Assembly (NCBI GenBank): GCA_964354685.1
Contig: CAYHAM010000002.1
Location: forward strand, 71,058-135,057
Direction: 5' to 3'
Length of the DNA stretch: 64,000 nucleotides
Source: an uncultured Methanosarcinales archaeon
Lineage (GTDB): Archaea; Nanobdellota; Nanobdellia; Woesearchaeales; JAGVZT01
In this document: piece after piece, positions 1 through 64,000 of the stretch
How the letters are laid out: every line of letters starts with the position of its first letter
How positions within the stretch are numbered: position 1 is the first letter of the stretch
The notes under the pieces: model-generated
Database searches by the model: none
The model's input: only the letters and a program-made list of their open reading frames with translations
What the model was told of the DNA's origin: nothing
Position numbers and translations under genes: made by a program

Positions 1-1803
1 CTGTTTTTCTGAGTAAAGTTACTGAAATCTTCAAATGTTTCCTTAACTTTTTCTGGGATTTTAACATTTATATTAACAATTCTTGAATCATCCTTAATAA
101 CACTTCTCCCAAAAAGCTTTGCATCAACCCCAATCTCAGTTAAATAATCTAATGTCAGCAAAGTCGCCCTTTCAGCTCCTCCTACATAGTCACTCCTCAA
201 AACGCTTAATGGATAATTCAGCAAAGCTACTTTTAATTCTCTGTAAGGGGTCCATTCTTTGAATTCTTCATCAGAGTACTTGTTAGGATCAAAGGTTCTG
301 TTTTTTATGTCCTTGATTAGTTCTTCTGGCAGTCCTTTTATCTCAAAATTAAACTTTTTATTTTTGGATATGGTTTCGTTTAAACATTTACCAACTTCCC
401 TTAAACTTGGTGAATACTTATTATCCAAAAAAGTGTACTGTATATTCCTTATCCCAGGATAAAGCAAGAATTTAGTTATTTTATTAAGAAAAACCACGTT
501 TTGCTTAACAATCAAGACATTTGCTTTTATATTAACATTATATTTAAATAAATTTTTTATTCCCTTAACTGTCTGCTTAAAACTTCCTTCTCTCCTTGTC
601 AAGAAATCATGCAATAATTGATTATGTGACCATATCTTAACAATAAAAGATTTAACCCCTGCCTTAATTACTTTTTTTGTAAAATCTTTGTAACAAAATA
701 TTTTAGCATTTGTTTCTAAAGTAACATTTATTCCTAATATATTGGCATAATCTAATAATTCAAAGAAGTCTTCTCTTATTGCTGGCTCTCCTCCTGCAAA
801 AATTACTTTGTCAATAAATTTTTGTTTGCAATCTTCTAGTTCTTTCTTGATTTCTTCTGTAGTCTTTTCTTTTAAAATATCTTCATAAACTTCATAAAAA
901 GGATTGTCGTTTGAAAGAGTTCCTAAAAGTATCTGTTTACATGGTTTAAATATGTTCGGCATCCCCCAGTACTCTCTCCAACAATATTCTTTGATATTTT
1001 CAGAAGAGTGCTTTTTAGCTAATCTTTTTATATTCTCTAAGGTTTTTTCAAACTTATCTTTCTGAGGATCAAACATAGGACAAGGATGAGATTCCTTTCT
1101 ATCTAGGGAATAACCCAAAGCATTCCTATTCAACTTGAAACCTAACTTCTTTTTAAATAATCTATAACCTAAATCAATATCCTCATACCCCCACCCAATA
1201 AAGTTTTCATCAAACTTCTCTAAATCCTTTTTCAAAATAGAAACATTATTGGTGTAGAAAACTTCCCATGGGTTTCTGTACTTATGTAAATTATCATTAC
1301 ACTTATGATAAATCTTATCTCTGTACTCTGGTATTATTTCTAATTGTGTAATCTGATTTGGGTTATTATCAATAATCTTTTTAACTTCTTCATAATCATA
1401 GTTCTTATTCTGCAAAGTTCCAGTAATATGCCCACTCACATAACCAATACAAACAGCTTTCTTACTCCTTTTATGGACTTCTACATGCTCATTTATGAAA
1501 TCAGGAACAACAATAACATCACTATCTAGGAATATTATTAATTCTCCTTTAGCATGTTTTACCCCCAAATTCCTTGCCTGTCCTGCCCTAAACCCTTTCC
1601 TCTCCTGCCAATAATACCTCAACTCATAAGGCACTTCCTTAGTCATCTTCTTAACCATCTTATCAGTGCCATCATCTCCACCATCATCCACCACAATAAC
1701 CTCATACTTCTTGGGATCATAGCTCTGATATGCCAAGGATTTGAGAACTAACTCTAAGACCTCCTTTCTGTTATAGGTTGGTATAATAACGCTTACCCTC
1801 ATC
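1..1803 (-). CDS. Family-2 glycosyltransferase (N-terminal GT2 domain) fused to a C-terminal radical-SAM-like TIM-barrel region; 3' end of the gene runs off the window start
   Basis: Reverse-strand translation from ATG at 1803-1801 reads MRVSVIIPTYNRKEVLELVLKSLAYQSYDPKKYEVIVVDDGGDDGTDKMV... with a DxD motif (FLDSDV); continuous reading frame to position 1 by my reading; downstream part reads ...KVIFAGGEPAIREDFFELLDYANILGINVTLETNAK...GSFKQTVKGIKNL, typical of a rSAM core, but no canonical CxxxCxxC was seen (only C-x12-C). Open-ended, so absent from the ORF track. Confidence 0.6.
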
Positions 1804-2020
1804 TATCCCCTCAAGTATTAGAATGGCTTCAAATATATTTAAGATTTGTGTTTGGTTGTTGTGTTAGACTAATGCCATCTGCAAGTTTTTCAGCTTTTAT
1901 GAAAGTTTCCACAGGACATTGGACATATGCACATAAAATATATAAAAAGATTTTTGTAATAAAATCAGTACTAATGGGCATGCAATAAGCCAGCACTTCA
2001 ATTAATGAATGATATTATAT

Positions 2021-2100
2021 TACTACAAAAGTAGTACAAAAAACACTACAAAAATAGTAAAATTTATAAATAAATTAGTATTTTACACTACAAAAATGGT
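2021..2100 (+). promoter_or_regulatory. Three tandem operator-like palindromic repeats (ACTACAAAARTRGTA) upstream of the HEPN/NTase pair
   Basis: tactacaaaagtagtac / cactacaaaaatagtaaaa / cactacaaaaatggtaaaa seen directly; the first is a perfect inverted repeat tactac-aaaa-gtagta. Confidence 0.4.
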
Positions 2101-2614
2101 AAAATCACTCCAAGGCTATAGGGAACAAGGCACAGTAAGAGATCTAACCCCACAAGAAAAGGGTTATTACCAAACCTTTCTTGAAACAACTTATAAGGAT
2201 AATCTAAAAGCTTCAGATTTTCTCCTTGTGAAGTTTCCTAGATGGAGTATCATTTCTGGTTACTATACAATGCACGATATTTCCAAGCTTTATCTTGCAA
2301 AACAGTTTAACCTAAAGTTTTCTCAGCCAGAGGTACATGGAGCTGTGATTCAAGCCTTGAGAGAACTGGTAAAAAGAAAAGATATCTTAGAGTTAATAGA
2401 AGAGGCTAATGAAGAGTATGAAAATATAATCTCCTTGCATTTAAGTTTGAAACAAGGCAAAGAAGAGCGAGAGAAAACCCAATATTACACATCAGAAACA
2501 ATCAAAGCAGAGGTAAACCTACAAAAGGGCTCTTACTTCCTAGAAAGGCTGGTGAAACCCTACATCAAACTAGTAGAAAAACTAATGAAGCCTGAAAAAC
2601 AAAGTGGTTTTTGA
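2096..2614 (+). CDS. HEPN-like small protein, probable partner of the downstream nucleotidyltransferase. Start moved to the in-frame ATG at 2096 because the track start 2009 lies inside the operator repeats
   Basis: All-helical small protein (MVKSLQGYREQGTVRDL...RELVKRKDILELIEEANEEYENII) whose end overlaps the NTase gene by 11 nt; two-gene HEPN/MNT-type architecture; HEPN assignment inferred, not motif-proven. Confidence 0.4.
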   Translation: MVKSLQGYREQGTVRDLTPQEKGYYQTFLETTYKDNLKASDFLLVKFPRWSIISGYYTMHDISKLYLAKQFNLKFSQPEVHGAVIQALRELVKRKDILELIEEANEEYENIISLHLSLKQGKEEREKTQYYTSETIKAEVNLQKGSYFLERLVKPYIKLVEKLMKPEKQSGF

Positions 2615-3170
2615 GATGATAGCAAACGTATTAAACAACAAGAGTGTCTGGAAACTTTTGTTTCTTATCTCGTACTCACCTGGCTCTGGTTATACAAGGG
2701 GAGAATTACTAAAGTTAACAAAATGGAACAATCTTTCACTTGACAGGGTGCTAAAAAAATTGTTGTTTTACAATATAATCCAAAAAGAGGGGAGAATTAT
2801 AAAATTGAACTTTGAGGACATTAAAACAAAAGTTATAGTAAATCTAATAGAACAAGAAAAAAAAAGATTAAACTATCCCTCATACGAACTATATTTAATT
2901 ATCACTGAATTTTTGCGGTTAGTGGAAAATAAACCAATATTTGCGATTTATCTTTTTGGGAGCTGGGCAAAAAAAACAGCTTCAAAAAGTTCTGATATTG
3001 ATTTGGCAATCTTTTCTAAAGATGAGCTCAATTTAATAAAGGTTCAGGACAAAATAGAGCAGAGATTTGAAGTGAAGTTACAATTGCATTATTTCGAGGA
3101 AGATACACTCAAAAATAAAAGAGATCCTTTGATAAAAAACATTCTAAAAGATGGAATAAAAATAAAATAA
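2604..3170 (+). CDS. Minimal nucleotidyltransferase (MNT/Pol-beta superfamily) with N-terminal wHTH-like region
   Basis: LFGSWAKKTASKSSDIDLAIF is the GS-x9-13-DxD NTase motif; overlaps the upstream ORF. Confidence 0.7.
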   Translation: MVFEMIANVLNNKSVWKLLFLISYSPGSGYTRGELLKLTKWNNLSLDRVLKKLLFYNIIQKEGRIIKLNFEDIKTKVIVNLIEQEKKRLNYPSYELYLIITEFLRLVENKPIFAIYLFGSWAKKTASKSSDIDLAIFSKDELNLIKVQDKIEQRFEVKLQLHYFEEDTLKNKRDPLIKNILKDGIKIK

Positions 3171-3178
3171 GAGAAAGC

Positions 3179-3268
3179 TCAAGAACAGCTCTGATCACTC
3201 AAAGATTTCAGAACTAGTTCCAAAATCTCTTTTCTATTGTAAGTATGTATAATAACACTTACTCTCAT
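3179..3268 (-). pseudogene. Truncated duplicate of the 5' end (29 codons then stop) and promoter-proximal sequence of the GT2 gene at 1..1803
   Basis: Reverse translation MRVSVIIHTYNRKEILELVLKSLSDQSCS* parallels MRVSVIIPTYNRKEVLELVLKSLAYQSY of the GT2 gene; ~90 nt of DNA (gtataataacacttactctcatctatcccc...) aligns with 1760-1850 at ~75% identity. Confidence 0.6.
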
Positions 3269-3375
3269 CTATCCCCCCAGATATTACAATAATACCAATC
3301 CTTATATATTTTTATGTTTTATAACCTCTCCAAAATAGCAAAAATTATATATCCTCATATATATTATTTGAGTAT

Positions 3376-5406
3376 ATGAAGATACTCTTCTATGCCATAA
3401 ACGGGGTGGGTTTAGGCCATGTGAACAGAACCCTAGCAATAGCCAAAGAGATAAGAAAACTAAGCCCAAAAGCCCATATAATGTTTGTCACCAATTCTCA
3501 ATTTCCTGATTTAATTGAAAAAGCTAACTTCCCTTACATAAAGCTGCCAATCTTTGAAGGAGACCCTCTTACAAAGGATATGACAAGATACATACCTTAT
3601 TTAGTAAATGAAAAGCTGATAGAAGCAACCTTGTATGACTATGAGCCAGATGCTGTTGTTTATGACACCCATTTTCCATTTGGAACTGTTAAAAAAGCAA
3701 GTGAATTCAATGTTAAAAACATACTAATACTTAGAAAGCTGAAAAACAAGGTTCTTGATGATTACATAAAACAGTTTAAGCATTTTGATCTAATAGTCTT
3801 GGCCCACTCTGAACAAGAGTTTTTAGATATGAAAGTTTCAAAACAATTAATACAAAAGATAAAGAATAAAGGCATTGTGTTTGTTGGTCCAATCATAAGA
3901 AAACCAGAAAATATAGAACCAAATTACAACTTAAACAAATTTAACATCCTTGTAACAGCTGGTGGAGGAGGTTGGAATGATTCCAAGAAGTTTGTTGAAA
4001 TTTGTCTAAAAGTTTGCAAAAAAATTGTTAATAAAAACAAAAACATCAATTGCTACATCATAACAGGCCCTTTATACAGATGGAATATTAATCATATCAA
4101 AAATAACAACATTATAATCAAAAGCTTTGAACCCAAACTGATAGATCTAATGCAAAAATGTGATTTGGTTGTTTCTCAAGCAGGGTATAATGTATGCAAT
4201 GAAATCATGCTAACAAAAACACCAGCAATAATTATCTCAAGAAAAGACCCACTTGAAGACCAAAGAGAAAGGGCAAAATGGCTTTCAGAAAAAGGTGTTG
4301 CAATAACAATCAACACCTTAAATGAAAAAACATTAACAGAAGCTATTGAAAAGTTTTACCAAAATAAAGTTCTACAAACAAAGATGAAGAGAGCATTTTC
4401 TAATATTAAACTTGATATAGGTAATGAAAGATTATCAAAGATGATAATAAATTTGATACCAAAAAGAATAGAAAAACAGGTGAAGCTTTCAAGAAAAAAA
4501 CATAAACTCCTGGATTCAAAATATAGGCAAACCCAACAAATAGAAAAAAACCAAACAAATCTGTTGGAAGAAAAAGGCATACAGGAACAATGGGATACTC
4601 TACTAAAAAAAGAAACAAACCTTAGACAAAAACAAGGCGATATCTATTCCAAATTAGAACCATTATATAAAAAAATAAGAGAGTTAAAAAAACAAACACC
4701 ACAACAAGAATACATTAAACAACTCAATCCATTAGAAAAACAAAAACAACAACTCTTAAAACAAAACAAAAAACTAGAAGAACAAACTAAAAAACTAAAA
4801 GAACAAAACAAAACACTAAAAAACAAAGAGCCCTTTAAAACACTACTAGAACTACAAAAAGAACTCGATCAAAAATATGAAGAACTCTTTGAGCCATACA
4901 ACATCCAGATTGGAGAAGTAATACAGAAACAAGAGCTTGTTCTTGAGGGAAAATACACTGAAAAGACTTGGAATGCACTTGAAAAACAAAAACAAAGTTT
5001 GGAATCAGAAAAACACCAATTCTGGCAAAAAGAGTTAAAACCAATAGAAGACAAAGTTAACCTATCCAAAGCCAAAGTTAAAACATACACTAAAGAACAT
5101 GGCATCTTAGATATTAAAGAGATTGACAAAGATATTGAATCTCTATGGCAAGAAATCAACAAAAACAACAAAGAGCTACAACTTATAGACAACGACATAG
5201 AAAATCTCAACAAAGAAACTAATAAAATCCAAAAATTAGTTGACAAAAAATACAACAAACAACTCCTTCCTCTAGATTACAAGCTAGACAAAATACTCAA
5301 CGAAAAACAAGACTTCCTAAAAAAGCACAAACTATTTAAAGATTTCAAAAGACTGGACAAGGAAAGGGAAAGATTAAATAAAGAGATTTCAGAGCTGCAG
5401 GATTAA
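3376..5406 (+). CDS. UDP-glycosyltransferase (GT1/GT28 MurG/MGT-like N-terminal domain) fused to a ~300-aa K/E/Q-rich coiled-coil tail
   Basis: MKILFYAINGVGLGHVNRTLAIAKEI... (G-rich loop + GHVN), LVTAGGGGW, SQAGYNVCNEI; C-terminal half is low-complexity coiled coil (QKQQLLKQNKKLEEQTKKLKEQNK...). Stop at 5406, next ATG at 5408. Confidence 0.7.
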   Translation: MKILFYAINGVGLGHVNRTLAIAKEIRKLSPKAHIMFVTNSQFPDLIEKANFPYIKLPIFEGDPLTKDMTRYIPYLVNEKLIEATLYDYEPDAVVYDTHFPFGTVKKASEFNVKNILILRKLKNKVLDDYIKQFKHFDLIVLAHSEQEFLDMKVSKQLIQKIKNKGIVFVGPIIRKPENIEPNYNLNKFNILVTAGGGGWNDSKKFVEICLKVCKKIVNKNKNINCYIITGPLYRWNINHIKNNNIIIKSFEPKLIDLMQKCDLVVSQAGYNVCNEIMLTKTPAIIISRKDPLEDQRERAKWLSEKGVAITINTLNEKTLTEAIEKFYQNKVLQTKMKRAFSNIKLDIGNERLSKMIINLIPKRIEKQVKLSRKKHKLLDSKYRQTQQIEKNQTNLLEEKGIQEQWDTLLKKETNLRQKQGDIYSKLEPLYKKIRELKKQTPQQEYIKQLNPLEKQKQQLLKQNKKLEEQTKKLKEQNKTLKNKEPFKTLLELQKELDQKYEELFEPYNIQIGEVIQKQELVLEGKYTEKTWNALEKQKQSLESEKHQFWQKELKPIEDKVNLSKAKVKTYTKEHGILDIKEIDKDIESLWQEINKNNKELQLIDNDIENLNKETNKIQKLVDKKYNKQLLPLDYKLDKILNEKQDFLKKHKLFKDFKRLDKERERLNKEISELQD

Positions 5407-5407
5407 T

Positions 5408-6841
5408 ATGCGGAGGATAAAAGGGGTGGATAAAAACACCATTATAAAGTATTCTTTATTAGTACTAACCTTATTTTTAATACCTTTATTATCACTCTTT
5501 TTTATAGAGGGCACAACCCTTGCTTCAAAACTTGATTTCCTCTTTCAAATCCAAAAACCATTTTTAGTGTTGGGAGTTATGTTTGTGATATTGTTTTATC
5601 TAACAAAAGATAAAAAGATCATAAAAAAACCTAAGCTAAATTATTACTTTTTGATATCATCAATAATCCTTTTTCTCATATTGTCTGCACTTCAAATACC
5701 TTTTTTTGATGCCTTGCAATCTGGTTTAATACAAGTAACAGATCACGGGATAAAATATGACAAGGTTGGTTTTCTTGGTAATACTTTTTACAAAGGAGAA
5801 ACAACGCTAAATCAAAACATAAGTTTGATGAAAAGGATTTACTTAAACGAAATACCAGAAAGCCCTAAACTAAAATGGTATGGTTCATGGTTAGATGGCG
5901 ACAATGATGGTGTTTTTGGACGGGATTTTAAGATTTTTTTAAACATTAACAATCATGGGTATGATATAACTCAACAATTTTCTTCCCTTGACCAAGGAAG
6001 TACAGGATTGATGGAAACAACCATTGATCCACAAGACCTAAAAATAGGTGAGAACACATTGAGTTTTTGGATTCAATCCAACAAAAGCTTTGAAGCCATA
6101 ACATTGATAAAACATATTTACTATCATGAAAACTCTTTCATAACCTATGATAATGGAAAAACATGGCTGCAAGATGATGGAATGTTGCTAGCATTCCTTG
6201 AAAAAGATATCAAAATACATCCAATAAAGAGAATAATCTTCTCCTACAAACCTTTGTTTGTTCTAATATCCTCTATATTGTTATTCATAGGCTTTTTTGG
6301 TTTAAACTATTCAAAAGACTTGTTCAAAAAAGCAGATCTTGAGATATATGCTTCTGCTTTTGCAAGCATAGGTTTTTTCTATGGCACAGCTTTCATTAAA
6401 CAAAACTGGCGACCAATAGCAAACATTGTTGTAAGCCTAGTGTATGCACTTAGCTCTATATTTTTTAAAAATGTAATTGTTGATATAACCAATCCACACT
6501 GTCCATTCCTTGTTGTTAAAGATTTTTCATCAAGAATCTGTGAATCATCTTCTGGAGTTGAGTCAATAGGATATTTTACCTTGTTATTTTTCCTAATATT
6601 AATAACAAACTGGAAATCAATTGACAAGAAAAAAACATTGATCTTTTACTTCATTGGACTAGTAGGTAGTGTTATTGTAAACACCTTAAGGATATTCTCA
6701 ATAATAATGGTAGGAATCTACATAGATCCTGAGTTTGCCCAAGGAATATTCCATACAAATGTTGGTTGGATACTGTTTTTAATATACGCTGCTGCTTATT
6801 GGTTTTTATTATTACCTTACATTAAGAAAAAGAAAAAATGA
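5408..6841 (+). CDS. Archaeosortase/exosortase-family transpeptidase with a ~190-aa extracytoplasmic insertion after TM3
   Basis: Polytopic membrane protein; conserved exosortase motifs seen: Cys in C-x-SS-G-x-ES (RICESSSGVESIG), Asn/Arg in VNTLRIFS, C-terminal H..GW (FHTNVGWILFL); K-rich C-terminus. Confidence 0.7.
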   Translation: MRRIKGVDKNTIIKYSLLVLTLFLIPLLSLFFIEGTTLASKLDFLFQIQKPFLVLGVMFVILFYLTKDKKIIKKPKLNYYFLISSIILFLILSALQIPFFDALQSGLIQVTDHGIKYDKVGFLGNTFYKGETTLNQNISLMKRIYLNEIPESPKLKWYGSWLDGDNDGVFGRDFKIFLNINNHGYDITQQFSSLDQGSTGLMETTIDPQDLKIGENTLSFWIQSNKSFEAITLIKHIYYHENSFITYDNGKTWLQDDGMLLAFLEKDIKIHPIKRIIFSYKPLFVLISSILLFIGFFGLNYSKDLFKKADLEIYASAFASIGFFYGTAFIKQNWRPIANIVVSLVYALSSIFFKNVIVDITNPHCPFLVVKDFSSRICESSSGVESIGYFTLLFFLILITNWKSIDKKKTLIFYFIGLVGSVIVNTLRIFSIIMVGIYIDPEFAQGIFHTNVGWILFLIYAAAYWFLLLPYIKKKKK

Positions 6842-7431
6842 AAGCATACTTAATACCACTTTTAACATATATCCTAACCCCCTTAATATTAAATTTCTTT
6901 ATTAAAAATATTTATATCTCGTATTTTGTTGGTATTATTCTGACAGGAATTCTGCTTTTTTATTTCAGAAAACACTACAAAATAAAATTAAGAATAAAAC
7001 TCTTACCTTTTGTTATTGGAATTATCATTTTCCTTGTTTGGATATTTATCCCAAATATTTATCCTTTTTTCATTAGCACACAATTTGTTCCAACAAACAC
7101 TTCTTTTTTATTATTCAAATTGCTTGCAATGATAAGTGTTGTTCCCTTGACAGAAGAGCTCTTTACTCGTGGTTTCTTGATAAGATACTTTGCTACAAAA
7201 GATTGGAAAAAGGTTCAAATAGGCAAGTTTACCTGGCTTTCCTTTATTATTACAGTTCTGTTCTTTGGCTTTTCTCACAACAGGTGGTTATCAGGACTAA
7301 TTGTAGGAGTATTACTCAATCTTTTGTTATATAAAACAAAGAATTTGGGAGATTGTATTATTGCTCATAGCTTTGCAAACCTGTTGGTAGGAGTCTATGT
7401 TATATACACAAACTCTTGGTTTTTGTGGTGA
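6838..7431 (+). CDS. CPBP-family (CAAX/Abi, PF02517-type) intramembrane metalloprotease
   Basis: Motifs TEELFTRGF (EExxxR), FGFSHN (FxxxH) and IAHSFANL (second His) in a 6-TM protein; start overlaps archaeosortase stop by 4 nt. Confidence 0.8.
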   Translation: MKAYLIPLLTYILTPLILNFFIKNIYISYFVGIILTGILLFYFRKHYKIKLRIKLLPFVIGIIIFLVWIFIPNIYPFFISTQFVPTNTSFLLFKLLAMISVVPLTEELFTRGFLIRYFATKDWKKVQIGKFTWLSFIITVLFFGFSHNRWLSGLIVGVLLNLLLYKTKNLGDCIIAHSFANLLVGVYVIYTNSWFLW

Positions 7432-7488
7432 TTTATCACTCTAAAATCCTCAAAAACTAATTTAAACTACTTATATTTAAACAGTAAT

Positions 7489-8406
7489 ATGGGGGTTAGT
7501 ACAGAGCTAAAAGAGTGGGTTAACAAGGGATTAAAAAAAGGCTACTCAAAGGACAAGCTTAGACAGGAGCTTACAAAGGCAGGTTATTCTGATAAGGACA
7601 TAACTTCTGCTTTAAAGGAAACAGGATCTAGCCCAAAGCGTAATCCTCTAGTTATTGGTATTGTTTTGATTGCAGTTATTATTGGATCTATTTACTTGTT
7701 TAATGCATTGCAGACAAAGGTCATTGTTCTTGAGGCTGAAAAGGACTTTAATTTGGGAGAGTGGGTGAGGGTAGAGCCGGAAGGCGACTATGTTGTTATA
7801 AACAACGAGACTGAAATTTGGAGTAGACCTTTCAACCTAAAAAAACTTTCCAATTTTCGCGAAGCACAAAAAATAAATGTCAGGGTTATTGCCAAAGGCG
7901 GTGAGGGGGAGGAGGAAAACCTGATTCTCATTTTAGAGGTTGTTAATCAGAGCCATTATGGAAATTTTGAGAACTCAACAATTTATCCTTCAATAGTCAC
8001 TGTCATTTCAGACGTAAGCGGCAATAAGACAATAGAGACCCGCTTCTCTGGCAAATATTTGAACGGAGTGATGAATGACAAATTGGTTCAGAAAAAAGGC
8101 ACTTTTGATACGTCCAACGCAGTCTTTATGAATAGCAGATTCCAAGATATGGTTATCGAGGGCAACAAAACAATCTTTTATTACAGAAAGGATAAATGGC
8201 CTGTGCTTTCTGTTGTCTTTGGAGAGGACCTCAACAACTGGAAGTTGCTGGAGATATCCTCAACAGAGTGGCAAAGTTTTCTGATTCAGTTTGACATGAA
8301 TAGGTTTTCAGACTTTGAAAATGCGGAATTAATATTCGAGTTAAGCACAGACACTTTAAACCCTATACCTACATACATTGATAAAGTTTATGTCACTTTA
8401 GAATAA
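7489..8406 (+). CDS. N-terminally anchored membrane/surface protein, paralog A (short cytoplasmic N-domain, one TM, ~230-aa external domain)
   Basis: MGVSTELKEWVNKGLKKGYSKDKLRQELTKAGYSDKDITSALKETGSSPKRNPLVIGIVLIAVIIGSIYLF...; first ~80 codons nearly identical at DNA level to 8756.. paralog. Confidence 0.6.
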   Translation: MGVSTELKEWVNKGLKKGYSKDKLRQELTKAGYSDKDITSALKETGSSPKRNPLVIGIVLIAVIIGSIYLFNALQTKVIVLEAEKDFNLGEWVRVEPEGDYVVINNETEIWSRPFNLKKLSNFREAQKINVRVIAKGGEGEEENLILILEVVNQSHYGNFENSTIYPSIVTVISDVSGNKTIETRFSGKYLNGVMNDKLVQKKGTFDTSNAVFMNSRFQDMVIEGNKTIFYYRKDKWPVLSVVFGEDLNNWKLLEISSTEWQSFLIQFDMNRFSDFENAELIFELSTDTLNPIPTYIDKVYVTLE

Positions 8407-8420
8407 ATTTCAAGTAAATA

Positions 8421-8648
8421 CTATCTCAATTTTTTCTTTATTATTATAGACAAACAGATGACGGCTAAAAGTGCTAAGACAGACGTGGCACCAGAAAATT
8501 CTGGTACGCAGTTACAACTCGCGTCGCAAACTTTTGTACCTGGGCAACCGCCGTCACACCCATTGCCTGCAAAACACGCCCCGAAAGCAACCGAAGAACT
8601 AAGTAGGATGAGAACAAACATGGTTAAAACCAAGGCACCTCTTTTCAT
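8421..8648 (-). CDS. Tiny secreted Cys-rich protein with PEF-CTERM-like sorting signal (putative archaeosortase substrate)
   Basis: MKRGALVLTMFVLILLSSSVAFGA (signal peptide) + CFAGNGCDGGCPGTKVCDASCNC (7 Cys in 23 aa) + VPEFSG + ATSVLALLAVICLSIII (TM) + KKKLR. Confidence 0.7.
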   Translation of the reverse strand: MKRGALVLTMFVLILLSSSVAFGACFAGNGCDGGCPGTKVCDASCNCVPEFSGATSVLALLAVICLSIIIKKKLR

Positions 8649-8755
8649 CTTAACAATTCTTTATAGATTTCTAATATATAAAGTTTTTGTTTTTCTGTTT
8701 TATTATTCACAAATAGTCAAAAACTAATTTAAACTACTTATATTTAAGCAGTAAT

Positions 8756-9685
8756 ATGGGGGTTAGCAAAGAGCTAAAAGAGTGGGTTAACAAGGGATTA
8801 AAAAAAGGTTACTCAAAGGACAAGCTTAGGCAGGAGCTTACAAAGGTAGGTTATTCTGATAAGGACATAACTTCTGCTTTAAAGGAAACAGGATCTAGCC
8901 CAAAGCGTAATCCTCTAGTTATTGGTATTGTTTTGATTGCAGTTATTATTGGATCTATTTACTTGTTTAATGCATTGCAGACAAAGGGAATTGTGCTAGA
9001 GGCAGAGAAAGATTTTAAGTCTGGTGACTTTGGTGTGGAGTTCGAGCCCTTTACTGATTACATCAGACTCAGCAGTAATGGCTATATCACAACCGAATCT
9101 CTGAATCTTAAGGAACTTAAAAACTTTGAAAAAGCAGACAAGATCAATGTTGAATTTATTGCCAGAGGAGAAACAGGCAAGGCAGAAAACATAGTCTACA
9201 CATACGAGCTTCTTGATGGTGAGACATTTGACAATTTGGAGGATTCAATGAATTACTCAACCAGGATAACTTTGCTCTGTGATATAACTTGTGACAAGAC
9301 TCTTGAGAAAAGCCTGAGCGGACAATGGCTGAACAGAGTCATGAATGAGAGACTTAACCAGGAAGAAGACACATTTGACCAGGGTGAAATCTTTGTTTCA
9401 CACGCCAAGTTCAAGGACATAACTGTTGAAGGGAACAAAATGGTTATACGATATGAGAGGAGTATCTGGCCTGTTGTTTATGTATCAACCTGGTCCACAG
9501 AATGCTTCTCCTGCAAAAAGCCTGCTGCGGTGGAAATATCTTCACAGGAATGGGAAACCTACACTGTACAGTTTGATTTGGCTGACCCGAAATCAGATTA
9601 TTCCTACCTGGGTATAGAATTGTCAACTGATGAAGAAAACCCAAAGCCGGTCTACATAGACCAAGTAATTGTCAGCTTAAAATAA
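8756..9685 (+). CDS. N-terminally anchored membrane/surface protein, paralog B
   Basis: Same N-terminal 80 aa as paralog A; diverged C-terminal domain with 4 Cys (CDITCDKT...STECFSCKKP). Confidence 0.6.
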   Translation: MGVSKELKEWVNKGLKKGYSKDKLRQELTKVGYSDKDITSALKETGSSPKRNPLVIGIVLIAVIIGSIYLFNALQTKGIVLEAEKDFKSGDFGVEFEPFTDYIRLSSNGYITTESLNLKELKNFEKADKINVEFIARGETGKAENIVYTYELLDGETFDNLEDSMNYSTRITLLCDITCDKTLEKSLSGQWLNRVMNERLNQEEDTFDQGEIFVSHAKFKDITVEGNKMVIRYERSIWPVVYVSTWSTECFSCKKPAAVEISSQEWETYTVQFDLADPKSDYSYLGIELSTDEENPKPVYIDQVIVSLK

Positions 9686-9688
9686 GCC

Positions 9689-9931
9689 TTACCTTAATCT
9701 TTTCTTTATTATCACAGCCAAGACAAAAACACACAGCATGGCTAGGATAGCAGTCACGCTTGAGAATTCAGGAACACACCCACAAGGAGGACCATCACAC
9801 GTCTGAGTGGGAGGAACGCATCCACCGTTACAGCCTCCATATCCGTCATTAACGCACGCACCAAAAACATTTGACGCACTTAACAATAAAACAGTTACAA
9901 GAATTATTAAAACCAAAGCACCTCTTTTCAT
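9689..9931 (-). CDS. Tiny secreted Cys-rich protein with PEF-CTERM-like sorting signal, paralog 2
   Basis: MKRGALVLIILVTVLLLSASNVFGA + CVNDGYGGCNGGCVPPTQTCDGPPCGC + VPEFSS + VTAILAMLCVFVLAVII + KKRLR. Confidence 0.7.
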   Translation of the reverse strand: MKRGALVLIILVTVLLLSASNVFGACVNDGYGGCNGGCVPPTQTCDGPPCGCVPEFSSVTAILAMLCVFVLAVIIKKRLR

Positions 9932-10017
9932 CTTAATGCCTCTTTAAAAGCTTTTATATATAAATCTTTTGAATTTTCAAGCAATATTTAAATATGTAAC
10001 TCCAATATTAAAAAAAT

Positions 10018-12381
10018 ATGAGAGTGGCACTATTTGCCCCAGAATTCCCTCCTAAGATTGGAGGCATGGAGAGATATGCATTTGAGCTAGCAAAAAGTCT
10101 CTCTAAAAACAACAAGGTTGGTGTTATAACAAGAGAAGATCATAAAAATATTGATTACAAAAAGCTTGGTTTAGCAAGTGTTAATGTTAAATGTTTACTA
10201 ACTTTAGATTTTGACCAAGATTTAGAGCTTGTTCTAGATTATTTAAAAAACAACAAAGCAGACATTTTACATATCAACAATGCAGGATTTTCTCCTGCCA
10301 TACCCAAGATAAAATCAAGACTTGATATCCCAGTTGTTGTTACAGTGCATGGAAAGGACTTCCTAAACTCTTTTATCTACACTAAACAAAATAAGAACAT
10401 AAGTAAAGATATACTGAATGCTGACAAAATAATAGCAGTTAGTAACTATGTAAAAAGCAGGATCATTAGACAAGATTTTGAGCCAGACAAGGTTGCTATT
10501 ATCTTACATGGCACAGATATTACCTTATTTAAACCCGAGAAAAAAGACACCAAATTGCTAAAAAAGCTTGGAATATCAGAACAAGACTTTGTTCTTTTAA
10601 CAGTTTCTAGGATTACAAAAAGAAAGGGGATAATACAAGTAATAAAACTCTTGCCAAACCTAATCAAAGAGACACCAAACCTAACATACCTTGTTATTGG
10701 TCCAACAAGAGAAACTGATTATTACAACACAGTAAAATTACTTGTTAAAAAATTAGGGTTAGAGAGGAATGTTATATTTACTGGTTATGTAAAAAATAAG
10801 GAGCTTCCCAAGTATTATAACCTATGTGATATATTTTTAATGCCAACCACAGAACCTTCTGAGGGAGACATAGAAGGCTTCGGGATTGTTTTTTTAGAGG
10901 CAAACTCTTGTGCAAAGCCTGTAATTGGCTCAAAAAATTCAGGTGCTGAAGATGCAATCATCAACGGAAAAACAGGTTTTTTAGTTAATATTAATAATGA
11001 AAAAGAAATAGAAAAAGTAATTATTAGATTATTAAAAAATAAAGAGCTAAGAGAAAAACTAGGAAAAGCAGGAAGAGCAAGGGTTATCAAAGAACTCAAT
11101 TGGAACAATGTGACTAAAAAAGTTTTAAATGTTTATAACAGTGTTATAAAACCCACCATCTACTTCAACAACTACATAATTCACAATGAACACTTTATTG
11201 GTGGTGCAAACCTCTACTACAACGAAGTCTCTCAAATTTTGAATAAACAAGGTTTTAATCACCTTAATTTTCATGATGTTCTAAACAATCCTGACATTAT
11301 TAAAAAGATAAAAAACAAAGACACAGTCATCACAAACTGCGGTCCTTATGCTTACATCTACCATTACTTAAGAAAAAAACACAATCTAAACTTTAGAATT
11401 GTCAGAGATGTTCAGGCAGCACTGTGGTCCGGTTATTTGCTCCAAGAAACTTTATGCTCAAAGATGCAGCAAGATAATGATATTATCTTATTCCCTTCAG
11501 AATACGCAAGACAGCTCTATATCAAGCTATTCCCACACATAAACAAAAACAACTCCTTTGTCTGCTACCCCTGCATGAAATTTTTTCCTAAAATTAAAAG
11601 GGTTAAAAAACCTTCTGATGGCTTGACTATTGGTTATCTTGGAAGAGTAAGTTATGAAAAAAACTTCAAACAATTGTTAGAGGCATTTGTTAATGTTTCT
11701 AAAAAAATAAACACAAAACTCTTAGTCGCAGGAAGAGTGGAAGACACAAGATTTATGCCAAACAATATCAAAAAAATGCTAAATGACAAAGGTATCAAAC
11801 CCAACAACTACACCCATATCAACAATGGGGGATATCTCTCATACAACAAGGTCTGGGAATTGCTACAAAAGATTGATTTACTAATCTTTCCATCAACAGC
11901 AAACGTAGAAACACTCGGACGGGTTATATTAGAAGCTGCTCATCTTAATATCCCAATTATAGCTGCTGAGCATGCTGCTTCTCCCGAACTTTCAGATAAA
12001 AAAAATCTTCTTAAAGTCAATTACTTTAAAAAAGCCAACAGTTTGGTGGGAACCTGTGCTCTTGGAAGTATTGATGTTGATGAGCTATGCAATAAAATAA
12101 CAAATCACAAAAAACTATCAAAAAACACCAATATTAACCAATACAAGGATCATGATAAAAAACTATTAAAGATAATTGATGGAAAACAAAAAACAGAGGC
12201 TTTTAAAAAATTAGATCCAAACATAGCTAACTTCATCACAAAACTCAATGTTGTTGGACTAGATGCAAGTGAAAACCTTATTGAAAAAACCATTCCCATC
12301 ATAAAAAACTTTGATTACAGAAGATTAAGCTATGCCAGAGTTGTGTGCAAAAAGATAAATTTCAAGCCTTATCTCTATTAA
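10018..12381 (+). CDS. Two-domain glycosyltransferase (tandem GT4-like GT-B domains)
   Basis: N-half: GT4 signature EGFGIVFLEANSCAKPVIGSKNSGAEDAIINGKTGFLV; C-half: second GT4-like region ETLGRVILEAAHLNIPIIAAEHAASPEL. Confidence 0.75.
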   Translation: MRVALFAPEFPPKIGGMERYAFELAKSLSKNNKVGVITREDHKNIDYKKLGLASVNVKCLLTLDFDQDLELVLDYLKNNKADILHINNAGFSPAIPKIKSRLDIPVVVTVHGKDFLNSFIYTKQNKNISKDILNADKIIAVSNYVKSRIIRQDFEPDKVAIILHGTDITLFKPEKKDTKLLKKLGISEQDFVLLTVSRITKRKGIIQVIKLLPNLIKETPNLTYLVIGPTRETDYYNTVKLLVKKLGLERNVIFTGYVKNKELPKYYNLCDIFLMPTTEPSEGDIEGFGIVFLEANSCAKPVIGSKNSGAEDAIINGKTGFLVNINNEKEIEKVIIRLLKNKELREKLGKAGRARVIKELNWNNVTKKVLNVYNSVIKPTIYFNNYIIHNEHFIGGANLYYNEVSQILNKQGFNHLNFHDVLNNPDIIKKIKNKDTVITNCGPYAYIYHYLRKKHNLNFRIVRDVQAALWSGYLLQETLCSKMQQDNDIILFPSEYARQLYIKLFPHINKNNSFVCYPCMKFFPKIKRVKKPSDGLTIGYLGRVSYEKNFKQLLEAFVNVSKKINTKLLVAGRVEDTRFMPNNIKKMLNDKGIKPNNYTHINNGGYLSYNKVWELLQKIDLLIFPSTANVETLGRVILEAAHLNIPIIAAEHAASPELSDKKNLLKVNYFKKANSLVGTCALGSIDVDELCNKITNHKKLSKNTNINQYKDHDKKLLKIIDGKQKTEAFKKLDPNIANFITKLNVVGLDASENLIEKTIPIIKNFDYRRLSYARVVCKKINFKPYLY

Positions 12382-12575
12382 TAGGTACCATGAATTGTAA
12401 CAGGTCTACCTTCTTCTGGATCTAGCCAAGCTGTTAAACCCTTTGCACTCTTTGATGCAACAATGCTTGCAACAGCAGCTGTACCAACAATTGCTCCAAC
12501 TGTTAGAACTGATTTTTTAGAGATCCTACCATTCTCTCTTTTCAAGAACAAACCTAGTTTTTCCTTTATACCCAT
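12378..12575 (-). CDS. Small hypothetical membrane protein (one TM helix)
   Basis: 65-aa ORF with hydrophobic VLTVGAIVGTAAVASIVA; overlaps GT4 stop; no homology recognised. Confidence 0.25.
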   Translation of the reverse strand: MGIKEKLGLFLKRENGRISKKSVLTVGAIVGTAAVASIVASKSAKGLTAWLDPEEGRPVTIHGTY

Positions 12576-12635
12576 TTGGTAACCTCTTTTTATACACTAA
12601 AAAACCTTTTATTAATAAAAGTTTCGATTTTTAAC

Positions 12636-12887
12636 TCAATGTTTAAACTCCTTAATAGCACTATTAATGACTCCAAGCATATAATTATGGAAAGCATATC
12701 CCAACTCTTTATTCACAATCCCTTTCTTTGGCTTTAAACTCACAATTACCTTGTCAAAAGGGTCTCCATCCAAAAAAACCCAGTTCTTTTTTGTAAAAAC
12801 CCTGACTGTTTGAAGTATTGCCAAGTAACCATAAAAGTGCGTATCTATAATAATCCTCACTTCACCATCTTTTATCTCAAGGCTCAT
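12636..12887 (-). CDS. Small hypothetical protein, paralogous to N-terminal half of 12877..13272
   Basis: Shared pattern Y-x-L-x2-V-x6-F-x9-GDP-x4-IV-x3-PK with upstream neighbour; same operon as prepilin peptidase. Confidence 0.45.
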   Translation of the reverse strand: MSLEIKDGEVRIIIDTHFYGYLAILQTVRVFTKKNWVFLDGDPFDKVIVSLKPKKGIVNKELGYAFHNYMLGVINSAIKEFKH

Positions 12888-13272
12888 CTGTCTCCTCCCA
12901 TGGCTTGTTTATACCATAAGGATCATCTAAATAGCCCTCTTCTAACTCAGGCTCCTGCTTTTTTAAGGCTCTTGAAACAATCTGCTTTTTGAGTTCTAAA
13001 CCCCCTTCTGATTCCACCTTGTGTGTCAATAAAACTATCAACAAATTGTCAAAGCTCCTCCCCAGCAGCTCAAGATCTAATTGCATTTTTGGCCTGAACT
13101 CGACAATTATCTCTTCTTCAGGGTCACCTCTTATCATGATAAATGACTGCTTCATAAAAGGCTCACAAGCCTTATAAACAACATCAAGAGGATAAACCCT
13201 TGGATTAAGAGAAACGAGAATACTCTCTTGCTGAATCTCTAAATTATTAACTATTGTAACCTTAAAGGTCAT
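12877..13272 (-). CDS. Small hypothetical protein (paralog pair with 12636..12887), acidic C-terminus
   Basis: IMIRGDPEEEIIVEFRPK vs VFLDGDPFDKVIVSLKPK; immediately downstream of the prepilin peptidase gene on the same strand. Confidence 0.45.
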   Translation of the reverse strand: MTFKVTIVNNLEIQQESILVSLNPRVYPLDVVYKACEPFMKQSFIMIRGDPEEEIIVEFRPKMQLDLELLGRSFDNLLIVLLTHKVESEGGLELKKQIVSRALKKQEPELEEGYLDDPYGINKPWEETDEP

Positions 13273-13309
13273 ATAAATCCACTCCCCAGTCGTAAAAGAA
13301 AGTTTTGTT

Positions 13310-14317
13310 TTATATAAATCTTTCTATGAGTGTTCTTAGAAAAACAAAGAGGTTACCTTGGCACACAATGGTTATCAAAACGCCCATAAATATAATCACA
13401 GCAAAAGGCAATGTTTCATGGATAATTACCCTTTTATCCTCTTTTATAATCTTTTTTATTTTATTAGGTGTAAGTGTAACTAGACCTTCCTTTGTCTGCA
13501 TAGCCATTCCAGGCTCAAGGTCTTTCGCATTCACTCTTCTTGTAAGAACCATGTCTCCAAACTCTTTTAAAACAATTATGCCAAGCAATATCACAAATAT
13601 AGCGACAAAATCCTTCCAAAAGCCTATTGTAAAAACATTACTGTAATCAAAAATCAGCCTAAACAATGAAAAGAGTAAACCGATTTTCAACTTGTCCCAA
13701 CCAAACCTTTCGATCACATAAAAAAGCAGAAAAATTGCAATTATACTTATAAAAAAATAGTTTGGAATTTTAATCAATGCAAGCAAGTTTCTAACCAACC
13801 AAGAAAACCCAAAAACCAGGAGAACTAGACCAATTAATGCCTTTGTTTCAAAAGCCTTCCTAAAACAATCTTTCTTCTGCTTTGTATTTGATTTTAACAA
13901 AACATAAAAAGCATAATAAACAAAAACAGGTGTAAATGTATTTATAAGAATAACAAAAGAAGGAAAATAATCAATATTCCCAAATTGATAAATTGACAAT
14001 GGAACAAGAGCTGAGAATGCAATAAACAGCTTTGCATCTGCAGGGCTCCAAAGATTCAACTCAAAAAATAAATATCCAAGCAATATGGCAAACAGAATAT
14101 TTGTAAAAAGAGTTGTATAATAAATAGGGTTTGGCAAAAGCCCAAGATAATTACCCAATAAAAACCTTATCAAGATTATTATCAAAGAAACAACTATTGC
14201 TGAAAAAACCCACTTGTTTCTTATCTTGCTAAACTTTATATCTTCATAAGTTGTTATTGCACCAAGCAATACAACAAAAATTATTGACAAAGCATCTACC
14301 ACCCATAGCATAAGCAA
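13310..14317 (-). CDS. Archaeal type IV prepilin/preflagellin peptidase (A24 family, PibD/FlaK/EppA-like) with extra C-terminal region
   Basis: Polytopic membrane protein with first catalytic Asp region TTYEDIKFSKIRNKW and second Asp motif NLWSPADAKLFIAF (G/A-x-GDxKL-like). Confidence 0.65.
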   Translation of the reverse strand: MLMLWVVDALSIIFVVLLGAITTYEDIKFSKIRNKWVFSAIVVSLIIILIRFLLGNYLGLLPNPIYYTTLFTNILFAILLGYLFFELNLWSPADAKLFIAFSALVPLSIYQFGNIDYFPSFVILINTFTPVFVYYAFYVLLKSNTKQKKDCFRKAFETKALIGLVLLVFGFSWLVRNLLALIKIPNYFFISIIAIFLLFYVIERFGWDKLKIGLLFSLFRLIFDYSNVFTIGFWKDFVAIFVILLGIIVLKEFGDMVLTRRVNAKDLEPGMAMQTKEGLVTLTPNKIKKIIKEDKRVIIHETLPFAVIIFMGVLITIVCQGNLFVFLRTLIERFI

Positions 14318-14382
14318 AAAAAGAAAGTTATAGATTTTTTAAATCTTTGCTTTTGGAGTATTTAACTATTTTATTATTAGAT

Positions 14383-14650
14383 TAAACACTCGCGAGGTTG
14401 CTACAAATTATTAAAATTTTATTACTAAAAATAACCTTCGCGGGGTTGCTTGTTATAACCTCATTATACGCAACCCCGTGGTGATAGGGTTCCTATCCTC
14501 TTCAGGAAGCAAGGAACCTCAGATAAGTACACGCTTGATATGTCAGAATACCAGAGGTATTCTGAGCATGATCAAAAACAATCTTTGTTGTTTTTGACAT
14601 AAGCAAGAGATATATCACTCGTGAATTATTTTAAAATTAAAAAGAAGATT
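14383..14650 (+). repeat. Copy 1 of a conserved structured intergenic element (hairpin gcggggttgc/gcaaccccgt + 50-nt conserved core + ACTCGTGAATT tail)
   Basis: Core gttcctat..ctcttcaggaagcaaggaacctcagataagtacacgcttgatatg is ~90% identical to 23607-23660; 3' end atcactcgtgaattattttaaaatt matches 23727-23750. Confidence 0.6.
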
Positions 14651-14687
14651 GTTATTGAAAATATTAATAAAGTAGAATTATAAAACA

Positions 14688-15119
14688 TCACTTACAATCA
14701 ATATCAATCCTGAAGTCTATGTTTCGTTCGGGGAAATACAGTTCTAAGCTTTTTGACACCACTTGGTTTGGTTGGATGTAACCAAGGCTTACAACATCAT
14801 AACTTATACCATCATTGCCTTTAAATAGTAATACCTCTGCATAACACTCTTTTTCAGTGGAAAATGTATGTTTAATATCAAAATTAATGAGAGTCTTTTC
14901 TCCCTCCTCCAACTCTAAGTTGGTAACAATTATCTTACCTAAGGGTCTGTTTTTGCACAGCAGAAGAATAATTATTATAAATCCGACAACAAAAACAATT
15001 GGAACAAATTTTTTATTAGAACTCTTGCTTTTCTTTACTATTTTTTTCCTAATGGTTTTTTTAATAGGCCTTTTACTTCTAGCTTTGTACCTCTTTTTTG
15101 CCATACTAAATCTACCCAA
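14688..15119 (-). CDS. Membrane protein with extremely basic N-terminal tail, one TM helix and ~90-aa external domain
   Basis: MGRFSMAKKRYKARSKRPIKKTIRKKIVKKSKSSNKK then FVPIVFVVGFIIIILLL. Confidence 0.5.
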   Translation of the reverse strand: MGRFSMAKKRYKARSKRPIKKTIRKKIVKKSKSSNKKFVPIVFVVGFIIIILLLCKNRPLGKIIVTNLELEEGEKTLINFDIKHTFSTEKECYAEVLLFKGNDGISYDVVSLGYIQPNQVVSKSLELYFPERNIDFRIDIDCK

Positions 15120-15211
15120 TATTTAAACTATTTAAAACTTTTTATTTTTGAAAACAAAAACTATATAAATCAAAAGCATATGAAACTTATTTAAATATAA
15201 AAAAGAGGGAT

Positions 15212-17827
15212 TTGATGAAAAATTTTTTTATATTAATGGTTATTTTCCTTGCAATAATTTCAACTGCTTCTTATGCAGCATTCTGGTGTCAATATAGAGT
15301 AAATGATGGAGAATGGGTTACAGGGCATAGTAGTAATACTGAATGTATTTATGAATTATACTGTGCCGAGGGGGATAAATATGACACAAGGATAAGGGAC
15401 ACAGGTACTACTCCTGACACATATCAAAGACTTGGCACACTATGGGGTGTAGCCAGAAGAGTAGGTACTGATGGCACTTGGGGTAATCAGACAGTACCCT
15501 CTTGCTGTAATGATGCAAATGATTGCTTATACGCAAGCAAGTGTTGGGATAATGGTTTAATTGCTGGAAGTATTCCTAACAGACACTACTGTAACAATGG
15601 AATATGGCAAGGAGGTGATGCTGGCTCTACTCGGTGCACAGCTATCAAAGGTTCTGGATATTGGGCTTTAGGAGGAGAGGTTGCTGCTAGCAACTGTTGT
15701 GGAGATGATACTAATGAGTTTCGTATAAGTGGAAGTGGCTACATAAGATGTTGTAATGCTTCCATTGATTGTGTTGATTCTACTGGGACTTGCAGGGATG
15801 GCACAGAGCTGTGTGGAGCTGATGGCAAGGGAGATGGTATTGACAATGATTGCAATGGACAAACAGATGAGATCTGCGAATGCAACCCAAGTGATACAAG
15901 ACAATGCGGCCCAAACACAGAAGATGGTCCATGCGAGTATGGCACACAAACCTGCCAGCCAGATGAGACATGGGGTGATTGCATAGGAGGAGTCTACCCT
16001 ATTAATGAGCTTTGTGTTAATGGAATTGATGATGATTGTGACAACTCCACAGACGAAGTAGAATGCTGTGGAAACGGAGATGATACAGACCCAGGTGAGG
16101 AGTGTGAACCTCCAAGCACATATTTATCATCATGTGACCAATATGGAGCAACATACTTACAAGATTCTTGTGACTATAAATGTGAATTACAGGATGGCAG
16201 CACTTGTGAATCTGGTTATGCTGGCTGCACATCATATTCTGGATGTGATGGAATAGCTCCTGAGACTTGTATAGACACTAAAACCATTTGCACAAGCGAC
16301 TGCCAATATGAAGAAAGGGATAACAACCAAAACTATTGTACTGACTCCACTGGATGTGTTCCTTTCAGTTGGATCCCATCTGGTGAAGATGGTGTTGGTG
16401 AATATGACTTTGTTGGAGATGTTGAATGCTGTGGAGATGACTTTGATGAATTTTCCACATATTACAATATGGGAGCAACTGGTGGTTGTAATGACATCAC
16501 AATTGAAGAATGCATAGGACTGCCAGATAACACAAGTGATATTGCTTGCTGTAATAATCAAACAGACTGTGTTTTCCAAAAAACTTGTTACCCAATTAGT
16601 AGTCTGCTTGATATTGATGGTGATCTTATAAATGGAGAGTTTTGTAGTCAAGTTGATGATACAGAATGGAAAGATTGTGATATAAGCCAAAACGCATGTG
16701 AAAACACTTGTGGTTATACTTATGTAATGGGAGGAGAAAATAACACTTTTGGTGAATATGATGAAGGAAGTTCAACAGAGTGCTGTGGTGATGATGCTGA
16801 TGAAAGTGTTAATTGGAGACAAGTAAGTAGCCAAACAAAATTCTCTGGTTATGAGGAGATCTACTCTAACCCAAGCGATAGAGCATGCTGCCAAAGCCCA
16901 AATAGCTGTGTTTTTAATGGAAAATGCTATATGGATGTAGATGATGTCAAAACCCTTTATGGAGTAACAGATGTATACGACTCTCCTTATAGAAACTTAT
17001 CTTACTTTGATTTAAATAATGATAGTGCGCTAGAAATGTGTGACCCTGGCAATTGGACAGATCCTTATGAATCTGAGGAAGGATGTGAAGATATGGGTGG
17101 TGTATGGATAAAAATTAATGGAGAAGATGTTTGCTATATTTATATCCCACCTGGACCTCCTAGCCCTCCTGAACCACCTGCACCCCAAGAGCCACCTGAT
17201 CCTAATAAACCCCAATACCCTGATCCACCCCCATCAGAGATTGCTGCAACATTCTATGGAAAAGTGGATAATATTGATGGCTTTAACATTAGTGGTGCTC
17301 TAGTTGAGTTTATAGGTACTTCTAAAATAATACCAGGAACAACAATCTGGTATTACACATATACAAATTCATCTGGTAATTACCTAATCTATGTTTTGGG
17401 TAATGCAACCTATGATATACTTGTTTCAAAGCAAGATTACCAATCTTCCTCAAAGATAATCCAATATATAAAAATACAAGATACAAAACAAGTAAACTTC
17501 ACATTAATTAGCTCTTATGAACAATGCACACAAGACTGCACATTCCAAGATGATGAGTATTGTCATGCAAGCTGTGATGGAAGGGTTGGTTGCCAATTTA
17601 ATAGCACTCAAACAAAGAACATCTGTAATGGAAAAGTGAGTGGATGGGTTGTTGACTATAATACAACCCATGAGATTATCTGTTGTGAAAGCTCACCTCA
17701 TGAAAAGAGATATTTACGAGTTGTGAAGATACAAACAGGTATTGATATTAAGAATATTGTGAGAATAATTAGATTGGTTATTCTAAGAGGCAAGCCAGCT
17801 AAGATGATAGTAGATACCTTTGGATAA
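15212..17827 (+). CDS. Large secreted Cys-rich protein with MopE-like putative metal-binding motifs, three CCGDD repeats, Pro-rich linker and C-terminal carboxypeptidase-regulatory-like beta-sandwich
   Basis: Signal peptide MMKNFFILMVIFLAIISTASYAA; GDGIDNDCNGQTDE and GIDDDCDNSTDE; NCCGDDTNEF / ECCGDDFDEF / ECCGDDADES; PPGPPSPPEPPAPQEPPDPNKPQYPDPPP; FYGKVDNIDGFNISGALVEF...NSSGNYLIYV. Confidence 0.7.
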   Translation: MMKNFFILMVIFLAIISTASYAAFWCQYRVNDGEWVTGHSSNTECIYELYCAEGDKYDTRIRDTGTTPDTYQRLGTLWGVARRVGTDGTWGNQTVPSCCNDANDCLYASKCWDNGLIAGSIPNRHYCNNGIWQGGDAGSTRCTAIKGSGYWALGGEVAASNCCGDDTNEFRISGSGYIRCCNASIDCVDSTGTCRDGTELCGADGKGDGIDNDCNGQTDEICECNPSDTRQCGPNTEDGPCEYGTQTCQPDETWGDCIGGVYPINELCVNGIDDDCDNSTDEVECCGNGDDTDPGEECEPPSTYLSSCDQYGATYLQDSCDYKCELQDGSTCESGYAGCTSYSGCDGIAPETCIDTKTICTSDCQYEERDNNQNYCTDSTGCVPFSWIPSGEDGVGEYDFVGDVECCGDDFDEFSTYYNMGATGGCNDITIEECIGLPDNTSDIACCNNQTDCVFQKTCYPISSLLDIDGDLINGEFCSQVDDTEWKDCDISQNACENTCGYTYVMGGENNTFGEYDEGSSTECCGDDADESVNWRQVSSQTKFSGYEEIYSNPSDRACCQSPNSCVFNGKCYMDVDDVKTLYGVTDVYDSPYRNLSYFDLNNDSALEMCDPGNWTDPYESEEGCEDMGGVWIKINGEDVCYIYIPPGPPSPPEPPAPQEPPDPNKPQYPDPPPSEIAATFYGKVDNIDGFNISGALVEFIGTSKIIPGTTIWYYTYTNSSGNYLIYVLGNATYDILVSKQDYQSSSKIIQYIKIQDTKQVNFTLISSYEQCTQDCTFQDDEYCHASCDGRVGCQFNSTQTKNICNGKVSGWVVDYNTTHEIICCESSPHEKRYLRVVKIQTGIDIKNIVRIIRLVILRGKPAKMIVDTFG

Positions 17828-17878
17828 GGACTTTTTCTAAAATATCAATTAACACAAAATTTATAAACCAACATATAT

Positions 17879-18397
17879 ATGAAAAGCATTATGAAAAAGG
17901 GGTACTTCTTTATGCTGGATGCATTTATATCAATGAGTATTATAGTTCTCAGCCTTATATTAATTTTATCATTCCACTCTTCAAAGCCATACCAAATGCA
18001 GGGGATATTCCTAGCACAAGACACCATGGACTTATTGGCCAAAACAAAAATATATGAGCTTGACAATGATTTTGTAATTAATCTCACCCTGGAAGGCAAT
18101 ATAACCAACACTGATTATTCATTGCTTGAACAAACAGCAGAGTTCTTTGTTACTAACCAAACAGAGCTTGCTCAAGATTTTATAATAAATGTCACTCAAA
18201 ATATGGTGTCTGACAAATACGGATTCGAGCTCAGAATTTACAATGACACAAATTTGTTTAATATAACAGTCACCCCTGGAATAAATCTACAAAATGAATC
18301 AAACATACTCTTAATCTCAAAAGAGATTGTTTCTGGTATGTTGGAAGATTACTCAACATGGGGACCAATGACAGCTGAGGTGAGAGTGTGGCAATAA
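17879..18397 (+). CDS. Archaeal type IV pilin-like protein (class III signal peptide)
   Basis: MKSIMKKG|YFFMLDAFISMSIIVLSLILILSF: KKG followed by a hydrophobic helix, typical PibD/EppA cleavage context. Confidence 0.6.
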   Translation: MKSIMKKGYFFMLDAFISMSIIVLSLILILSFHSSKPYQMQGIFLAQDTMDLLAKTKIYELDNDFVINLTLEGNITNTDYSLLEQTAEFFVTNQTELAQDFIINVTQNMVSDKYGFELRIYNDTNLFNITVTPGINLQNESNILLISKEIVSGMLEDYSTWGPMTAEVRVWQ

Positions 18398-19398
18398 AGA
18401 ACAAGAAAGGAATGTTTTTTACACTAATCGCGATCATAATGGTTATTGCAATAATCCTATTCTTCACCCCTAATTATGAGTATCTGCCACAAATGAGTCA
18501 AATCCCAACAAAAAAGGTTAGGGTAACAAAAGCCAACAATCTAATGAGTAACTTTAAAACAACACTAATTGAAAGAGAATTAAAAAGCTCTAGTTATTAT
18601 GCTGTTAAGCAATTGATACAATGCATTAACAATCAAAGCGAGTTCTCAGAGGATTTGCAAGCAGATTTTGCTGAGATCCTTCTAAATGGCACATTTAAAG
18701 GAAATGTTCTAGCAACAGAGTGTGGCAATGACCAGATGACTGGTAGAACACTACCCCCTAAGTTAGAACAACTAAGTAATGTTTCTGAAGAAGAATTTCA
18801 CCTACCAACAAACTTCACTATCCTTAATGTCACAATATACCAATCAAACCTTACAAGCTATGACTCCTTTGCTGTTGACCTAAGCCTTAATATCAAAATG
18901 GATGCAGGAATAGCAGGATGGGACACAAATACCATCATAACAACAATACTTGATGTTGAAGATTTTGATGATCCTTATTATTTGGCAAATGCCAATTTCA
19001 CAAATAAGATAAACTTTTCGAATATCACCAACTGGACAACAAGCCTTGTCTTTGATCACATTGATGCTATGCACTATGTATTTGAAGAGCAGGCCCCAAG
19101 CTTTTTGATGAGGTTTGAGAACAACAGTGCTGCATCTTCTTGCTGCGGAATAGAATCTTTAGTAAATCCAAATGAGTTAAACATAAGTGATGAGCCATGG
19201 AGCTATGTTGATTATTGCTTTTATGGTCATGGGTGCAATGATTCAAGATCAGGAAACAAAAGTTTGTGGAACATAACAGGCATAAGCAGTGGAGATGAAA
19301 CAGAGAAGTTTTATATGTTCAAGCTAGAGATATACCACATTGATAAATACGACCTTGCTGCTGATGACAGGGTTGTTTGCGAAGGTTCTTGTCCATGA
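18388..19398 (+). CDS. Archaeal type IV pilin-like protein (class III signal peptide), larger, Cys-containing C-terminal domain
   Basis: MAIKNKKG|MFFTLIAIIMVIAIILFF; overlaps upstream pilin-like gene (operon). Confidence 0.6.
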   Translation: MAIKNKKGMFFTLIAIIMVIAIILFFTPNYEYLPQMSQIPTKKVRVTKANNLMSNFKTTLIERELKSSSYYAVKQLIQCINNQSEFSEDLQADFAEILLNGTFKGNVLATECGNDQMTGRTLPPKLEQLSNVSEEEFHLPTNFTILNVTIYQSNLTSYDSFAVDLSLNIKMDAGIAGWDTNTIITTILDVEDFDDPYYLANANFTNKINFSNITNWTTSLVFDHIDAMHYVFEEQAPSFLMRFENNSAASSCCGIESLVNPNELNISDEPWSYVDYCFYGHGCNDSRSGNKSLWNITGISSGDETEKFYMFKLEIYHIDKYDLAADDRVVCEGSCP

Positions 19399-19877
19399 GC
19401 TACTACGATTCAATCTCAAAAGGCTATGAAGAGCTTTATGGAGAAGAACAACTAAGCAAAGCAAGGATTATTTTGGAGAATATTAAGCCTAATAAAAAAC
19501 AATATTTATTAGATATTGGATGTGGCTCAGGAGCTTTCTTAGAGCTTTGTGAATGTAAAAAAGTAGGAATAGACACAAGCTTAGGATTATTAAAAAAAGC
19601 AAAAAACTTTGTTGTGCAAGGCAAGGCAGAGTCTCTGCCATTCAAAGACAAAAGCTTTGACTATGTTGTTTCTATCACCTCAATCCACAACTTTGATGAC
19701 ATTGACAAAGCTATCAAAGAGATAAAAAGAGTTGCAAAAGGTAAAGTGATAATAAGCCTGCTTAGAAAAACAAATGATTTTGACAAAATCAGTAAAAAGC
19801 TTGAAAAAAATTTTCTTTTAAAAAAAGTAATACTTGAGAAAAAGGATGCTATATTCTTTCTCAACAATAAAATTTAA
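19395..19877 (+). CDS. Class I SAM-dependent methyltransferase (small, Rossmann fold)
   Basis: Motif I LLDIGCGSGAF; start ATG at 19395 overlaps pilin stop (ATGA); track ORF started at 19377. Confidence 0.7.
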   Translation: MSYYDSISKGYEELYGEEQLSKARIILENIKPNKKQYLLDIGCGSGAFLELCECKKVGIDTSLGLLKKAKNFVVQGKAESLPFKDKSFDYVVSITSIHNFDDIDKAIKEIKRVAKGKVIISLLRKTNDFDKISKKLEKNFLLKKVILEKKDAIFFLNNKI

Positions 19878-19900
19878 ATACTAGACTTTATTGTTAATAT

Positions 19901-20737
19901 TTGGGGAATATGAAAGAACAAGATACAAAAGAGGGGATAAATCTAGCCCATGTTGAGAAGGACGTTAAAAGGCAATTACCACTAGAGTTTTTCTTTACAA
20001 TTGCAAAAGTTTTTAATCCAAATTCTTATGAAGAGCTAAGCCATAGAACAATGAAGGATGTTGTTTCTTATTTTATTTCAATACTATTTGTAAGCTATGT
20101 AGCAATGGTTTTAGTCAGCTTACCAGTGCTAGTGTCTCTAGAATCACAACTCAGCACAGAGCTCTCAAAGTTTGATGAGCTCATTGTTGATTTAAAGATA
20201 AGCATGAACCAGCCAATCTACATTAGACAGCTAAATCTGGGCATAGATGCAACTGGAGACAAAGAGTTAACACAAGAAAACATATTAATAACAAAGAACT
20301 ATATACAAACAAAACCTTTGATATGTTTCTTCAAGCCATTTTGTTGGCTCAAAAATGGTAATGTAAGCAAGATTAGTTTGGACGAATACAAAGACCTTGT
20401 TGTGAAAAAGCAAGAGTTTGTTGAGTGGCTATACCTTCTAGCATTGTTCCTGTTGCCATGGCTCCTTATCAACCTATACTTTCTGCTACTATTAAAATTT
20501 TTGTTAGTAGCACTAATGTTTACAGTAATTGGCGCAATTCTCGTAAGAATAGTAAATCGTAGAGTCAGGGTTAATAGGATCTTCAAAATAGGTATTTACT
20601 CTTTAACACCAATGATAATATTAGACACATTAAACATACCTGTTGGTTTAAACCTGATTTACATCCCTTTTGTAATATCCTTTTTCTATTTTATTGTTGG
20701 CGTGGTATTAGCAAGTGAAAGAGGATACAAAAGATGA
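19901..20737 (+). CDS. Hypothetical integral membrane protein
   Basis: Several TM segments (ISILFVSYVAMVLVSLPVLVSL; WLYLLALFLLPWLLINLYFLLLLKFLLVALMFTVIGAILV); no recognised motifs. Confidence 0.5.
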   Translation: MGNMKEQDTKEGINLAHVEKDVKRQLPLEFFFTIAKVFNPNSYEELSHRTMKDVVSYFISILFVSYVAMVLVSLPVLVSLESQLSTELSKFDELIVDLKISMNQPIYIRQLNLGIDATGDKELTQENILITKNYIQTKPLICFFKPFCWLKNGNVSKISLDEYKDLVVKKQEFVEWLYLLALFLLPWLLINLYFLLLLKFLLVALMFTVIGAILVRIVNRRVRVNRIFKIGIYSLTPMIILDTLNIPVGLNLIYIPFVISFFYFIVGVVLASERGYKR

Positions 20738-21228
20738 CTATTATTACAAATCCAAGACAAACAGTTCTTGTAACATGCAGAAGTCAAGTTAAGGTTTTAA
20801 ACAAGGAGATAGTAAAAGACAACATAATAACACTAGATTGGCACATGCCAACAAGCTTTAAACCTGAGATATATGCAATCTCTGTTGGCAAAACAAGATT
20901 TTCTATGGAACTAATAAGAAAGTCAAAGGTATTTGTTGTTAATTTTATGCCATACTCATTCAAAGATGCTGTTCTAAGGTGCGGCAGAGTCTCAGGAAAG
21001 CATGTTGACAAGTTTGAGGATACAGGGCTAACAAAAGTAGAAACAGAAAAACTGGATTGCCCAAGGATCAAGGAAGCAGTTGCCTGGCTTGAATGTGAGG
21101 TTATAGGCGAGCTGGAAACAGGTGACCACATCATCTTCATAGGTAAAGTTGTCAACTCTGAGCTCATGAAAAAAGAGAAGAGAGTATTCCATCTTGATGG
21201 AGATAACTTTACCACAACTCTAGATTAA
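20734..21228 (+). CDS. Flavin reductase-like (FMN-binding split-barrel) domain protein
   Basis: LVTCRS..NIITLDWHMP..EIYAISVGKTRFSMELIRKSKVFVVNF..RCGRVSGKHVDKFEDTGL..AVAWLECEVIGELETGDHIIFIGKVVN pattern of PF01613-type proteins. Confidence 0.65.
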   Translation: MTIITNPRQTVLVTCRSQVKVLNKEIVKDNIITLDWHMPTSFKPEIYAISVGKTRFSMELIRKSKVFVVNFMPYSFKDAVLRCGRVSGKHVDKFEDTGLTKVETEKLDCPRIKEAVAWLECEVIGELETGDHIIFIGKVVNSELMKKEKRVFHLDGDNFTTTLD

Positions 21229-21242
21229 AAAGAGGTGATAAG

Positions 21243-21449
21243 GTGGCAAGAAAAGAGAATAAGGTGATGAACGAGATTACCCTTCTAATAGTAATAACCA
21301 TTGTACTCTTTGTTTTTGAGGGCATGCACTGGATATCAAAAGGGAGTGCTCTCAGCCCAACAAATGCTTACATTGCATTTGGCGCTTTAGCGCAGATAAT
21401 GACACTGGTATTTGTGATGTATATAGCGTTTATGATGGCTAAGAAGTAG
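21243..21449 (+). CDS. Small hypothetical membrane protein (2 TM)
   Basis: 68-aa ORF with two hydrophobic helices. Confidence 0.35.
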   Translation: MARKENKVMNEITLLIVITIVLFVFEGMHWISKGSALSPTNAYIAFGALAQIMTLVFVMYIAFMMAKK

Positions 21450-21563
21450 ATTTGATTTTGTTGTTTCAAATTCTTTGTTGAGAATCTTGGTTACTGCTAA
21501 GTAGCAAAAAGAGAAAACTTTATATATGCTTAACAACTATATCAGATATACAAGCTACTACGG

Positions 21564-22151
21564 GTGGTTCTATTGGGAATCTCAATAGGTGGAATAGTAC
21601 AGCAATTATGGGAAGAAGGTAGAGTAGAGCCAGGTCAAGTCATATTAGGCACCAGAAGAAAAACAAGAGAACTTCATACTGTCTGTTGGAATCATGAAAA
21701 GGGCTGGATAATAGTTCAGTACAATCCAGAAGAACAAATTGGTGTAGATTTTGCATTATATCCAGAATTGCGTCATGCAGAGGCATTCAGTAGAGCCCAT
21801 GAATATTTAAAACCAGGATATTTAAGAGACGTATTCAAAGGTGCAGTTGCAGGTATTGGTGTATTAACATATAGTGAACTATGGGTTGTTGATCACATGC
21901 AATGTCTCTACAGACAAGAGGAAACTCCTGGACTATCTCGAGCTTTAGTTTCAAAATACGGAGGAGCTCGATATCATTTGTTAGAATATTTGTTGGGATT
22001 ATCTGAACAAGAAAAGATTACAGAGTTGCAGTATCTTTGTGATACAAAACAAAAGGGAGGGAGAAAAAATCCCCAGATATTCCAAGAAGTCTGCCTAAAA
22101 CATGGATATATCATTCCAAAGACTGACGGATATTTAATTGCAAAAAGGTAG
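21564..22151 (+). CDS. Hypothetical protein (GTG start), GC-richer than surroundings
   Basis: 195-aa ORF, no recognised motifs; composition looks shifted. Confidence 0.4.
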   Translation: MVLLGISIGGIVQQLWEEGRVEPGQVILGTRRKTRELHTVCWNHEKGWIIVQYNPEEQIGVDFALYPELRHAEAFSRAHEYLKPGYLRDVFKGAVAGIGVLTYSELWVVDHMQCLYRQEETPGLSRALVSKYGGARYHLLEYLLGLSEQEKITELQYLCDTKQKGGRKNPQIFQEVCLKHGYIIPKTDGYLIAKR

Positions 22152-22914
22152 AAAATTAAAAAGTTTAATTACAAAAACTTTAAAAACACTCTCAATATTA
22201 ATACTTTCTATGCCCAAGAAATCCAGGGAAAAGTTCAAAGTCTATAAAAATGTCTTTGACGAGTTCGCCCTAAGAACACTGTTTGAACTAGAATCAAAGG
22301 GCCATTTCCTAGAAGAAGGCTTGGTTCCAATAAGCATAGGTAAAGAATCTAATGTTTTCTGGGGGCAAGGCAAAGCAGGAGAAGTTATTGTTAAAATCTA
22401 CAGGCTAGAGAGTTGTGATTTCAACAGGATGTATGACTATATTAAGTTTGATCCAAGATTCCTAAAGCTCAAAAAACATCGCAGAAAGATTATTCTAGCA
22501 TGGGCTCAAAGAGAGTATAGAAACCTGTTAAAAGCCAGAGAAGCAAATGTGAATGCACCTCTACCTCATGCTATATTAAACAATGTTTTGGTTATGGAAC
22601 TTATTGGAAAGCATGCACCTGCTGCAAAAATCAAAGATGTTTTGCCAAAAAACCCTAAGATGTTCTTTGATGAGATTGTTAAAAACATAGAAAAATTCTA
22701 CAAAGCAGGCTATGTACACGGAGACCTATCCAAATTTAATATTCTAAATGATGATGAAAGACCAGTTCTAATTGACTTCTCCCAAGCAACTCCTCTAAAA
22801 AACCCAAATGCAACTGATTATCTGAAAAGAGACATTAAAAATGTTGCTGACTTTTTTAGAAAGCTTGGTGTTAAGATAGATGATGAAAAAATATTCAAAA
22901 AAATCATATCATGA
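22138..22914 (+). CDS. rio1: RIO-type serine/threonine protein kinase (Rio1-like); true start probably ATG near 22213 (MPKKSREKF...)
   Basis: ISIGKESNVFWG (ATP loop), YVHGDLSKFNIL (catalytic loop), LIDFSQA (metal-binding). Confidence 0.8.
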   Translation: MQKGRKLKSLITKTLKTLSILILSMPKKSREKFKVYKNVFDEFALRTLFELESKGHFLEEGLVPISIGKESNVFWGQGKAGEVIVKIYRLESCDFNRMYDYIKFDPRFLKLKKHRRKIILAWAQREYRNLLKAREANVNAPLPHAILNNVLVMELIGKHAPAAKIKDVLPKNPKMFFDEIVKNIEKFYKAGYVHGDLSKFNILNDDERPVLIDFSQATPLKNPNATDYLKRDIKNVADFFRKLGVKIDDEKIFKKIIS

Positions 22915-23511
22915 GCTTTTTGTTTTATACCTGCCTCTCATCTCCACTTTCTCAAACCTTTCCAGAATCTGCTCAGCATGCTTTACCTTCTTCTTATATG
23001 CTCCAATTACTTCCTTAAAGGCTTGCTCAAAAATAGAATAATGCTTTGACTCCAAAGCCTGCTTTAACAAATGCAAATCAACTGCCTTGTCTTCTATCTT
23101 GCTTGATTCAAAGCTCAACCCAAAATCAATAAAATAAATCTGCTCTTTTAACACCATGTTAGAGGTTGTCAAATCAGAATGAATAACATCATTGTTATGC
23201 AAAATAGCAACCTTCTCCCCAATCTCCTTGCAATATTTTTTATAATTCTTATTGTTCAAAACATCCCTTAACCTAGGCCCATCAATAAGCTCCATCTCAA
23301 CAATCATCTTCCTGTCATCAGAACTCAAAAGCTTTGGAGTAAAACCGAGCTTAGCCAATTTATCAAGCAACTTTGACTCTCGCCTTGTCCTAAACCTTCT
23401 CAGCTTCTCATCTATTTGTTCTATTCTATAGCCCTTCTTGATTCTATCTTTGATTACTTTACTCTTATCCAGGTATATTATAGCCTCTGCTCCGTCTCCA
23501 ATTTGTTTCAT
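22909..23511 (-). CDS. bud32: KEOPS complex kinase Bud32 (Kae1-associated kinase)
   Basis: GAEAIIY, VIHSDLTTSNMVL, IDFGLS; ~200 aa as in archaeal Bud32. Confidence 0.8.
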   Translation of the reverse strand: MKQIGDGAEAIIYLDKSKVIKDRIKKGYRIEQIDEKLRRFRTRRESKLLDKLAKLGFTPKLLSSDDRKMIVEMELIDGPRLRDVLNNKNYKKYCKEIGEKVAILHNNDVIHSDLTTSNMVLKEQIYFIDFGLSFESSKIEDKAVDLHLLKQALESKHYSIFEQAFKEVIGAYKKKVKHAEQILERFEKVEMRGRYKTKSS

Positions 23512-23562
23512 AGAGATGTTTAATTGGTTGCTCTTTATAAATATTATTTATATTATTATAAC

Positions 23563-23750
23563 TAGCGAGTTGCCAGTGCTTAACCGCAAGAAAGGCAACT
23601 CGTTGTGTTTTTGTTCCTATATTCTCAAGGAAACAAGGAACCTCAGATAATTACACGCTTGATAGAGGCATGTGGAAAATCACTCGCTAAAGAATTTTAA
23701 TTTTAAATAATTATTATGCAACTCGTGAATTGTTTCAAATTTTTTAAAAA
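23563..23750 (+). repeat. Copy 2 of the conserved structured intergenic element (hairpin cgagttgcc/ggcaactcg + conserved core + ACTCGTGAATT tail)
   Basis: ttcctatattctcaaggaaacaaggaacctcagataattacacgcttgataga and gcaactcgtgaattgtttcaaat match copy 1. Confidence 0.6.
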
Positions 23751-23802
23751 ACATAGTATTTAGAATAAACTATTTAAACAAAACCAAATTAACACAGCAC
23801 AT

Positions 23803-23875
23803 AGCCCCGTGGTCTAGTGGTCAAGGATAACCGGCTCTGGACCGGTTGGCGGCAGTTCGAATCTGCCCGGGGCTA
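23803..23875 (+). tRNA. tRNA-Gln (anticodon CUG)
   Basis: Acceptor AGCCCCG/CGGGGCU, D-arm GUCU..GGAU, anticodon stem ACCGG/CCGGU with loop CUCUGGA, T-arm GGCAG-UUCGAAU-CUGCC, discriminator A; no encoded CCA. Confidence 0.8.
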
Positions 23876-23886
23876 TCTTTTAATGT

Positions 23887-24375
23887 TTATACGATAATTT
23901 GCTCTGAATTTTCTCTTTCATAAGCAAGCATTCCATCAATGTAATCATCGATCCCCTCTATTTTTCCCTCCTCTATTTTTCGTATACTTTCCCCAGGATT
24001 CCTAAGAATATCACGAATAAGTTTATATAGATCATCCTCTATAACTGGTTCACTCTTCTCAGATCTTTCTGCTACATAACTATTAATAATACCAAGAACA
24101 AAAGATCTAACCTCTCTTTCTAGAGCCGACTCTTGTTCCTGACCATTTGAACGACCTGCTTTCTTTATTTCTATTCCTCTTTCTCTGTAATAACCATCCA
24201 TCATTCTATTCCAATACCTTATAACATTAGTTGGTTCATTAAACACAGGTTTAGGCTCCTCTGGTTCACCAAGAGAGTTCCAAGTATCTTTAATAGCAAA
24301 CCAAAAATCATCTGCCCAGGCACCCACATCTTCTAACCGTTTATATGCTCTTCTTAGATAATTAACCATAATCAA
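23887..24375 (-). CDS. Hypothetical protein
   Basis: 162-aa ORF, acidic, no recognised motifs. Confidence 0.4.
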   Translation of the reverse strand: MIMVNYLRRAYKRLEDVGAWADDFWFAIKDTWNSLGEPEEPKPVFNEPTNVIRYWNRMMDGYYRERGIEIKKAGRSNGQEQESALEREVRSFVLGIINSYVAERSEKSEPVIEDDLYKLIRDILRNPGESIRKIEEGKIEGIDDYIDGMLAYERENSEQIIV

Positions 24376-24476
24376 AGGGAAAAAACCACCTTATATAAAA
24401 CTTTCTATCCTTCGATACTCTTCAGTAACTACAAACAACAAGATTTAAATAACTATTCCCAGCCCCAAAGTTTGCA

Positions 24477-24938
24477 ATGGAAAAAGCAACACAACCAAAT
24501 TTTGTCCCAATCTGTGCAGTTGTTTATGTAGAAGACAAAGGTTTAGAAGTTGTTCCTGCTGGTGATGTTATTTGTGATCTTGATTCTCTGCTAAAAGCTT
24601 ATAGTTTACCCTATGATGATACAGGAGGAGCAATGTATCCTACAATGGGTAAAGGCCTAAAAGCGCCTGCAAAACTATCAATATTTGGTTTAACAGAAAC
24701 AAGCCTTACACAAGATACCCAAAAAGTTGTTAGAGGTAGACACTCTGGTAGACCTCATATTTTTGTATTTAGTGAGAGGTTTAAGACAATTGATGAATTA
24801 ATGCAAAGTATAAGTGGATTCTTAGAAAACCAAAGTGAATTAGAACAAAAAGCCTGGATGGGTAACTGGGAGCCATTGAAAATTGCACTTATGGCAAAAT
24901 ATAATGTAAGAGATGGAATTGACCAAGGAATTTATTAA
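24477..24938 (+). CDS. Hypothetical protein
   Basis: 153-aa ORF, no recognised motifs. Confidence 0.4.
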   Translation: MEKATQPNFVPICAVVYVEDKGLEVVPAGDVICDLDSLLKAYSLPYDDTGGAMYPTMGKGLKAPAKLSIFGLTETSLTQDTQKVVRGRHSGRPHIFVFSERFKTIDELMQSISGFLENQSELEQKAWMGNWEPLKIALMAKYNVRDGIDQGIY

Positions 24939-24953
24939 TATAAACCACAAAAA

Positions 24954-26336
24954 CTATATTTTCTTCCACCTAACCCCTTGCGGAGTATCCTCAAGAATTA
25001 TTCCACTATTCTTCAAATCTTTTCTTATCTTGTCTGCTAATTCAAAGTTTTTATCTTTTCTTGCTTGCTCTCTTTTTTCTACCAATAGCTTTATCTCTTT
25101 ATCAAGCTCTTCTTCCTCAAACTTCATAACACCCAAAACACTATCCAGGCCCATCATTGTTTCTAAAACTTTTTGAGCATCTGCTTTGCTTATCTGATTT
25201 TTAACAATAAGCTTGTTTATTTGCCTCATAAATTCAAAGATATTGCCTAAAGCATCAGATAAATTAAAATCGTCATCCACAGCCTTTTCAAACTTTGTTT
25301 TAACATCTTTGATCAGCTTTTGAACATCCTTGTTCTGCTTTCCATCCTTTACCTCTCTTAGTTTTATAATAAAATCATTAAATCTTTCAACAGAGTTTTT
25401 TGCACCATCTAATGCCTTTTCAGTGAAGTTTATTGGAGCCATGTAATGAGATGATATAAAGAAATACCTCAATGCCATTGCATCCCATTTTTTGAGAGCA
25501 TCCTTTATTGTTATGAAATTGCCAAGAGATTTTGACATTTTTTCTCCTTTTACTTTGAGGAATCCGTTATGCATCCAATACCTTACCAAAGGCTTTTTGC
25601 CAGACACTGCCTCAATCTGAGCTATCTCTGATTCATGATGTGGGAATATAAGATCAATTCCGCCGCCGTGTATATCATATTGCGGTCCAAAAACTGTTTC
25701 TGTTATTGCAGTATCCTCAATATGCCAACCAGGCCTGCCTTTACCCCATGGGCTTTGCCAATAAGGCTCTCCAGGCTTTTGCTTCTTCCACAAAGAGAAA
25801 TCACCAGGGTTGCGCTTCTGTGGATTTGGCTCAACTCTACGAACCTTTAATTCGTCAAGATTCTGATGAGATAACTTCCCATACTCTTTAAACTTTGAAA
25901 TATCATAATAAATTCCATCATCAATCTCATAAGCATACCCTCTCTCAAACAGTCTTTTGATCTGACTAATTATCTGTGGAATAAAATCTGTTGCATTTGC
26001 ATATTGATTAATAGATTTAACATTCAATGCTTCCATATCCTCATAGTAAGACTTTGTGAACTCCTCAGCCACTTTTTTTGGATCTTGTTTTGTCTCATTT
26101 GCCCTATTTATAATTTTATCATCTATATCTGTTATGTTTTGTAAGTAGAAAAGCTTATACCCTTTGTATCCTAGATAGCGTGCAATCATATCAAACTGTA
26201 CATAACTCTTTGCATGACCAATATGACTGTGGTCATATACTGTTGGACCACAAACAAACATCTCAACCTTATCTTTATGTCTAGGTTTGAATACCTCTTT
26301 TTTCCTCGACATTGTGTTATAAATCCTTAATGTCAT
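24954..26336 (-). CDS. cysS: Cysteinyl-tRNA synthetase
   Basis: CGPTVYDHSHIGHA (HIGH) and KMSKSLGN motifs; 460 aa. Confidence 0.95.
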   Translation of the reverse strand: MTLRIYNTMSRKKEVFKPRHKDKVEMFVCGPTVYDHSHIGHAKSYVQFDMIARYLGYKGYKLFYLQNITDIDDKIINRANETKQDPKKVAEEFTKSYYEDMEALNVKSINQYANATDFIPQIISQIKRLFERGYAYEIDDGIYYDISKFKEYGKLSHQNLDELKVRRVEPNPQKRNPGDFSLWKKQKPGEPYWQSPWGKGRPGWHIEDTAITETVFGPQYDIHGGGIDLIFPHHESEIAQIEAVSGKKPLVRYWMHNGFLKVKGEKMSKSLGNFITIKDALKKWDAMALRYFFISSHYMAPINFTEKALDGAKNSVERFNDFIIKLREVKDGKQNKDVQKLIKDVKTKFEKAVDDDFNLSDALGNIFEFMRQINKLIVKNQISKADAQKVLETMMGLDSVLGVMKFEEEELDKEIKLLVEKREQARKDKNFELADKIRKDLKNSGIILEDTPQGVRWKKI

Positions 26337-26911
26337 TTTTGCAAAATACCTTTAACTACACTCTTGTGCTTTTTATTGAACTCCTTTGCTAAGATATCCA
26401 TATAAATATCATTCATAAACTTCCCTGCAATAAGCCTTGCTTCTCTCCTCATCCCAATTTTCCTAAAACCAACCTTTTCATAAACCCTTTGTGCCCTTTT
26501 GTTCTCCTCATAAACCCAAAGCACTATACTGTTCAAACTTAACACATTAAAACCATAATCTAACATCAAGGTTACTGCCTCTGTTCCATAACCCTTGTTC
26601 CAATATCTCTTATCCATTATTGCTATTCCAAACTCTGCTGTTCTATTTATATGATTGATATTATGCAACCCAGTGTTCCCTATCAGCTTCTCTGTTTTCA
26701 GCTCAATAATAGAGAAAACCAAATCATCCTTTTTCTTCCTATGCTCCTCATACCACTCTACCTCATCCTCATATCTTATGTTTCTTGTAAATAAGACTAA
26801 GAACTGAGTTACCTCTAAATCATTAACCCATTTGTAAAAGTTTTTTATATCTCTCTTTTCCAATACAGCTAATCCAACCCTTCTTCCCTTGAGTTTAAAC
26901 ACACGTGTCAT
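26333..26911 (-). CDS. GNAT-family N-acetyltransferase (RimJ/RimL-like); start taken at MTRVFKLKG (26911) rather than track start 26986
   Basis: GNTGLHNINHINRTAEFGIAIMDKRYWNKGYGTEAV..VYEKVGF acetyl-CoA binding pattern. Confidence 0.7.
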   Translation of the reverse strand: MTRVFKLKGRRVGLAVLEKRDIKNFYKWVNDLEVTQFLVLFTRNIRYEDEVEWYEEHRKKKDDLVFSIIELKTEKLIGNTGLHNINHINRTAEFGIAIMDKRYWNKGYGTEAVTLMLDYGFNVLSLNSIVLWVYEENKRAQRVYEKVGFRKIGMRREARLIAGKFMNDIYMDILAKEFNKKHKSVVKGILQK

Positions 26912-26916
26912 TTTAC

Positions 26917-27837
26917 TCAGCCATACAAACCAATACTTAAATATCTTTCGCCTCTGTCTGGCAACACAGTAACAACATTCTTGCATTTCTTTGCAATCTT
27001 TAAAGCTGCCAAAACATTTGCACCAGAGCTTATCCCAGCCATTAAACCATATTGCTTTGCAAGCTTCTTGCTCATCTCAATTGCATCATCACTCTTGATT
27101 GCAATCACCTCATCAATCAGATGCATATTCTCTTTAACCAGCTTTGGAACAAAACCCTCACCAATACCCTGTATCTTGTGCAAGCCAGGCTTACCACCTG
27201 TTAAAACAGCTGACTCTGCTGGCTCAACACCAACAATTTTAATATTTGGGTTTTTTGCTTTTAATGCCTGAGCAACCCCAATCAAAGTTCCACCAGTTCC
27301 TATGCCTGCAACAAAAGCATCTATTTTACCATCTGTTTGCTCAATAATCTCTTTGCCTAAACCTTCTCTATGAGCAGCAGCATTATCAGGATTCTCAAAC
27401 TGCCTTGGCAGCCAGGCATCTGGGTTTTTTCTAACAATATCTTCATATTTTTTAATAGCTCCCTTAATATCATCTTCAGCAGGTGTTAGCACAATCTCTG
27501 CTCCCAATGCCTTCATCATGCCAACTCTTTCCATGCTCATTGACTCTGCCATTATTGCAACAAACTTATAGCCTCTAACAGCAGCAACCATTGCAAAGCC
27601 TATTCCTGTGTTTCCACTTGTAACCTCAATTATCTTTGAACCTGGCTTAAGCTCGCCTCTTTCCTCTGCCTTTTTCACCATATACCAAGCCATCCTATCC
27701 TTTATGCTCCCTGTTGGATTCAAGCTCTCAAGCTTTGCATAAATATTGCCAATCTTAACCAAAGGTGTTTTCCCTATTGTATCTAGTACACCCTCTTTTC
27801 CATCACCTCTTCCCTTGTTTTTATAGCTCTTTATCAT
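26917..27837 (-). CDS. cysK: Cysteine synthase / O-acetylserine sulfhydrylase (PLP-dependent, CysK/CysM family)
   Basis: LESLNPTGSIKDRMAWYMV (PLP lysine), TSGNTGIGFAMVAA, GAEIVLTP. Confidence 0.85.
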   Translation of the reverse strand: MIKSYKNKGRGDGKEGVLDTIGKTPLVKIGNIYAKLESLNPTGSIKDRMAWYMVKKAEERGELKPGSKIIEVTSGNTGIGFAMVAAVRGYKFVAIMAESMSMERVGMMKALGAEIVLTPAEDDIKGAIKKYEDIVRKNPDAWLPRQFENPDNAAAHREGLGKEIIEQTDGKIDAFVAGIGTGGTLIGVAQALKAKNPNIKIVGVEPAESAVLTGGKPGLHKIQGIGEGFVPKLVKENMHLIDEVIAIKSDDAIEMSKKLAKQYGLMAGISSGANVLAALKIAKKCKNVVTVLPDRGERYLSIGLYG

Positions 27838-28028
27838 CTTTAATAACCTCCTTATAGCGATTAGAATATTGCTTTAACAAACCATTAAAGCTATGGAGAA
27901 TTTAGACAATGAAGCTGTGACTAACAACAGTCACACTTGCAACAACAACAGCATTCGCATTTTTGTTTCTTTGTCGCCTTCTTCATTTTAAAGTAGGGAA
28001 TATAAACCTATATTTAAAGATTCTGTTT

Positions 28029-28286
28029 TTATATATGATTATATTTAAAAACCTCTTTAGCAGAAAACATCTTCTTGCACTTGTGGCACTGGAAGATCAT
28101 CTCTCCAGTTGGCATGGGAAAGTCTGAGTGAGATATTATATGGTAATTACACTTAGGGCAATTCAAGAACTCCTCCTTTATTGAGAAAAACTTAGAGCAC
28201 TCCCTGCAATACTTTAGCTCCTCGTTTATATTCATTATCTTATGGCTAGGAGCATCACAAAAAGGGCAAAACTCGATGTCAACCAT
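28029..28286 (-). CDS. Small zinc-ribbon protein (multiple CxxC pairs)
   Basis: CPFC..CREC..CPKC..CHKC in 85 aa. Confidence 0.5.
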   Translation of the reverse strand: MVDIEFCPFCDAPSHKIMNINEELKYCRECSKFFSIKEEFLNCPKCNYHIISHSDFPMPTGEMIFQCHKCKKMFSAKEVFKYNHI

Positions 28287-28368
28287 ATTCAGAGAATTTT
28301 TAAGAGGTGTTTATAAAGATTTTGTAAAAAATTTTATTTTATTACAATTCTAGAACAGAGGTAAATAT

Positions 28369-29328
28369 TCATCCTTCAAGAAGTCTCTGACTCAAACTAC
28401 CATCAGGTAAATTTTGTATGCGTAGAGTACATCTGTAAGTACGGTTTTCTAATACACCATGTTTTTTATCTAGATGCCAATCGCTGACACCCCTGCTAGT
28501 TGGAGAGTATCCCAATTGTTCATTGCCTTCAAGATATCTTGTATCCAGGAGAATTGCTAGAACTGCATTTCTCAAAGGTTGTGTTCGATAACCTATTTTA
28601 TTAAGAACTAAATTGATCTGGAGTCTAGTGAGTGGTGGTAATTTTTCATAATCTATTGCTTTAGCATCAGATCCTCTTATTTCACTATAAAATTTATTTA
28701 GTCCCTCATATAACCCCAAAATATCAATAGGCCCACAATCCATCTCTCCATAATTAGTCAAATATCCATTAACCACTGTGCCTTTTGGAGGTTCTCTTGC
28801 AACTTCTGGCCTTGGTGTTAAAATAACATTCTCAACATAGAGAATATGGTTTTCTGGTCTAGCTATCCTACTCCCCTTTGGACATGACTTAACCAAGTCA
28901 ACTAAGCTCCTTGCTTCTTTTTTTGAAACAATAACACCATCTCCATTTACAATAACCCCCTCTCCTTTTGATTTCCCAAAACTCAAATAATCAGGCATTC
29001 CATCACCATATTTATCAGCATACCATAATGTTATCTCAACCTCACGGTTAAACTCAGGAAATCCTCCTCTGTAATTCCGAGATAATCGCATAAGGTGTAG
29101 CATCTCCATACCAAATTCTTTTTTCCAGTCTGTAAATGTTATTAACACTTCTCCTGCAGATTGACGGCCTCTTAGTGTTCGTAATAATTCGCCAGATTCA
29201 TCTCTTACTCTTTCAAATATATCAAGAATTCCTCTACGATTAACTGGATTGATATAACCAAATGGAACAAACCATTGTGCATCGGTGTTTACAATTTCAA
29301 TCCCAACCCTTTGACAAATTCCGCCCAT
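28369..29328 (-). CDS. Hypothetical protein (first gene of a GC-richer five-gene block)
   Basis: 319-aa ORF, GC-richer codon usage than flanks, no recognised motifs. Confidence 0.45.
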   Translation of the reverse strand: MGGICQRVGIEIVNTDAQWFVPFGYINPVNRRGILDIFERVRDESGELLRTLRGRQSAGEVLITFTDWKKEFGMEMLHLMRLSRNYRGGFPEFNREVEITLWYADKYGDGMPDYLSFGKSKGEGVIVNGDGVIVSKKEARSLVDLVKSCPKGSRIARPENHILYVENVILTPRPEVAREPPKGTVVNGYLTNYGEMDCGPIDILGLYEGLNKFYSEIRGSDAKAIDYEKLPPLTRLQINLVLNKIGYRTQPLRNAVLAILLDTRYLEGNEQLGYSPTSRGVSDWHLDKKHGVLENRTYRCTLRIQNLPDGSLSQRLLEG

Positions 29329-29465
29329 TTTAGATTTATAGTGAAATTTTATTTTCCTCCTGTCATATTAAACATCCCACTAATTAATAATCAATCAGAA
29401 CCATTTTTATAATTCAAAATCCTTATTTATATATAAATCTTTTGGTTATTTACCACCAAACAGTA

Positions 29466-29789
29466 CTAATTATCGCCCCAATCTACAAACTCTGCTTCAC
29501 TTACATCCATCTGACAAGTAGTGCGCCATGGGATCCTCTCAGAATAATCCACACAACCTCTAGCATACAAATCTCCGATAACCTCCTGCTCTTTTCCCAC
29601 TGGAACAATCAACTTGTATATGTTATCAAGACTAGCTTCTCTCCGTAGTTCCTCATCAACACCAGTAAACAACTCGAATCCTTGATACTCACTAACTATC
29701 CCTTTCACAACCTCCTCATCAGCCTCTGGTTTAAATCTCACAATTATTTTACCAGGCACATAATCATCAAGTTTTTCTTCCAACACCAT
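29466..29789 (-). CDS. Small protein with subtilisin-propeptide (inhibitor I9)-like pattern, paralog 1
   Basis: PGKIIVRFKPEADEEVVKGIVSEYQGFEL..ELRREASLDNIYKLIVPVGKEQEVIGDLYARGCVDYSE; tandem paralog of next gene. Confidence 0.35.
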   Translation of the reverse strand: MVLEEKLDDYVPGKIIVRFKPEADEEVVKGIVSEYQGFELFTGVDEELRREASLDNIYKLIVPVGKEQEVIGDLYARGCVDYSERIPWRTTCQMDVSEAEFVDWGDN

Positions 29790-29812
29790 TTTGATTACCT
29801 CTATAATCTTGA

Positions 29813-30169
29813 CTAATAAATCATGTTTCTCCTTTCTTTCATTGCCTCAATAAATTTTTGTGGAAGTGTCTCATGCGAATGTATCATATAAGCAGTATGC
29901 CATACAATCATCTTAGTATAATCTATACACTCACGATGCTTGGCATACAAATCCCTGATGGTTTCCTGCTCCTTACCAACAGGCACTGCTAACACATAGG
30001 TTTTATCAAGACCTGTTTTTTTACGCAATTCCTCATCAGCTCCCTTAACCATTAGTTCCGCTTGATACTCACCAATTGCTTCTATTATCTCCTCCTCTGT
30101 TGCTTCTGGCCTAAAAATCAAAATTATTTTACCAGGAGTGTAACAGTTGACTAATTTATCCAACTCCAT
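29813..30169 (-). CDS. Small protein with subtilisin-propeptide (inhibitor I9)-like pattern, paralog 2
   Basis: PGKIILIFRPEATEEEIIEAIGEYQAELMVKGADEELRKKTGLDKTYVLAVPVGKEQETIRDLYAKHRECIDYTK. Confidence 0.35.
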   Translation of the reverse strand: MELDKLVNCYTPGKIILIFRPEATEEEIIEAIGEYQAELMVKGADEELRKKTGLDKTYVLAVPVGKEQETIRDLYAKHRECIDYTKMIVWHTAYMIHSHETLPQKFIEAMKERRNMIY

Positions 30170-30214
30170 TTTTATACCTCCATAAAAAATTAAAAAAAGA
30201 GGACAAAATGTCCC

Positions 30215-31411
30215 CTATTTCTTGGCTTTGCCCTCTCCAACTGGCTTCAGCTTTGCAAACACATCAGAACCCTCTGAATCCTTAAGATTCTGGTCGTGCA
30301 ACTCAAACCATGGCAGACCATACTGCTGGTACTTCTCATACGTCACTGGTGTTGGTGGTGCTTCATACCCTGTAACCTGTTTGAAGTCCTCACTGCTCAC
30401 CAAATAGATAACATCAACCGCTGTAGGCTTCTCTTGCCACACATCAAATCCATAAGGATCTGGGTAGATCTTCTGCATGATCTCCCCTCCTCTGCCAAAC
30501 CCCATACTCTGCACGCTTGCAACATTAACACTCTTGACTGCTCCTCTGGTTGTACCTAATGTGTCACCTAATGTAGATGCTGATTCCATTGCATACATCA
30601 TTGAGTGTTTTCCAGTATTGTAAACTTCATAGATTGTGGGTTCGTAGATAGTGGGTTGGGGGTGGAGCCATTGATCATTTATTTTTATCCCTGGCTTGCT
30701 TCCTGGTATATAGACCCCTGGCTCAAATAATAATCCAGAATTTAACCAAGAACCACCAACAATATACTCATGAGGTCTTGTTGCATGCACCAATTTCTCG
30801 CCCTCTTTTGGATCAAACACAATTAGCTGAATCCCTCCAACTGTCTCCTCACCAGTTATCTGGCCCTCAACTGTTTCACCTGAACCCATCTCAGCAGCAA
30901 CAAACTGGTAAATCTTGCCATCAGTGTCTTTCCATCCATCAAGCCAAGGCTGTGGTGGAACAACAAGATAATTCTGGTTTCCTTCCAGTTTAATCACTAA
31001 TCCATCTTCTCCTTTCTTCTTTCTCCTCTTCTTTTCTGCAAACTTGTTCTTGCTTGGGTCAAATGGAACCCCAGAAACAGCATTAATATTACCTGCTCCA
31101 ACAATCAATGCTTTGGGATTATCCATATAGCCTCGAGCAAAATTCATCCACATTGCCTCCTGCCTGTACATTGGCATAAAAAAACCATCTTCTCTCCATT
31201 CCTCTGGAGTTCCGGACTTGAAATCGCTCACCTTATACACAGGGAATGAGCCAAGCCCAGCAGGCAGGCTATTTATTTGGCTCTCAGGCACTCTACAGGT
31301 TCGCTGGAAATTCAAGCGCAAACCCCCAACAACAATATACTCGTGTTTCAACTTCTCAACCAAGTTGTTTCCATCTGGTATTCTAACCATTTTATTTACC
31401 TCCTGATTCAT
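30215..31411 (-). CDS. Hypothetical protein, 398 aa
   Basis: GC-richer ORF with internal KKRRKKKGEDG stretch; no recognised motifs. Confidence 0.45.
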   Translation of the reverse strand: MNQEVNKMVRIPDGNNLVEKLKHEYIVVGGLRLNFQRTCRVPESQINSLPAGLGSFPVYKVSDFKSGTPEEWREDGFFMPMYRQEAMWMNFARGYMDNPKALIVGAGNINAVSGVPFDPSKNKFAEKKRRKKKGEDGLVIKLEGNQNYLVVPPQPWLDGWKDTDGKIYQFVAAEMGSGETVEGQITGEETVGGIQLIVFDPKEGEKLVHATRPHEYIVGGSWLNSGLLFEPGVYIPGSKPGIKINDQWLHPQPTIYEPTIYEVYNTGKHSMMYAMESASTLGDTLGTTRGAVKSVNVASVQSMGFGRGGEIMQKIYPDPYGFDVWQEKPTAVDVIYLVSSEDFKQVTGYEAPPTPVTYEKYQQYGLPWFELHDQNLKDSEGSDVFAKLKPVGEGKAKK

Positions 31412-31859
31412 CTTTTATACTATCAAAATTTATACTATCAAAAGGCGAAACCATTACTATTATATTATAAGAAGTCGCATACTCTGCAACCAATGCCCAA
31501 TAACACTTGTCATTATTTTTAACCTCTACAATCTCTCCAGGCAACGTAATAGAATACTTTATTCCTTTTTGCTTGTGTTCATCAACTGTATAGCCCTCGT
31601 CTTTGTAGAATTCTCTCACCAAATCTGATATTGCTGATACTGAGCCTCTAAAAAAAGATGTGTTGATCAAATCAATGCTTCCTGTGTTTGGCTCCTCATA
31701 CTTTTTCACTATCCAATCTACTCCTTCACCATCATGGTCATGATTAAGTCCTAAATGAGAGCAAAGCTTGTCCTTTAGCCTTTCCAAAACAGAATTTGGA
31801 AAATACCCTCTGCAAAACTCATCCACTGATGTAAAAACCCTTCCTTTTGTTTCTTCCAT
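31392..31859 (-). CDS. Hypothetical protein, 155 aa
   Basis: Overlaps upstream gene by 20 nt (operon); no recognised motifs. Confidence 0.4.
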   Translation of the reverse strand: MEETKGRVFTSVDEFCRGYFPNSVLERLKDKLCSHLGLNHDHDGEGVDWIVKKYEEPNTGSIDLINTSFFRGSVSAISDLVREFYKDEGYTVDEHKQKGIKYSITLPGEIVEVKNNDKCYWALVAEYATSYNIIVMVSPFDSINFDSIKDESGGK

Positions 31860-32016
31860 TTTTTCTCTCTAAATCCTCTTGTCTTTTGAATAAGGGATAT
31901 TGTGGAGAAATATGTATTTAACCAGTGTAATAACCACATCAATACACAATTGTGTACTTTTTAAAAAAATAGTTATTTTAAAAAAATTTAAATACTTGAA
32001 ATGCTTCTCTATTTCC

Positions 32017-32922
32017 ATGAAACGAAAAATCGTGCAACACGGGAGCTGCTCCTTGACAGTAACCCTCCCTATAAAATGGGCAACCAAATTCAACCTACAA
32101 AAAGGGGATTTGCTAAATGTTGAGGAATCAGGGCCCTCGCTGATAGTATCAACACAGCAGGAGACAGCCGCACCAAAAAAGGTGCTCTCAGTGCCAGAAA
32201 CAGGAATATTCACAAAAAACAACCTGAGCCACCTTTACCAATTAGGCTATGATGAGATTGAGATAAGGTTTGACAACAACCAAACCATCGAACAGATTAA
32301 CCAGAGGTTGCCAAGCTGCATTGGCTTTGAGATAATTGACCAAAAGCAAAACAAGGTCCTTATCAAGAGCATTGCAACAACAATAGAGTCAGAATTTGAC
32401 ACCTTGCTCAGAAAATCATTTCTCATAACAAATGAAATGGCAAAGAGTATTCTAGAAATCCTTGAGAAAGGAGAGTATCATAGGTTAAATGAATTAAGAA
32501 ACATGGAGTCTTTGAACAACAAATTCACTGATATCTGCATTCGCATTCTCAACAAAAGAGGCTACAAAAACCAAAAGAGAACAATGCAGATGTATGAGAT
32601 GGTCAAAAACATTGAGAGAATAGCAGACGAATTCAAATACATCTGTAACTTGTTTGCAGGCTATGACAAAAAGATTGAAAAAGAGGTAATTGCATCTTTC
32701 AAAGAGGCTGTTGACTACTACTTAACCTTCTATAGCATGTTCTACAAATTTGATCCAAAGCTCAAAGAGAAGATATTTCTTGATAGGAAAAAATTAATTG
32801 ATAAATACTTATCACAAATAGAAAAATCAAAAGGGAAAACATCAATATTCCTCCATAACATGATCAACATTGTTCAGAAAACCTATGAAGGAGCAGGCGG
32901 ATATTTTGCTTTAGTATTATGA
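32017..32922 (+). CDS. Archaeal phosphate-uptake-regulator-like protein: N-terminal AbrB/SpoVT swapped-hairpin domain + PhoU-like helical domain
   Basis: MKRKIVQHGSCSLTVTLPIKWATKFNLQKGDLLNVEESGPSLIVS (AbrB-type) followed by helical repeats; start at ATG 32017 rather than track start 31900. Confidence 0.7.
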   Translation: MKRKIVQHGSCSLTVTLPIKWATKFNLQKGDLLNVEESGPSLIVSTQQETAAPKKVLSVPETGIFTKNNLSHLYQLGYDEIEIRFDNNQTIEQINQRLPSCIGFEIIDQKQNKVLIKSIATTIESEFDTLLRKSFLITNEMAKSILEILEKGEYHRLNELRNMESLNNKFTDICIRILNKRGYKNQKRTMQMYEMVKNIERIADEFKYICNLFAGYDKKIEKEVIASFKEAVDYYLTFYSMFYKFDPKLKEKIFLDRKKLIDKYLSQIEKSKGKTSIFLHNMINIVQKTYEGAGGYFALVL

Positions 32923-34425
32923 ATTGAATATTGGTAACAAATAAGACTGGTTTTCAAGCAATACTCTCAATTCATCTTTAATTGTATTTGTTTGCTCTCT
33001 ATAACCATAATACTCTAGTTGCTTCAAATCACTCCATAACAATTTACAATGAATTAGTGCTTTTTCTCTAATATCATCAGGATCATCCCTCACTGGATCA
33101 TACATCTCATAGATATTCCACAACACAGACTGTATCAAAGCATCCCTCTCTTGGCTAACAACCTTAAACTCTAACCCATGTCTTTTACCATTTGACTCAA
33201 ACTGCTGTTTATAGGCTTGAGCCAATCCTTCAAAACCATAATCATATTTACCACATACACTTGAAGCCTTTCTAAAGTGATGTAGCCAAAAATCTGTTGG
33301 GTCGCCGAAATGCCTATCAAGCATGAGAGACCCCCAATCAATAACCCCAAACTCTTTTATGCTGGGTATTCTCTTATAAGTGATTGGATCCATCTTTGTT
33401 AGCAAAGTAACCAAATTACCTGTGTGGATATCACCATGCGAAACAACACTCATACCACTCTGCTCATTGTAAAGCTCCTCGCAAACCTTGATAAGACCAT
33501 CTGCACACCCCCCCTCAATTCCCAATGCTGCTAATAGCCTCTCTTTTATTTCTCTTCTTGGGCTTGCATTCTCGATCTCAATCCCATATTTTTCAAATTC
33601 ACCATTGTTTCTGGCACAGGTTAATTTCACGTGGCAATCTGCCAGCAACCTTGCCACAGCAAGCGCAGTCTCATACACCATATCTGGTCTCTCAACCATA
33701 TTTGCAATTAGATTATCGTAAGGATCACCAGCGTGTGCCACAATCCCACCTAAAATAGCAACATCATAAGGGTACTCCTTCATTGAATTCTTTGGATCAA
33801 ACCCAATAGGCCTTCCTGTTGGAATCCCTTGCTCATAAGCTATATGGTAAATAGCAAGCTCTTTTGCAGTCTCATCAGGGTCAGCCTTAAACACCCAGAC
33901 TCTAGAAAGTCCACCATCAACCAAATAAGAAACATCCTTTACCTCCCACTTTCTTGTTGTTTGCAAACCTCTAACTCTTGTAACAACAACATCAACATCA
34001 ATACCCTGGCTCTTGTAATCCAGGGATATGAGCTGCTCCAATATCTTAATCTCATTTGGCTTGGTTTTCTCAACCTCATCCTCAAAAGTGTGTGGAATTT
34101 TAAGATATGTCATATCATCCATCACATGGTCGTGTAACGTTTCCTCTGATGCTCTATTCATAGAGGTTACAAACGCTTGTACATCTCTTAAACCTTCAGC
34201 TTGATAAACCTCTTCTTCATCCACGGTCCAATCTTTGGCTGTTCCCATAGTTGTAGCCAGATCCTCTGCGCTTGTTTTTCTACTTCGATCTCGATCTAAT
34301 AGATAAACTGTCTTAACTGATCTTAAAGCAGCCTTAACTGCTGGGTCACCCCCAAACCAATAGGTTCCAACTTGGATTTTTTCAAACTCCAACCTTCCTA
34401 GTAAATCTTCCATTTTCATAAACAC
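32917..34425 (-). CDS. Protein-kinase-like (aminoglycoside/choline-kinase APH fold) phosphotransferase with N-terminal extension
   Basis: VVSHGDIHTGNLV (HxD..N catalytic loop) and VIDWGS (DFG-equivalent). Confidence 0.55.
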   Translation of the reverse strand: MFMKMEDLLGRLEFEKIQVGTYWFGGDPAVKAALRSVKTVYLLDRDRSRKTSAEDLATTMGTAKDWTVDEEEVYQAEGLRDVQAFVTSMNRASEETLHDHVMDDMTYLKIPHTFEDEVEKTKPNEIKILEQLISLDYKSQGIDVDVVVTRVRGLQTTRKWEVKDVSYLVDGGLSRVWVFKADPDETAKELAIYHIAYEQGIPTGRPIGFDPKNSMKEYPYDVAILGGIVAHAGDPYDNLIANMVERPDMVYETALAVARLLADCHVKLTCARNNGEFEKYGIEIENASPRREIKERLLAALGIEGGCADGLIKVCEELYNEQSGMSVVSHGDIHTGNLVTLLTKMDPITYKRIPSIKEFGVIDWGSLMLDRHFGDPTDFWLHHFRKASSVCGKYDYGFEGLAQAYKQQFESNGKRHGLEFKVVSQERDALIQSVLWNIYEMYDPVRDDPDDIREKALIHCKLLWSDLKQLEYYGYREQTNTIKDELRVLLENQSYLLPIFNS

Positions 34426-34562
34426 TTATTAAGTTATAGTGTAATAATAAGCTTATGTGTGTATTTTGTGTATTTATTTTATTCCCAAACTTTGGTATTT
34501 AATTATAGTATATCCAATTGTATTTAAATTTTTTGATTTTTGACCACTCTAAAGATGTTACA

Positions 34563-35225
34563 TTATTTACCAATCACCAGCACAAACTCTCCCTTAACCT
34601 TCTTTTTTTCAAAATACCCCAAAACCTCATTCGGCTTGCCTATAACAAACTCCTCAAATATTTTTGTTAGTTCTCGAGCAACAACTATATTATAATCTGG
34701 GATAATCTTAACCATCAACTCTAATGTTTTTATTATCCTGTACGGAGATTCATAAACAACTATTGTCTCCTTCCTATTCTTAATCTCCTCAAAAAACTCT
34801 TTTTTCTTCTTCTCTTTTTTTGACAAAAACCCATAAAAACTAAACTTATCAGTTGGCAAGCCAGAGGAAACCAAAGCTGCTAGAAATGAGCTTGGACCAG
34901 GAACTGGAACAACCGTTATATTTTGTTTTACACACTCTCTAACCAAATAGAACCCAGGATCACTAATCCCAGGAGTGCCAGCATCAGAAACAATTGCTAT
35001 GCTCTGGCCCTGTTTCAATATTTTGATAAACAAAGGTGTTCTCCTCTCCTTTTTGTTATCATCAAAGCTTATTATTTTGTTTCTTATCTTGTAATGACTC
35101 AAAAGTTTTTTTGTCTGCCTTGTATCTTCTGCTGCTATCAAATCAACTTCTCTCAAAACCCTCAAAGCTCTAAAAGTTATGTCTTCTAAATTACCAATCG
35201 GTGTGGCAATAAGGTACAATGGCAT
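34563..35225 (-). CDS. rsmI: Tetrapyrrole-methylase-family 16S rRNA (cytidine-2'-O)-methyltransferase RsmI
   Basis: MPLYLIATPIGNLEDITFRALRVLREVDLIAAEDTR...IVSDAGTPGISDPG; start at ATG 35225 (track extended to 35645 with an unlikely N-terminus). Confidence 0.85.
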   Translation of the reverse strand: MPLYLIATPIGNLEDITFRALRVLREVDLIAAEDTRQTKKLLSHYKIRNKIISFDDNKKERRTPLFIKILKQGQSIAIVSDAGTPGISDPGFYLVRECVKQNITVVPVPGPSSFLAALVSSGLPTDKFSFYGFLSKKEKKKKEFFEEIKNRKETIVVYESPYRIIKTLELMVKIIPDYNIVVARELTKIFEEFVIGKPNEVLGYFEKKKVKGEFVLVIGK

Positions 35226-35262
35226 ATTATTAAAATAAATAAAAACATTTATAAATTGTTCT

Positions 35263-36231
35263 GTGTTACGGCTGTATATAAAGAGGGGTGATCTTTTGGC
35301 AAAAGAAAAAGAGGGTTCAAAAGCAAACTGGATAATAATCATTATTTCTATTCTTGTGTTGATGGTCATAGGCTTTTTTGTTACTATTATTATAGCAATG
35401 TTTATGGATTCGAGTGAAATTGTGCTAGGAAACGTGGCTTTAATACCAATAAAGGGAGTGATTGTAACCTCTGGAACAGACTCTATCTTCTCCAGTGGGA
35501 TAGTATCATCAGAAGAAACAGTTGAACTAATAGAAAAAGCAGATGAAAACCCCTCAATAAAGGCGATACTATTTGAAATAGACTCTCCAGGAGGAGGTGC
35601 GGTTGCCTCAGATGAGATCGGCAATGCGATAAAGGCTGTTAACAAAACAACAGTAGCCTGGATAAGGGATGTTGGAGCAAGCGGTGGCTATTGGGTTGCA
35701 TCTGCTTGCGATAAGATTGTTGCCAACAGAATGTCAATAACAGGCAGCATAGGAGTAACCTCTAGCTATCTTGAATTCTCTGGCTTACTTGATGATTACA
35801 ATGTGACCTATGAGAGATTGGTTTCAGGCGAATACAAAGACATGGGCTCGCCATTCAGAAGCCTAACACAAAATGAGAGGGCAATACTCCAATCAAAAAT
35901 AAACACAATCCATGATATGTTTGTTGAGGAGGTCTCAAAAAACCGCAACTTAGATGAAGAAACAGTAAGAGGCTTATCAACAGGAATGTTTTACCTGGGT
36001 GTAGAAGCAAAAGAGCTCGGTTTAATAGACGAGCTTGGTGGCAAAAAAGAGGCTGAGGAATTAATAAAAAAAGAGGCTGGTTTAGATGAGATCGAGATTG
36101 TTGAGTTCAAGAGAAAACCAACTGTATTAGAAAGCCTAAGCCAGATAATATCAAAATCCTTTTTCAGTATTATGTCCTCAAACTTAAATTTCTTAGAGAG
36201 TAATACCCAACCCAAATTAGAATTGAGATGA
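35263..36231 (+). CDS. sppA: Signal peptide peptidase SppA (S49 family, 36K type)
   Basis: IDSPGGGAVASDEIGNAI, GASGGYWVASACDKIVA, SITGSIGV (catalytic Ser/Lys regions); N-terminal TM. Confidence 0.8.
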   Translation: MLRLYIKRGDLLAKEKEGSKANWIIIIISILVLMVIGFFVTIIIAMFMDSSEIVLGNVALIPIKGVIVTSGTDSIFSSGIVSSEETVELIEKADENPSIKAILFEIDSPGGGAVASDEIGNAIKAVNKTTVAWIRDVGASGGYWVASACDKIVANRMSITGSIGVTSSYLEFSGLLDDYNVTYERLVSGEYKDMGSPFRSLTQNERAILQSKINTIHDMFVEEVSKNRNLDEETVRGLSTGMFYLGVEAKELGLIDELGGKKEAEELIKKEAGLDEIEIVEFKRKPTVLESLSQIISKSFFSIMSSNLNFLESNTQPKLELR

Positions 36232-37313
36232 ACAACAAAAAAGCAGACATAACCAAATATGTTTTCATATCCGTATTCTTAATACTATTAATTTTCTCAT
36301 TGCTTATAATAAAACCATACCTCAATGCAATTTTAGGAGGGATTGTGCTGGCAATAATTTTTTACCCACTCCATAGTTTGATATATCGCAAGACAAAGAA
36401 GAAAAACTTGAGTGCAATGATTATCACAATAATTGCAATTTTAATTGTTTTTCTACCAATACTCTTTGTTTTTCAGCAGGTAACTTACCAGGCAAAGGTT
36501 GCTTATGTTCTAACAAAACAAAAACTTGTTAGCGGTCAACTAATAGCAGACAATCTTTGTGTGGATCAGCAAAACCTAATGTGTAATATCAATGATAAGT
36601 TTAAGAGCATTGTGTTAGAACCTAAATTTGCCTACTATAGAGACAATGCATTGCAAAAAATAGAAGGTTTTCTATGGGAATTAACACCAAACCTTCTCAT
36701 GGCCATACCAAAGATAATCATAAATCTTTTCATCCTTGTTTTTGTGTTGTTTTATGCATTAAGAGATGGTGAGAGCCTATTCAGAAGGATTGGAAGAATG
36801 TTGCCTTTGAAGAGCTCACACAAGGAGAAGATATTTGCAAAGATTAAAGATGTAAACTATGCTATTGTGTATGGTCATGTAATCACAGGTCTTGTTCAAG
36901 GTGCTATTGGAACAATAGGGTTTTATATTTTTGGCGTAACCTCACCTCTTATCCTAGGCATTGTAATGACCATCGCAGCCTTAATACCTTTTGTTGGAGC
37001 ATCCATAGTGTGGTTTCCAATTGCCTTGCTAAAAATATTTGATGGCCTAGCTGTGGGTGACCAAACTATCTTCTGGAAAGGATTAGGCCTTATGCTCTAT
37101 GGTATATTTATTGTGAGCACAATCGATAATATTATAAAGCCAAAAATAACTGCAGACAAAGCAAAGGTCAGTCCAGTGATAATCCTGCTGGGCCTGATTG
37201 GTGGAGTAACCCTTTTTGGAATTGTTGGCATCATTGTTGGCCCACTTGTATTAGCACTGACAAAAACCTTCATAGAAATATACGAGAAGGAAAGACATGA
37301 AATTACAGGTTAA
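36228..37313 (+). CDS. AI-2E family (UPF0118/PerM-like) transporter
   Basis: 8-TM protein with VYGHVITGLVQGAIGTIGFYIFGV and IAALIPFVGASIVWFP signature region. Confidence 0.75.
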   Translation: MNNKKADITKYVFISVFLILLIFSLLIIKPYLNAILGGIVLAIIFYPLHSLIYRKTKKKNLSAMIITIIAILIVFLPILFVFQQVTYQAKVAYVLTKQKLVSGQLIADNLCVDQQNLMCNINDKFKSIVLEPKFAYYRDNALQKIEGFLWELTPNLLMAIPKIIINLFILVFVLFYALRDGESLFRRIGRMLPLKSSHKEKIFAKIKDVNYAIVYGHVITGLVQGAIGTIGFYIFGVTSPLILGIVMTIAALIPFVGASIVWFPIALLKIFDGLAVGDQTIFWKGLGLMLYGIFIVSTIDNIIKPKITADKAKVSPVIILLGLIGGVTLFGIVGIIVGPLVLALTKTFIEIYEKERHEITG

Positions 37314-38793
37314 GGATGTGGACATCGCAACTGGTGGCCCTTTAATTGTTATTCTTAATGAGATTGATGCCCATAAGCTTGATCTCCACTATGAAGACAG
37401 AATCAAAATAAAAAAGAATAGAAAAGAAATCATCGCAATCATTGACCTTGCTGAGGCTGGTAGCAGAACTGTTCCAAAAGGGAAGATAGGGTTTATGGAA
37501 GAGGCATTGAAAAAGCTTGGTGTAAAGCACAATGACTATGTGGTAATAGACTATGAGCAAAAACCTATTTCTATACAATACATAAAACAAAAGCTCGAGG
37601 GAAAAGAGCTAAACAAACAAGAGATGAGAACCATTGTTAGTGATATTGTTAATAATCGTTTGAGTGAGGTGGAGATGACATACTTTGTTTCAGCATGCTA
37701 CTCAAATAAACTGAGTAAAAAAGAGACTATATACTTAACAAAGGCAATGGTTGAAACAGGAGATGTTTTGAAATTAAAAGACAAGATCATTGTTGACAAG
37801 CACTGTGTTGGTGGTGTGCCTGGCAACAGGACAACAATGGTTATTGTCCCAATTATAGCAGCTGCTGGTCTGAAGATGCCAAAAACATCATCAAGATCAA
37901 TAACAAGCCCTGCTGGAACAGCTGACACAATGGAAGTCCTGGCAGATGTATCCATACCTGTTGAGAAGATGAAGAAGATTGTTGATAAAACAAATGCATG
38001 CATTGCATGGGGCGGTGCTTTTAACCTAGCAGCAGCTGATGACAAACTGATTTACTTGAGACATCCACTGAGCTTAGATCCAGAAGGAATGGTGCTTGCT
38101 AGTGTATTAGCAAAAAAACACTCTGTTGGCTCAACCCATGTTTTGATAGACATTCCAATTGGCCGCGGAGCTAAGATAAGCAAGGAAAAAGAGGCAATCA
38201 GATACAAAAGAGAGTTTGAAAAGATCGGAAAAGAGCTTGGAATGAAAGTAAAGGTTATGATAACAGATGGTTCCCAACCAATTGGAAATGGTATAGGTCC
38301 TTCATTAGAAGCAAGGGATGTTCTCTGGGTTTTGATGAATCACAAAAAAGCACCATCTGATTTAAGGGACAAATCATTGCAAATGGCTGGCACAATCTTT
38401 GAGATGGTTGGTAAGGCCCCTAAAGCAAGCGGCAAGAGGCTTGCAGGCTATACCTTGAAATCAGGAAGAGCTTACACAAAAATGAAGGAGATTATCAAAG
38501 CACAAGGTGGCAATGTATTTGAACCATCAAAGATAAAGCTTGGAAAGTACACACTTAATATAAAGGCAAAAAGAAATGGCAGAGTAAAGCACATAGATAA
38601 CAAGACAATTGCAAGAATTGCTCGCATAGCAGGTGCTCCACGCGACCAAGGAGCTGGGTTATATCTGTACAGACATAATGGAGATTATGTTAAAAAAGGA
38701 GATAAGCTATATACAATCTATTCTGACAGCACACAAAGACTAAGGTTTGCAAAAAAGATTGCTGAAAAAGATTCTGGATTCTTGGTTAATTAA
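37297..38793 (+). CDS. AMP phosphorylase (archaeal thymidine-phosphorylase-family enzyme with N-terminal extension)
   Basis: MKLQVKDVDIATGGPLIVILNEIDAHKLDLHYEDRIKI N-domain, then HCVGGVPGNRTTMVIVPIIAAAGLKMPKTSSRSITSPAGTADTME phosphorylase core; ~500 aa. Confidence 0.8.
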   Translation: MKLQVKDVDIATGGPLIVILNEIDAHKLDLHYEDRIKIKKNRKEIIAIIDLAEAGSRTVPKGKIGFMEEALKKLGVKHNDYVVIDYEQKPISIQYIKQKLEGKELNKQEMRTIVSDIVNNRLSEVEMTYFVSACYSNKLSKKETIYLTKAMVETGDVLKLKDKIIVDKHCVGGVPGNRTTMVIVPIIAAAGLKMPKTSSRSITSPAGTADTMEVLADVSIPVEKMKKIVDKTNACIAWGGAFNLAAADDKLIYLRHPLSLDPEGMVLASVLAKKHSVGSTHVLIDIPIGRGAKISKEKEAIRYKREFEKIGKELGMKVKVMITDGSQPIGNGIGPSLEARDVLWVLMNHKKAPSDLRDKSLQMAGTIFEMVGKAPKASGKRLAGYTLKSGRAYTKMKEIIKAQGGNVFEPSKIKLGKYTLNIKAKRNGRVKHIDNKTIARIARIAGAPRDQGAGLYLYRHNGDYVKKGDKLYTIYSDSTQRLRFAKKIAEKDSGFLVN

Positions 38794-38805
38794 TAAAGAG
38801 TATAT

Positions 38806-38880
38806 TAATATACAAATATCTATATTAAAATATGATTATTGTCTTAAAAGTTGTTAAAAATATATTAATATACAAAAAAA
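38806..38880 (+). promoter_or_regulatory. Direct repeat TATATTAATATACAAA (x2) in the tuf promoter region
   Basis: atattaatatacaaatatc ... atattaatatacaaaaaaat ~58 nt apart, 120 nt upstream of the aEF-1alpha start; SD aaggagg before the ATG. Confidence 0.35.
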
Positions 38881-39001
38881 TATATTAGTTTACTATTAAG
38901 TACATATAAACCAATCCGAAATATTTATAAATGATACTATAATCCTCTTGCCTATAAAAATATATAGTTTATACTAAAATACCTTAAGGAGGGGTGTTAA
39001 A

Positions 39002-40291
39002 ATGGCTGAAAAAAAGGAACATATGAACCTCGTGTTTATTGGACACGTTGATCACGGTAAGTCAACCAGTCTAGGTAGACTTATGTTTGACTCAAAGAAT
39101 ATTGATGAGCAAGCAATGAGAAAGTTAACCGAGCTAGCTAAAAATCTTGGAAAGCCAGGGTTTGAGTTTGCATATGTAATGGACAATTTGAAAGAAGAGC
39201 GTGAGAGAGGACTAACAATTGACCTAGCTCACAGGAGATTTGAAACTCCAAAATATTACTTCACAATTATAGACGCACCAGGACACAGAGATTTTGTCAA
39301 GAACATGATCACAGGAGCATCTCAAGCAGATGCTGCTGTTCTAGTTGTTTCTGCTAACCCAGGAGATGGTGTCCAGCAGCAAACAAAAGAGCACGTATTC
39401 TTGGCTCGAACTCTAGGAGTGTCACAACTAATTGTTGAAGTCAACAAGATGGACATGGCAAAGTATGACCAAAAGAGATATGAAGAGGTAAAGAAACAGG
39501 TTAGTGATTTGTTGAAAACAGTCGGCTATGATCCAAACAAAGTGCTATTCATTCCAACATCTGGATTAAAAGGAGACAATATTTTCAATAAGAGCACAAA
39601 CATGGATTGGTACAAAGGACCAACATTGTATGGAGCTTTGGATACATTCACACTACCAGAAAAACCAACACAGCTTCCTTTAAGGCTGCCAATACAAGAC
39701 CTCTACAACATAAAGGGTATTGGTGTTGTTGGTGTTGGTAGAGTTGAAACAGGAATGATGAAGGTTAATGATAAGGTAATTGCAGTACCAGGCAGAGAAG
39801 GCAAAGGTGTACACGGTGAGGTTAAGAGTATTGAAATGCACCACGAAGCAATGCAAAAAGCAATGCCTGGTGACAATGTTGGTTTTAACATCAGAGGCTT
39901 TGGTAAAAAGGATATTACAAGAGGAGATGTTATAGGCCATGAGGACAATGTGCCATCAATAGCAATAGAGTTTACTGCCCAGATTGTTGTTTTAAACCAT
40001 CCAACTGTTGTCACTGTTGGCTACACACCAGTGTTCCACATACACACTGCACAGGTGGCTTGTCAGATAACCTCAATTGAGAAGAAGATTGATGCAAGGA
40101 CTGGTGCAACTATCCAAGAAAAACCAGACTTCATCAAAAATGGAGATGCTGCCATTATCAAAGTAAAACCAGTTCAACCAGTGGTTATAGAAAAGCAAAA
40201 AGACATACCTCAGTTGGCAAGGTTTGCCATTAGGGATTCTGGGCAAACTGTTGCTGCAGGAATCTGCATTGACTTGATTAAGAAGAACTAA
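39002..40291 (+). CDS. tuf: Translation elongation factor aEF-1alpha
   Basis: [22 protein letters not shown]-motifs; 429 aa archaeal length. Confidence 0.95.
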
Positions 40292-40295
40292 AGAG

Positions 40296-40380
40296 AGGTG
40301 CTTTTTGGTTTGTCAAAAACCAAAGGTTTTTGAGCATGCTCAGAAACTTTTGAAAAGTTTTTGACATTTTATCTTTTTTT
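40296..40380 (+). terminator. Nested palindromes between tuf and rps10 (gtcaaaaac...gtttttgac enclosing the perfect 12-bp palindrome tgagcatgctca)
   Basis: Seen directly; followed by T-run (ttatcttttttt). Confidence 0.4.
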
Positions 40381-40423
40381 CACATGCATGGTGAACTTGG
40401 TTTATCATGTGGTAATGGAATAG

Positions 40424-40744
40424 GTGAGTAATATGCAACGCGCAAGAATAAAGCTAGCAAGCACAGACATTGACAAAATAAATCAGACTTGTGAGAGAAT
40501 CAAAGAGATAGCAGAAAAAACAGGAGTAGAGATGCGCGGTCCAATACCATTACCAACTAAGAAGTTGAAGGTCACAACTCGAAAAAGCCCATGTGGAGAG
40601 GGCAAGGCTTCTTTTGACAGATTTGAGATGAGAATACATAAAAGACTAATAGACTTAGGAATAGATGAAAGGGCTTTACGCTTAGTTATGAGGGTTCCTA
40701 TACCTGAAGGATTGAACATTGAGATAGAGATGGTTGAGAAATAG
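40424..40744 (+). CDS. rps10: Ribosomal protein uS10
   Basis: [53 protein letters not shown]...RLIDLG; canonical tuf-rps10 order. Confidence 0.9.
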
Positions 40745-40802
40745 CAAAAGATTTTTATTCTGATACTATTCTTTAATAGGAATAATTAAATTAATATGCT
40801 AA

Positions 40803-41171
40803 ATGGAGGTGGATTATATGACATGTTCGAAGTCTCTTGATCAAGTAGTAGACGAAAACAATATGCCTGGTAATTTTAGGGTTACACTTAGAGAAGGTTA
40901 TGAGCTTCCTCCAGAATGGGTAGAAAAATACAATGCTCAAAGATATTACGATGATGAGGAAATTGCTCTTTTACAAAAGTGTGCAGAGGATACAACAGAT
41001 CCTAAATCCAAGGAAATACTTAGTCTAGCAAATGACAGGATGTATCTTTTAAGAGGTATTCCTCCTTATTTGGCAAAGAAGGTCATGGACGAGTTGCGTA
41101 AGCATGAAGCTGTTGAAATGGTTGTGAGAATAGATCCTAGATACGCTCTCTCTGGTTCACCACAACACTGA
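40803..41171 (+). CDS. Hypothetical protein
   Basis: 122-aa ORF with SD-like ggaggtgga upstream; no recognised motifs. Confidence 0.45.
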   Translation: MEVDYMTCSKSLDQVVDENNMPGNFRVTLREGYELPPEWVEKYNAQRYYDDEEIALLQKCAEDTTDPKSKEILSLANDRMYLLRGIPPYLAKKVMDELRKHEAVEMVVRIDPRYALSGSPQH

Positions 41172-41257
41172 TAATCACTTCAATTACTTACTTTGTTTTT
41201 GATTTGATAGTTCTATTAATTGTTTTATTATAAATATTTAACAAACAAGATAAAAAA

Positions 41258-41746
41258 TTATCTTTTTATAGCATCTTCATACATTTTACTACACTCTTCA
41301 TCTTTAAAGAGGGTAGCAACAAGATCTGAGCCAGTTGGCATAAATTCCATAAAAGGTTCTTCAACACTTCCTTCTCTAAGATATATTCTACCATCACGCA
41401 TGAAAACAGCCCTAGTAGTATCCAAAACAACATTAGTAAAAGAAGGTTCAAGTCTTCTTTGATCACCTTTACGTTCAATTAAAAGGAGGCCTGGACAATA
41501 ACCTAATGAACCTATTTCTGATTCCAAATCATCCATTCCCTGACCTTCAACTCTCTTAAATACTCTAGATGTTTTATAATCAACCAGACCATATAACAAA
41601 AATCTCTCCTTCCCCTCATAATCCAGAACTGTTACTTCTTCAGGAATATCCAGCTTTGCTAATTTACATGCTAAGTCACAATCCCGATTCCCCCCAAAGA
41701 TAACCGCATTAAATCCATTTCCATTATCTTTTAATAAATCAACCAT
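41258..41746 (-). CDS. Hypothetical protein
   Basis: 162-aa ORF; no recognised motifs. Confidence 0.45.
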   Translation of the reverse strand: MVDLLKDNGNGFNAVIFGGNRDCDLACKLAKLDIPEEVTVLDYEGKERFLLYGLVDYKTSRVFKRVEGQGMDDLESEIGSLGYCPGLLLIERKGDQRRLEPSFTNVVLDTTRAVFMRDGRIYLREGSVEEPFMEFMPTGSDLVATLFKDEECSKMYEDAIKR

Positions 41747-42101
41747 TTAACAACACCCCCTTAAAAGTATATTTTTAAAGACGTAATTGAATTATATAAA
41801 CTTTTCGAGTATTAACCAAAAACTTTATAAACCATAAAAACATTCTAATTCAAGTGATAAAAATGGCAAATGGTGGTTTAGTTCATCTCGGGAAAAAGTA
41901 ATTCTGTTTTAATTAGATTAACCACTATTGTTGTTTCTTCATTGTTCCATAGGTAGCTCTATGCTACCTTGAATTCTAAAACCAATCATCAACAAACCCT
42001 TTTTTGTGAGATAAGCCTTTATCGGGCTTATTGATTATCGACTGTATTTTTGTAGTCATAAGTACAATTTATCGACGATAAATAGCAAAAGCTATAACCA
42101 T

Positions 42102-42173
42102 GGTTGCAGTGGTGTAATGGCAGCACAAGAGATTGTGGCTCTCTAGGACCGGGTTCAACTCCCGGCTGCAGCC
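42102..42173 (+). tRNA. tRNA-His (anticodon GUG) with genomically encoded G-1 and discriminator C
   Basis: G-1 + acceptor GUUGCAG/CUGCAGC, D-arm GUGU..GCAC, anticodon stem AGAGA/UCUCU loop UUGUGGC, T-arm CCGGG-UUCAACU-CCCGG, discriminator C pairing G-1. Confidence 0.8.
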
Positions 42174-42211
42174 CTCAAGTCATGTGGACTATAAACACGG
42201 AGGAAAAGAAA

Positions 42212-42283
42212 ATGAAATGGAAACAAAAAATAATACAGGAGGCTCAGGCGCTACCAGGCGCTGAGTGTGTTCACACCTATTAG
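42212..42283 (+). CDS. Candidate small peptide ORF (23 aa; 33 aa if started at 42182), one Cys near C-terminus
   Basis: MKWKQKIIQEAQALPGAECVHTY with GGAGG 8 nt upstream of ATG 42212; 3' end overlaps the start of the downstream ORF. Speculative. Confidence 0.2.
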   Translation: MKWKQKIIQEAQALPGAECVHTY

Positions 42284-43292
42284 AAGATCTACCCTAGAGA
42301 GATCTCTTGAATATTTGGTGTGTCCAGCAGATCAAGGAGAACTAGAGTTAGATGTTGCAAACAGAGACTGGATATCTGAAGGTAAATTTCAGTGCACAGA
42401 ATGTGATGCAACATACAACATAAGAAATGGTGTGCCATATTTCTTTGATGACGGCAATGGATATGAATGGGACAAAGACATCTCTGAAGAAAAAATTTTA
42501 GCCAGTATTATAGATTCAATAGGCAAAGATAGTATCACGTGGACACAAATAATTGCATTGAGTAACCTATTTTTAGATAGGTTTAGAGATAGAAAACAAG
42601 CAATTGATGCAATCTTTAAGGTTGTTGAAAGAGTTGTGGCAACCATTGATGCTAACAGTCAACTACAAGCATATCTAACACAAGCAGCAACTGCAGCAAG
42701 ATACAATTTAGAGAACTACAGAGGGACCTTCACTCTCCCAAATGACATCTTGAAGTTTGTAATAGGAAACTATCAGCCAAGTTCAGGAATTGTTGTTGAG
42801 GGGGCATGCGCAACAGGGGAATGTTTGTTACAACTAACTGAAGCCATAGGTTCTGACTTTTACTTGGGTTTAGACATTGCAGGTGCCATGGTAAGAAATG
42901 CCCAGCAACAGGCATTGGAAAACATGCTTTTTGTGCAAGCAGACATTTGTTCTCTACCAATTAGAACAAACTCAGCAGGAATCTATGTTTTAAACAATGT
43001 CTTTGACAGAGTCATGGACCCGCAGAAGGCATGCGAACAAGCTAATAGGATTCTCAACAAAGAGCAGAGTGAACTTGTTTTAAGCAACTGTGATCCATTA
43101 CAGTACGGTTATGTAACTGAAGAGGGTCTAGAAGTTACTTTTGTACCAGAAGAAAAGCAAATCAGTCTTGAGAAAGGTTTTGAGCTAGCAGGATTCAGAG
43201 TGGTTGTGGAACAAAAAGGCATATGGCCAATATATACTGTGGCCTATGATCAAGAATTCTTACCCTACAAAAGCTTGGGTGGGAGGAGGTAA
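42267..43292 (+). CDS. Trm112-like zinc-ribbon domain fused to a class-I methyltransferase-like domain (non-ATG start)
   Basis: LVCPADQGELELD...QCTECDATYNIRNGVPYF (Trm112/DUF343-type ribbon); later GIVVEGACATGECLLQL...LGLDIAGAM...FVQADICSLP resembles degenerate MTase motifs I-III; GC-richer than flanks. Confidence 0.5.
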   Translation: MFTPIRRSTLERSLEYLVCPADQGELELDVANRDWISEGKFQCTECDATYNIRNGVPYFFDDGNGYEWDKDISEEKILASIIDSIGKDSITWTQIIALSNLFLDRFRDRKQAIDAIFKVVERVVATIDANSQLQAYLTQAATAARYNLENYRGTFTLPNDILKFVIGNYQPSSGIVVEGACATGECLLQLTEAIGSDFYLGLDIAGAMVRNAQQQALENMLFVQADICSLPIRTNSAGIYVLNNVFDRVMDPQKACEQANRILNKEQSELVLSNCDPLQYGYVTEEGLEVTFVPEEKQISLEKGFELAGFRVVVEQKGIWPIYTVAYDQEFLPYKSLGGRR

Positions 43293-43297
43293 ACAAA

Positions 43298-44302
43298 ATG
43301 ACCGCAGTACCAATAAACGAACAAGTACCCGTGATAAAGGGTCTAAACTTGTCAAACAAGGAGCTTAGAAAAGCAGAGCTCAATAACAAGATGCTTCTCA
43401 TAGACATAGAAACAAGCAACAAGTGCAACCTAAACTGCCAGTATTGCTTTAGAGACATCTATGGAACAAAAGAGGCTTTAGAAAAAGAGCTAAAGCTTGA
43501 CAAGAGACTAGACTTAATTAAACAAGCAAAAGAGCTAGGATGTGAAACAATAAAGATAACAGGAGCAGGAGAGCCATTTGCAGACAAGGAATTTTGGCCA
43601 ATGATAGAATATGCCAACAAGCTTGGAATGTGGGTTTTGATCTTTACCAATGGCTCCTTGATTGATAAGAATGTGGTAAAGAGACTTGCAAAGATGAATG
43701 TGTCAATCATAGTCAAATGCAACTCTTTTAACGAAGAAAAAGAAGACACAATGGTTGGCAGAAAAGGATATGCAGAAAGGAGAAACAAGGCAATCCAATT
43801 CCTAATAGAAGAAGGATTCAACAAAACAAACCCAACAAGATTAGGAAGAGACTTAGTAATCACAAACATAAACAAGGATGAGCTTTATGACTCTTTGAGA
43901 TGGTGCAGAAAAAACAATGTTTTCCCTTTGTTCAGGCCTTTAATGCCAATTGGAGCAGCAAGGAAGCTAACTGATTGGATGATAAGCAAAGAAGAGACAA
44001 AAGCGATGTATGAGAAAGCAAGAGAAGTTGACAGCAAAGAGTTTGGCATAAACTACAATCTAACCCTGCCTTACATGGGAGGGGTATGGTGTAGGCAACT
44101 CCACTATGCTATCTATGTTAACATACTAGGAGAAGTCTATGCATGCACTGGTTCAAAGAAACTATTCGGCAACTTCAACAAACAAAGTTTAAAAGAGATT
44201 TGGAATAGCGAAGAGGCAAGGATAATAAGGAAAACACCTTATGAAAGCTGTCCACTCAGAGAATCCTATTGGAGAGGAGACAAAGACTATGACTGCATTT
44301 AA
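43298..44302 (+). CDS. Radical SAM enzyme with C-terminal SPASM/twitch-like domain
   Basis: CNLNCQYC (CxxxCxxC), ITGAGEPF, FTNGSL; C-terminal GGVWCRQLHYAIYVNILGEVYACTGSKKLFGN. Confidence 0.7.
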   Translation: MTAVPINEQVPVIKGLNLSNKELRKAELNNKMLLIDIETSNKCNLNCQYCFRDIYGTKEALEKELKLDKRLDLIKQAKELGCETIKITGAGEPFADKEFWPMIEYANKLGMWVLIFTNGSLIDKNVVKRLAKMNVSIIVKCNSFNEEKEDTMVGRKGYAERRNKAIQFLIEEGFNKTNPTRLGRDLVITNINKDELYDSLRWCRKNNVFPLFRPLMPIGAARKLTDWMISKEETKAMYEKAREVDSKEFGINYNLTLPYMGGVWCRQLHYAIYVNILGEVYACTGSKKLFGNFNKQSLKEIWNSEEARIIRKTPYESCPLRESYWRGDKDYDCI

Positions 44303-44347
44303 TTTTTTTTATTTTTTCGATAAGTTTAAATACAAACCAAAATTTGG

Positions 44348-45649
44348 ATGATTAAGATGAAACTCGAAACAGCAAAAGGAGTCCGCGACTTCCCACCAGA
44401 AGAGAAAATCATAAGACAGCAGATTACAGATAGACTTAAAACTATTTTTGAGATATATGGCTATTCTCCATTGGAAACTCCAATTATTGAGAGATACGAG
44501 GTTTTAACTGCAAAGTTTGCAGCAGGAGAAGAATCAGATGCTCTAAAAGAGACATTCAAGTTTGAAGACCAGGGCAAGCGCAAGTTGGGGCTAAGGTTTG
44601 ATCTAACAGTTCCTCTTTCTAGGTTTGTTAGCATGAACCCAAAAATAAAAATGCCATTTAAAAGATATGAAATAGGAAGAACTTATAGAGATGGCCCAAT
44701 AAAACTAGGGCGATATAGAGAATTCTGGCAATGTGATGTTGATGTGGTTGGATGCAAAGACATGCTAGCAGATGCAGAGATAATAAAGCTCAGCTTAGAT
44801 GTTTTCAAAGAGCTTGGCTTTGATGCTTACATTGAACTAAACAATAGAAAACTATTAAATGGAATTTTGGAATATGCAAATGTTCCAAAACAAAAAAAAG
44901 AGCAGGCAATAATAGCAATAGACAAACTAAAAAAGCTTGGCTTAGCAAAGGTAAAAAAAGAATTAAAAGAAAAAGGCATAAGTGATGACTCAATCAAAAA
45001 AGTAGTAGATGTCCTAGAAACCAAAGGCACAAATGAACAGATTCTAAGCAAACTCAAAAAAACAATTGACAACAAAATAGGTTTAGAAGGAATTGAAGAG
45101 CTGGAACAAATCTTTAATTATTTAACACCTATTGAAGCAAAGGATGTAAAACTAAACATCTCTTTAGCACGAGGCCTAGCTTATTACACAGGCCCTGTTT
45201 ATGAGGGCTTTCTAAGAAAATCAAAAATATCAAGCTCAATATGTGGTGGTGGAAGATATGACGACTTGATTGGCTTATACATTGGAGGAAAAGAACAATA
45301 CCCAGCAACAGGAATAAGCTTTGGCCTAGAACCAATCACAGAAGCAATAAAGCTAACAAAAAAGGAAATTGTAAAAACAGTTTCTCAGGTTTACATCATC
45401 CCGATTAAAACAAATAAAGAGGCTTTAGAAATTGCCCAAAAACTAAGAAAAGCAGGAATCAAAACAGACATTGATTTGTTAGGCCGTGGATTAAGCAAAA
45501 ACCTAGACTATGCAAACAAGCTCAATATCCCTTATGTTGTTATAGTAGGCCCAAAAGACCTAGAGAAAAACCAGGCAACAATAAGAAACATGAAAACAGG
45601 CAAAGAAGAAAAGGTTTTGATAAAAGACATTGCTGAATATAAATTCTAA
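44348..45649 (+). CDS. hisS: Histidyl-tRNA synthetase
   Basis: Class II motifs: KGVRDFPPEE, FKRYEIGRTYRDG, GGGRYDDL; C-terminal anticodon-binding domain. Confidence 0.95.
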   Translation: MIKMKLETAKGVRDFPPEEKIIRQQITDRLKTIFEIYGYSPLETPIIERYEVLTAKFAAGEESDALKETFKFEDQGKRKLGLRFDLTVPLSRFVSMNPKIKMPFKRYEIGRTYRDGPIKLGRYREFWQCDVDVVGCKDMLADAEIIKLSLDVFKELGFDAYIELNNRKLLNGILEYANVPKQKKEQAIIAIDKLKKLGLAKVKKELKEKGISDDSIKKVVDVLETKGTNEQILSKLKKTIDNKIGLEGIEELEQIFNYLTPIEAKDVKLNISLARGLAYYTGPVYEGFLRKSKISSSICGGGRYDDLIGLYIGGKEQYPATGISFGLEPITEAIKLTKKEIVKTVSQVYIIPIKTNKEALEIAQKLRKAGIKTDIDLLGRGLSKNLDYANKLNIPYVVIVGPKDLEKNQATIRNMKTGKEEKVLIKDIAEYKF

Positions 45650-45817
45650 TCTCGCTTATTTAGCCTTCTTTTTCAATTTAAAATAGATTTTTAGGCTTAT
45701 TTTAACAGTTTTGACCATTATTTGTTATCCAAAAGTAAAAAGCGAAACATTTATATATGTGGATTAAATCTCTAAAATCAAGGCTATCTTTACAGAAGCG
45801 TAAGTGTTTTTTTATTG

Positions 45818-45958
45818 TCAAGAACCACCAGTCATGGACTAATAGCCTGTTGCTTATCGCAATACTACACAGTGGTTCTTGAGCATGATCGGAATTTTCA
45901 TTATGCACCGACACGAAGTGTAAGCCACCAGTCAGAGGCTGGATGGAAAATTCCGACA
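45818..45958 (+). ncRNA. Candidate two-hairpin small RNA (H/ACA-like architecture; second hairpin followed immediately by ACA)
   Basis: Hairpin 1: tcaagaaccac...(46 nt)...gtggttcttga; linker gcatgatc; hairpin 2: ggaattttca...(50 nt)...ggaaaattcc then gACA; 10-mer ccaccagtca occurs in both hairpins. Confidence 0.35.
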
Positions 45959-45999
45959 TTTTAATGTAAAAGCAAGCGTTTTCTTAAATAAAAGGGTTT

Positions 46000-47274
46000 G
46001 TGATAAATATGGAAAAAGAGTTGTTCAAAAGCTATACTTTACAAGTTTGCTACAGTATTGCTCAACTCCTTGGCTGGAGCTTTGTAATATTTTACCTTGT
46101 TGTAAATGGTTTCACAAAGCTAGAGATTGTTATTTACTTCACCACAGTTTATCTAACAGCATATATAACAACATATTTTATGGAAGGGTTAGAGCTAAGA
46201 AAAGCAATAATCTACTCACTATTTTTAAGAATCATTTCATTCCTTCTCCTAGCAAGATTTTTCTTCAGATCACAATTATATTTGGTAGCAGTGGCATGGG
46301 GAATGTTCATACCCTTATTCTGGATCCCTCAGAGGATAAACTATTATAACCATTCAAAAAAACACAACACAGCAACACTAGCAGGATTATTTAATTCCAT
46401 TGAACCACTGCTGAGCTTGCTGTTACCAGTCCTAGGTGGACTAACCATAAAATATTTTGGTTATAATATATTATTCTTAATAGCAGTAATCATCTTAATA
46501 ATCACTTTAATCCCTGCCTCGCACCAAAAACCAAGAAGTGTTTGCTTTAATTACAAAGATGCTATAAGAAAAACAAAAGGTATTAGGACACTTGTCTTTC
46601 TTGAGGGTTTAGACACAATAACCAGTATTATCCTTATTCCACTGATAAGCATAAGTTTTATCCAGAAAGAAACGAGTTATGGTATCTTCTTATCAATTGT
46701 TAGTTTGTTTGGGGTAATTGCCTCTTTTATAACAGCAAGAAACTCTGACAAAGTAAATGAGAGAGCAGCTTACATCTATCCCACCACTATTCTATTAACC
46801 CTATTTACAATATTCGCAGCCCTATCTAATTCATTGCTTTTGTGGGGTCTATTTATTGGTCTAATGACATTCCTAACACGAATCTTAGCACCATTATATG
46901 AAACAGTTGTTATAGACACCAAACAGAGTTTAATAGATAGTATGCACGCAAGAGAGATATTCCTCAACCTTGGTAGGATCGCTGGTTGTTTCATAGTACT
47001 CACCAGTCTTTTGCTTTTTGATAGCCTAAGGATCCCAATGATAATAATAACAACAATAACTCTAGCTTACCCTATTATGCTAAGCAAGAAACAAATATAC
47101 AAACACAGTGATACAATCTCTGATTATTTTGCAAATAACACAGCAAACATGTCAAGAACATTTGCTGCTCAAAGTTTGCTTTTAGTTCCAAAAACAATTA
47201 TCCCTAAGATAGCACCAAAACACAATGATAAGCTATATTACAATTGGAAATATAAGCACAAGAGCATAAGATAA
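46000..47274 (+). CDS. Polytopic membrane transporter, probably MFS-type
   Basis: ~12 predicted TM helices in two halves; no sharper motif. Confidence 0.5.
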   Translation: MINMEKELFKSYTLQVCYSIAQLLGWSFVIFYLVVNGFTKLEIVIYFTTVYLTAYITTYFMEGLELRKAIIYSLFLRIISFLLLARFFFRSQLYLVAVAWGMFIPLFWIPQRINYYNHSKKHNTATLAGLFNSIEPLLSLLLPVLGGLTIKYFGYNILFLIAVIILIITLIPASHQKPRSVCFNYKDAIRKTKGIRTLVFLEGLDTITSIILIPLISISFIQKETSYGIFLSIVSLFGVIASFITARNSDKVNERAAYIYPTTILLTLFTIFAALSNSLLLWGLFIGLMTFLTRILAPLYETVVIDTKQSLIDSMHAREIFLNLGRIAGCFIVLTSLLLFDSLRIPMIIITTITLAYPIMLSKKQIYKHSDTISDYFANNTANMSRTFAAQSLLLVPKTIIPKIAPKHNDKLYYNWKYKHKSIR

Positions 47275-47276
47275 AG

Positions 47277-47379
47277 GGCGGTAGCCGGGACTTTCAAAGA
47301 CAAGTATTCTTGTGCTTATTTGAACCCGGGCCGGAGGATCCACAGTCCTCAATGCTGCCAGGCTACACTACTACCGCCA
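47277..47379 (+). ncRNA. Candidate 103-nt structured RNA closed by a perfect 7-bp terminal stem GGCGGUA/UACCGCC + unpaired A (tRNA-like closure, no T-loop found)
   Basis: Internal hairpins acaag-uauu-cuugu and gagga-uccacag-uccuc; GC-rich relative to genome; sits between a stop codon and the next promoter. Confidence 0.35.
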
Positions 47380-47436
47380 TAGCAGTATGGGTAACAGAAT
47401 GGTTTATAAATATTTTGAATTTAAAAGAGTTATAAA

Positions 47437-49023
47437 ATGCAGATTGAACCAATAACCAGTGTTTTGATATTGCTTTTAGTAGTATCGATTGTTTCAATAA
47501 TAGTTAGAAGAATAAAACTCCCATACAGTATTGCACTTGTTCTCACGGGGCTTGCTATGAGTTTCCTAGCAGTTTATCATGGAATAAAGCTAACACCAAC
47601 ACTACTATTCACAATATTCCTACCACCTCTCTTGTTTGAGGCTGCAATCAACATGAATGTTGAGCTAATGATTCGCTACAGAAAGTCAATCTCTATCCTC
47701 TCCTTTGCAGGAACCACACTCATCATTCTAATTGTTGGCGGATTGCTCCATCAATTATTGCATATTCCACTTGCCATTGCGCTTTTGTTTGGAGCATTGA
47801 TAAGCCCAACAGATCCAATATCTGTTCTCTCAATATTCAAAGAGTCAAGAATTAACCAAAGGCTAACCACAATTATAAGCTCTGAAGCTTTATTTAATAA
47901 TGGAGTTGGTGTAGTTTTCTTTAAGATTATATTGGCATTAGTTCTTGCTAACACACTTAATGTTGTTAATGGGTTATACATGTTTTTAACCTACACTTTT
48001 GGGGGGGTAATAATTGGGTTATTACTTGGTTATATTCTCTCAAAAATCATGGAAAAAATAGAAGATCACTTGGTTGAGATAGTACTAACAACAATAATTG
48101 CATATGGTAGTTATATTTTGGCAGAGAATCTACAAACATCAGGAGTCATGGCAGTTGTGGCTTCAGGGCTTGTGATAAGCTACTACAGCCCAAAGATATT
48201 CAATCCAACTGAAAAGGTTTCCATTATTGACTTCTGGAGTTATATAGCCTTTATACTCAACTCAATAATATTTTTATTAATAGGCCTTGAGATAAAAATA
48301 ACAACATTAATAAAATATTCAATCCCAATATTGATGGTAATAGCCATTGTCTTACTAAGCAGGGCAATTGTTGTTTATTTACTCTCAATAATTATCAATA
48401 AAGTGGGAAGGCACTTAAGCCTTTCATGGCAAACCATTATAGTCTGGTCAGGGATTTATGGCTCTCTCTCCATGGTACTTGCACTCGCACTACCAGAAAG
48501 CATTGCTGAGAGAGAATTATTATTAGCACTAACATTTGGAGTTGTTTTGTTCTCCATTGTTGTACAAGGGATGACATTAAAACCATTAATCAACTTTTTG
48601 AAACTAGGTAGCAAGCAAAAGCATGAGGAGTATGAGACCTATATTGGCCAGCTATTGGCAAACAAGGCAGCAACTGAAGAGCTTGACAGGCTTTATAAAA
48701 AAGGTTTAATAACAAAGGGGATATACAAAGATGCCAAGGGAGTATATGACAAGATTGATAGAAACACTGAATTCAGGATAAAAGATCTGCTTCAAAAACA
48801 CAAGTATCTTGAAAAAGATCAACTAAGGATTGTTCAGAGTGTTACCCTAGATGCAGGCAAGAACGCAATAAGACAAGCACACATGAATGATCTAATATCA
48901 GAAGATGTTATGAAGAAACTCATTGCCAAAATAGATGAAAAAATAACAGAACTAAGGAAATATGAGAATGGTAACGGAGAAGAAATCAAAGAAGAGATTA
49001 ATAATGAAAAAACTAGTGATTAA
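47437..49023 (+). CDS. Na+/H+ antiporter, CPA1 (NhaP-type) with C-terminal cytoplasmic regulatory domain
   Basis: 13 TM N-terminal region with FLPPLLFEAA and ISPTDPISVL (CPA1 TDP motif); soluble C-terminal ~140 aa. Confidence 0.8.
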   Translation: MQIEPITSVLILLLVVSIVSIIVRRIKLPYSIALVLTGLAMSFLAVYHGIKLTPTLLFTIFLPPLLFEAAINMNVELMIRYRKSISILSFAGTTLIILIVGGLLHQLLHIPLAIALLFGALISPTDPISVLSIFKESRINQRLTTIISSEALFNNGVGVVFFKIILALVLANTLNVVNGLYMFLTYTFGGVIIGLLLGYILSKIMEKIEDHLVEIVLTTIIAYGSYILAENLQTSGVMAVVASGLVISYYSPKIFNPTEKVSIIDFWSYIAFILNSIIFLLIGLEIKITTLIKYSIPILMVIAIVLLSRAIVVYLLSIIINKVGRHLSLSWQTIIVWSGIYGSLSMVLALALPESIAERELLLALTFGVVLFSIVVQGMTLKPLINFLKLGSKQKHEEYETYIGQLLANKAATEELDRLYKKGLITKGIYKDAKGVYDKIDRNTEFRIKDLLQKHKYLEKDQLRIVQSVTLDAGKNAIRQAHMNDLISEDVMKKLIAKIDEKITELRKYENGNGEEIKEEINNEKTSD

Positions 49024-49928
49024 ACCTTTGTCAGAATCCTAGCTTTATCCTTTTCTACAATTAAAGTATGCTCTGCCTGGCTAACAATGCCCTTAGCCTT
49101 ATCTGCCAAAGGTGGAAAGTCTCTAATAACATCATTGTTTAGCAACCTTTTCAAGGCAAAGTTAACCTTTAACGTGGTAAACTTTTTTAGTAACCAGCGC
49201 CTTGCAAAAGGCAAATGCTCATACTCTTCGATAAAAGCTAAAACCTCTCTTGTCACGTTATCTCTAACAGGCTTGTGCTCAATCATTTGAAATAGGGTTG
49301 CATTAGAAGTCTCAACTACAATGCCAGCTCCTGTTGATGCAAAAGGCTCTATTGCTATAATCTGGCCTTCTTCTAACCTGGTTTTGTCATTAGTTGCTGT
49401 GTTAGGGATTGTGGGAGGGCTATGAACATCATACTCATCCAAGCCATGACCACTAAGATTCCTAATTGGTGCAAACCCATACCCTGAAATTGTTTCTTGA
49501 ATTATTTTACCTATCTCACCAAGTGTAACACCAGCCTTAACAATCTTTATTGCATTATTCAAAGCATCTCTTGACGCTTTCACCAATTCAGAATAATTGC
49601 CAGACAAATCAACAGTGCAAGCAGTGTCACCAATAAACCCATCCACATGCACTCCAACATCAAGCTTAACAACCTGGTCCTCAAAAATAATCTTATCATC
49701 AGCATCTGGATAAAAATGGGCGGCAACATGATTCAAAGACATCTGAGTGGGAAAAGCAAGTTTGCCTCCATTTTTAATAATAAACCCCTCAATCTTGTCA
49801 GTAACTTCAAGCAAAGAATTCCCTTTTTTAATCAAACCCTTGCCATAATCAATAGCGCTTGCTGCTATTTGCCCAGCCTTTTCATACTTCTCAAGCTCTT
49901 TTTTCTCCATTTTAGCTCTAGAAAACAC
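49020..49928 (-). CDS. map: Methionine aminopeptidase, type 2 (archaeal)
   Basis: AFPTQMSLNHVAAHFYP, VKLDVGVHVDGFIGD, inserted helical subdomain; ~300 aa. Confidence 0.85.
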   Translation of the reverse strand: MFSRAKMEKKELEKYEKAGQIAASAIDYGKGLIKKGNSLLEVTDKIEGFIIKNGGKLAFPTQMSLNHVAAHFYPDADDKIIFEDQVVKLDVGVHVDGFIGDTACTVDLSGNYSELVKASRDALNNAIKIVKAGVTLGEIGKIIQETISGYGFAPIRNLSGHGLDEYDVHSPPTIPNTATNDKTRLEEGQIIAIEPFASTGAGIVVETSNATLFQMIEHKPVRDNVTREVLAFIEEYEHLPFARRWLLKKFTTLKVNFALKRLLNNDVIRDFPPLADKAKGIVSQAEHTLIVEKDKARILTKV

Positions 49929-49997
49929 AAAATTATATATAGTTATCGAAAATTTTATTAGTTAGAAGCAAATATGTATATGAAAAAGGGGTGAAAC

Positions 49998-50801
49998 ATG
50001 GAGTTTAAGATAGAGAAACACGAACTCAAGAAGAAAAAGGAACAAAAAAAGGATGACCTTGACATTGCATATAAATTTACAAACAAAATCTACACAGAGT
50101 TTGGTGAGTTTGTAAAAGGTGTTGTTTTGTTTGGAAGCTCTGCAAGAAAAGATATAAATCCAGGAGATATTGATATTCTGATAATAGTTGATGATGTTAG
50201 CCTAAATCTAACAGAAGATGTTGCTGAAACCTATAGAATCATTGTTGAAAAATGTATTGCAGACACTTCCTTAAAGCTCCATGTAACAACATTGAAGTTC
50301 AGCTCTTTTTGGGAATACATGCGTGCAGGAGACCCTGTTGGGGTTAATATCTTAAGAGAAGGCATTCCCTTAGTAGATTCAGGCTTTTTCAGGCCAATGC
50401 AGCTTTTGCTTCAACAAGGCAGGATAAGGCCAACACCAGAATCAATATGGACATACTTCTCAAAAGCACCAGTCACCTTGCACAACTCAAAATGGCATTT
50501 ATTGCAGGCAACCCTTGATTTGTACTGGGCTGTAATTGATTCTGCTCATGCAGCCTTAATGAGTCTAGATGAGATCCCACCAAGCCCAGACCATGTTGCT
50601 GACCTAATAGAGCAAAGAATGGTAAAACCAGGGCTAATAGATAAAAAATACGCAACAACAATGAGAAATTTTTATAATATATCAAAGATGATTTTGCATC
50701 GCGAGATAAAAGAGATTGAAGGAGCAGAGTTTGATGGCTATTTTAAAGAAGCCTTTGAGTTTGTGAAAGTGATGAAGGAGTTTATTGAAAAAAAGAAATA
50801 G
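49998..50801 (+). CDS. Nucleotidyltransferase-domain protein (Pol-beta superfamily) with C-terminal helical (HEPN-like) domain
   Basis: LFGSSARKDINPGDIDILIIVDD NTase motif. Confidence 0.65.
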   Translation: MEFKIEKHELKKKKEQKKDDLDIAYKFTNKIYTEFGEFVKGVVLFGSSARKDINPGDIDILIIVDDVSLNLTEDVAETYRIIVEKCIADTSLKLHVTTLKFSSFWEYMRAGDPVGVNILREGIPLVDSGFFRPMQLLLQQGRIRPTPESIWTYFSKAPVTLHNSKWHLLQATLDLYWAVIDSAHAALMSLDEIPPSPDHVADLIEQRMVKPGLIDKKYATTMRNFYNISKMILHREIKEIEGAEFDGYFKEAFEFVKVMKEFIEKKK

Positions 50802-50831
50802 ATTTATACTAATTCTGGTTTTAATGCTTTA

Positions 50832-51392
50832 ATGACCTTTGACAACCAAAAAAAACTAGCTTTGGGCAAAAAAGACAAATCTGACAAAGGCCAAATTGAC
50901 AAAAGAATAAAACCCTTCGTGGATTTGATTAACTCTAAAAGGGATTACTACACAACAAGCTCATGCTCTGGCCGCATAGGAATATTAACAGAAGGCTCCA
51001 AAGGCCAAGCTAAGTGGATATTCAAAAGCCATGAGCCAGTAAAGTTAGAGCAAATAAAAGGGAGTTTAGAAAATCAAAACAACCAAAAGCTCTGGTTCAG
51101 GCAAGAGTCACTTATACTCCATGTATGTTGTAGGGATATTAAATCAGCACAAAAGCTTCTTAAAACAACACAGAAAGCAGGCTTCAAAAGAACAGGGATA
51201 ATAGGCATAGACAAAAGAGTAATAGTTGAAGTAAAAAGCGATGAAACTATTAATACAATCCTCTACAACAACACATCGCTAATGCCACAAGAATACATGA
51301 AAGTTATGATAAAAGAGGCTAACAAAAAACTAAAAAACAATTTTAAGAGAATAAAAAAATTAGAAAAAGAGATTAAAAAAATTACTTTCTAG
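50832..51392 (+). CDS. taw3: tRNA wybutosine-synthesizing protein 3 homolog (Tyw3/Taw3, DUF207)
   Basis: YYTTSSCSGRIGIL contains the family-defining SCSGR motif; ~190 aa. Confidence 0.7.
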   Translation: MTFDNQKKLALGKKDKSDKGQIDKRIKPFVDLINSKRDYYTTSSCSGRIGILTEGSKGQAKWIFKSHEPVKLEQIKGSLENQNNQKLWFRQESLILHVCCRDIKSAQKLLKTTQKAGFKRTGIIGIDKRVIVEVKSDETINTILYNNTSLMPQEYMKVMIKEANKKLKNNFKRIKKLEKEIKKITF

Positions 51393-52992
51393 TCACCAAC
51401 TTCACTATCAAAAACACTATTCCCAAAATCAACAGTACATTAACCAAGACTAATCCAACAAGGTAAACATTATCAAGACTTAGCAAAGGTTTCTCCTCCT
51501 CTTCTACTGGAATAACAACTCCACCTTCTGAAGGAGGCACAACAATAACCTCACCCTCTGCTTCAGCTTCTGCCTCGGCCTCTGCTTCTCCCTCTCCGCT
51601 CACACACTTCTGAACAATTAAGTTCACACTTCCAGTGTTTGAAACATCTTGGTCATCAAAGTTATCCATATCAAAGTAGGTGTTTAACCTTATTGAATAT
51701 GTTCCAGGCGCAACATCACTCATTATATGCAATGGGTACTCTAGGCTTTTACTATCTCCATCATTAAGATCGATATCATAATCCTGGATTGATATGCCCA
51801 ATGTGGTTTGCTTTGCCTCAAACACAATCTTATTAGATTTTTTAGAGCCAGAATTTGTTACCTTAACCCTCAACACAGAATCCCTCTCACAACTAATAGT
51901 AGAAGGCTCCATTGAAAAACTTGAAATCCTTATATCTTCTCTTTCCTTCTCAACATCCAAGAAAACTGTCCATGTAACCTCGTGATTATTATTATTCTCA
52001 TCCTCACCCTTAACCTCTATTATAACATCGTGCTTACCTTCCTCAATCTCTGTTGGAATTGTTCCTAAATCCACTGTTACTATTTCCTCATCATCATAGT
52101 TAATATCAAATGAGTCACTATCCCAAGATTCATCACCATCATCATCCCAATCCTTAACAGTTATTGTTATCTCATCCTGAATATCAACCTCTTCCTCATC
52201 AGTATCCCCAGAGTATAGGTTTTTAACCGTGATCTCAAACTTTAATGACTCATCAGGCTTTGCATTAAAAGTGTCTCTATCATCAAGTCTATCACTATTA
52301 TCCTCTACAAAGACCTCAACCTTGTTAATATCTAACATCGATTTCATATTAACATTTATGCTGAAAACAGCACTAGCTATTGCATTGCTTGAATCCTTAA
52401 CTTCTACAGTACAATGGGTTACTCCATCCCAAGACTCATCAGAACCACGGCTTGCAGTTAAAGTATTACCAGATATACTACACTCTGCCCTTGAAGAATT
52501 TTCACTTGTAGCAGAGGTAGGAGTTGGAATCTCTCCATCAGGATCAGAAGCAGATATTGTAATACTAGCTTCATCCTCATCAGAATTAATTGTTATTGTC
52601 CCTGGAGTTACTGTAGGTGGAGAATTTAGTATAGTTACTGTTGTATTCGTCCATAAGGTATAATTGGCTCCGTCAAAACATCTCACAGACCCTTTCCAAA
52701 CCTCTCCTTTAGCTGTTAAAGTATCATCAACAGTGGTAATTAATGTATTTACACCACTTGAAACAGAATTACTTCCAGATGTTTGTGAAACATCATTTTT
52801 GTAAATTACATATTCTGCTGTTAATGTGCTATTATCAGAGTCTGTACATATAGCATTAAGACTTAAATCTACTGTTGTATTTGCAACAGCTGGTGTTAAA
52901 CTTACACCACTTATTGTTGGTGGAACTGCGTATACAGTCAAAGCCAAAATCAAAAACACTAACACCCCTAACAAGATCTTGTTTATCTTCAT
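51382..52992 (-). CDS. Cell-surface protein: signal peptide, beta-rich repeats, acidic EAEAEAEAEAEGE linker, C-terminal TM anchor + basic tail
   Basis: MKINKILLGVLVFLILALTVYA...; C-terminus PLLSLDNVYLVGLVLVNVLLILGIVFLIVKLVTRK. Confidence 0.65.
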   Translation of the reverse strand: MKINKILLGVLVFLILALTVYAVPPTISGVSLTPAVANTTVDLSLNAICTDSDNSTLTAEYVIYKNDVSQTSGSNSVSSGVNTLITTVDDTLTAKGEVWKGSVRCFDGANYTLWTNTTVTILNSPPTVTPGTITINSDEDEASITISASDPDGEIPTPTSATSENSSRAECSISGNTLTASRGSDESWDGVTHCTVEVKDSSNAIASAVFSINVNMKSMLDINKVEVFVEDNSDRLDDRDTFNAKPDESLKFEITVKNLYSGDTDEEEVDIQDEITITVKDWDDDGDESWDSDSFDINYDDEEIVTVDLGTIPTEIEEGKHDVIIEVKGEDENNNNHEVTWTVFLDVEKEREDIRISSFSMEPSTISCERDSVLRVKVTNSGSKKSNKIVFEAKQTTLGISIQDYDIDLNDGDSKSLEYPLHIMSDVAPGTYSIRLNTYFDMDNFDDQDVSNTGSVNLIVQKCVSGEGEAEAEAEAEAEGEVIVVPPSEGGVVIPVEEEEKPLLSLDNVYLVGLVLVNVLLILGIVFLIVKLVTRK

Positions 52993-53186
52993 TTTTTAAC
53001 CCCCGTATTTATGTTGTACAACATATATGATTGAGTATATATTTTCTATTAATTAGTTACTATACTAAGTTAGTTCTCTAAAGTAGTATATAAATTTTTC
53101 GGTAGTTGCAATATATATTAAGCCAAATATATGAAAAAACCCAACAAAAGATATAAGCAAAGCTCAAAACTAAACAATAGGGGATT

Positions 53187-54194
53187 ATGCCAAAAAAAAA
53201 CTCTTTTAGGATATTTGCAAACCGCTCAGGCATATATATGGGAAACAGGATTTGCAAAGCCCTAGCAAAAAGAAGAGAAAAAACCATACTCGAGCTTCCA
53301 CAAGTTCAAGATTTTGCAGTTGGTGAATCAAAGGTTGTTCTAAAAAACTCTGTCAGAGCAAGCAATATATTCCTTATCCAAAGCCCAATAAACAAATTTA
53401 CAACAAGAAGCATACATGATGAATTGTTTGAAACCCTTATGACTATAGATACAATGAAAGGCTGCGGTGCATCAAAGATTGTTCTAATAATGCCTTGCTT
53501 GCCATACACAAGGCAGGACAAGCGCTTTGGAAGAGAGCCTTGCACAGCATCTATAATTGCCCAATTGCTTAGCAATGCAGGCATTGACCATATAATAACA
53601 GTTGACATCCATGCAGACCAAATATTAGAATACTTCAAAATACTCGGAGTACAAGCAGATGGATTATATGCATCTCCTATATTAATTAGTTACATAAAAA
53701 GAAACTTCAAAAAAGAAAACCTATGGATATTAAGCCCTGATGCAGGTGGCTTGAAAAGGGCAATGTTCTATGCAAACAAGCTCGGAGCAAAGGTAGCAGT
53801 AGCTGCAAAATCAAGATCATATGAAAAGAGCAATTTTATAGATGAAGTCCACATCCTTGGAGATCTGCACGGAGGTGATGTTATAATAGTAGATGACATG
53901 GTGGACACAGGAGGAACTGTTTGCAAGGTTATTGAAAAACTACATAAGCAAGGTGTCAATAGTGTCAGTATTTGCACTGCACACCCATTGCTCAGCCCTC
54001 CAGCAGTACCAAGGCTAGACAAACTACACAGCGAGGGAAAACTAGACAAACTCATTGCAACTGATTCCATCTTTTACCCAATTGCCTTCCACAATTTACA
54101 TCCATGGTTTGTACAACTACCACTAGCACCATTGCTGGCAGATGTGATATTAGCAATACATAAAGGAGAATCAATAAGTAAGTTCTATTTGTAA
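53187..54194 (+). CDS. prs: Ribose-phosphate pyrophosphokinase (PRPP synthetase); alternative in-frame start ATG 53238
   Basis: HADQ, DIHADQILEYF, VIIVDDMVDTGGTVCKV (PRPP-binding loop). Confidence 0.85.
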   Translation: MPKKNSFRIFANRSGIYMGNRICKALAKRREKTILELPQVQDFAVGESKVVLKNSVRASNIFLIQSPINKFTTRSIHDELFETLMTIDTMKGCGASKIVLIMPCLPYTRQDKRFGREPCTASIIAQLLSNAGIDHIITVDIHADQILEYFKILGVQADGLYASPILISYIKRNFKKENLWILSPDAGGLKRAMFYANKLGAKVAVAAKSRSYEKSNFIDEVHILGDLHGGDVIIVDDMVDTGGTVCKVIEKLHKQGVNSVSICTAHPLLSPPAVPRLDKLHSEGKLDKLIATDSIFYPIAFHNLHPWFVQLPLAPLLADVILAIHKGESISKFYL

Positions 54195-54204
54195 TTTAAA
54201 GGTA

Positions 54205-54753
54205 ATGTCTATGGAGCTAAGTATTTTTACAAAACAAAGAGAATTGGTAAGAGCAACAGTTGACTCTTTCGATGATTGGAACAACATAGAGGTTGCCACA
54301 CTTCTTGAACCAAGTAAAGATCTCCTTGAATTGTTTAAAAGAAATGGTCAATCATTTGAGATTGTTGACTATCATGGTATCTCTTGTTGTGTTATGCATC
54401 GAGACCTATATTTTTATCATCCACCATTATCAGCAAAATCATCAGGGTCTAAGGCTATATACTATGCGCGAAGCATGGTTAAGATGGATGGTCTTCTACT
54501 ACAATACCTTCCTCCACAAACAATCACATCAAAACATTATCATACAGCAAAAATCGAAACTTATCACAATCTTGAAGGTCGTTGTTTGATTGAGGTTGAT
54601 GGTGAAGACATCTTGCTTGAACAATCTAGTCACAAAATACCACCAAATGTTGTCCATCAAGTAAGAACAGAAGATGATGCATCCTTAACACTCTTGGAAA
54701 TCATTGGTGATCCAAATGGCCTTAGCATGGATGACCACCATTATGTAGAATAA
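54205..54753 (+). CDS. Cupin-domain protein
   Basis: HYHTAKIETYHNLEGRCLIEVDGE ... HKIPPNVVHQVR (two-motif cupin pattern). Confidence 0.55.
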   Translation: MSMELSIFTKQRELVRATVDSFDDWNNIEVATLLEPSKDLLELFKRNGQSFEIVDYHGISCCVMHRDLYFYHPPLSAKSSGSKAIYYARSMVKMDGLLLQYLPPQTITSKHYHTAKIETYHNLEGRCLIEVDGEDILLEQSSHKIPPNVVHQVRTEDDASLTLLEIIGDPNGLSMDDHHYVE

Positions 54754-55365
54754 TTAATTTTGGTCATTTATCCCAACCAAACTATCAAAACTCTTCAAAA
54801 CAGAAAACTTAATCTCAGGATGTTTTTTCTCCAATTTGTTTAACATTTCTCTTATATCCTTATTGTAAGGCTTTGATTTTTTGTATTTGAATCCCTTTAT
54901 TTTTGCAAAGATCTCTATCTCTTTATCTGACACATTCCTCAAAAGTTTTATTCTCAATGGCTTCTTTGGTTTTTCAAACTCAAGCTTGCCAAACATCTTG
55001 CTCAGAAAATACTCAACCTCATCCTCAAGACTCCATGGCAAAACAATTTTATTAACAGCATCTGTTTTTACAATTGTTTTTAGCTTTTTCTCACTAATGT
55101 TAAATCTATTTTCAACCTCAAAAACAAGAAATGTAACAGGCAAGTGCTTCAAAATACTTCTTAACAAGTATTGGCTAACAAGGCTCTCCTTTGTTTTATC
55201 ATTCAATATCAAGATGTGATCCTTTCTTGAAAAGAGCTTTCTTAGCCTTACCTCCTTTCTAACCCTTTTCTCTATAAGCTTTAGAAAGCAGCCATCACAA
55301 AGCCTGCCTGGGACATGACCCAGTCTGATGCTTGCAGCCTTTTTCTTACATTTAAAACAATTCAT
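54754..55365 (-). CDS. Zn-ribbon protein resembling the N-terminus of Ncs6/TtuA tRNA-thiolation enzymes but with a degenerate PP-loop (Ncs2/Ctu2-like?)
   Basis: MNCFKCKKKAASIRLGHVPGRLCDGCF...VRKEV...HILILNDKTKESLVS where SGGKDS would be expected. Confidence 0.35.
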   Translation of the reverse strand: MNCFKCKKKAASIRLGHVPGRLCDGCFLKLIEKRVRKEVRLRKLFSRKDHILILNDKTKESLVSQYLLRSILKHLPVTFLVFEVENRFNISEKKLKTIVKTDAVNKIVLPWSLEDEVEYFLSKMFGKLEFEKPKKPLRIKLLRNVSDKEIEIFAKIKGFKYKKSKPYNKDIREMLNKLEKKHPEIKFSVLKSFDSLVGINDQN

Positions 55366-55520
55366 GGTTTTTATATATAAAAGCCCACATGTTAAAGGTA
55401 TGTTACCACTCTACAACACTCAAAAACGAAAAGTATTTATATAAGTTATATCTACTAACAAGTAGAAATTAAAAATTTCATTTCAAAGTAACAATGGATT
55501 AAGGGGGTGGTTCGTTTCTC

Positions 55521-55660
55521 AGCCCGTTTATAATCTATCACCTCTTTTTCCTGGGAAAAACTCTTCGGAGTTTTTCCTGGGTTTTAAATCCTGATCACCT
55601 CTTTTTCCCGCGAAGGTTCTCAGCAATGGGAACCTTCAAGGGTTTTAAACAAAATTCTAT
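55521..55660 (+). repeat. Tandem hairpin modules: 2 x [ATCACCTCTTTTTCC + self-complementary 29/33-nt insert + GTTTTAAA]; CRISPR-like in layout but more likely tandem terminator-like/structured RNA units
   Basis: Insert 1 tgggaaaaactc-TTCG-gagtttttcctgg (10-bp stem, UUCG loop); insert 2 aaggttc-tcagcaatgg-gaacctt; flanking 28-mer GTTTTAAATCCTGATCACCTCTTTTTCC present once intact and twice degenerate. Confidence 0.5.
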
Positions 55661-55737
55661 GAATCTCTTTTTTTTGTACAATCTTTAAAAGGATTCAATT
55701 ATGCTAAGTTTTTCAATTATTATAATATATATTCTCA

Positions 55738-55906
55738 AGAAAAAATCCAGCCAACCATGGCTTCGACGGCCAACTTTTCTCCTTTATACAAAACGAGATT
55801 GTCGAAAAGCTTGTCCTATTCCACAAAATTTGCTTCAGGCTTTTATTCTCAGATTAACTAAGCCTTTGCAAATTTTGCTCCATCTCGCCATGGCTGGATT
55901 TTTTAT
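55738..55906 (+). ncRNA. Long hairpin element unit 1 (~169 nt; arms aaaaaatccagccaaccatggc / gccatggctggatttttt)
   Basis: Terminal inverted repeat seen directly; paralogous to the adjacent unit 2; in an 800-bp gene-free region. Confidence 0.4.
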
Positions 55907-55914
55907 TAAATGAG

Positions 55915-56081
55915 GCAACAACAATGGCGGTCGGCGAGCCGGGGGTTGTCCCTTACGGGGCACTTGGAAACACGGAGTGTTTCCGGTGTGCTCAGAAATC
56001 TCCGATTTCTGACATGGCGAGTAGGACAAATCGTAGCGAAGCGAAGATTTGGCCGTCGACCCGCCATTATTGTTGTTGCCG
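55915..56081 (+). ncRNA. Long hairpin element unit 2 (~167 nt, GC-rich; arms ggcaacaacaatggcggtcggcgagcc / ggccgtcgacccgccattattgttgttgcc)
   Basis: ~28-bp imperfect closing stem; internal hairpins ggaaacac-gga-gtgtttcc and cagaaatc-tcc-gatttctg. Confidence 0.4.
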
Positions 56082-56165
56082 AATTAATCTTTAGTTTATA
56101 TTATTTAATCATCAACACAAGAATAAGCTAAATCATCGCGAATATTATTAATAATCAAATAAAAT

Positions 56166-57926
56166 CTAACCAAACAGCTCATTTACCAACTCAATATACA
56201 TTGCCAAGCTCCATGCTTGACTCAAGCAACCCCTGCTCTCTTGCCTAAAGGCTGAGCTCACCTCTGCATGATTAGCAATAGCACCCATCCAAAGAATCTC
56301 TTTTGTTGATGCCTCTAATATTCTATCAATATACTTCTTAAAATAATCTCTGTCTAACCTAAACATACAAATAGCTGCCAAATTGTTAATCCAATACCAA
56401 GAATCACCTCTATGATAACTTATGTTATCCTCGCCAGTGTGCTTTGGCTTAAACAGAGGATTATTCCTATCAATTGTTGTTAATCCACCCCACTCAAGCC
56501 AGAGCTTTTGCAATGCATTATCAAAGCATTTCTTCCACTCATCTTCTGCAAGCAATTCAGGATAAACATAGTATGCAATAAATACATTTGGTCTTATGGT
56601 AAAATCATGCAAACCATCTGCAAGCATATCTCCATTCCAAAAACCAACCTTAACCCTCTCCTTAAGGCTTTTAGCCAAATCAATAAACTGTTCTTGGTTA
56701 GAGAATTGATAAACAAACTTGTACAAAGCAAGCTGCAAAGCCTGTATTTCTATCCTTGCACCATCTCTCCTGTCTTGGCCATTAACCATTGTGTCCATCC
56801 AAGTCTCTTTCTGGTTGTTGTAAACCAAATTATCTCTAATATAGTGTTGTAAAGTCTTATCCAAAATATATTCTAGCTTTGCCTTTAGAAATGTTAGCTC
56901 TACCTTGTCTATCTTTTTTAGATTGTAAAGTTGAGAAAGCCTGTACAAACACCAACCAGTTGTATCAGCAGATTCCAAATTTTCATGGTGTAAATTGGAA
57001 ATACGGTTTGGAAGCCTTCCATTTTGTTGAACATTATTCAGCTCTTTCAAGAGTATCTCCTTTGCCTCATCATAGCGCTTTTGTTTTATCAAAGCACCAA
57101 CTGCTATAGCCTCATCCCTTGTCCAGAACTGGAAAAACCAAGGCAAGCCTGCAAATATCCGATCATTCACAATCAAATTATCCAGGGCTATTAAAGCAGA
57201 GTTATAAGCAAGATTTATTTCGTCATCTTTTGATATCTTCTTTGTTTTGAGCTTTTTTGGTTTATATTTCTTGAATAGCTCCTCTGCTTCTGTTTCAGCC
57301 TCAACAGTGTCTTTTGAAGCTGCTATCACTATTTTTTTTGCGTCAATACTCAAAGCCTGCAAAACATACCTTGCAAAAGGAAAAGAATTACGCTCTTTAT
57401 CAGATAAATAATCTACCTTAATCCAATTATTCAATATGTTATGATTACCATCATGCCTTATAACAATAAAGAATCTAAACTCGTTCACCTCATGGCTTTG
57501 GTCTTCTCTTGAGTCTGTTTTTTTTGTGAATTCTATGATCACCTCATTACCATCAGCAGTTATCTCATAATACCTCCCCCATTCTCTTAAATCATAACTC
57601 TTCCTCACATCAAGGTTTAGACTTATTGGTCGGTTTGGTTGTAGTATTATGCAACTCTTTTTTTCTGGCAAGGTTATTTTTGTTCCATTCAACTCAACAC
57701 AATCAAAATTATTGACAACACTATCAAAACCAAATCCAAAAGAATCAATAATCTTGTACATCTCCAACTCTTTTTTATCAAAAACAAAAAACCCGTCATA
57801 CCTTGAAGGATTAGCAGAAGAAAGCATCAGATAAGAGCCATCACTATTTGTCAATAAAGCTCTAACATCTCCCTGCACCTCTTTTTTCAAGGCTTTTCTA
57901 TCAAGCCTATGCTCCACCCCAACCAT
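56166..57926 (-). CDS. Amylo-alpha-1,6-glucosidase / glycogen debranching enzyme family ((alpha/alpha)6 barrel, GDE_C)
   Basis: GLPWFFQFWTRDEAIAVGAL parallels the GYPWF..WGRDT signature; ~590 aa. Confidence 0.7.
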   Translation of the reverse strand: MVGVEHRLDRKALKKEVQGDVRALLTNSDGSYLMLSSANPSRYDGFFVFDKKELEMYKIIDSFGFGFDSVVNNFDCVELNGTKITLPEKKSCIILQPNRPISLNLDVRKSYDLREWGRYYEITADGNEVIIEFTKKTDSREDQSHEVNEFRFFIVIRHDGNHNILNNWIKVDYLSDKERNSFPFARYVLQALSIDAKKIVIAASKDTVEAETEAEELFKKYKPKKLKTKKISKDDEINLAYNSALIALDNLIVNDRIFAGLPWFFQFWTRDEAIAVGALIKQKRYDEAKEILLKELNNVQQNGRLPNRISNLHHENLESADTTGWCLYRLSQLYNLKKIDKVELTFLKAKLEYILDKTLQHYIRDNLVYNNQKETWMDTMVNGQDRRDGARIEIQALQLALYKFVYQFSNQEQFIDLAKSLKERVKVGFWNGDMLADGLHDFTIRPNVFIAYYVYPELLAEDEWKKCFDNALQKLWLEWGGLTTIDRNNPLFKPKHTGEDNISYHRGDSWYWINNLAAICMFRLDRDYFKKYIDRILEASTKEILWMGAIANHAEVSSAFRQESRGCLSQAWSLAMYIELVNELFG

Positions 57927-58081
57927 TAAAAAGAGAGTAGAAAGAGGAAATATATAAATTTATCTCAACAAATCTGGTTTATTAGTGCAAATCCCATCAA
58001 CCTCTTTTTATTCTCTCTAGAACTAAGAAGAATAAATTCCCACATCCGGTTTTTTCATTCCTCTTCCATTTTTATTCATAT

Positions 58082-59293
58082 TTATTTTTGATATGATTTA
58101 CTAGGGAGATTACTCCCTCCTAAACCAAGAGACCATAAAGGCGAAAGTGTTTGAACATGAGCCTGTGGCTCAAATTGATCTCCTAAGTTATGTTTCAGAT
58201 CTATCCTTCTTCCATTTAGGTAAGATTGGGCTCCTTCATTACCAATACAAGCTCCTAAAACTCTCCTCCTATTACCTTTAGAAACAGAGTAAGCTGACAA
58301 AGTTCTCAAATCTGGGAATCTTATACCATAGCTCCTTGCACCATTAACAAAAAGTTTTGCACCCTCAATTTCTCCATCCAAACCAACAAATGATGCGCCA
58401 TCCTTTCGTGCTATAACAGTTTCTAATTCCATGATATCATCTATAGTAGCATCTATTAGATTTGGTGTTTTACCTTTATAATAATCCTCAACTGGGTTGC
58501 CATCCAATGGTGTTGTTAATATGTCTTTTAATCTCTTATCTCCAACAACAATTAACAACTTACCATCATATTTATTTGCAAACTCCTCTGTACTCTCAAT
58601 AACCTTTGCAGCCAACCCTTCTGGAACAGGACTGTAACGTCCATAATTCAATCCATCAAAGCTGGGTATAACAGGCAACTCTGGCCTGTAGGCAAAAATA
58701 GGCAATTCTGCTCTTTCCACAAATTGTTTTTTATTAAGCTCTTCCCCTTTAACTAAGCCATCAACCGTCTCAATATCTTGTGTGGTTGTGTAAACTCTCC
58801 CATTAACATAGAATGTAAGTCTGTCCTTTTCTTTACTCAAAACCCCAATCATACCATTTGTCAAATGAGACCAGAAAGCAGTTGTGGTGCCTCTTGCATT
58901 GTTGTCTAGGATATATTGTACTCCAGGCAAACCTCTGTGAACACTTTCTATAGCAACACCTTCTTTAATTAAAATTCCATTAGGACTAAATATAAATGCA
59001 CCTTTTTTCTGGCTGATGCTATTAAGGTAATCTCCTACATTATAATCACCATTTCCTCTCAAAGCAGGTAATGATTCAAAATGACTAAAATTCCTCATTC
59101 CTTCAAGATCAGCTTCAAATCCACCCATCTCTTTTCGGTCACACAAACCACCTATTAAGCCAGCATGCTTACCATCTGTGTGATTTTTCTTCATTAGATC
59201 CAACATACTACTATATAGGAAGAAACCTATTTCAGGATCAAACCTTTTACCACCCTTTCTGATCTGATTTTGTTTTCTCATTTTAAAAACCAT
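58082..59293 (-). CDS. Hypothetical protein in the glycogen cluster (possible carbohydrate-active enzyme)
   Basis: 403-aa ORF between debranching enzyme and GalT-like gene; no recognised motifs. Confidence 0.4.
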   Translation of the reverse strand: MVFKMRKQNQIRKGGKRFDPEIGFFLYSSMLDLMKKNHTDGKHAGLIGGLCDRKEMGGFEADLEGMRNFSHFESLPALRGNGDYNVGDYLNSISQKKGAFIFSPNGILIKEGVAIESVHRGLPGVQYILDNNARGTTTAFWSHLTNGMIGVLSKEKDRLTFYVNGRVYTTTQDIETVDGLVKGEELNKKQFVERAELPIFAYRPELPVIPSFDGLNYGRYSPVPEGLAAKVIESTEEFANKYDGKLLIVVGDKRLKDILTTPLDGNPVEDYYKGKTPNLIDATIDDIMELETVIARKDGASFVGLDGEIEGAKLFVNGARSYGIRFPDLRTLSAYSVSKGNRRRVLGACIGNEGAQSYLNGRRIDLKHNLGDQFEPQAHVQTLSPLWSLGLGGSNLPSKSYQK

Positions 59294-59562
59294 ATTTTTT
59301 AAGAGAAAGGAGTTTTAGCCTCCTTTTTTCAAAAGCATAGCTAATTTTGTGTTTTATTTCTAAATTCTAATTATCTATTCTCCTTTTTCTTATAGAGAAA
59401 CTCTTTTTCTTTCTTTTCTTTGGAGGAGAGCATCTCTAATTACTAGTTAAAGAGTATTTTAATTATATAAATCTTTCTATTTTCTATAAAGAATCCATTA
59501 AATAGCCTTCTTTTGCTTAAAATAAGCCTATAATAACCTTTTTGTCAAAGAAAAAGTAGCAC

Positions 59563-59650
59563 CACGAGTTGCCTTTTATGTGATTGAACACTGGCAACTC
59601 GCTAATTATTATTTTAATAATTTTATATATGTTATAGCAACTCGCGAGTA
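59563..59650 (+). repeat. Copy 3 (short form) of the hairpin element family (cgagttgcc-N19-ggcaactcg, then gcaactcgcgag)
   Basis: Same hairpin arms as copy 2 at 23568-23611; lacks the 50-nt core. Confidence 0.5.
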
Positions 59651-59680
59651 TTAATAATTATAAAAACCAAAGAAAAGAAA

Positions 59681-60613
59681 TTATCCTTCTCTATAGAACT
59701 TAGCAGCATCCTCTGGCATTACCTGGTTAACAATAATCCCAGAGCTAAACTCAAAACCACCATATTTGGCCAATCTTGGGAGAATCTCCATATGAAAGTG
59801 CAAATCCTTGCCCTTTGGAGCATAGTGCAAAACAAAGTTGTAAGCAGCATTCAGCTTTGCAAGCTTTGTCAAAATATTTTTAAGCATCCCTGCCAAATCA
59901 GTTAGTTGTTTTTCATCCATATCATTCAAACCCTTTAAATGCTGCTTTGGTAAAATCCATATCTCAAAATTAAACCTGGATGCATAAGGGCAAAAGCTAA
60001 CAAAGCTCTGATTCTCTAAAGCCCTTCTATCTAAATACTTCTCAACATTCAAAACATCACAATACAGGCATCTCTTTTTATCATGACTATTCTCAACCTC
60101 CTCCTGAACAGTAGTTGGCACCATGCTTATTGCTGCTATTTGAGTATGAGAATGAACAAGAGAAGTAGCACCCTCTCTCCCTTGGTTTTTGAAAACAACA
60201 ACATAAACATTCCTCTTTTCAAGATCCTTTATTCTAGCAGCATAAAAACCAAGAATATCTCTTATATCATCCACAGATAAATCATGCAAACTCTTATTAT
60301 GATCAGGAGTTTCAACAACAATCTCATGTTCCCCAAAGGCACTTGAATATGTAAAAAAGCCATTGCTCTTAACCAATGGATCGCCCTCGCGAGCAACAAA
60401 AGAAAACTTGTTTGGAAAACATCTAACATACCAATTGCCATCCCTCTCAAGCCTGCCAATCTCAGGTGGTGTTCTATCTTCCATGCCAGGACAAAACTCA
60501 CAATCTTTAATCTCAGGCACATCTTCTGGTTGCTTAAACTCGTAAGGCCTTTTACCCCTTCTCCTTGATACAATAACCCACCTATTAAGAAAATAGTCCT
60601 TCCTCAGCTCCAT
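59681..60613 (-). CDS. GalT-family (HIT-superfamily) hexose-1-phosphate nucleotidyltransferase / sugar-nucleotide phosphorylase
   Basis: Zn site CEFCPG, first HxHxQ (SLVHSHTQI) and second HxHxE (DLHFHMEILP) half-site motifs. Confidence 0.7.
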   Translation of the reverse strand: MELRKDYFLNRWVIVSRRRGKRPYEFKQPEDVPEIKDCEFCPGMEDRTPPEIGRLERDGNWYVRCFPNKFSFVAREGDPLVKSNGFFTYSSAFGEHEIVVETPDHNKSLHDLSVDDIRDILGFYAARIKDLEKRNVYVVVFKNQGREGATSLVHSHTQIAAISMVPTTVQEEVENSHDKKRCLYCDVLNVEKYLDRRALENQSFVSFCPYASRFNFEIWILPKQHLKGLNDMDEKQLTDLAGMLKNILTKLAKLNAAYNFVLHYAPKGKDLHFHMEILPRLAKYGGFEFSSGIIVNQVMPEDAAKFYREG

Positions 60614-62397
60614 GTTTTCTCAACTGCTAGATTGTGTGCTCTTATATAATTTTCAATCAAAATTTTCCAATCAGCAAGTGCTGCTAACTTTTGTGCCTCA
60701 ATCTTGTTTTCAATCCTCTCTTGCTTTGTTAGTTTTGCATAATCATAAAATATCTGGGCAAGTTGATCAACAACCTCATCATCACTTTTACCCAGTCTAT
60801 CCAGCACAAATATTCCAGGGTATTGAGTAACTCCTGTCTTGCTTCTTATATATCTACCAAAACCTGCTAAGTCTGTTGTAACAGAAACAACACCTAATGC
60901 ACCTGCTTCTAGAGGTGTATAACCCCAAGGCTCATAATAGGATGGAAAAACCCCTAAATGAGAGCCCTGCATACTTTCATAAGGAGTTGTGTCCAAAAGC
61001 CTGTCAGCGCCTGTTAAATAAATTGGATAAAAAACAACCTTCACATTATCCTCTTTTTTATTTGAAAGATTATACTGTTTAAAATATTGCAATATAAGGT
61101 CCTTATCCTCATTATACAAATCATGAGTGCTTAATGGTGGATCACCTGTTTTTTTTAGAAAACTCAATATCTTCTTCTTATTCTCTTGAACAACCTCTGG
61201 CCCAAGCAAGAACTCATCAGACATCTTCTTTTGTCCAATCGAAGCATACAAAATACGCTCTCCAATTTGCTGTATGGAATCACTAACAGAATCCTTCACA
61301 TCTTCAAATAGGGTCTTGCTCTCTAGTAGTTCTGGTTTTATTCCACGAATATTCCCTGGAATCCAGAAAAATGCAATAACTGTTTTATCTGATCTCTCTT
61401 TTTTCAACCTCTCATTCAGCTTTCCAAGTGACTTTATGAATATGTCAATACCCTTGTCACGGAACTCATACCTACCAGCGATGAAATAAATTATGGCCTC
61501 GTCAATATCAAACGTGTAGTATGGAAAGAAATAGTACATCAAGAACTCTCTAATCTTTCCCCTAAATAGCCTATGCTTAATAGAAGCCTCTTCAAATGTT
61601 GGGAATTTATCAATATCAAGACCATTTGGAAGCAACACATCTGGCTTTTTTCCAAGCAACGCCTCTGCCTCTATTCCAGTAATCTCAGAAACTGTTGTGA
61701 AAACATCAGCATTTTTTGCGCATTGAGTTTCCATCTGGTGCTTTGTCTGTATCCCAAACTCATAGGCAACCTTGTCTGGATCAATCTTTCCCAAGAGAGA
61801 ATAAAGGTTACCATTGTTACCTGTAATGGTTCTACCAAGCGTTGTTGCATGTGTTGTAAAAACTGTACCAACCCGAATGTTTTTTGATTTTAAGTATAAC
61901 AACCCTGCTCCACTCAGCCACTCATGGAAGTGTGCAACCATCTTTTTGTCAGAAAGCTTTGACATCTCTTCCAAAAGCTTGCCAACACAATAAGACCAAA
62001 CAACAGGCTCATCAAAATCATGATAAACAGTGCCCAATGAATCAATCTTAAACCTCTCCCAAAACTCCTTTTTTATGAGATTGTTGTTCTTTGCATAGCC
62101 ACTAAAATCTATCAATATTGTCTGCGGCTCTCCAGAAACAAGCCACACCCCATAATGGCAGATTATACCTTGATTTTTTAGATTGTCAAAAACACTTTTT
62201 AAACCAATTGGAGGTATCATCTCCTGGAACTCTCCTGTTGCTTTATCCACAAAGTAAGGCCCAACAGCATAATAGTTTTGCTTGTAATACCCTAATGTGG
62301 GAGCTATTTTTGACCTGACAACAGTGTATATGCCCCCAACCTTGTTGCAAATCTCCCAAGAGACCTCAAACAAGAAATCTGCCTCTTTTTTTATCAT
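60604..62397 (-). CDS. Glycogen synthase, eukaryote-like GT3 type
   Basis: FEVSWEICNKVGGIYTVVRSK N-terminal signature of GT3 glycogen synthases; ~600 aa; overlaps GalT-like gene. Confidence 0.8.
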   Translation of the reverse strand: MIKKEADFLFEVSWEICNKVGGIYTVVRSKIAPTLGYYKQNYYAVGPYFVDKATGEFQEMIPPIGLKSVFDNLKNQGIICHYGVWLVSGEPQTILIDFSGYAKNNNLIKKEFWERFKIDSLGTVYHDFDEPVVWSYCVGKLLEEMSKLSDKKMVAHFHEWLSGAGLLYLKSKNIRVGTVFTTHATTLGRTITGNNGNLYSLLGKIDPDKVAYEFGIQTKHQMETQCAKNADVFTTVSEITGIEAEALLGKKPDVLLPNGLDIDKFPTFEEASIKHRLFRGKIREFLMYYFFPYYTFDIDEAIIYFIAGRYEFRDKGIDIFIKSLGKLNERLKKERSDKTVIAFFWIPGNIRGIKPELLESKTLFEDVKDSVSDSIQQIGERILYASIGQKKMSDEFLLGPEVVQENKKKILSFLKKTGDPPLSTHDLYNEDKDLILQYFKQYNLSNKKEDNVKVVFYPIYLTGADRLLDTTPYESMQGSHLGVFPSYYEPWGYTPLEAGALGVVSVTTDLAGFGRYIRSKTGVTQYPGIFVLDRLGKSDDEVVDQLAQIFYDYAKLTKQERIENKIEAQKLAALADWKILIENYIRAHNLAVEKTWS

Positions 62398-62533
62398 AAA
62401 GTTGTAGCATTTGCTTTTCTTTAAAAACTTTTTATACTACTTAAAAGTTTAGTCATAAAAATTGGTACAACAAGACCAAATCTCCATATATTTACCAAAA
62501 AATATTTAAATAAAGCCTATAAATTCTGGTTTA

Positions 62534-62884
62534 ATGCCAGATGAAGAGATAGTTGCTGAAGATGAAGAGATAGTTGCTGAAGAGACTTTGGAGCTTGGGG
62601 GCAATATTGAGCTTTCTGGTTTCCATACTCTAGATAGAGACACTATGATAGTTCTAAAGAAGATGGTAGGCAACTATGCAAAGAAGTTTTCTGAAACATG
62701 CAAGAAGTTTGAGAAGCTTAGCTTGAAAATGAAGCTTGTGCATGAAAGGGAAAGATCTGAGAAATATGAGCTGAAGGGCATGGTTGTTGATGGAGGCAAG
62801 CAGTACAACTCAGATATAACAGAAAGAAACTTGTTCTTTGGAGTTGACAAGATTTTCAAGAAAATAGAAGCAATGATAAAATAA
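62534..62884 (+). CDS. Ribosome hibernation factor-like protein (HPF/RaiA, S30EA family) with N-terminal acidic repeat
   Basis: EKYELKGMVVDGGKQYNSDITERNLFFGVDKIFKKIEAMI matches the HPF C-terminal beta-alpha pattern; N-terminus EEIVAEDEEIVAEE is encoded by a 21-nt direct repeat. Confidence 0.5.
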   Translation: MPDEEIVAEDEEIVAEETLELGGNIELSGFHTLDRDTMIVLKKMVGNYAKKFSETCKKFEKLSLKMKLVHERERSEKYELKGMVVDGGKQYNSDITERNLFFGVDKIFKKIEAMIK

Positions 62885-62937
62885 GCAAAGATTTTTATAT
62901 ATAAATAAAACAGAACTAGTTAAAAGAGGTGGTTGAT

Positions 62938-64000
<1,063 letters not shown>

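Follow-up and report, generated by a model that had tools for sequence, protein, structure and literature searches.

[quoted passage not shown] Described examples are Shewanella SO_3166/3165 and the HEPN-MNT pairs of Aphanizomenon and Legionella (PDB 8xeh). In the AF0298-like HEPN-T group (UPF0332; PDB 2hsb; Anantharaman et al. [quoted passage not shown] Modules of this NTase + HEPN kind are also listed by PADLOC, as the archaea-enriched candidate defence system PDC-M05 (PMC12988326), and nucleotidylation of antibiotics was raised as an alternative role for MNT-HEPN pairs by Makarova 2009 (PMC2701414). As regards genomic setting, displacement arrays such as the T6SS effector-immunity loci of V. 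cholerae and orphan Rhs/CDI loci hold variable cassettes beside a conserved anchor gene, and have been attributed to homology-facilitated illegitimate recombination (HFIR; PMC5361080).

The window analysed here, a 64-kb stretch of DNA, comes from a Woesearchaeota (DPANN) archaeon, and carries a HEPN/MNT cassette (about 2021-3170) lying between two diverged copies of the start of a GT2 glycosyltransferase gene. With moderate confidence, we read the locus as a mobile module of the type VII HepT/MntA kind together with a recombination scar, the second GT2 copy. Its features are as follows.

1-1802, minus strand: intact gene for a GT2 glycosyltransferase fused to a radical SAM domain (translation, NCBIfam)
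1721-1824, minus strand: repeat copy 1, the 22-nt 5' leader and codons 1-27 of the functional GT2 gene (repeat search, self-BLAST)
1804-2881: tract that differs from sister strain L001 at only 11 of 1078 nt (99.0% identity), with flanks ~87% identical
1825-2020: unique spacer from the GT2 start to the cassette
1831-1840, minus strand: TATA-like AAATATATTT, putative promoter of GT2
2021-2036, plus strand: operator-like palindrome O1, TACTACAAAAGTAGTA, a perfect TACTA-N6-TAGTA
2044-2059, plus strand: operator-like palindrome O2, CACTACAAAAATAGTA, directly beside the TATA box in the BRE position
2063-2072, plus strand: putative archaeal TATA box TTTATAAATA, centred ~28 nt 5' of the ATG
2086-2101, plus strand: operator-like O3, CACTACAAAAATGGTA, across the expected transcription start and the ATG at 2096-2098 (repeat search)
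2096-2614, plus strand: ORF A, 172 aa, HEPN-fold protein of AF0298-like (HEPN-T) type, putative toxin
2616-3170, plus strand: ORF B, 184 aa, winged helix-turn-helix (wHTH) and minimal nucleotidyltransferase, putative antitoxin and autorepressor
3179-3268, minus strand: truncated ORF MRVSVIIHTYNRKEILELVLKSLSDQSCS*, 29 codons and TGA (translation, codon comparison with GT2)
3187-3290, minus strand: repeat copy 2, the remnant and a conserved 22-nt leader (repeat search, self-BLAST)
3300-3313, minus strand: TATA-like AAAAATATATAAGG by repeat copy 2, putative promoter
3376-5406, plus strand: GT28-family glycosyltransferase with a long coiled-coil tail (Pfam Glyco_tran_28_C, 9e-14)

Direct scans of ORF A gave no useful match in Pfam (E ≤ 1), NCBIfam or PADLOC, and its assignment came from fold prediction and profile search. 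The protein is predicted to adopt a four-helix up-down HEPN fold, and the HEPN signal expected by an earlier note on this DNA was found in 2096-2614. A profile of the ORF A family finds four proteins (P0228, P0232, P0233 and P0236) at E-values of 1e-4 to 9e-4, which themselves clear the PF05168 cutoff with 22.5-35.3 bits; against the PDB HEPN structure 9xbd the same profile gives a weak match (E 0.044) in which the YYAM...H...R-x4-Y motifs align. Pfam HEPN (PF05168 or related) was matched weakly by 3 of 39 homologues, with a best E-value of 0.061. The Rx4-6H motif is absent, with no His 4-6 residues after R125 in any of the 39 homologues, and ORF A reads R125-EKTQ-Y130-Y131 at this position. 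Invariant across the family are R49, S51, I53, Y56, Y57, M59, H60, K64, H81, R125, Q129 and Y130; in the model, H81 falls between the helices at 48-71 and 80-92. Judged by its motifs and predicted fold, ORF A belongs to the AF0298-like HEPN-T type, although it shares only 13% identity with AF0298-like proteins, is ~45 residues longer, and differs from them in its N-terminal extension, a poorly predicted 126-141 loop and the lack of a direct Pfam HEPN match. Without the canonical Rx4-6H, RNase activity cannot be taken for granted; most likely, ORF A would be a toxic RNase whose active site is the alternative one suggested for the AF0298-like branch, here Arg125 and His81. The family is small (121 clusters at 50% identity, so far mainly from Woesearchaeota and Nanoarchaeota), and extends the MNT-HEPN (type VII/PDC-M05) repertoire by a HEPN subfamily that escapes Pfam.

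ORF B carries its wHTH at the N-terminus (residues ~9-64), and both Pfam Polbeta and NTP_transf_2 score above cutoff. Its active-site motif, G115-S116-x10-D127-x-D129, has a spacing of ten residues and not the eleven first reported, lies within the GS-x(9-11)-DxD pattern of type VII MNTs, and keeps all four residues invariant in 28 sequences. The nearest NTase relatives are MntA antitoxins; against the NCBIfam MntA_antitoxin model ORF B reaches 43 bits, below the cutoff of 60, and aligns with the N-terminal half of the model only. It also matches PADLOC PDC-M05A (E 2.6e-9) along residues 2-168, most of the protein, whereas ORF A matches no PADLOC model, which would place this HEPN partner outside the catalogued M05 partner of what is itself only a candidate antiviral system.

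The pair had been described as overlapping. Two genes are indeed present (2096-2614 and 2616-3170), but here they do not overlap, the TGA of ORF A ending at 2614 and the ATG of ORF B starting at 2616; several homologous pairs do overlap by a few bases, for example by 4 nt (ATGA) in the woesearchaeal locus L002. The conserved pairing of neighbouring HEPN and MNT genes in one orientation is shared with type VII systems. Unlike in those systems, the HEPN gene comes first, here and in all homologous loci, ORF A reads R-x4-Y-Y without Rx4-6H and has the alternative invariant His81, and ORF B has a winged helix added at its N-terminus, with operators to match. The position of the conserved Y130 and Y131 directly after R125 is suggestive of AMPylation of a Tyr beside the motif, as in type VII, and ORF B would most likely neutralise ORF A by nucleotidylylation or complex formation.

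A role outside toxin-antitoxin biology appears quite unlikely to us: ORF A would then be a non-catalytic HEPN partner that binds substrate or regulates the NTase, on the pattern of kanamycin-NTase-like enzymes; the target of modification would be a small molecule or nucleic acid, and the wHTH would be an ordinary regulator. The missing His of Rx4-6H and the antibiotic nucleotidylation proposed in 2009 both count for such a role, yet the invariant polar residues R49, H60, K64, H81, R125 and Y130 argue for a catalytic or modification site over a passive scaffold. The kinship of ORF B with MntA antitoxins also speaks against it, as does the patchy, mobile spread of the cassette, which shares its islands with Fic, PIN/RHH and other MNT-HEPN pairs.

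All three operator-like palindromes noted earlier were confirmed upstream of ORF A, in a layout conserved in homologous cassettes. O1 is the sole perfect TACTA-N6-TAGTA in the 64 kb and has an equivalent at the same distance from the ATG in loci L002, L006, L008, L012 and L016, while the position of O2 is kept in all TACTA-type loci examined, and O2 and O3 are spaced by 42 bp here and by 41-42 bp in every TACTA-type locus. An (A)AATATTTAAATA / TTTATAAATA element occupies the same position in L002, L006, L008, L012, L013, L016, L017 and L019, and its distance from the ATG implies a leaderless or near-leaderless mRNA. The O1/O2/TATA/O3 geometry is found again in most cassette loci, with no recognisable O1 in L013 and L017/18. 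In the distant subfamily of L019, TTCTG-N6-CAGAA stands where the TACTA-type sites sit, so the operator changes along with the protein. Most likely, a dimer of ORF B would repress the leaderless bicistronic operon by binding three TACTA-N6-TAGTA operators, which would cover the BRE/TATA region and the transcription/translation start. A wHTH-fused antitoxin with operators laid out in this way offers a testable regulatory design.

At every locus examined the HEPN/NTase pair is adjacent and co-oriented, in ~9 unrelated genomic contexts; on this comparison the module is mobile, as had been suspected when it was first described as a cassette. The spacer at 1825-2020 is not conserved at other cassette loci, where conservation starts only from O1. 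Gene fragments flank the cassette in only 2 of the ~9 contexts, and no flanking repeats were found in the seven others searched. The repeats between cassettes in L008 are promoter-like elements rather than pieces of a gene. In L006 the NTase looked truncated, which would have argued against toxicity, but this reflects how the gene was called: its DNA does not differ from that of L007 and encodes an intact ORF.

The second strand of evidence concerns the flanking repeat. The GT2-radical SAM gene, of which 600 codons are visible and the remainder lies beyond the window start, matches GT2 families over residues 1-130 (EpsD, 3e-42) and radical SAM/SPASM families over residues 290-460 (NCBIfam), and has a dN/dS of 0.10 against sister strain L001. 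Its 5' end recurs on the far side of the cassette as a direct repeat (1721-1824 against 3187-3290, offset 1466) of 104 nt and 78% identity, slightly longer and more alike than the ~90 nt and ~75% given before; self-BLAST of the window scores the pair at E 1.8e-16, a tblastn match of the GT2 N-terminus covers 27 aa at 85% identity (E 8e-8), and the longest perfect run is ~14 nt. On GT2 the repeat extends from about -22 (possibly about -45) to codon 29, the -45 limit taking in the TATA-like box if a 5-nt indel is allowed. The truncated minus-strand ORF with its stop at 3179-3268 is present as the earlier note described it and, by its sequence, is the 5'-end remnant of a second, diverged GT2 gene. 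The note's alternative of two GT2 paralog remnants comes nearer to the data than its insertion idea, though copy 2 alone is a remnant and copy 1 is the start of an intact gene. The GT28 gene and the remnant are divergently transcribed, an arrangement also seen in L001, and the GT28 gene is probably the remnant's original neighbour. Further downstream, the region contains tandem gene duplications (7404-7751 against 8674-9018).

Over codons 1-23, 12 of the 15 differences between the two repeat copies fall at third positions (2, 1 and 12 at positions 1, 2 and 3; P = 2.9e-4), with pS 0.83 and pN 0.046, and only P8H and V15I change the protein. Because the differences lie mostly at synonymous third positions, the copies diverged as parts of two functional genes. 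Read in this way, the sequences identify copy 2 as the leftover of a once-functional second GT2 gene, and the 104-nt duplication was not made by cassette insertion, contrary to the insertion with flanking duplication proposed earlier. Duplication in situ, by a long target-site duplication (TSD) or replication slippage followed by divergence, is in our view very improbable. Direct repeats around a compact mobile module do resemble a TSD, but a non-coding copy should change evenly across codon positions, and neither terminal inverted repeats nor a transposase were found. A transposon/TSD origin was rejected on this codon pattern, on a repeat that at 104 nt and 78% is not short and identical, and on the absence of bracketing inverted repeats and of any transposase-like ORF in 1-12 kb; to our knowledge, the TSDs of known transposons are far shorter than 104 nt. 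The codon-position test thus offers a simple way to tell an insertion-made duplication from a recombination scar.

Comparison with sister strain L001, the only close relative found, adds a time scale. L001 carries both repeat copies and the cassette, so the event is older than the strain split, and a close relative with the fragment but without the cassette was not seen. Copy 2 of L001 has a 26-nt deletion inside the remnant and ~20% substitutions, indicating neutral decay; the remnant is thus a product of earlier purifying selection (pS against pN) that is decaying now, and the deletion argues against an in-situ duplicate that is translated and selected. Both cassette genes are under purifying selection against L001 (dN/dS 0.05 and 0.16). 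The tract at 1804-2881 takes in the sequence upstream of GT2, the operators, ORF A and the wHTH-encoding half of ORF B, and its near-identity to L001 between more diverged flanks marks a recent homologous exchange. The Ser4 codon is AGY in both copies of the window and TCA in both copies of L001, a pattern suggestive of gene conversion.

We consider recombination-mediated insertion or displacement the most likely origin. Copy 2 with its leader (3179-3290) would be the promoter-proximal end of a second GT2 gene, either an old paralog or the allele of another lineage, that once faced the GT28 gene. Recombination would have imported or rearranged a block made up of the cassette, the spacer and the present GT2 gene, cutting the older gene at codon 29/30, most likely by HFIR, with crossing-over between homologous sequences on the GT2 side and an illegitimate junction by the NTase stop; the remnant would have decayed neutrally since. 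Should the second gene have been an old tandem paralog, the GT28-proximal GT2 would have been lost past codon 29, either on arrival of the cassette within it or through a deletion that joined it to the cassette. The synonymous-saturated divergence (pS 0.83) fits paralogs as well as xenologs, and the region does hold the tandem duplications mentioned above; we nevertheless think this improbable, as tblastn found no other GT2 of the same type in the 64-kb window. Neither an empty site nor a full-length copy-2-type GT2 was found in scans of genome contigs or metagenome contigs, so that donor/recipient polarity and the recombination route are only proposals. The genome-contig scan with the GT2-radical SAM protein returned one irrelevant Sulfurimonas locus, and the metagenome-contig scan with GT28 only a contig of the same arrangement, matching at L001's position with 92% identity; GT28 homologues are at most 38% identical.

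A second locus bears on these routes. L002 has a stack of cassettes, this HEPN/NTase pair among them, upstream of a PD-(D/E)XK nuclease gene, and copies of that gene's first 13-30 codons lie between the cassettes: at least four cassettes each follow a ~100-nt copy of this gene start. Six of the nine changed codons in the best-preserved fragment are synonymous, and most fragments end at a similar point, at ~100 nt (~109 nt at the GT2 locus), one being only ~40 nt. Old tandem paralogs would here require at least four copies each cut to its first 13-30 codons, which is unparsimonious. Like the HFIR displacement arrays, both loci place a conserved anchor gene beside variable cassettes in a mosaic locus, with pieces of displaced genes left between cassettes by successive imports; the scars differ in being 5' ends (promoter and first 13-30 codons) and not 3' ends or immunity genes, the hosts are DPANN, the fragments are fairly uniform at ~100 nt, and the mechanism here is putative. 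Gene-start remnants between cassettes in two unrelated loci hint at module shuffling in DPANN archaea, which have tiny genomes and few recognisable mobile-element enzymes.

The L002 array also lends some weight to a Campbell-type integration, which we regard as unlikely. A circle, or a fragment recombining like one, would carry a ~100-nt handle from the 5' end of a former neighbour gene; a single homologous crossover of this handle with the start of the resident gene would insert the cassette and leave the handle on both sides, and recombination between the copies could excise it. Such a cassette system would be integron-like but need no integrase. The layout is exactly repeat-cassette-repeat with the target gene intact, a handle taken from an orthologous gene would show the synonymous-biased divergence just as well, and there are signs of gene conversion between the copies. 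The similar distal ends of the L002 fragments, at a length close to that of the GT2 repeat, fit a fixed handle at least as well as random illegitimate joints. Against this, a repeat of 78% identity with a longest perfect run of ~14 nt is a poor homologous-recombination substrate as it stands, no integrase or transposase was seen in the 1-12.4 kb inspected, the repeats form no attC-like hairpin when folded as ssDNA (z-scores -2.2 to +1.3), 7 of the ~9 contexts lack a flanking repeat, and the ~40-nt fragment of L002 is short for a fixed handle. An integron/attC origin proper was rejected, as the repeats have no conserved hairpin and no integrase was seen in the neighbourhood.

Beyond this locus, we raise only tentatively the idea that DPANN (Woesearchaeota) may hold an integrase-free cassette system in which TA/defence modules travel with a ~100-nt handle from a host-gene 5' end. 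If so, modules would be inserted, stacked and excised at a gene start by the host recombination machinery, giving integron-like arrays such as L002 as well as single insertions such as the GT2 locus. Like integrons, L002 stacks small promoter-proximal cassettes in one orientation with a ~100-nt repeated element between them; unlike in integrons, an IntI-type integrase was not seen, protein-coding genes and not attC hairpins supply the repeats, and the cassette of the window has a putative promoter of its own.

The cassette is bracketed, as the earlier note had described, by a direct repeat of the start of a GT2 glycosyltransferase gene: 104 nt at 78% identity, 1721-1824 versus 3187-3290, offset 1466. 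Within the first 8 kb a repeat search reported one long direct repeat, this pair; pairwise alignment of the two copies with MAFFT agreed, and self-BLAST of the whole 64-kb window ranked it second strongest (E 1.8e-16). The repeat copies and the two cassette genes are:

1721-1824, minus strand: copy 1, start of an intact gene, protein MRVSVIIPTYNRKEVLELVLKSL...
2096-2614: ORF A, putative HEPN-fold toxin, 172 aa
2616-3170: ORF B, wHTH-NTase and putative antitoxin, 184 aa
3179-3268, minus strand: copy 2 ORF, 29 codons, MRVSVIIHTYNRKEILELVLKSLSDQSCS*

The gene begun by copy 1 extends past the window start; its product joins a GT2 glycosyltransferase to a radical SAM domain, and this fusion with a radical SAM/SPASM-like domain (1-1802, minus strand) is an unusual architecture. 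Homology between the copies extends ~22 nt 5' of the ATG, GGGGATAG included, and a putative promoter for the copy 2 remnant lies at 3300-3313. In a tblastn search of the window, the GT2 N-terminus matched copy 2 over 27 residues (85% identity, E 8e-8) and retrieved no further GT2 of this type.

Had the repeat arisen by duplication in situ, the non-coding copy would be expected to differ evenly across codon positions. Instead, codons 1-23 carry 2, 1 and 12 differences at positions 1, 2 and 3 (P = 2.9e-4), with P8H and V15I as the only residue changes; pS is 0.83 (saturated) and pN 0.046. These values speak against an insertion with duplication of flanking sequence, one of two origins put forward by the earlier note, and the codon-position pattern leaves in-situ duplication extremely improbable. 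Because divergence is biased to third positions, the copies diverged while each belonged to a functional GT2 gene; truncation of copy 2 came afterwards. The other proposal, capture between two GT2 paralog remnants, lies nearer to these data, with copy 2 alone being a remnant: its divergence is shaped as in a functional gene, and it is decaying in the sister strain. Descent of the copies from old tandem GT2 paralogs we regard as improbable.

The nearest available genome is that of Candidatus Woesearchaeota archaeon RBG_13_36_6 (L001, GCA_001791825.1), with ~93% identity over a stretch spanning the cassette and an identical arrangement. L001 shares both copies and the junction, so the event is older than the strain split. 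Copy 2 of L001 shows a 26-nt deletion and ~20% substitutions, and copy 2 has evolved neutrally since the split. In comparison with L001, purifying selection acts on both cassette genes (dN/dS 0.05 and 0.16). Window positions 1804-2881 are 99.0% identical to L001:823-1900 (11 mismatches in 1078 nt), whereas the flanks reach only ~87%; one sharp border coincides with the GT2 start codon, the other with the boundary between the wHTH and NTase domains. Promoter, HEPN and wHTH look to have been exchanged recently as a single unit by homologous recombination. Furthermore, both window copies use AGC/AGT (AGY) for Ser4 of the GT2 start, where both L001 copies have TCA, and the Val3 codon co-varies as well (window 1790-1798 and 3254-3260, equal offset in both copies). 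The shared Ser4 codons suggest gene conversion between the repeat copies after the strain split. Judged by these comparisons, the cassette locus is recombinationally active.

Elsewhere in the same comparison, the GT28-type glycosyltransferase at 3376-5406 (plus strand) has an unusual Lys/Glu-rich coiled-coil tail of ~320 aa, which is 53-78% identical to the sister strain, the catalytic part being >90% identical. L001 lacks an equivalent of ~500 nt at 6100-6600, which lie within a gene for a 477-aa multi-pass membrane protein (5408-6841), and has no called gene at the matching position; this membrane protein gene may have been lost or interrupted in the sister strain.

ORF A belongs to a conserved family of ~165 aa proteins, comprising 59 clusters at 90% identity, of which those with a source name are annotated as Woesearchaeota, Nanoarchaeota or Nanoarchaeia, and 121 at 50% identity (among 1.8 billion representatives). 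Homologues back the MVK start at 2096, and R49, S51, I53, Y56, Y57, M59, H60, K64, H81, R125, Q129 and Y130 are invariant. ORF A, earlier described as HEPN-like, has no direct match in Pfam, NCBIfam or PADLOC; the best PDB match of the family profile is the HEPN protein 9xbd, a weak hit (E 0.044) whose alignment spans the conserved motifs. The tail end of the profile search includes proteins above Pfam HEPN's own threshold, and an AlphaFold model built from the homologue alignment is confident (pLDDT 87.6, pTM 0.82). The sequence evidence for a HEPN assignment agrees weakly with this model. The canonical Rx4-6H motif was not found in ORF A, which reads R125-EKTQ-Y-Y there. In AF0298-like HEPN-T proteins the Arg of this motif is retained and the His is gone, and a second conserved His at the helix-2/helix-3 connection is the proposed alternative active site (Anantharaman et al., PMC3710099). 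ORF A likewise keeps the Arg and lacks the His, and its His81 lies at the helix-2/helix-3 connection. As the canonical RNase motif is absent, the HEPN partner could have a non-toxic role, although we consider this rather improbable.

Residues 103-183 of ORF B match Polbeta and NTP_transf_2 (Pfam), in line with its earlier naming as an MNT nucleotidyltransferase; the spacing then given for the catalytic motif needs correction from x11 to x10 (G115-S116-x10-D127-x-D129). Its match to NCBIfam MntA_antitoxin falls under the cutoff, and residues 2-168 match PADLOC PDC-M05A. PDC-M05 is an NTase + HEPN candidate defence system, enriched in archaea, with an unconfirmed antiviral role (PMC12988326). 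By most tests the cassette belongs with the MNT-HEPN modules (type VII / PDC-M05) and would work alike, but it differs in its own AF0298-like HEPN branch outside Pfam coverage, in gene order, and in an NTase fused to a wHTH with predicted cognate operators. From canonical HepT/MntA it departs on two counts, Rx4-6H and the NCBIfam MntA cutoff.

The three operator-like palindromes reported ahead of the gene pair were located, together with a promoter element:

2021-2036: O1, TACTACAAAAGTAGTA, upstream of ORF A
2044-2059: O2, CACTACAAAAATAGTA, upstream of ORF A
2063-2072: TATA box, TTTATAAATA, directly after O2, ~28 nt 5' of the ATG
2086-2101: O3, CACTACAAAAATGGTA, with the ORF A ATG inside the site

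Given the distance from TATA box to ATG, the cassette mRNA should be leaderless, with its start expected at about 2092-2096. The geometry is common to seven loci with homologous cassettes (L002, L006, L008, L012, L013, L016 and L017) despite unrelated surrounding DNA: O2 adjoins the TATA box in each, and O3, 41-42 bp downstream of O2, covers the start codon. O1, where recognisable, is 23 bp upstream of O2; no clear O1 was seen in L013 and L017/18. In the more distant L019 subfamily (51% identity; L019:4890-5000), TACTA-N6-TAGTA sites are not present, and TTCTG-N6-CAGAA occupies the O2 position, its half-sites duplicated along with the TATA box. Since L019 has its own operator at this position, the operator co-varies with the wHTH protein. 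We infer that an ORF B dimer would bind O1-O3 through its wHTH and repress the operon by blocking access to the BRE/TATA region and start site, a predicted autoregulation.

The HEPN-NTase pair was seen in ~9 unrelated neighbourhoods, including a Fic / PD-(D/E)XK-UvrD island, a PIN/RHH and MNT-HEPN island, sugar-nucleotide genes, protein kinases, S-layer genes and RelA/SpoT. DNA conservation among these loci runs from O1 to the NTase stop, give or take a few bases, which makes a unit of ~1.15 kb (about 2021-3170). In the L008 TA island (MNT/HEPN, PIN/RHH, others), several cassettes are preceded by a common promoter-like element of ~65-75 nt, TTCCGGAAA...TTGCGGAAAAAA...GCATATAAAG (745-836, 7077-7141, 7875-7995, 8767-8805); these repeats are not gene fragments and are thus a different kind of inter-cassette repeat.

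A parallel case was found in L002, a different Woesearchaeal contig present in several samples (ENA ERZ28563803 scaffold_13751; also L003-L005). The first codons of its PD-(D/E)XK nuclease gene (8112; MNTFSHSRLSCFEQCPLKFKYAYIDKV) are repeated upstream three times, with more degenerate copies beyond:

7034: ~40 nt
5846: clearly homologous over ~45 nt, with 6 nt deleted; perhaps ~90 nt if degenerate sequence is counted
4413: 27 homologous codons inside a 30-codon ORF
~3840 and ~3290: more degenerate copies

At L002:3290-8230, at least four small cassettes are arrayed, each with a diverged nuclease-start copy (~40-100 nt) ahead: a 150-aa protein, a 121-aa protein + Fic, a HEPN/NTase pair as in the window, and an NTase/HEPN pair. 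Between the 4413 copy and the actual gene, 9 codons differ, 6 of them synonymously. Most fragments are ~100 nt and end in a shared motif, AAGATTGCGAGGTTGTGAAGA(A)ATG, immediately ahead of the start codon of the cassette that follows. Flanking gene-start fragments were not found in the seven other cassette contexts. To our knowledge, arrays of gene 5' ends in DPANN archaea are undescribed.

We consider it probable, taking the package as a whole, that recombination installed the cassette and cut a resident GT2 gene. This gene, facing GT28, would have been severed at codon 29/30 by arrival of a segment comprising cassette, spacer and the present GT2, through a homologous crossover on the GT2 side and an illegitimate joint on the NTase-stop side. 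Such a crossover with an illegitimate joint has been put forward for arrays of T6SS effector-immunity genes and of Rhs orphans (PMC5361080), and displacement scars already known are similar to the flanking remnant. Uniformity of fragment length in L002 favours Campbell-type insertion of a cassette bearing a ~100-nt homology handle; however, the copies share only 78% identity, no recombinase was seen in the stretch covered (1-12.4 kb) and the repeats form no attC-like hairpin, and we think this route unlikely. An integrase-free, handle-mediated cassette system is a similarly doubtful proposition.

Other repeats occur in the window. A two-gene unit is tandemly duplicated at 7404-9971 (7404-7751 is ~91% identical to 8674-9018); the genes at 7489-8406 and 8756-9685 are nearly identical over their N-terminal 77 aa (helix + TM) and divergent afterwards, and behind each lies a small Cys-rich ORF on the minus strand that carries signal/TM segments (8421-8648, 9689-9931). 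A ~70-85-nt repeat with the hairpin core GCGAGTTGCC...GGCAACTCG, which had no Rfam match at the gathering threshold, occurs three times (14456-14540, 23581-23664 and, in reverse, 59560-59627), one copy lying ~140 nt upstream of a tRNA at 23803.

Follow-up and report, generated by a model that had tools for sequence, protein, structure and literature searches.

Partial gene conversion between paralogs occurs in the bacterial tufA and tufB genes, in rRNA operons and in tandem surface genes such as Neisseria opa. Other systems join a constant N-terminus to a swappable C-terminus, among them the CDI and Rhs-type systems and the Myxococcus TraA receptor with MYXO-CTERM. The archaeosortase systems described to date include ArtA/PGF-CTERM of Haloferax volcanii and ArtC/PEF-CTERM of methanogens and ANME (PMC6098224, PMC5244752), and a 2018 review describes archaeosortases only in Euryarchaeota (PMC6098224). 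Here we analysed a tandem gene array within a 64-kb stretch of Woesearchaeota DNA, the whole of which is called the window below. Like concerted evolution of the tufA/tufB type, the array has a segment that is near-identical within the genome while orthologs diverge, and its tract has sharp ends where homology drops, with surroundings of older history. It differs in that the tract comprises only a promoter and a 77-codon modular anchor, is embedded in a two-gene unit and belongs to a DPANN archaeon. With the CDI, Rhs and TraA systems the array shares a sharp edge between constant and variable parts, a small gene that travels with each variable domain, and differing unit content. Unlike in those systems, the small gene runs antiparallel to the gene of its variable domain and has a product predicted to be secreted, the constant part is a 77-residue membrane anchor, and the variable bodies are under purifying selection. 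We considered a polymorphic toxin or CDI-like identity and rejected it, given an antiparallel small gene and no toxin, defence or immunity match in Pfam, PADLOC or PHROGs; a viral or defence origin was also dismissed, as PHROGs and PADLOC gave no matches.

The tandem units and their anchored proteins

The first-pass annotation had described two tandem paralogs, and paralogs they are, but the repeated unit extends further than that, since a small minus-strand gene (sA or sB) is also present in each copy (Table 1).

Table 1. Features of the array and of its flanks in the window.
Feature	Position	Strand	Description
GT28-like glycosyltransferase	3376..5406	+	Long coiled-coil tail; conserved left flank; same gene in L001, L005 and L006
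Archaeosortase/exosortase-family protein	5408..6841	+	477 aa; long N-terminal extension; presumed to process sA and sB
CPBP/CAAX-type intramembrane protease	6838..7431	+	197 aa; TIGR03008 pepcterm_CAAX and PF02517
Head repeat copy 1	7451..7720	+	Putative BRE/TATA, ATG at 7489, codons 1-77 (three short helices, linker, TM helix)
Gene A	7489..8406	+	ORF, 305 aa; predicted type-II membrane protein with 228-aa beta-rich external body A
sA	8421..8648	-	75 aa; signal peptide, mature part of ~27 aa containing 6 Cys, VPEF, hydrophobic helix, KKKLR; convergent with gene A
Head repeat copy 2	8718..8987	+	Content as copy 1, ATG at 8756
Gene B	8756..9685	+	ORF, 309 aa; architecture as gene A; 42% aa identity between bodies A and B
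sB	9689..9931	-	80 aa; architecture as sA (VPEF, TM, KKRLR); convergent with gene B
Double-domain GT4 glycosyltransferase	10018..12381	+	Conserved right flank; counterpart in L001 and L004

Proteins A and B probably consist of a cytoplasmic three-helix head, a TM helix and an external beta-rich body. AF2 placed head helices at residues 5-16, 21-30 and 35-45 with pLDDT values of 72-87, and the TM helix reached about 46-60; models of the body from two-sequence and five-sequence alignments were unreliable, most of residues 78-305 having pLDDT values under 50. Gene A matched no Pfam or NCBIfam family above its cutoff, neither body gave a significant family match, and a profile search of PDB sequences with the body returned 0 matches at E<=10. 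Among 1.84 billion representatives searched with HMMER, similarity to gene A beyond the head was restricted to its own cluster representative (P0001) and one 140-aa fragment, and a word-indexed search with the 305-aa and 309-aa proteins retrieved only two paralogs, P0001 and P0002. Exact-sequence look-ups of P0001, P0002 and P0006 yielded no records. The head travels more widely: about 39 further proteins, whose C-termini are unrelated, carry a related head module, and a profile scan of genome contigs located one head-only locus (L003); metagenome contigs searched with the protein profile and with a degenerate head DNA pattern gave no matches. A CBM60-like module (PF16841) was tried as an identity for the body, and the window proteins had no match to it. 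Five more distant relatives scored 13.5-23.9 bits with PF16841, below its cutoff of 28.2, and the window bodies are linked weakly to those relatives by hhalign (probability 14%, E 0.002, C-terminal 81 columns); we regard a carbohydrate-binding body as a lead and not as a finding.

The head repeat and its probable recombination history

The coordinates first given for the shared segment, 7457-7735 and 8724-9002 (an offset of 1267 nt), enclose 10 mismatches in 279 nt (96.4% identity). Its natural limits are those in Table 1, between which six mismatches occur in 270 nt (97.8% identity). All six (7481, 7500, 7502, 7542, 7563 and 7580) lie within the 5'-most 130 nt, and 7581-7720 forms an exact 140-nt run with copy 2. 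Immediately 3' of the repeat, 80 nt contain 42 ungapped mismatches and identity falls to about 54%; over the remainder of genes A and B, alignment gave 50-62% nucleotide and 42% amino acid identity. The boundary is sharp, lying at 7720/7721 (8987/8988 in copy 2) between codons K77 and V78/G78, so the near-identical 5' segment and the abruptly diverged 3' part reported by the first-pass annotation were both borne out, as opposed to uniform divergence along the genes. No other exact direct repeat of at least 25 bases was present on the + strand anywhere in the window. Synonymous divergence followed the same edge: between heads A and B pS was 0.058 and dS 0.06, whereas between the bodies pS was 0.83, that is, saturated, a difference for which neither chance nor simple constraint on the protein can account.

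Copy 1 starts with CAAAAAC (7451-7457) followed by TAATTTAAA (7458-7466), and this conserved block, 23 nt 5' of the ATG, looks like the archaeal BRE/TATA of a leaderless mRNA. The shared segment had initially been credited with an RBS; upstream of the head ATG there is no RBS of Shine-Dalgarno type, and the BRE/TATA-like block is found instead. Genes A and B differ by one mismatch in their promoters and by two amino acids in their anchors. The upstream edge of copy 2 adjoins the divergent promoter of sA.

To place the repeat in time we compared the window head copies (W1 and W2) with those of L001 (La and Lb), a related Woesearchaeota genome. This discordance test used four sequences and the one related genome with the tandem arrangement, which is N-masked in places, including 69 nt of one head. 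Body B, which follows W2, has an ortholog in L001 behind La (gene at 6392-7318) with 91% amino acid identity, a dS of 0.19 and a dN/dS of 0.27, showing that the bodies are under purifying selection. Yet the heads of this same orthologous pair are more diverged than the bodies, at a dS of 0.42. Head dS was 0.06 between W1 and W2 and 0.37-0.64 for pairs between the window and L001; within this segment paralogs are thus more alike than orthologs. Between 7596 and 7720, 13 sites united W1 and W2 against La and Lb, and 0 carried the orthologous pattern. A few 5' head sites (7481, 7500, 7502, 7542 and 7563) kept a slot-specific pattern, which fits the expectation for patchy conversion, and the inner 140 nt free of mismatches suggests a younger tract.

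Unit content also differed between the two genomes, the window carrying units A+B and L001 carrying B'+C, and the gains and losses of units between them were flanked by repeated segments. A Logan contig (L002, from ERR3804373) was 100% identical to 5772-7720 and ended exactly at the boundary, as a branch in the assembly graph at that point would predict. An old duplication together with recent identity of the heads indicates gene conversion or unequal recombination. We therefore consider it probable that an old two-unit tandem array had the heads of A and B homogenised by recent recombination between its units. The gene conversion postulated in the first-pass annotation is well supported by the jump in dS at the boundary, from 0.06 to saturated values, where the flanks keep an older orthologous history, by an orthologous body B whose heads are more diverged, and by the count of 13 sites against 0.

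In the mechanism we propose, the units would have been duplicated long ago, and the synonymous saturation of the bodies and small genes would follow from that age. Later, once the L001 lineage had split off, homologous recombination between units would have replaced the promoter and codons 1-77 of one copy by those of the other; this would have been non-reciprocal gene conversion, which may have involved more than one patch. The conversion tract would stop where homology collapses, which is the head/body junction. Unequal recombination could act on the repeated ends too, inserting or deleting whole units, and the difference between A+B in the window and B'+C in L001 would be explained in this way. 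The outcome would be a promoter and anchor nearly alike in both genes, with each body still paired with its own small Cys-rich partner. Homogenisation of the heads is ordinary concerted evolution, and turnover of cassettes between lineages is supported by the arrays compared.

Alternatively, a unit, or a segment of body plus small gene, might have been imported recently from a close strain or a sister chromosome, with the heads acting as crossover handles and not as a converted tract. Crossovers would then lie in the head on one side and in the conserved small-gene start and promoter on the other. We judge this unlikely, though it is the strongest of the alternatives. It would account for the difference in array content between related genomes (A+B and B'+C), for extra units bounded by repeats (7451-8717 in the window, about 7614-8911 in L001) and for a W2 that joins an Lb-like 5' head signature to a body orthologous to that of La; the GC content of the array (0.35-0.44) is also above that of its flanks (0.28-0.33), but units A and B are similar in composition. 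Import alone leaves unexplained the 13 head sites common to both window copies and unlike both L001 copies, and also the 140-nt perfect identity that ends exactly at the head/body junction. Since import uses the same recombination machinery, it overlaps with conversion more than it excludes it, and conversion of the head is not strictly separable from a double-crossover import of the segment of body plus small gene.

It is highly improbable that the segment is kept identical by an RNA or overlapping element, or that an assembler collapsed or polished two diverged copies. A repeat of 270 nt is of a size poorly handled by short-read assemblers, and the Logan contig breaks at the repeat end; however, six differences between the copies survived assembly within the 5'-most 130 nt, and L001 independently shows tandem units whose bodies differ. 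The identical segment had an unremarkable RNA fold (z = -0.46) and no Rfam match, no minus-strand ORF of at least 50 aa covered the head, and many positions distinguish the heads of L001 from those of the window, which means that the nucleotide sequence itself is unconstrained.

Fainter still is the chance of programmed variation, in which the external domain at one or more expression sites would be switched often from silent cassettes, or turned on and off: the sharp meeting of a constant 5' and a variable 3' region, the predicted surface location of A and B and a fast-changing mature part of the small partner (dN 0.255 against dS 0.151 between orthologs, over 27 codons) are in its favour, but each copy is a complete gene and the two promoters are nearly identical, tblastn of the 64-kb window revealed no additional copies of head, body or small gene, Pfam detected no recombinase among flanking ORFs at about 2.0-19.4 kb, and the bodies, saturated between A and B, are old alleles and not fresh variants. 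The silent C-terminal cassettes suggested for follow-up were thus missing from the window, as was any layout of the pilE/pilS or vlsE type (an expression site with promoterless partial donors). Phase variation by inversion or slippage finds no inverted repeat, recombinase or simple-sequence tract at the locus (head tracts were no longer than A8), and rapid diversification of the variable domain is at odds with the conservation of body B (91% amino acid identity, dN/dS 0.27). Of the two proposals made at first pass, antigenic or phase variation is not supported, whereas cassette-like swapping on a constant anchor survives on an evolutionary scale (A+B against B'+C; the head module on ~39 proteins) and not as programmed switching.

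The archaeosortase locus and its small cysteine-rich proteins

The array lies beside an enzyme that scored 47.5 bits with PF09721 (cutoff 25.7) and 48.9 bits with TIGR04178 (cutoff 23), and that has the motifs C-x-S-S-S-G, N-x-x-R-I-F and F-H-T-N-V-G-W in common with its homolog in L005. It could be assigned to no named subfamily (ArtA-ArtE), as no Art model matched at E<=0.1, and the exosortase (Xrt) subfamily models that did match were all below their own cutoffs; only 5 relatives were found among 5.8 billion proteins. The neighbouring protease scored 119.9 bits with TIGR03008 (cutoff 81.05) and 57.7 bits with PF02517, and has about 90% nucleotide identity with a Woesearchaeota RBG_13_36_6 protein, with which it shares a protein cluster defined at 90% identity.

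No entry for sA was found in the protein collection searched. Its counterparts occupy the same position and orientation in L001, L004, L005 and L006; in L001 the gene call annotated at this place runs on the other strand. These unannotated minus-strand small genes illustrate an annotation gap. The proteins sA, sB and four relatives end in a tripartite tail of VPEF or DPEF, ~20 hydrophobic residues and KKKLR or RWRMKP. With the curated PEF-CTERM model TIGR03024 the best score was 14.2 bits against a cutoff of 23, and this only for sC of L001. A lipobox at FGA↓C was rejected as a family feature, since the L005 and L006 homologs lack a Cys there. In our reading, sA and sB would be processed by the archaeosortase and the CPBP protease encoded next to them, and each small protein may be a partner of its body.

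As in the known archaeosortase systems, a membrane enzyme of the family stands beside proteins with a signal peptide and a putative tripartite tail (motif, TM, basic residues). In contrast to ArtA and ArtC, the window enzyme fits the generic family signature only and has a long extra N-terminal region. The putative substrates differ from those of archaeosortase systems in being tiny six-cysteine peptides below the PEF-CTERM cutoff, and the host is a member of the Woesearchaeota. The coupling of an exosortase-type enzyme with a CPBP protease is shared with XrtE (TIGR04162, VPEID-CTERM), whose VPEID is resembled by the window motif VPEF. Enzyme and protease each match one half of the fused XrtE model, at 38 and 70 bits against a cutoff of 150, but are encoded here by two separate genes in an archaeal host. 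PEP-CTERM/EpsH loci offer a further likeness, in that the protease passes TIGR03008 and glycosyltransferases flank the locus as they do in exopolysaccharide-linked loci. Neither the XrtE nor the PEP-CTERM/EpsH systems have a counterpart of the paired anchored beta-domain protein of the window. The same arrangement is conserved elsewhere in the Woesearchaeota: a protein with 'IV(L/I)EAE...YID', anchored or lipoprotein-like, is convergent with a Cys-rich (V/D)PEF-CTERM-type protein, and that pair adjoins an archaeosortase, a CPBP protease and glycosyltransferases. The combination of archaeosortase and CPBP protease is rare and, within our searches, confined to a few Woesearchaeota.

The mechanism at this locus is ordinary and the locus itself moderately novel: the conversion is a clean textbook case, useful and unsurprising, and the more interesting part is what surrounds it, where the likely substrates are tiny Cys-rich proteins, each paired with an orphan membrane-anchored protein. 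One speculative reading, to which we would give only a small chance, is that the units are specificity cassettes of a surface system specific to Woesearchaeota. Each would supply an anchored beta-sandwich receptor and its cognate six-cysteine mini-protein as a matched pair for cell-cell or host recognition in a DPANN symbiont, the mini-protein being processed and lipid-anchored by a private archaeosortase and CPBP protease and perhaps glycosylated by the transferases at the flanks. Were this true, the homogenised heads and unit ends would be recombination handles through which cassettes (A, B, C and others) could be shuffled, acquired or dropped by lineages. For the poorly understood construction and variation of DPANN cell surfaces, this lineage-variable modular locus provides concrete candidates.

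Two tandem units with a homogenised head

The locus is an old tandem array of two-gene units in which promoter and head (the first 77 codons) were recently homogenised, and whose unit content differs between lineages. A near-identical 5' segment, diverged 3' parts and a sharp edge between them, as described by the first-pass annotation, were confirmed: 7451-7720 and 8718-8987 (spacing 1267 nt) differed at 6 of 270 positions (7481, 7500, 7502, 7542, 7563 and 7580), with an identical run of 140 nt at the 3' end (7581-7720), and the 80 nt immediately after 7720 held 42 ungapped mismatches between the copies. The boundary lay between codons 77 and 78, beyond which the large genes shared 50-62% nucleotide and 42% amino-acid identity. 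The annotation correctly saw a segment shared by two paralogs and placed it at 7457-7735 versus 8724-9002 (10 mismatches in 279 nt); the repeated unit is larger, adding a convergent small gene on the minus strand. Besides the head repeat, no 25-mer was repeated on the plus strand of the whole 64-kb window.

Features of the locus and its flanks
Feature	Position	Strand	Details
Glycosyltransferase flank	3376-5406
Exosortase/archaeosortase-family protein	5408-6841	+	PF09721 47.5 bits, TIGR04178 48.9 bits, both above cutoff
CPBP/CAAX-type protease	6838-7431	+	TIGR03008 119.9 bits, cutoff 81
Large gene, unit A	7489-8406	+	305 aa
Small gene sA, convergent with large gene A	8421-8648	-	75 aa
Large gene, unit B	8756-9685	+	309 aa
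Small gene sB, convergent with large gene B	9689-9931	-	80 aa
Glycosyltransferase flank	10018-12381

Each large protein comprised three short N-terminal helices (AF2 pLDDT 72-87), a single transmembrane (TM) helix (pLDDT about 46-60) and a beta-rich body of ~228 residues, which AF2 with 2-5 homologs could not model. Topology may be N-in, C-out, judging from a lysine-rich N-terminus and a PKRN stretch ahead of the TM helix. The converted tract began at the block CAAAAAC-TAATTTAAA (7451-7466 and 8718-8733), 23 nt ahead of the ATG, and ended where homology collapses; conversion therefore spanned exactly the promoter, cytoplasmic helices and TM anchor. The block looks like the archaeal BRE/TATA of a leaderless transcript, and the sequence held no Shine-Dalgarno motif for the ribosome-binding site initially proposed. 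It was nearly invariant among four heads, two here and two (La and Lb) in a related contig; of its seven BRE-like bases, La had three changed. A similar block, AAAAAC-TTTATATA, lay on the minus strand 26 nt ahead of the small-gene ATGs.

In the small proteins a signal peptide (MKRGALVL...FGA) precedes a mature stretch of ~27 residues, six of them conserved cysteines. A VPEF motif, a hydrophobic helix and a KKKLR or KKRLR end follow and form a putative tripartite exosortase/archaeosortase sorting signal. The curated PEF-CTERM model reached at best 14.2 bits (cutoff 23), and that only in a relative's copy. Since neither sA nor sB had an entry in a collection of 15 billion proteins, and the GenBank record of the related contig calls an opposite-strand ORF in place of the small genes at 7313-7567 (-) and 8619-8864 (-), the data suggest that annotation misses likely substrates of archaeosortases.

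Elsewhere in the window, a 104-nt direct repeat (1721-1824 and 3187-3290; 78% identity, spacing 1466 nt) lay upstream of the locus, and a ~100-nt element occupied three intergenic regions, 14440-14545 (+), 23565-23665 (+) and 59549-59640 (-), one copy being ~140 nt upstream of tRNA-Gln. The element had two hairpin-forming parts, GCGAGTTGCC...GGCAACTCG and GTTCCT...AGGAAC, had no Rfam match at E<=0.1, and could represent a regulatory repeat or a small RNA not yet described. GC content of the array (7350-9900) was 0.35-0.44, above the 0.28-0.33 of flanking genes, for which amino-acid composition or foreign origin are possible reasons.

Probable recent recombination between heads

The gene conversion proposed in the first-pass annotation is well supported. 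Codons 1-77 of the two window copies differed with a dS of only 0.06, whereas bodies A and B were saturated (pS 0.83; both Nei-Gojobori). Two units were also present in Woesearchaeota RBG_13_36_6 (MGFI01000009), where the locus flanks were 81-90% identical to the window. The first of these, B', was the ortholog of unit B (body 91% identical in amino acids, dS 0.19, dN/dS 0.27), and the second carried a third body type, C; the A/B/C split is therefore older than the split of the genomes. Head identity within the window is younger than the separation from the RBG_13_36_6 lineage: heads of the orthologous pair (second window copy and La) had diverged more (dS 0.42) than their own bodies, and when the DNA of all four heads was aligned over 7596-7720, the copies paired within genomes at 13 sites and by orthology at 0. 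A slot-specific pattern was kept at a few extreme 5' sites (7481, 7500, 7502, 7542 and 7563), a mosaic that would be the expected product of patchy gene conversion, and the confinement of all six remaining differences to the first 130 nt suggests that the inner tract is younger. Head identity is thus best explained by recent recombination, and by neither recent duplication nor selection.

Constraint on the head at the nucleotide level is unlikely, as heads in RBG_13_36_6 differed from those of the window at many sites, RNA folding of the segment was unremarkable (z = -0.46) and Rfam gave no match. An assembly artefact is also unlikely, as copy-specific differences survive in the assembly and the array is independently present in RBG_13_36_6. 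An independently assembled Logan contig from run ERR3804373 was 100% identical to 5772-7720 (1949 nt) and stopped exactly where the identical segment ends. This hints that the run contains the same strain and that the assembly graph forks where head meets body.

Archaeosortase neighbourhood and conserved gene pair

Nearest database relatives were labelled Candidatus Woesearchaeota archaeon, and the source organism is therefore a DPANN archaeon. The archaeosortase-family protein (477 aa) matched its family only over residues about 346-470, and its long N-terminal part, judged by eye, seems to consist of TM helices on either side of a soluble region. None of the named exosortase/archaeosortase subfamily models matched it; together with the CPBP protein it matched a fused exosortase E/protease model, each covering one half below threshold. 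Five relatives were found among 5.8 billion proteins, two labelled Candidatus Woesearchaeota, and a CPBP protease gene lay near the archaeosortase in all three relatives with listed gene context (L004, L005 and one ENA contig).

Pairing of a large protein with a convergent Cys-rich protein recurred in the relatives with readable DNA (L004, L005 and L006). Their large proteins were membrane-anchored or lipoprotein-like, starting with IV(I/L)EAE and ending with (Y/F)ID-x-h-x-h, and the Cys-rich partners (69-70 aa in L005 and L006, 372 aa in L004) ended in (V/D)PEF, a TM helix and basic residues. These bodies resembled those of the window weakly by hhalign (E 0.002, probability 14%). CBM60 was matched below threshold in five distant relatives (13.5-23.9 bits, cutoff 28.2) and had no match in the window's large proteins, and a profile search with the body matched no PDB sequence; a beta-sandwich that binds carbohydrates or ligands is no more than a lead. 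An 871-aa protein at 15212-17827 (+) had a sub-threshold CarboxypepD_reg-like match (24.5 bits, cutoff 32.3), weakly resembled the Cys-rich small proteins in tblastn, and may be another surface component of this neighbourhood; L005 encoded a visibly Cys-rich 399-aa protein with a weak match to the same domain.

Between sB and its ortholog in RBG_13_36_6 (9692-9931 (-) and 7316-7567 (-)), the mature part had a dN of 0.255, above its dS of 0.151; this is compatible with a recognition role, though 27 codons are too few for a formal test or a firm conclusion. Signal peptide and PEF+TM tail had changed more slowly (dN/dS of about 0.2-0.3), and all six cysteines were kept.

Unit turnover and proposed mechanism

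The window carries A+B and RBG_13_36_6 carries B'+C, and segments found in only one genome (window 7451-8717; RBG_13_36_6 about 7614-8911) had repeated heads and inter-unit regions at their ends. Most simply, unequal recombination would have removed different units in each lineage from an ancestral array with three or more; alternatively, units may have been gained in single lineages. Among 1.84 billion representatives, 39 other proteins (P0007-P0045) matched a related head at positions 1 to about 80 only, their C-termini being unrelated; several Cys-rich proteins and an alpha-2-macroglobulin of 1733 aa are among them. The head (7489-7719) carried the motif GLKKGYSK...L..AGYS..DI, found N-terminally and sometimes in tandem in those proteins; Pfam had no family for these three helices and TM anchor, which in related form are a widespread module. 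Because unit content differs and a related head occurs on 39 proteins, the suggested constant anchor with a swapped external domain holds on an evolutionary scale. Programmed variation is not supported. Both genes were intact behind promoters differing by one mismatch, tblastn of the 64-kb window for silent cassettes found no further head, body or small gene, no recombinase or inverted repeat was found near the locus, and bodies were under purifying selection, all of which argue against antigenic or phase variation. PHROGs and PADLOC gave no matches, which points the same way.

The whole finding is best explained as gene conversion of an ordinary kind between tandem units, with RadA-type homologous recombination as the probable cause of both conversion and unit turnover. 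The archaeosortase encoded alongside, possibly aided by the CPBP protease, would cleave the small proteins' VPEF tail and leave them lipid-anchored, much as ArtA cleaves and lipid-anchors PGF-CTERM substrates (PMC6098224), and each body may act jointly with the small protein encoded next to it. Among archaeosortase sorting systems the surrounding locus is a rare variant with poor annotation, for which modest follow-up is worthwhile.

Follow-up and report, generated by a model that had tools for sequence, protein, structure and literature searches.

The window, a 64-kb stretch of archaeal DNA from a 260-kb contig, contains two minus-strand micro-genes, W1 and W2, that encode Cys-rich precursors with a PEF-type C-terminal signal. 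Each gene is convergent with a gene for a membrane protein, and a gene for an archaeosortase-family enzyme, coupled to one for a CPBP protease, lies 1.6-2.9 kb upstream of the peptide genes. On balance, we think it probable that the W1 and W2 products are dedicated substrates of this archaeosortase-family enzyme together with the CPBP protein, anchored on the cell surface and paired with the partner membrane protein. The mature product would rank among the smallest cargoes predicted for an archaeosortase. The host, a DPANN archaeon, is a Woesearchaeota relative; the CPBP protein clusters at at least 90% identity with a protein of Candidatus Woesearchaeota archaeon RBG_13_36_6. The features of the locus are as follows.

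3376..5406, plus strand: GT28-like glycosyltransferase, 676 aa, with a long coiled C-terminal part (Pfam Glyco_tran_28_C, E 9e-14)
5408..6841, plus strand: long-form exosortase/archaeosortase-family enzyme, 477 aa, with an insert of ~190 aa
6838..7431, plus strand: CPBP (Rce1-like) glutamic intramembrane protease, 197 aa
7489..8406, plus strand: partner A, 305 aa (translation; family HMM)
8421-8648, minus strand: peptide precursor W1, 75 aa, MKRGALVLTMFVLILLSSSVAFGACFAGNGCDGGCPGTKVCDASCNCVPEFSGATSVLALLAVICLSIIIKKKLR (read from the translation)
8580-8648, minus strand: predicted signal peptide of W1
8508-8579, minus strand: core of W1, ACFAGNGCDGGCPGTKVCDASCNC
8421-8507, minus strand: tail of W1 (VPEF, transmembrane helix, KKKLR) and stop
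8675..8696, minus strand: putative promoter of W1, BRE-like A-rich stretch and TTTATATA box, 27-34 nt 5' of the ATG
8756..9685, plus strand: partner B, 309 aa, paralogue of partner A (sequence comparison)
9689-9931, minus strand: peptide precursor W2, 80 aa, MKRGALVLIILVTVLLLSASNVFGACVNDGYGGCNGGCVPPTQTCDGPPCGCVPEFSSVTAILAMLCVFVLAVIIKKRLR (read from the translation)
9860-9931, minus strand: predicted signal peptide of W2
9776-9859, minus strand: core of W2, ACVNDGYGGCNGGCVPPTQTCDGPPCGC
9689-9775, minus strand: tail of W2 (VPEF, transmembrane helix, KKRLR) and stop
9957..9978, minus strand: putative promoter of W2, BRE-like stretch and TTTATATA box, 26-33 nt 5' of the ATG
10018..12381, plus strand: double GT4 glycosyltransferase, 787 aa (Pfam Glycos_transf_1 in two stretches, Glyco_transf_4)

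Two micro-genes and their conservation

The initial annotation, made from the sequence alone, had described two minus-strand Cys-rich micro-ORFs, and both are present with the architecture it gave: a signal peptide is followed by a Cys/Gly-rich core, a PEF motif, a transmembrane helix and a basic tail. No other ORF in the window has such a tail. Because the window covers 64 kb of the 260-kb contig, the archaeosortase may have further substrates. The length of the two ORFs by itself is not above chance in DNA of 35% GC, where, by our estimate, the six frames of 64 kb should hold a few dozen stretches of 75 codons or more that lack a stop. The ORFs exceed chance in their tripartite architecture, in the conservation of that architecture across genomes and in their conserved promoter.

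Seven and six core Cys had been counted in W1 and W2, respectively. The six of W2 stand, whereas the 23-aa core of W1 also holds six, the seventh Cys of the precursor being located inside the C-terminal transmembrane helix. The two cores have a common framework, C-x5/7-C-x3-C-x5/6-C-x3/4-C-x-C, and the six Cys are invariant in four core copies. No Pfam family matched any of the Cys-rich cores, and a PDB search with the core alignment returned no match. The AlphaFold2 model of the W2 precursor (pLDDT 69 overall, 63-69 in the core) is too low in confidence for disulfide mapping. That the core might be one repeat unit of a bigger protein was rejected, as a core HMM did not match larger Cys-rich proteins. 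The exact W1 sequence is absent from a collection of 15 billion proteins, which means that the gene for it has not been called so far. A homology search with W2 and the partner against 5.8 billion protein clusters returned only self and paralogue matches.

Scanning contigs with the single archaeosortase sequence yielded nothing, but alignment-based scans recovered related loci. Intactness in relatives had been proposed as a test of the two genes, and an intact peptide gene with a convergent partner homologue is found on five other contigs (L001, L002, L003, L005 and L059, the last of only 942 nt). The archaeosortases of the first four are 36-48% identical to the window enzyme. L001 holds two peptide/partner pairs, including R1 (7313-7567, minus strand), the orthologue of W2. 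In L002 the counterpart gene product has 372 aa and 65 Cys, and likewise matches no Pfam family.

A BRE/TATA-like box is located ~25-35 nt 5' of the ATG in 7/7 complete peptide genes. It is conserved in all four close copies, lies equally far from the ATG in L002, L003 and L005, and is kept even in genomes of 43-46% GC. This box is a predicted archaeal promoter, which at such a distance would give a leaderless or short-leader mRNA. A scan for sigma-70 promoters and intrinsic terminators was set aside as irrelevant to an archaeon.

For the single orthologue pair W2/R1, whole-gene dN/dS was 0.70, and several frames fell between 0.6 and 0.8. This measure does not tell the frames apart, and only the region-wise version is informative: 0.30 for the signal peptide, 1.68 for the core and 0.19 for the tail, compared to 0.26 for the partner gene. 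Signal and tail are thus under purifying selection in the sense frame. For the diversifying selection proposed for the cores, the value of 1.68 is suggestive only, being based on 27 codons of one pair (Fisher p = 0.087).

We considered whether the micro-ORFs are chance or shadow ORFs, the real features being plus-strand ORFs (8458-8727; 9807-9947) or none. NCBI annotation of L001 calls an antisense ORF (7374-7583, plus strand) in place of the peptide gene, W1 is missing from the protein collection, and the whole-gene dN/dS resembles that of other frames. However, the antisense frame of 8458-8727, named earlier as a threat to the peptide gene, is interrupted by a stop in W2, and no antisense ORF of at least 50-60 aa is found in L003 or L005. 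The sense products, in contrast, keep the signal peptide, six Cys and tail on six contigs with enzyme identity down to 36%, the region-wise dN/dS indicates purifying selection on signal and tail, and the promoter motif is conserved upstream on the minus strand. The plus-strand antisense ORF is a non-conserved shadow ORF, a point absent from the initial annotation. This explanation is strongly disfavoured, and W1 and W2 look like real genes that are mostly unannotated.

Sorting signal and probable processing enzymes

W1 and W2 have the elements of the PEF-CTERM architecture: a signal peptide, a C-terminal P-E-F with helix and basic cluster, and an archaeosortase nearby. Ordinary PEF-tail proteins adjoin related enzymes in many loci. 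The tails match TIGR03024 (PEF-CTERM) end-to-end across its 25 positions, but below the cut-off of 23 bits (W1, 11.2; W2, 9.7; a further copy, R2, 18.0). Their earlier designation as PEF-CTERM precursors is therefore valid for the tripartite PEF-type signal, not for strict membership of this family. The VPEID-CTERM model did not match the tails, whose signature is VPEF. Tails of this subfamily read C-x-P-E-F-[ST] in 8/8 cases, and the Cys at -2 of PEF, present in all eight, is seen in 0/29 tails beside CSG-type enzymes.

In lipoproteins the signal peptide ends in the lipobox consensus [LVI][ASTVI][GAS]C (PMC12462473). The corresponding residues are F-G-A-C in W1, W2 and R1 and F-G-V-C in R2, mismatching the consensus at -3 and -2 (or -1 in R2), and a lipobox lipoprotein was rejected. 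Cleavage between V-F-G and A would fit signal peptidase I better.

The GT28-like glycosyltransferase gene opens the conserved cluster (syntenic homologues in L001, L003 and L005) and the GT4 gene closes it (syntenic in L001, L002, L003 and L005), so that glycosyltransferases flank the archaeosortase and CPBP genes. The 477-aa enzyme belongs to the exosortase/archaeosortase superfamily by its signature models (TIGR04178, 48.9 bits, cut-off 23; PF09721, 47.5 bits, cut-off 25.7). The processing enzyme, initially referred to as a sortase, would accordingly be an archaeosortase-family protein. None of the ArtA-E models matched it; for ArtC (TIGR03762, cut-off 100 bits) it gave no match at E <= 1, with relatives at 35-46 bits. 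Its nucleophile region reads C-E-S-S-S-G-V-E-S where the canonical form is C-S-G-x-E-S: Ser occupies the canonical Cys position, and three residues before it there is a Cys. Both the Arg motif (NTLRI) and the His motif (FHTNVGW) are retained. The Ser-Ser-Gly form with upstream Cys recurs in the archaeosortases of L002, L003 and L005, while all other fetched archaeosortases with a readable motif (25 loci) have C-S-G. Enzyme and substrate co-vary: the SSG-type enzyme occurs with Cys in the tail signature. Since the canonical Cys is replaced by Ser and no curated subfamily model matches, ArtA-like transpeptidation is not to be assumed. Nevertheless, with a Cys still present 3 residues upstream and the Arg and His motifs intact, the enzyme may well be active.

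The initial annotation mentioned neither the archaeosortase gene nor the CPBP gene, nor the invariant Cys of the signature. The CPBP gene begins within the last 4 nt of the archaeosortase gene. Its EExxxR, FxxxH and HxxxN motifs are intact as read from the translation, and it matches TIGR03008 pepcterm_CAAX (119.9 bits, cut-off 81) and PF02517 (57.7 bits). Against the XrtE model (TIGR04162, cut-off 150), the archaeosortase and CPBP scored 38.1 and 69.6 bits, respectively, both below the cut-off.

Two traits of a myxosortase-type signal occur here, an invariant signature Cys (8/8) and an adjacent CPBP. One alternative is CAAX/myxosortase-like chemistry, in which the Cys two residues before P-E-F would first be lipidated on its side chain and the CPBP would then cut distal to it, with the archaeosortase accessory or altered and the surface destination unchanged. 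The distribution of the Cys (8/8 versus 0/29), the intact CPBP motifs, the translational coupling to the archaeosortase gene and the lack of the canonical Cys in the archaeosortase all fit this scheme. The CPBP also matches MrtJ (32.5 bits, cut-off 75) and Mrt_core (NF040914; 28.3 bits, cut-off 100), and the tails match Synerg-CTERM, Loki-CTERM and Heimdall-CTERM; all these matches are weak, and neither cut-off is reached. Haft has proposed a role for CPBP proteins in the processing of tripartite signals that contain Cys, the archaeal CGP-CTERM among them (bioRxiv 10.1101/2023.06.07.544157). The myxosortase systems (MYXO-, JDVT-, Synerg- and CGP-CTERM) share with the window the tripartite signal, invariant Cys and adjacent CPBP, but have no exosortase or archaeosortase (bioRxiv 10.1101/2023.06.07.544157). 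Moreover, the window CPBP is far under the myxosortase cut-offs and of the TIGR03008 type, a companion of ordinary exosortases; the archaeosortase may itself be active; and the last Cys of a Cys-rich core may simply be structural. We judge this chemistry rather unlikely and prefer processing by the archaeosortase together with the CPBP protein.

The archaeosortase C/PEF-CTERM system (TIGR03762, TIGR03024) was reportedly described by Haft, Payne and Selengut in 2012. It shares with the window the tripartite signal of P-E-F, transmembrane helix and basic cluster, an archaeosortase-family enzyme nearby and an archaeal host. The window differs in the invariant Cys of its signature (C-x-PEF), in scores below the ArtC and TIGR03024 cut-offs, in the ~190-aa insert and Ser at the nucleophile position of its enzyme, and in a cargo of 24-28 residues instead of a folded protein domain. 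For other archaea it is established that ArtC pairs with PEF-CTERM and that cleavage dependent on ArtA is accompanied by lipid anchoring (PMC5244752, PMC6098224), and ArtA is the only archaeosortase studied by experiment (PMC6098224). The mechanism that we propose is modelled on the way in which ArtA couples C-terminal cleavage to lipid anchoring in Haloferax volcanii (PMC6098224). The ArtA system differs from that of the window in its PGF signature and in its substrates, large glycoproteins that include the S-layer protein. ArtA retains the canonical catalytic Cys, and neither a CPBP protease gene nor a partner gene adjoins it.

The bacterial XrtA/PEP-CTERM EPS loci and the XrtE/VPEID-CTERM system resemble the window in coupling an exosortase-family enzyme to a TIGR03008-type CPBP and in their flanking glycosyltransferases; the V-P-E-x signature is similar to VPEID, both window enzymes have one of their better partial matches in the XrtE model, and the GT4 protein has weak similarity to the PEP-CTERM/XrtA-system glycosyltransferases stp2 and stp3. 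However, XrtE is a bacterial exosortase-CPBP fusion with a PEID signature, while the window has separate archaeal genes overlapping by 4 nt and PEF. These systems are not known to have a partner gene, and no paper was found under the name VPEID-CTERM. The sorting system is read as a new variant of archaeosortase sorting with a micro-cargo, whose processing chemistry and function we infer.

Partner proteins and peptide/partner modules

The convergent pairing of the peptide genes with two paralogues of 305 and 309 aa, already pointed out in the initial annotation, is conserved on six contigs. In the window the stop codons are 14 nt (partner A/W1) and 3 nt (partner B/W2) apart; in the other loci the distance between the partner and a gene with a Cys-rich x-PEF tail is -4 to 32 nt. 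A functional partnership of peptide and partner is well supported by the gene order because of this conservation, and binding between the two may be supposed from the linkage of the genes.

Partner A has a predicted cytoplasmic three-helix N-domain, one transmembrane helix and a beta-rich ectodomain that starts with V-I-V-L-E-A-E. Among 59 fetched loci, the partner family HMM matches only those of this archaeosortase subfamily and L059. An exhaustive HMMER profile search of 1.84 billion representatives added two members (P0012 and P0013), the remaining matches being to the N-terminal three-helix and transmembrane module alone. CBM60 (PF16841) was matched below its gathering score of 28.2 bits in 5/7 aligned partner relatives (12-24 bits, with E between 6e-5 and 0.2), each match spanning the last ~70 residues; the window copies, partners A and B, gave no match. 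As a lead, the ectodomain is possibly carbohydrate-binding-module-like. A PDB profile search with the partner alignment returned only noise, and the AlphaFold2 model of partner B (pLDDT 48) is unusable. A relation of the ectodomain to the archaeosortase insert was rejected by hhalign.

Over their first ~290 nt (upstream region and first ~78 codons) the two modules are 95-100% identical, while the ectodomains of partners A and B are ~50% identical and, outside the identical stretches, the modules are only ~50% identical at the DNA level. Partner B and its L001 orthologue share 93-98% DNA identity. The MKRGALVL leader of W1 and W2, thought to be identical in DNA, is shared in amino acids but matches in 23/24 nt, with one synonymous GCC/GCT change. 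This leader is also conserved in another genome and is therefore a sign of conservation, not of the recent duplication it had been taken for. Module content differs between close genomes, with A and B in the window and B and a different module C in L001.

Such module turnover, and the fast evolution of the core loops (dN/dS 1.68), would also be expected of released RiPP- or bacteriocin-like signalling or antagonistic peptides, the tail being a transient export handle and the partner an immunity protein or receptor. CPBP proteins frequently accompany bacteriocin loci (bioRxiv 10.1101/2023.06.07.544157), and the L002 cluster, alone in this, contains a radical-SAM gene with CxxxCxxC. In contrast, the window cluster has no radical-SAM gene, its nearest CxxxCxxC ORF being at 43250-44302, and a radical-SAM-matured RiPP (SCIFF/ranthipeptide) was rejected. 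There is also no dedicated exporter, the L002 equivalent is the 65-Cys protein rather than a peptide, and a tripartite tail beside a sorting enzyme is an anchoring signature. Release of the peptides is quite improbable, and surface anchoring by the archaeosortase system is preferred.

Cys-dense small scaffolds with variable loops, tethered or secreted, occur in Giardia VSPs, knottins and defensins, and SCIFF ranthipeptide precursors. W1 and W2 resemble these, by analogy, in Cys density and variable loops; they differ in that their cores have no Pfam or PDB sequence similarity and that the window contains no maturase.

Proposed pathway and significance

Each peptide gene would be transcribed from its own BRE/TATA promoter into a leaderless or short-leader mRNA. 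The precursor would be exported via Sec and its signal peptide cut after V-F-G or A-F-G, as predicted by the -3/-1 rule, with the C-terminal helix and basic tail retaining it in the membrane. On the pattern of ArtA/PGF-CTERM in Haloferax, cleavage at C-x-P-E-F-[ST] would then join the 24-28-residue, six-Cys core to a lipid of the membrane. The product would be a mini-protein on a lipid anchor, in which the Cys/Gly scaffold is invariant and the loops change fast, its six Cys being either disulfide-bonded or metal-bound. Each peptide may act together with the extracellular beta-rich domain of the convergent membrane protein, peptide and partner forming exchangeable two-gene modules in a cell-surface/glycosylation cluster.

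A more speculative version, which we hold to be unlikely, is a hybrid pathway undescribed before. The C-x-PEF signal would be handled by both the nucleophile-shifted archaeosortase (Ser at the canonical site, Cys at -3) and the CPBP acting on the lipidated invariant Cys, giving lipopeptides of ~25 residues. Their hypervariable loops, recognised by the cognate CBM-like membrane partners, would mark the surface of a strain or serve as its attachment tags in these host-dependent DPANN archaea, and recombination at the nearly identical ~290-nt heads would swap the modules.

Archaeosortase biology rests on one studied enzyme, ArtA, acting on large glycoproteins, and we know of no experimental work on archaeosortase sorting in PEF-type systems or DPANN archaea. 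A cargo of ~25 residues would be a minimal natural substrate, for which cleavage site and anchor are definable directly by mass spectrometry. The natural active-site variant that co-varies with a substrate Cys bears on the question of a one-step transpeptidase, and the locus physically links archaeosortases with CPBP proteases in archaea. Micro-genes of this kind are systematically missed or mis-called, as with W1, which is uncalled, and the antisense ORF annotated in the sister genome; for this reason the surface repertoires of DPANN archaea are probably under-counted. If the peptide/partner modules are recognition pairs, they would be candidate determinants of symbiont-host specificity.

Peptide genes, partners and the surrounding cluster

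Both minus-strand micro-ORFs described in the initial annotation were found where it had placed them. The two precursors, W1 and W2, begin with a positively charged, hydrophobic signal sequence (MKRGALVL...VFG/AFG), continue into a Cys/Gly-rich core, the predicted mature peptide, and, after the motif C-V-P-E-F-S, end in a hydrophobic helix and the basic stretch KKKLR or KKRLR. When the six frames of the 64-kb window were scanned by regular expression, no other ORF with such a PEF/helix/basic tail came up. The W1 core had been credited with seven Cys; we counted six, the seventh Cys of the precursor lying inside the C-terminal helix. The W1 and W2 cores share the framework C-x5/7-C-x3-C-x5/6-C-x3/4-C-x-C. 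Each peptide gene is indeed convergent with one of two paralogous genes for membrane proteins of 305 and 309 aa (partners A and B), with 14 and 3 nt separating the stop codons. The MKRGALVL leaders, said to be identical at the DNA level, match at 23 of 24 nt. Outside the leader, the two modules (partner gene plus peptide gene) are ~50% identical in DNA, and thus the duplication, which had been proposed to be recent, is not.

Immediately upstream of the modules are genes for an archaeosortase and a CPBP protease, absent from the initial annotation; glycosyltransferase (GT) genes flank the unit.

Features of the unit (window coordinates)
3376-5406, GT28-like glycosyltransferase, flanking the unit
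5408-6841, exosortase/archaeosortase-family protein (TIGR04178, 48.9 bits, cut-off 23; PF09721, 47.5 bits, cut-off 25.7)
6838-7431, CPBP (Rce1-like) intramembrane protease (TIGR03008, 119.9 bits, cut-off 81)
8421-8648, minus strand, W1 peptide precursor, 75 aa (ORF reading)
9689-9931, minus strand, W2 peptide precursor, 80 aa (ORF reading)
10018-12381, double GT4 glycosyltransferase, flanking the unit on the other side

The start of the CPBP gene overlaps the archaeosortase stop by 4 nt. TIGR03008 is the 'PEP-CTERM-associated CAAX protease-related' family, and in make-up the cluster is similar to the XrtA/PEP-CTERM loci of bacteria, where TIGR03008 proteases are likewise present. The window has a GC content of 35%. 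Its proteins, assigned to a 260-kb NCBI contig, are singletons; the CPBP protein shares a cluster of at least 90% identity with one from Candidatus Woesearchaeota archaeon RBG_13_36_6, which places the source among the DPANN archaea.

Several neighboring genes were also noted. A 65-aa single-TM protein (SVLTVGAIVGTAAVA...WLDPEEGRPVTIHGTY; 12378-12575, minus strand), with no family match, is convergent with the GT4 gene and overlaps its end; a counterpart occupies the equivalent place in contig L002 (9593-9835, minus strand). A secreted protein of 870 aa, containing 68 Cys and a CarboxypepD_reg-like domain (15212-17827, plus strand), may be part of the same surface system. Its C-terminus resembles that of a 399-aa Cys-rich protein of contig L003 (12240-13439), encoded beside the archaeosortase directly after a partner paralogue. 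Radical-SAM genes occur in the archaeosortase clusters of L002 (4057-5250, minus strand, with CxxxCxxC) and L003 (698 aa, 15964-18060, plus strand, with an HxsD-like gene at 14551-15060, plus strand); the window's own cluster contains none.

Gene status of the micro-ORFs

Searched against 5.8 billion protein clusters, W2 matched only itself. A collection of 15 billion proteins lacks the exact W1 sequence, which means that gene calling has not yielded this product. Judged on sequence, gene status is settled by comparison at the DNA level. The initial annotation had raised frameshift or absence in relatives; the counterparts proved intact in L001, the syntenic contig of RBG_13_36_6, and in more distant contigs. 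L001 has the order of the window (archaeosortase, CPBP, partner, peptide, partner, peptide, GT4), and both peptide ORFs are intact, R1 (the W2 orthologue) with FGACKSDGVGGCDGGCVPTWYTCDGPPCGCVPEFSS and R2 with FGVCQLDGKGGCESGCGNGEVCRYPQYGCECVPEFSE. The gene annotated there is the antisense ORF (7374-7583, plus strand), not the peptide gene (7313-7567, minus strand). Micro-genes of this type are being overlooked or assigned to the wrong strand in public annotation and the protein collection.

Further Woesearchaeota contigs were reached via archaeosortase homologues of 36-48% identity. L003 encodes a 69-aa peptide (SCCSKCGSCDPEFS, TM helix, basic cluster) and L005 an 81-aa peptide (DDCCSKCGDCSPEFS, TM helix, basic cluster), each convergent with a partner homologue. 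In a sixth contig, L059, reached through a partner homologue, CRHTTCKPEFT with TM helix and basic cluster abuts the partner stop. Stop-to-stop spacing ranged from -4 to 32 nt (leaving out the first L001 pair, whose peptide end is N-masked), and across the 59 fetched loci partner-family HMM matches were confined to these partner/peptide loci. In L002 and L004, the partner homologue is convergent with a 372-aa secreted protein with 65 Cys, ending in LCVPEFT, TM helix and basic cluster. That a protein of this size holds the equivalent position in L002 argues against a released RiPP- or bacteriocin-like peptide, as does the lack of both maturase and exporter in the window cluster, making this the less likely reading.

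All seven complete peptide genes are preceded by an A-rich stretch and a TTTA(T/A)ATA-like box whose end lies some 24-27 nt 5' of the ATG, kept even where genome GC is 43-46%. This layout is that expected of an archaeal BRE/TATA promoter and suggests a leaderless or short-leader transcript. Region-wise dN/dS (Nei-Gojobori) for the one orthologous pair, W2/R1, was 0.30 in the signal peptide, 0.19 in the tail and 1.68 in the core, where 13.4 non-synonymous versus 2.6 synonymous differences left all six Cys unchanged. The orthologous partners (window versus L001) gave 0.26. The core value favors the diversifying selection proposed earlier, with a core-versus-flank contrast that is suggestive only (Fisher p = 0.087). 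The antisense frame is interrupted by a stop in W2, and in L003 and L005 no ORF on the antisense strand reaches 50-60 aa. The genes are therefore, we conclude, the micro-ORFs of the minus strand, and ORF 8458-8727 on the plus strand is a shadow ORF. The peptide genes and their linkage are solid.

A variant archaeosortase and a sorting signal that co-varies with it

W1/W2-type tails aligned end-to-end with TIGR03024 (PEF-CTERM) at 9.7-18 bits, below the cut-off of 23. The window archaeosortase matched no curated archaeosortase subfamily, and its relatives reached only 35-46 bits on the ArtC model (cut-off 100). Alignment-based scans found related archaeosortases at 55 loci, many with ordinary 130-550-aa PEF-tail proteins nearby, so that PEF specificity is a property of the entire clade. 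Enzymes adjoining partner/peptide pairs have S-S-G-x-E-S at the canonical nucleophile motif and a Cys three residues upstream; the motif was read at four loci, L001 being N-masked there.

SSG-type archaeosortases
Window 5408-6841, around SRICESSSGVES
L002 564-1940
L003 10001-11398
L005 5053-6492

All other fetched archaeosortases with a readable motif (25 loci) have C-S-G-x-E-[SG] (CSG type), two of them (L018 and L025) with both Cys, C-G-G-C-S-G. The Arg and His motifs are retained in the SSG type, in which either the nucleophile would have been relocated or the chemistry altered. A Cys at -2 from P-E-F was present in 8 of 8 tails of SSG-type loci versus 0 of 29 beside CSG-type enzymes (p = 2.6e-8, calculated over cases that lack phylogenetic independence; L059 was placed in the subfamily by its partner alone). 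Thus, the sorting signal is better written C-x-P-E-F-[ST]. Long-form archaeosortases carry a ~190-residue insert (residues ~100-290 of the window enzyme), missing in short forms of ~320-360 aa; in a profile comparison it was unrelated to the ectodomain of the partner.

The main mechanistic rival is a CAAX/myxosortase-like route, in which the invariant Cys would be lipidated and the CPBP protease would cut after it; it is a serious alternative given that the canonical archaeosortase Cys has been lost. Such a route has been proposed for Cys-containing tripartite signals, including archaeal CGP-CTERM (bioRxiv 10.1101/2023.06.07.544157). The best-supported reading is Sec export, C-x-PEF cleavage, lipid anchoring and partner coupling, the chemistry and biological role being what we infer. 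After export, signal peptidase would cut after (V/A)-F-G, as predicted from the -3/-1 rule, and the C-terminal helix would retain the precursor until the adjacent archaeosortase/CPBP pair cleaves at C-x-PEF. By analogy with ArtA (PMC6098224), a 24-28-residue six-Cys mini-protein, with Cys that may form disulfides or else bind metal, would thereby receive a covalent lipid anchor, and would be functionally coupled with the ectodomain of its cognate partner inside a glycosyltransferase-rich surface-biogenesis cluster.

Partner proteins and module turnover

The window partner paralogues are 95-100% identical across the opening ~290 nt of each module (7432-7720 versus 8700-8990; upstream region and first ~78 partner codons), whereas their ectodomains are ~50% identical. 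This head encodes a cytoplasmic three-helix domain and a TM helix. The first L001 module is the orthologue of window module B (93-98% DNA identity); module A and the second L001 module are not orthologous. The arrays A-B and B-C suggest module turnover with concerted evolution of the heads. In the comparison between genomes, divergence is higher in the head (dS 0.42) than in the ectodomain (dS 0.19), a pattern that bears the mark of gene conversion or recombination acting on the module heads within a genome.

An exhaustive partner-profile search of 1.84 billion representatives returned only two more family members; the remaining matches covered only the N-terminal module, common to many unrelated single-pass proteins. 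This three-helix module with TM helix (partner residues 1-78; 7489-7720 and 8756-8990; W-V-x-K-G-L-K-K-G-Y-S-K-D-K-L-R-x-E-L-x-K-x-G-Y-S), weakly similar to RecX_HTH2, recurs N-terminally in ~40 otherwise unrelated proteins of that 1.84-billion set, among them an alpha-2-macroglobulin of 1733 aa and Cys-rich proteins. For the ectodomain, which is beta-rich, AlphaFold2 gave no usable fold (pLDDT 48). Sub-threshold CBM60 matches covered the last ~70 residues in five of seven aligned family members (E 6e-5 to 0.2) and neither window copy. In one L003 partner, a lipobox signal peptide (L-I-A-S-C) replaces the N-domain and TM helix, confirming an extracellular location for the conserved part, where the peptide core is also placed.

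In conclusion, the locus works like an archaeosortase/PEF-CTERM system and lies below the curated thresholds for ArtC, PEF-CTERM, XrtE/VPEID-CTERM and myxosortases. The literature searched contained no description of micro-cargo in archaeosortase systems, an invariant Cys in the sorting signal, a relocated or Ser-substituted archaeosortase nucleophile, or an obligatory convergent partner gene. To the known archaeosortase/PEF-CTERM features the locus adds micro-cargo, a signal Cys, an altered nucleophile and an obligatory convergent partner.
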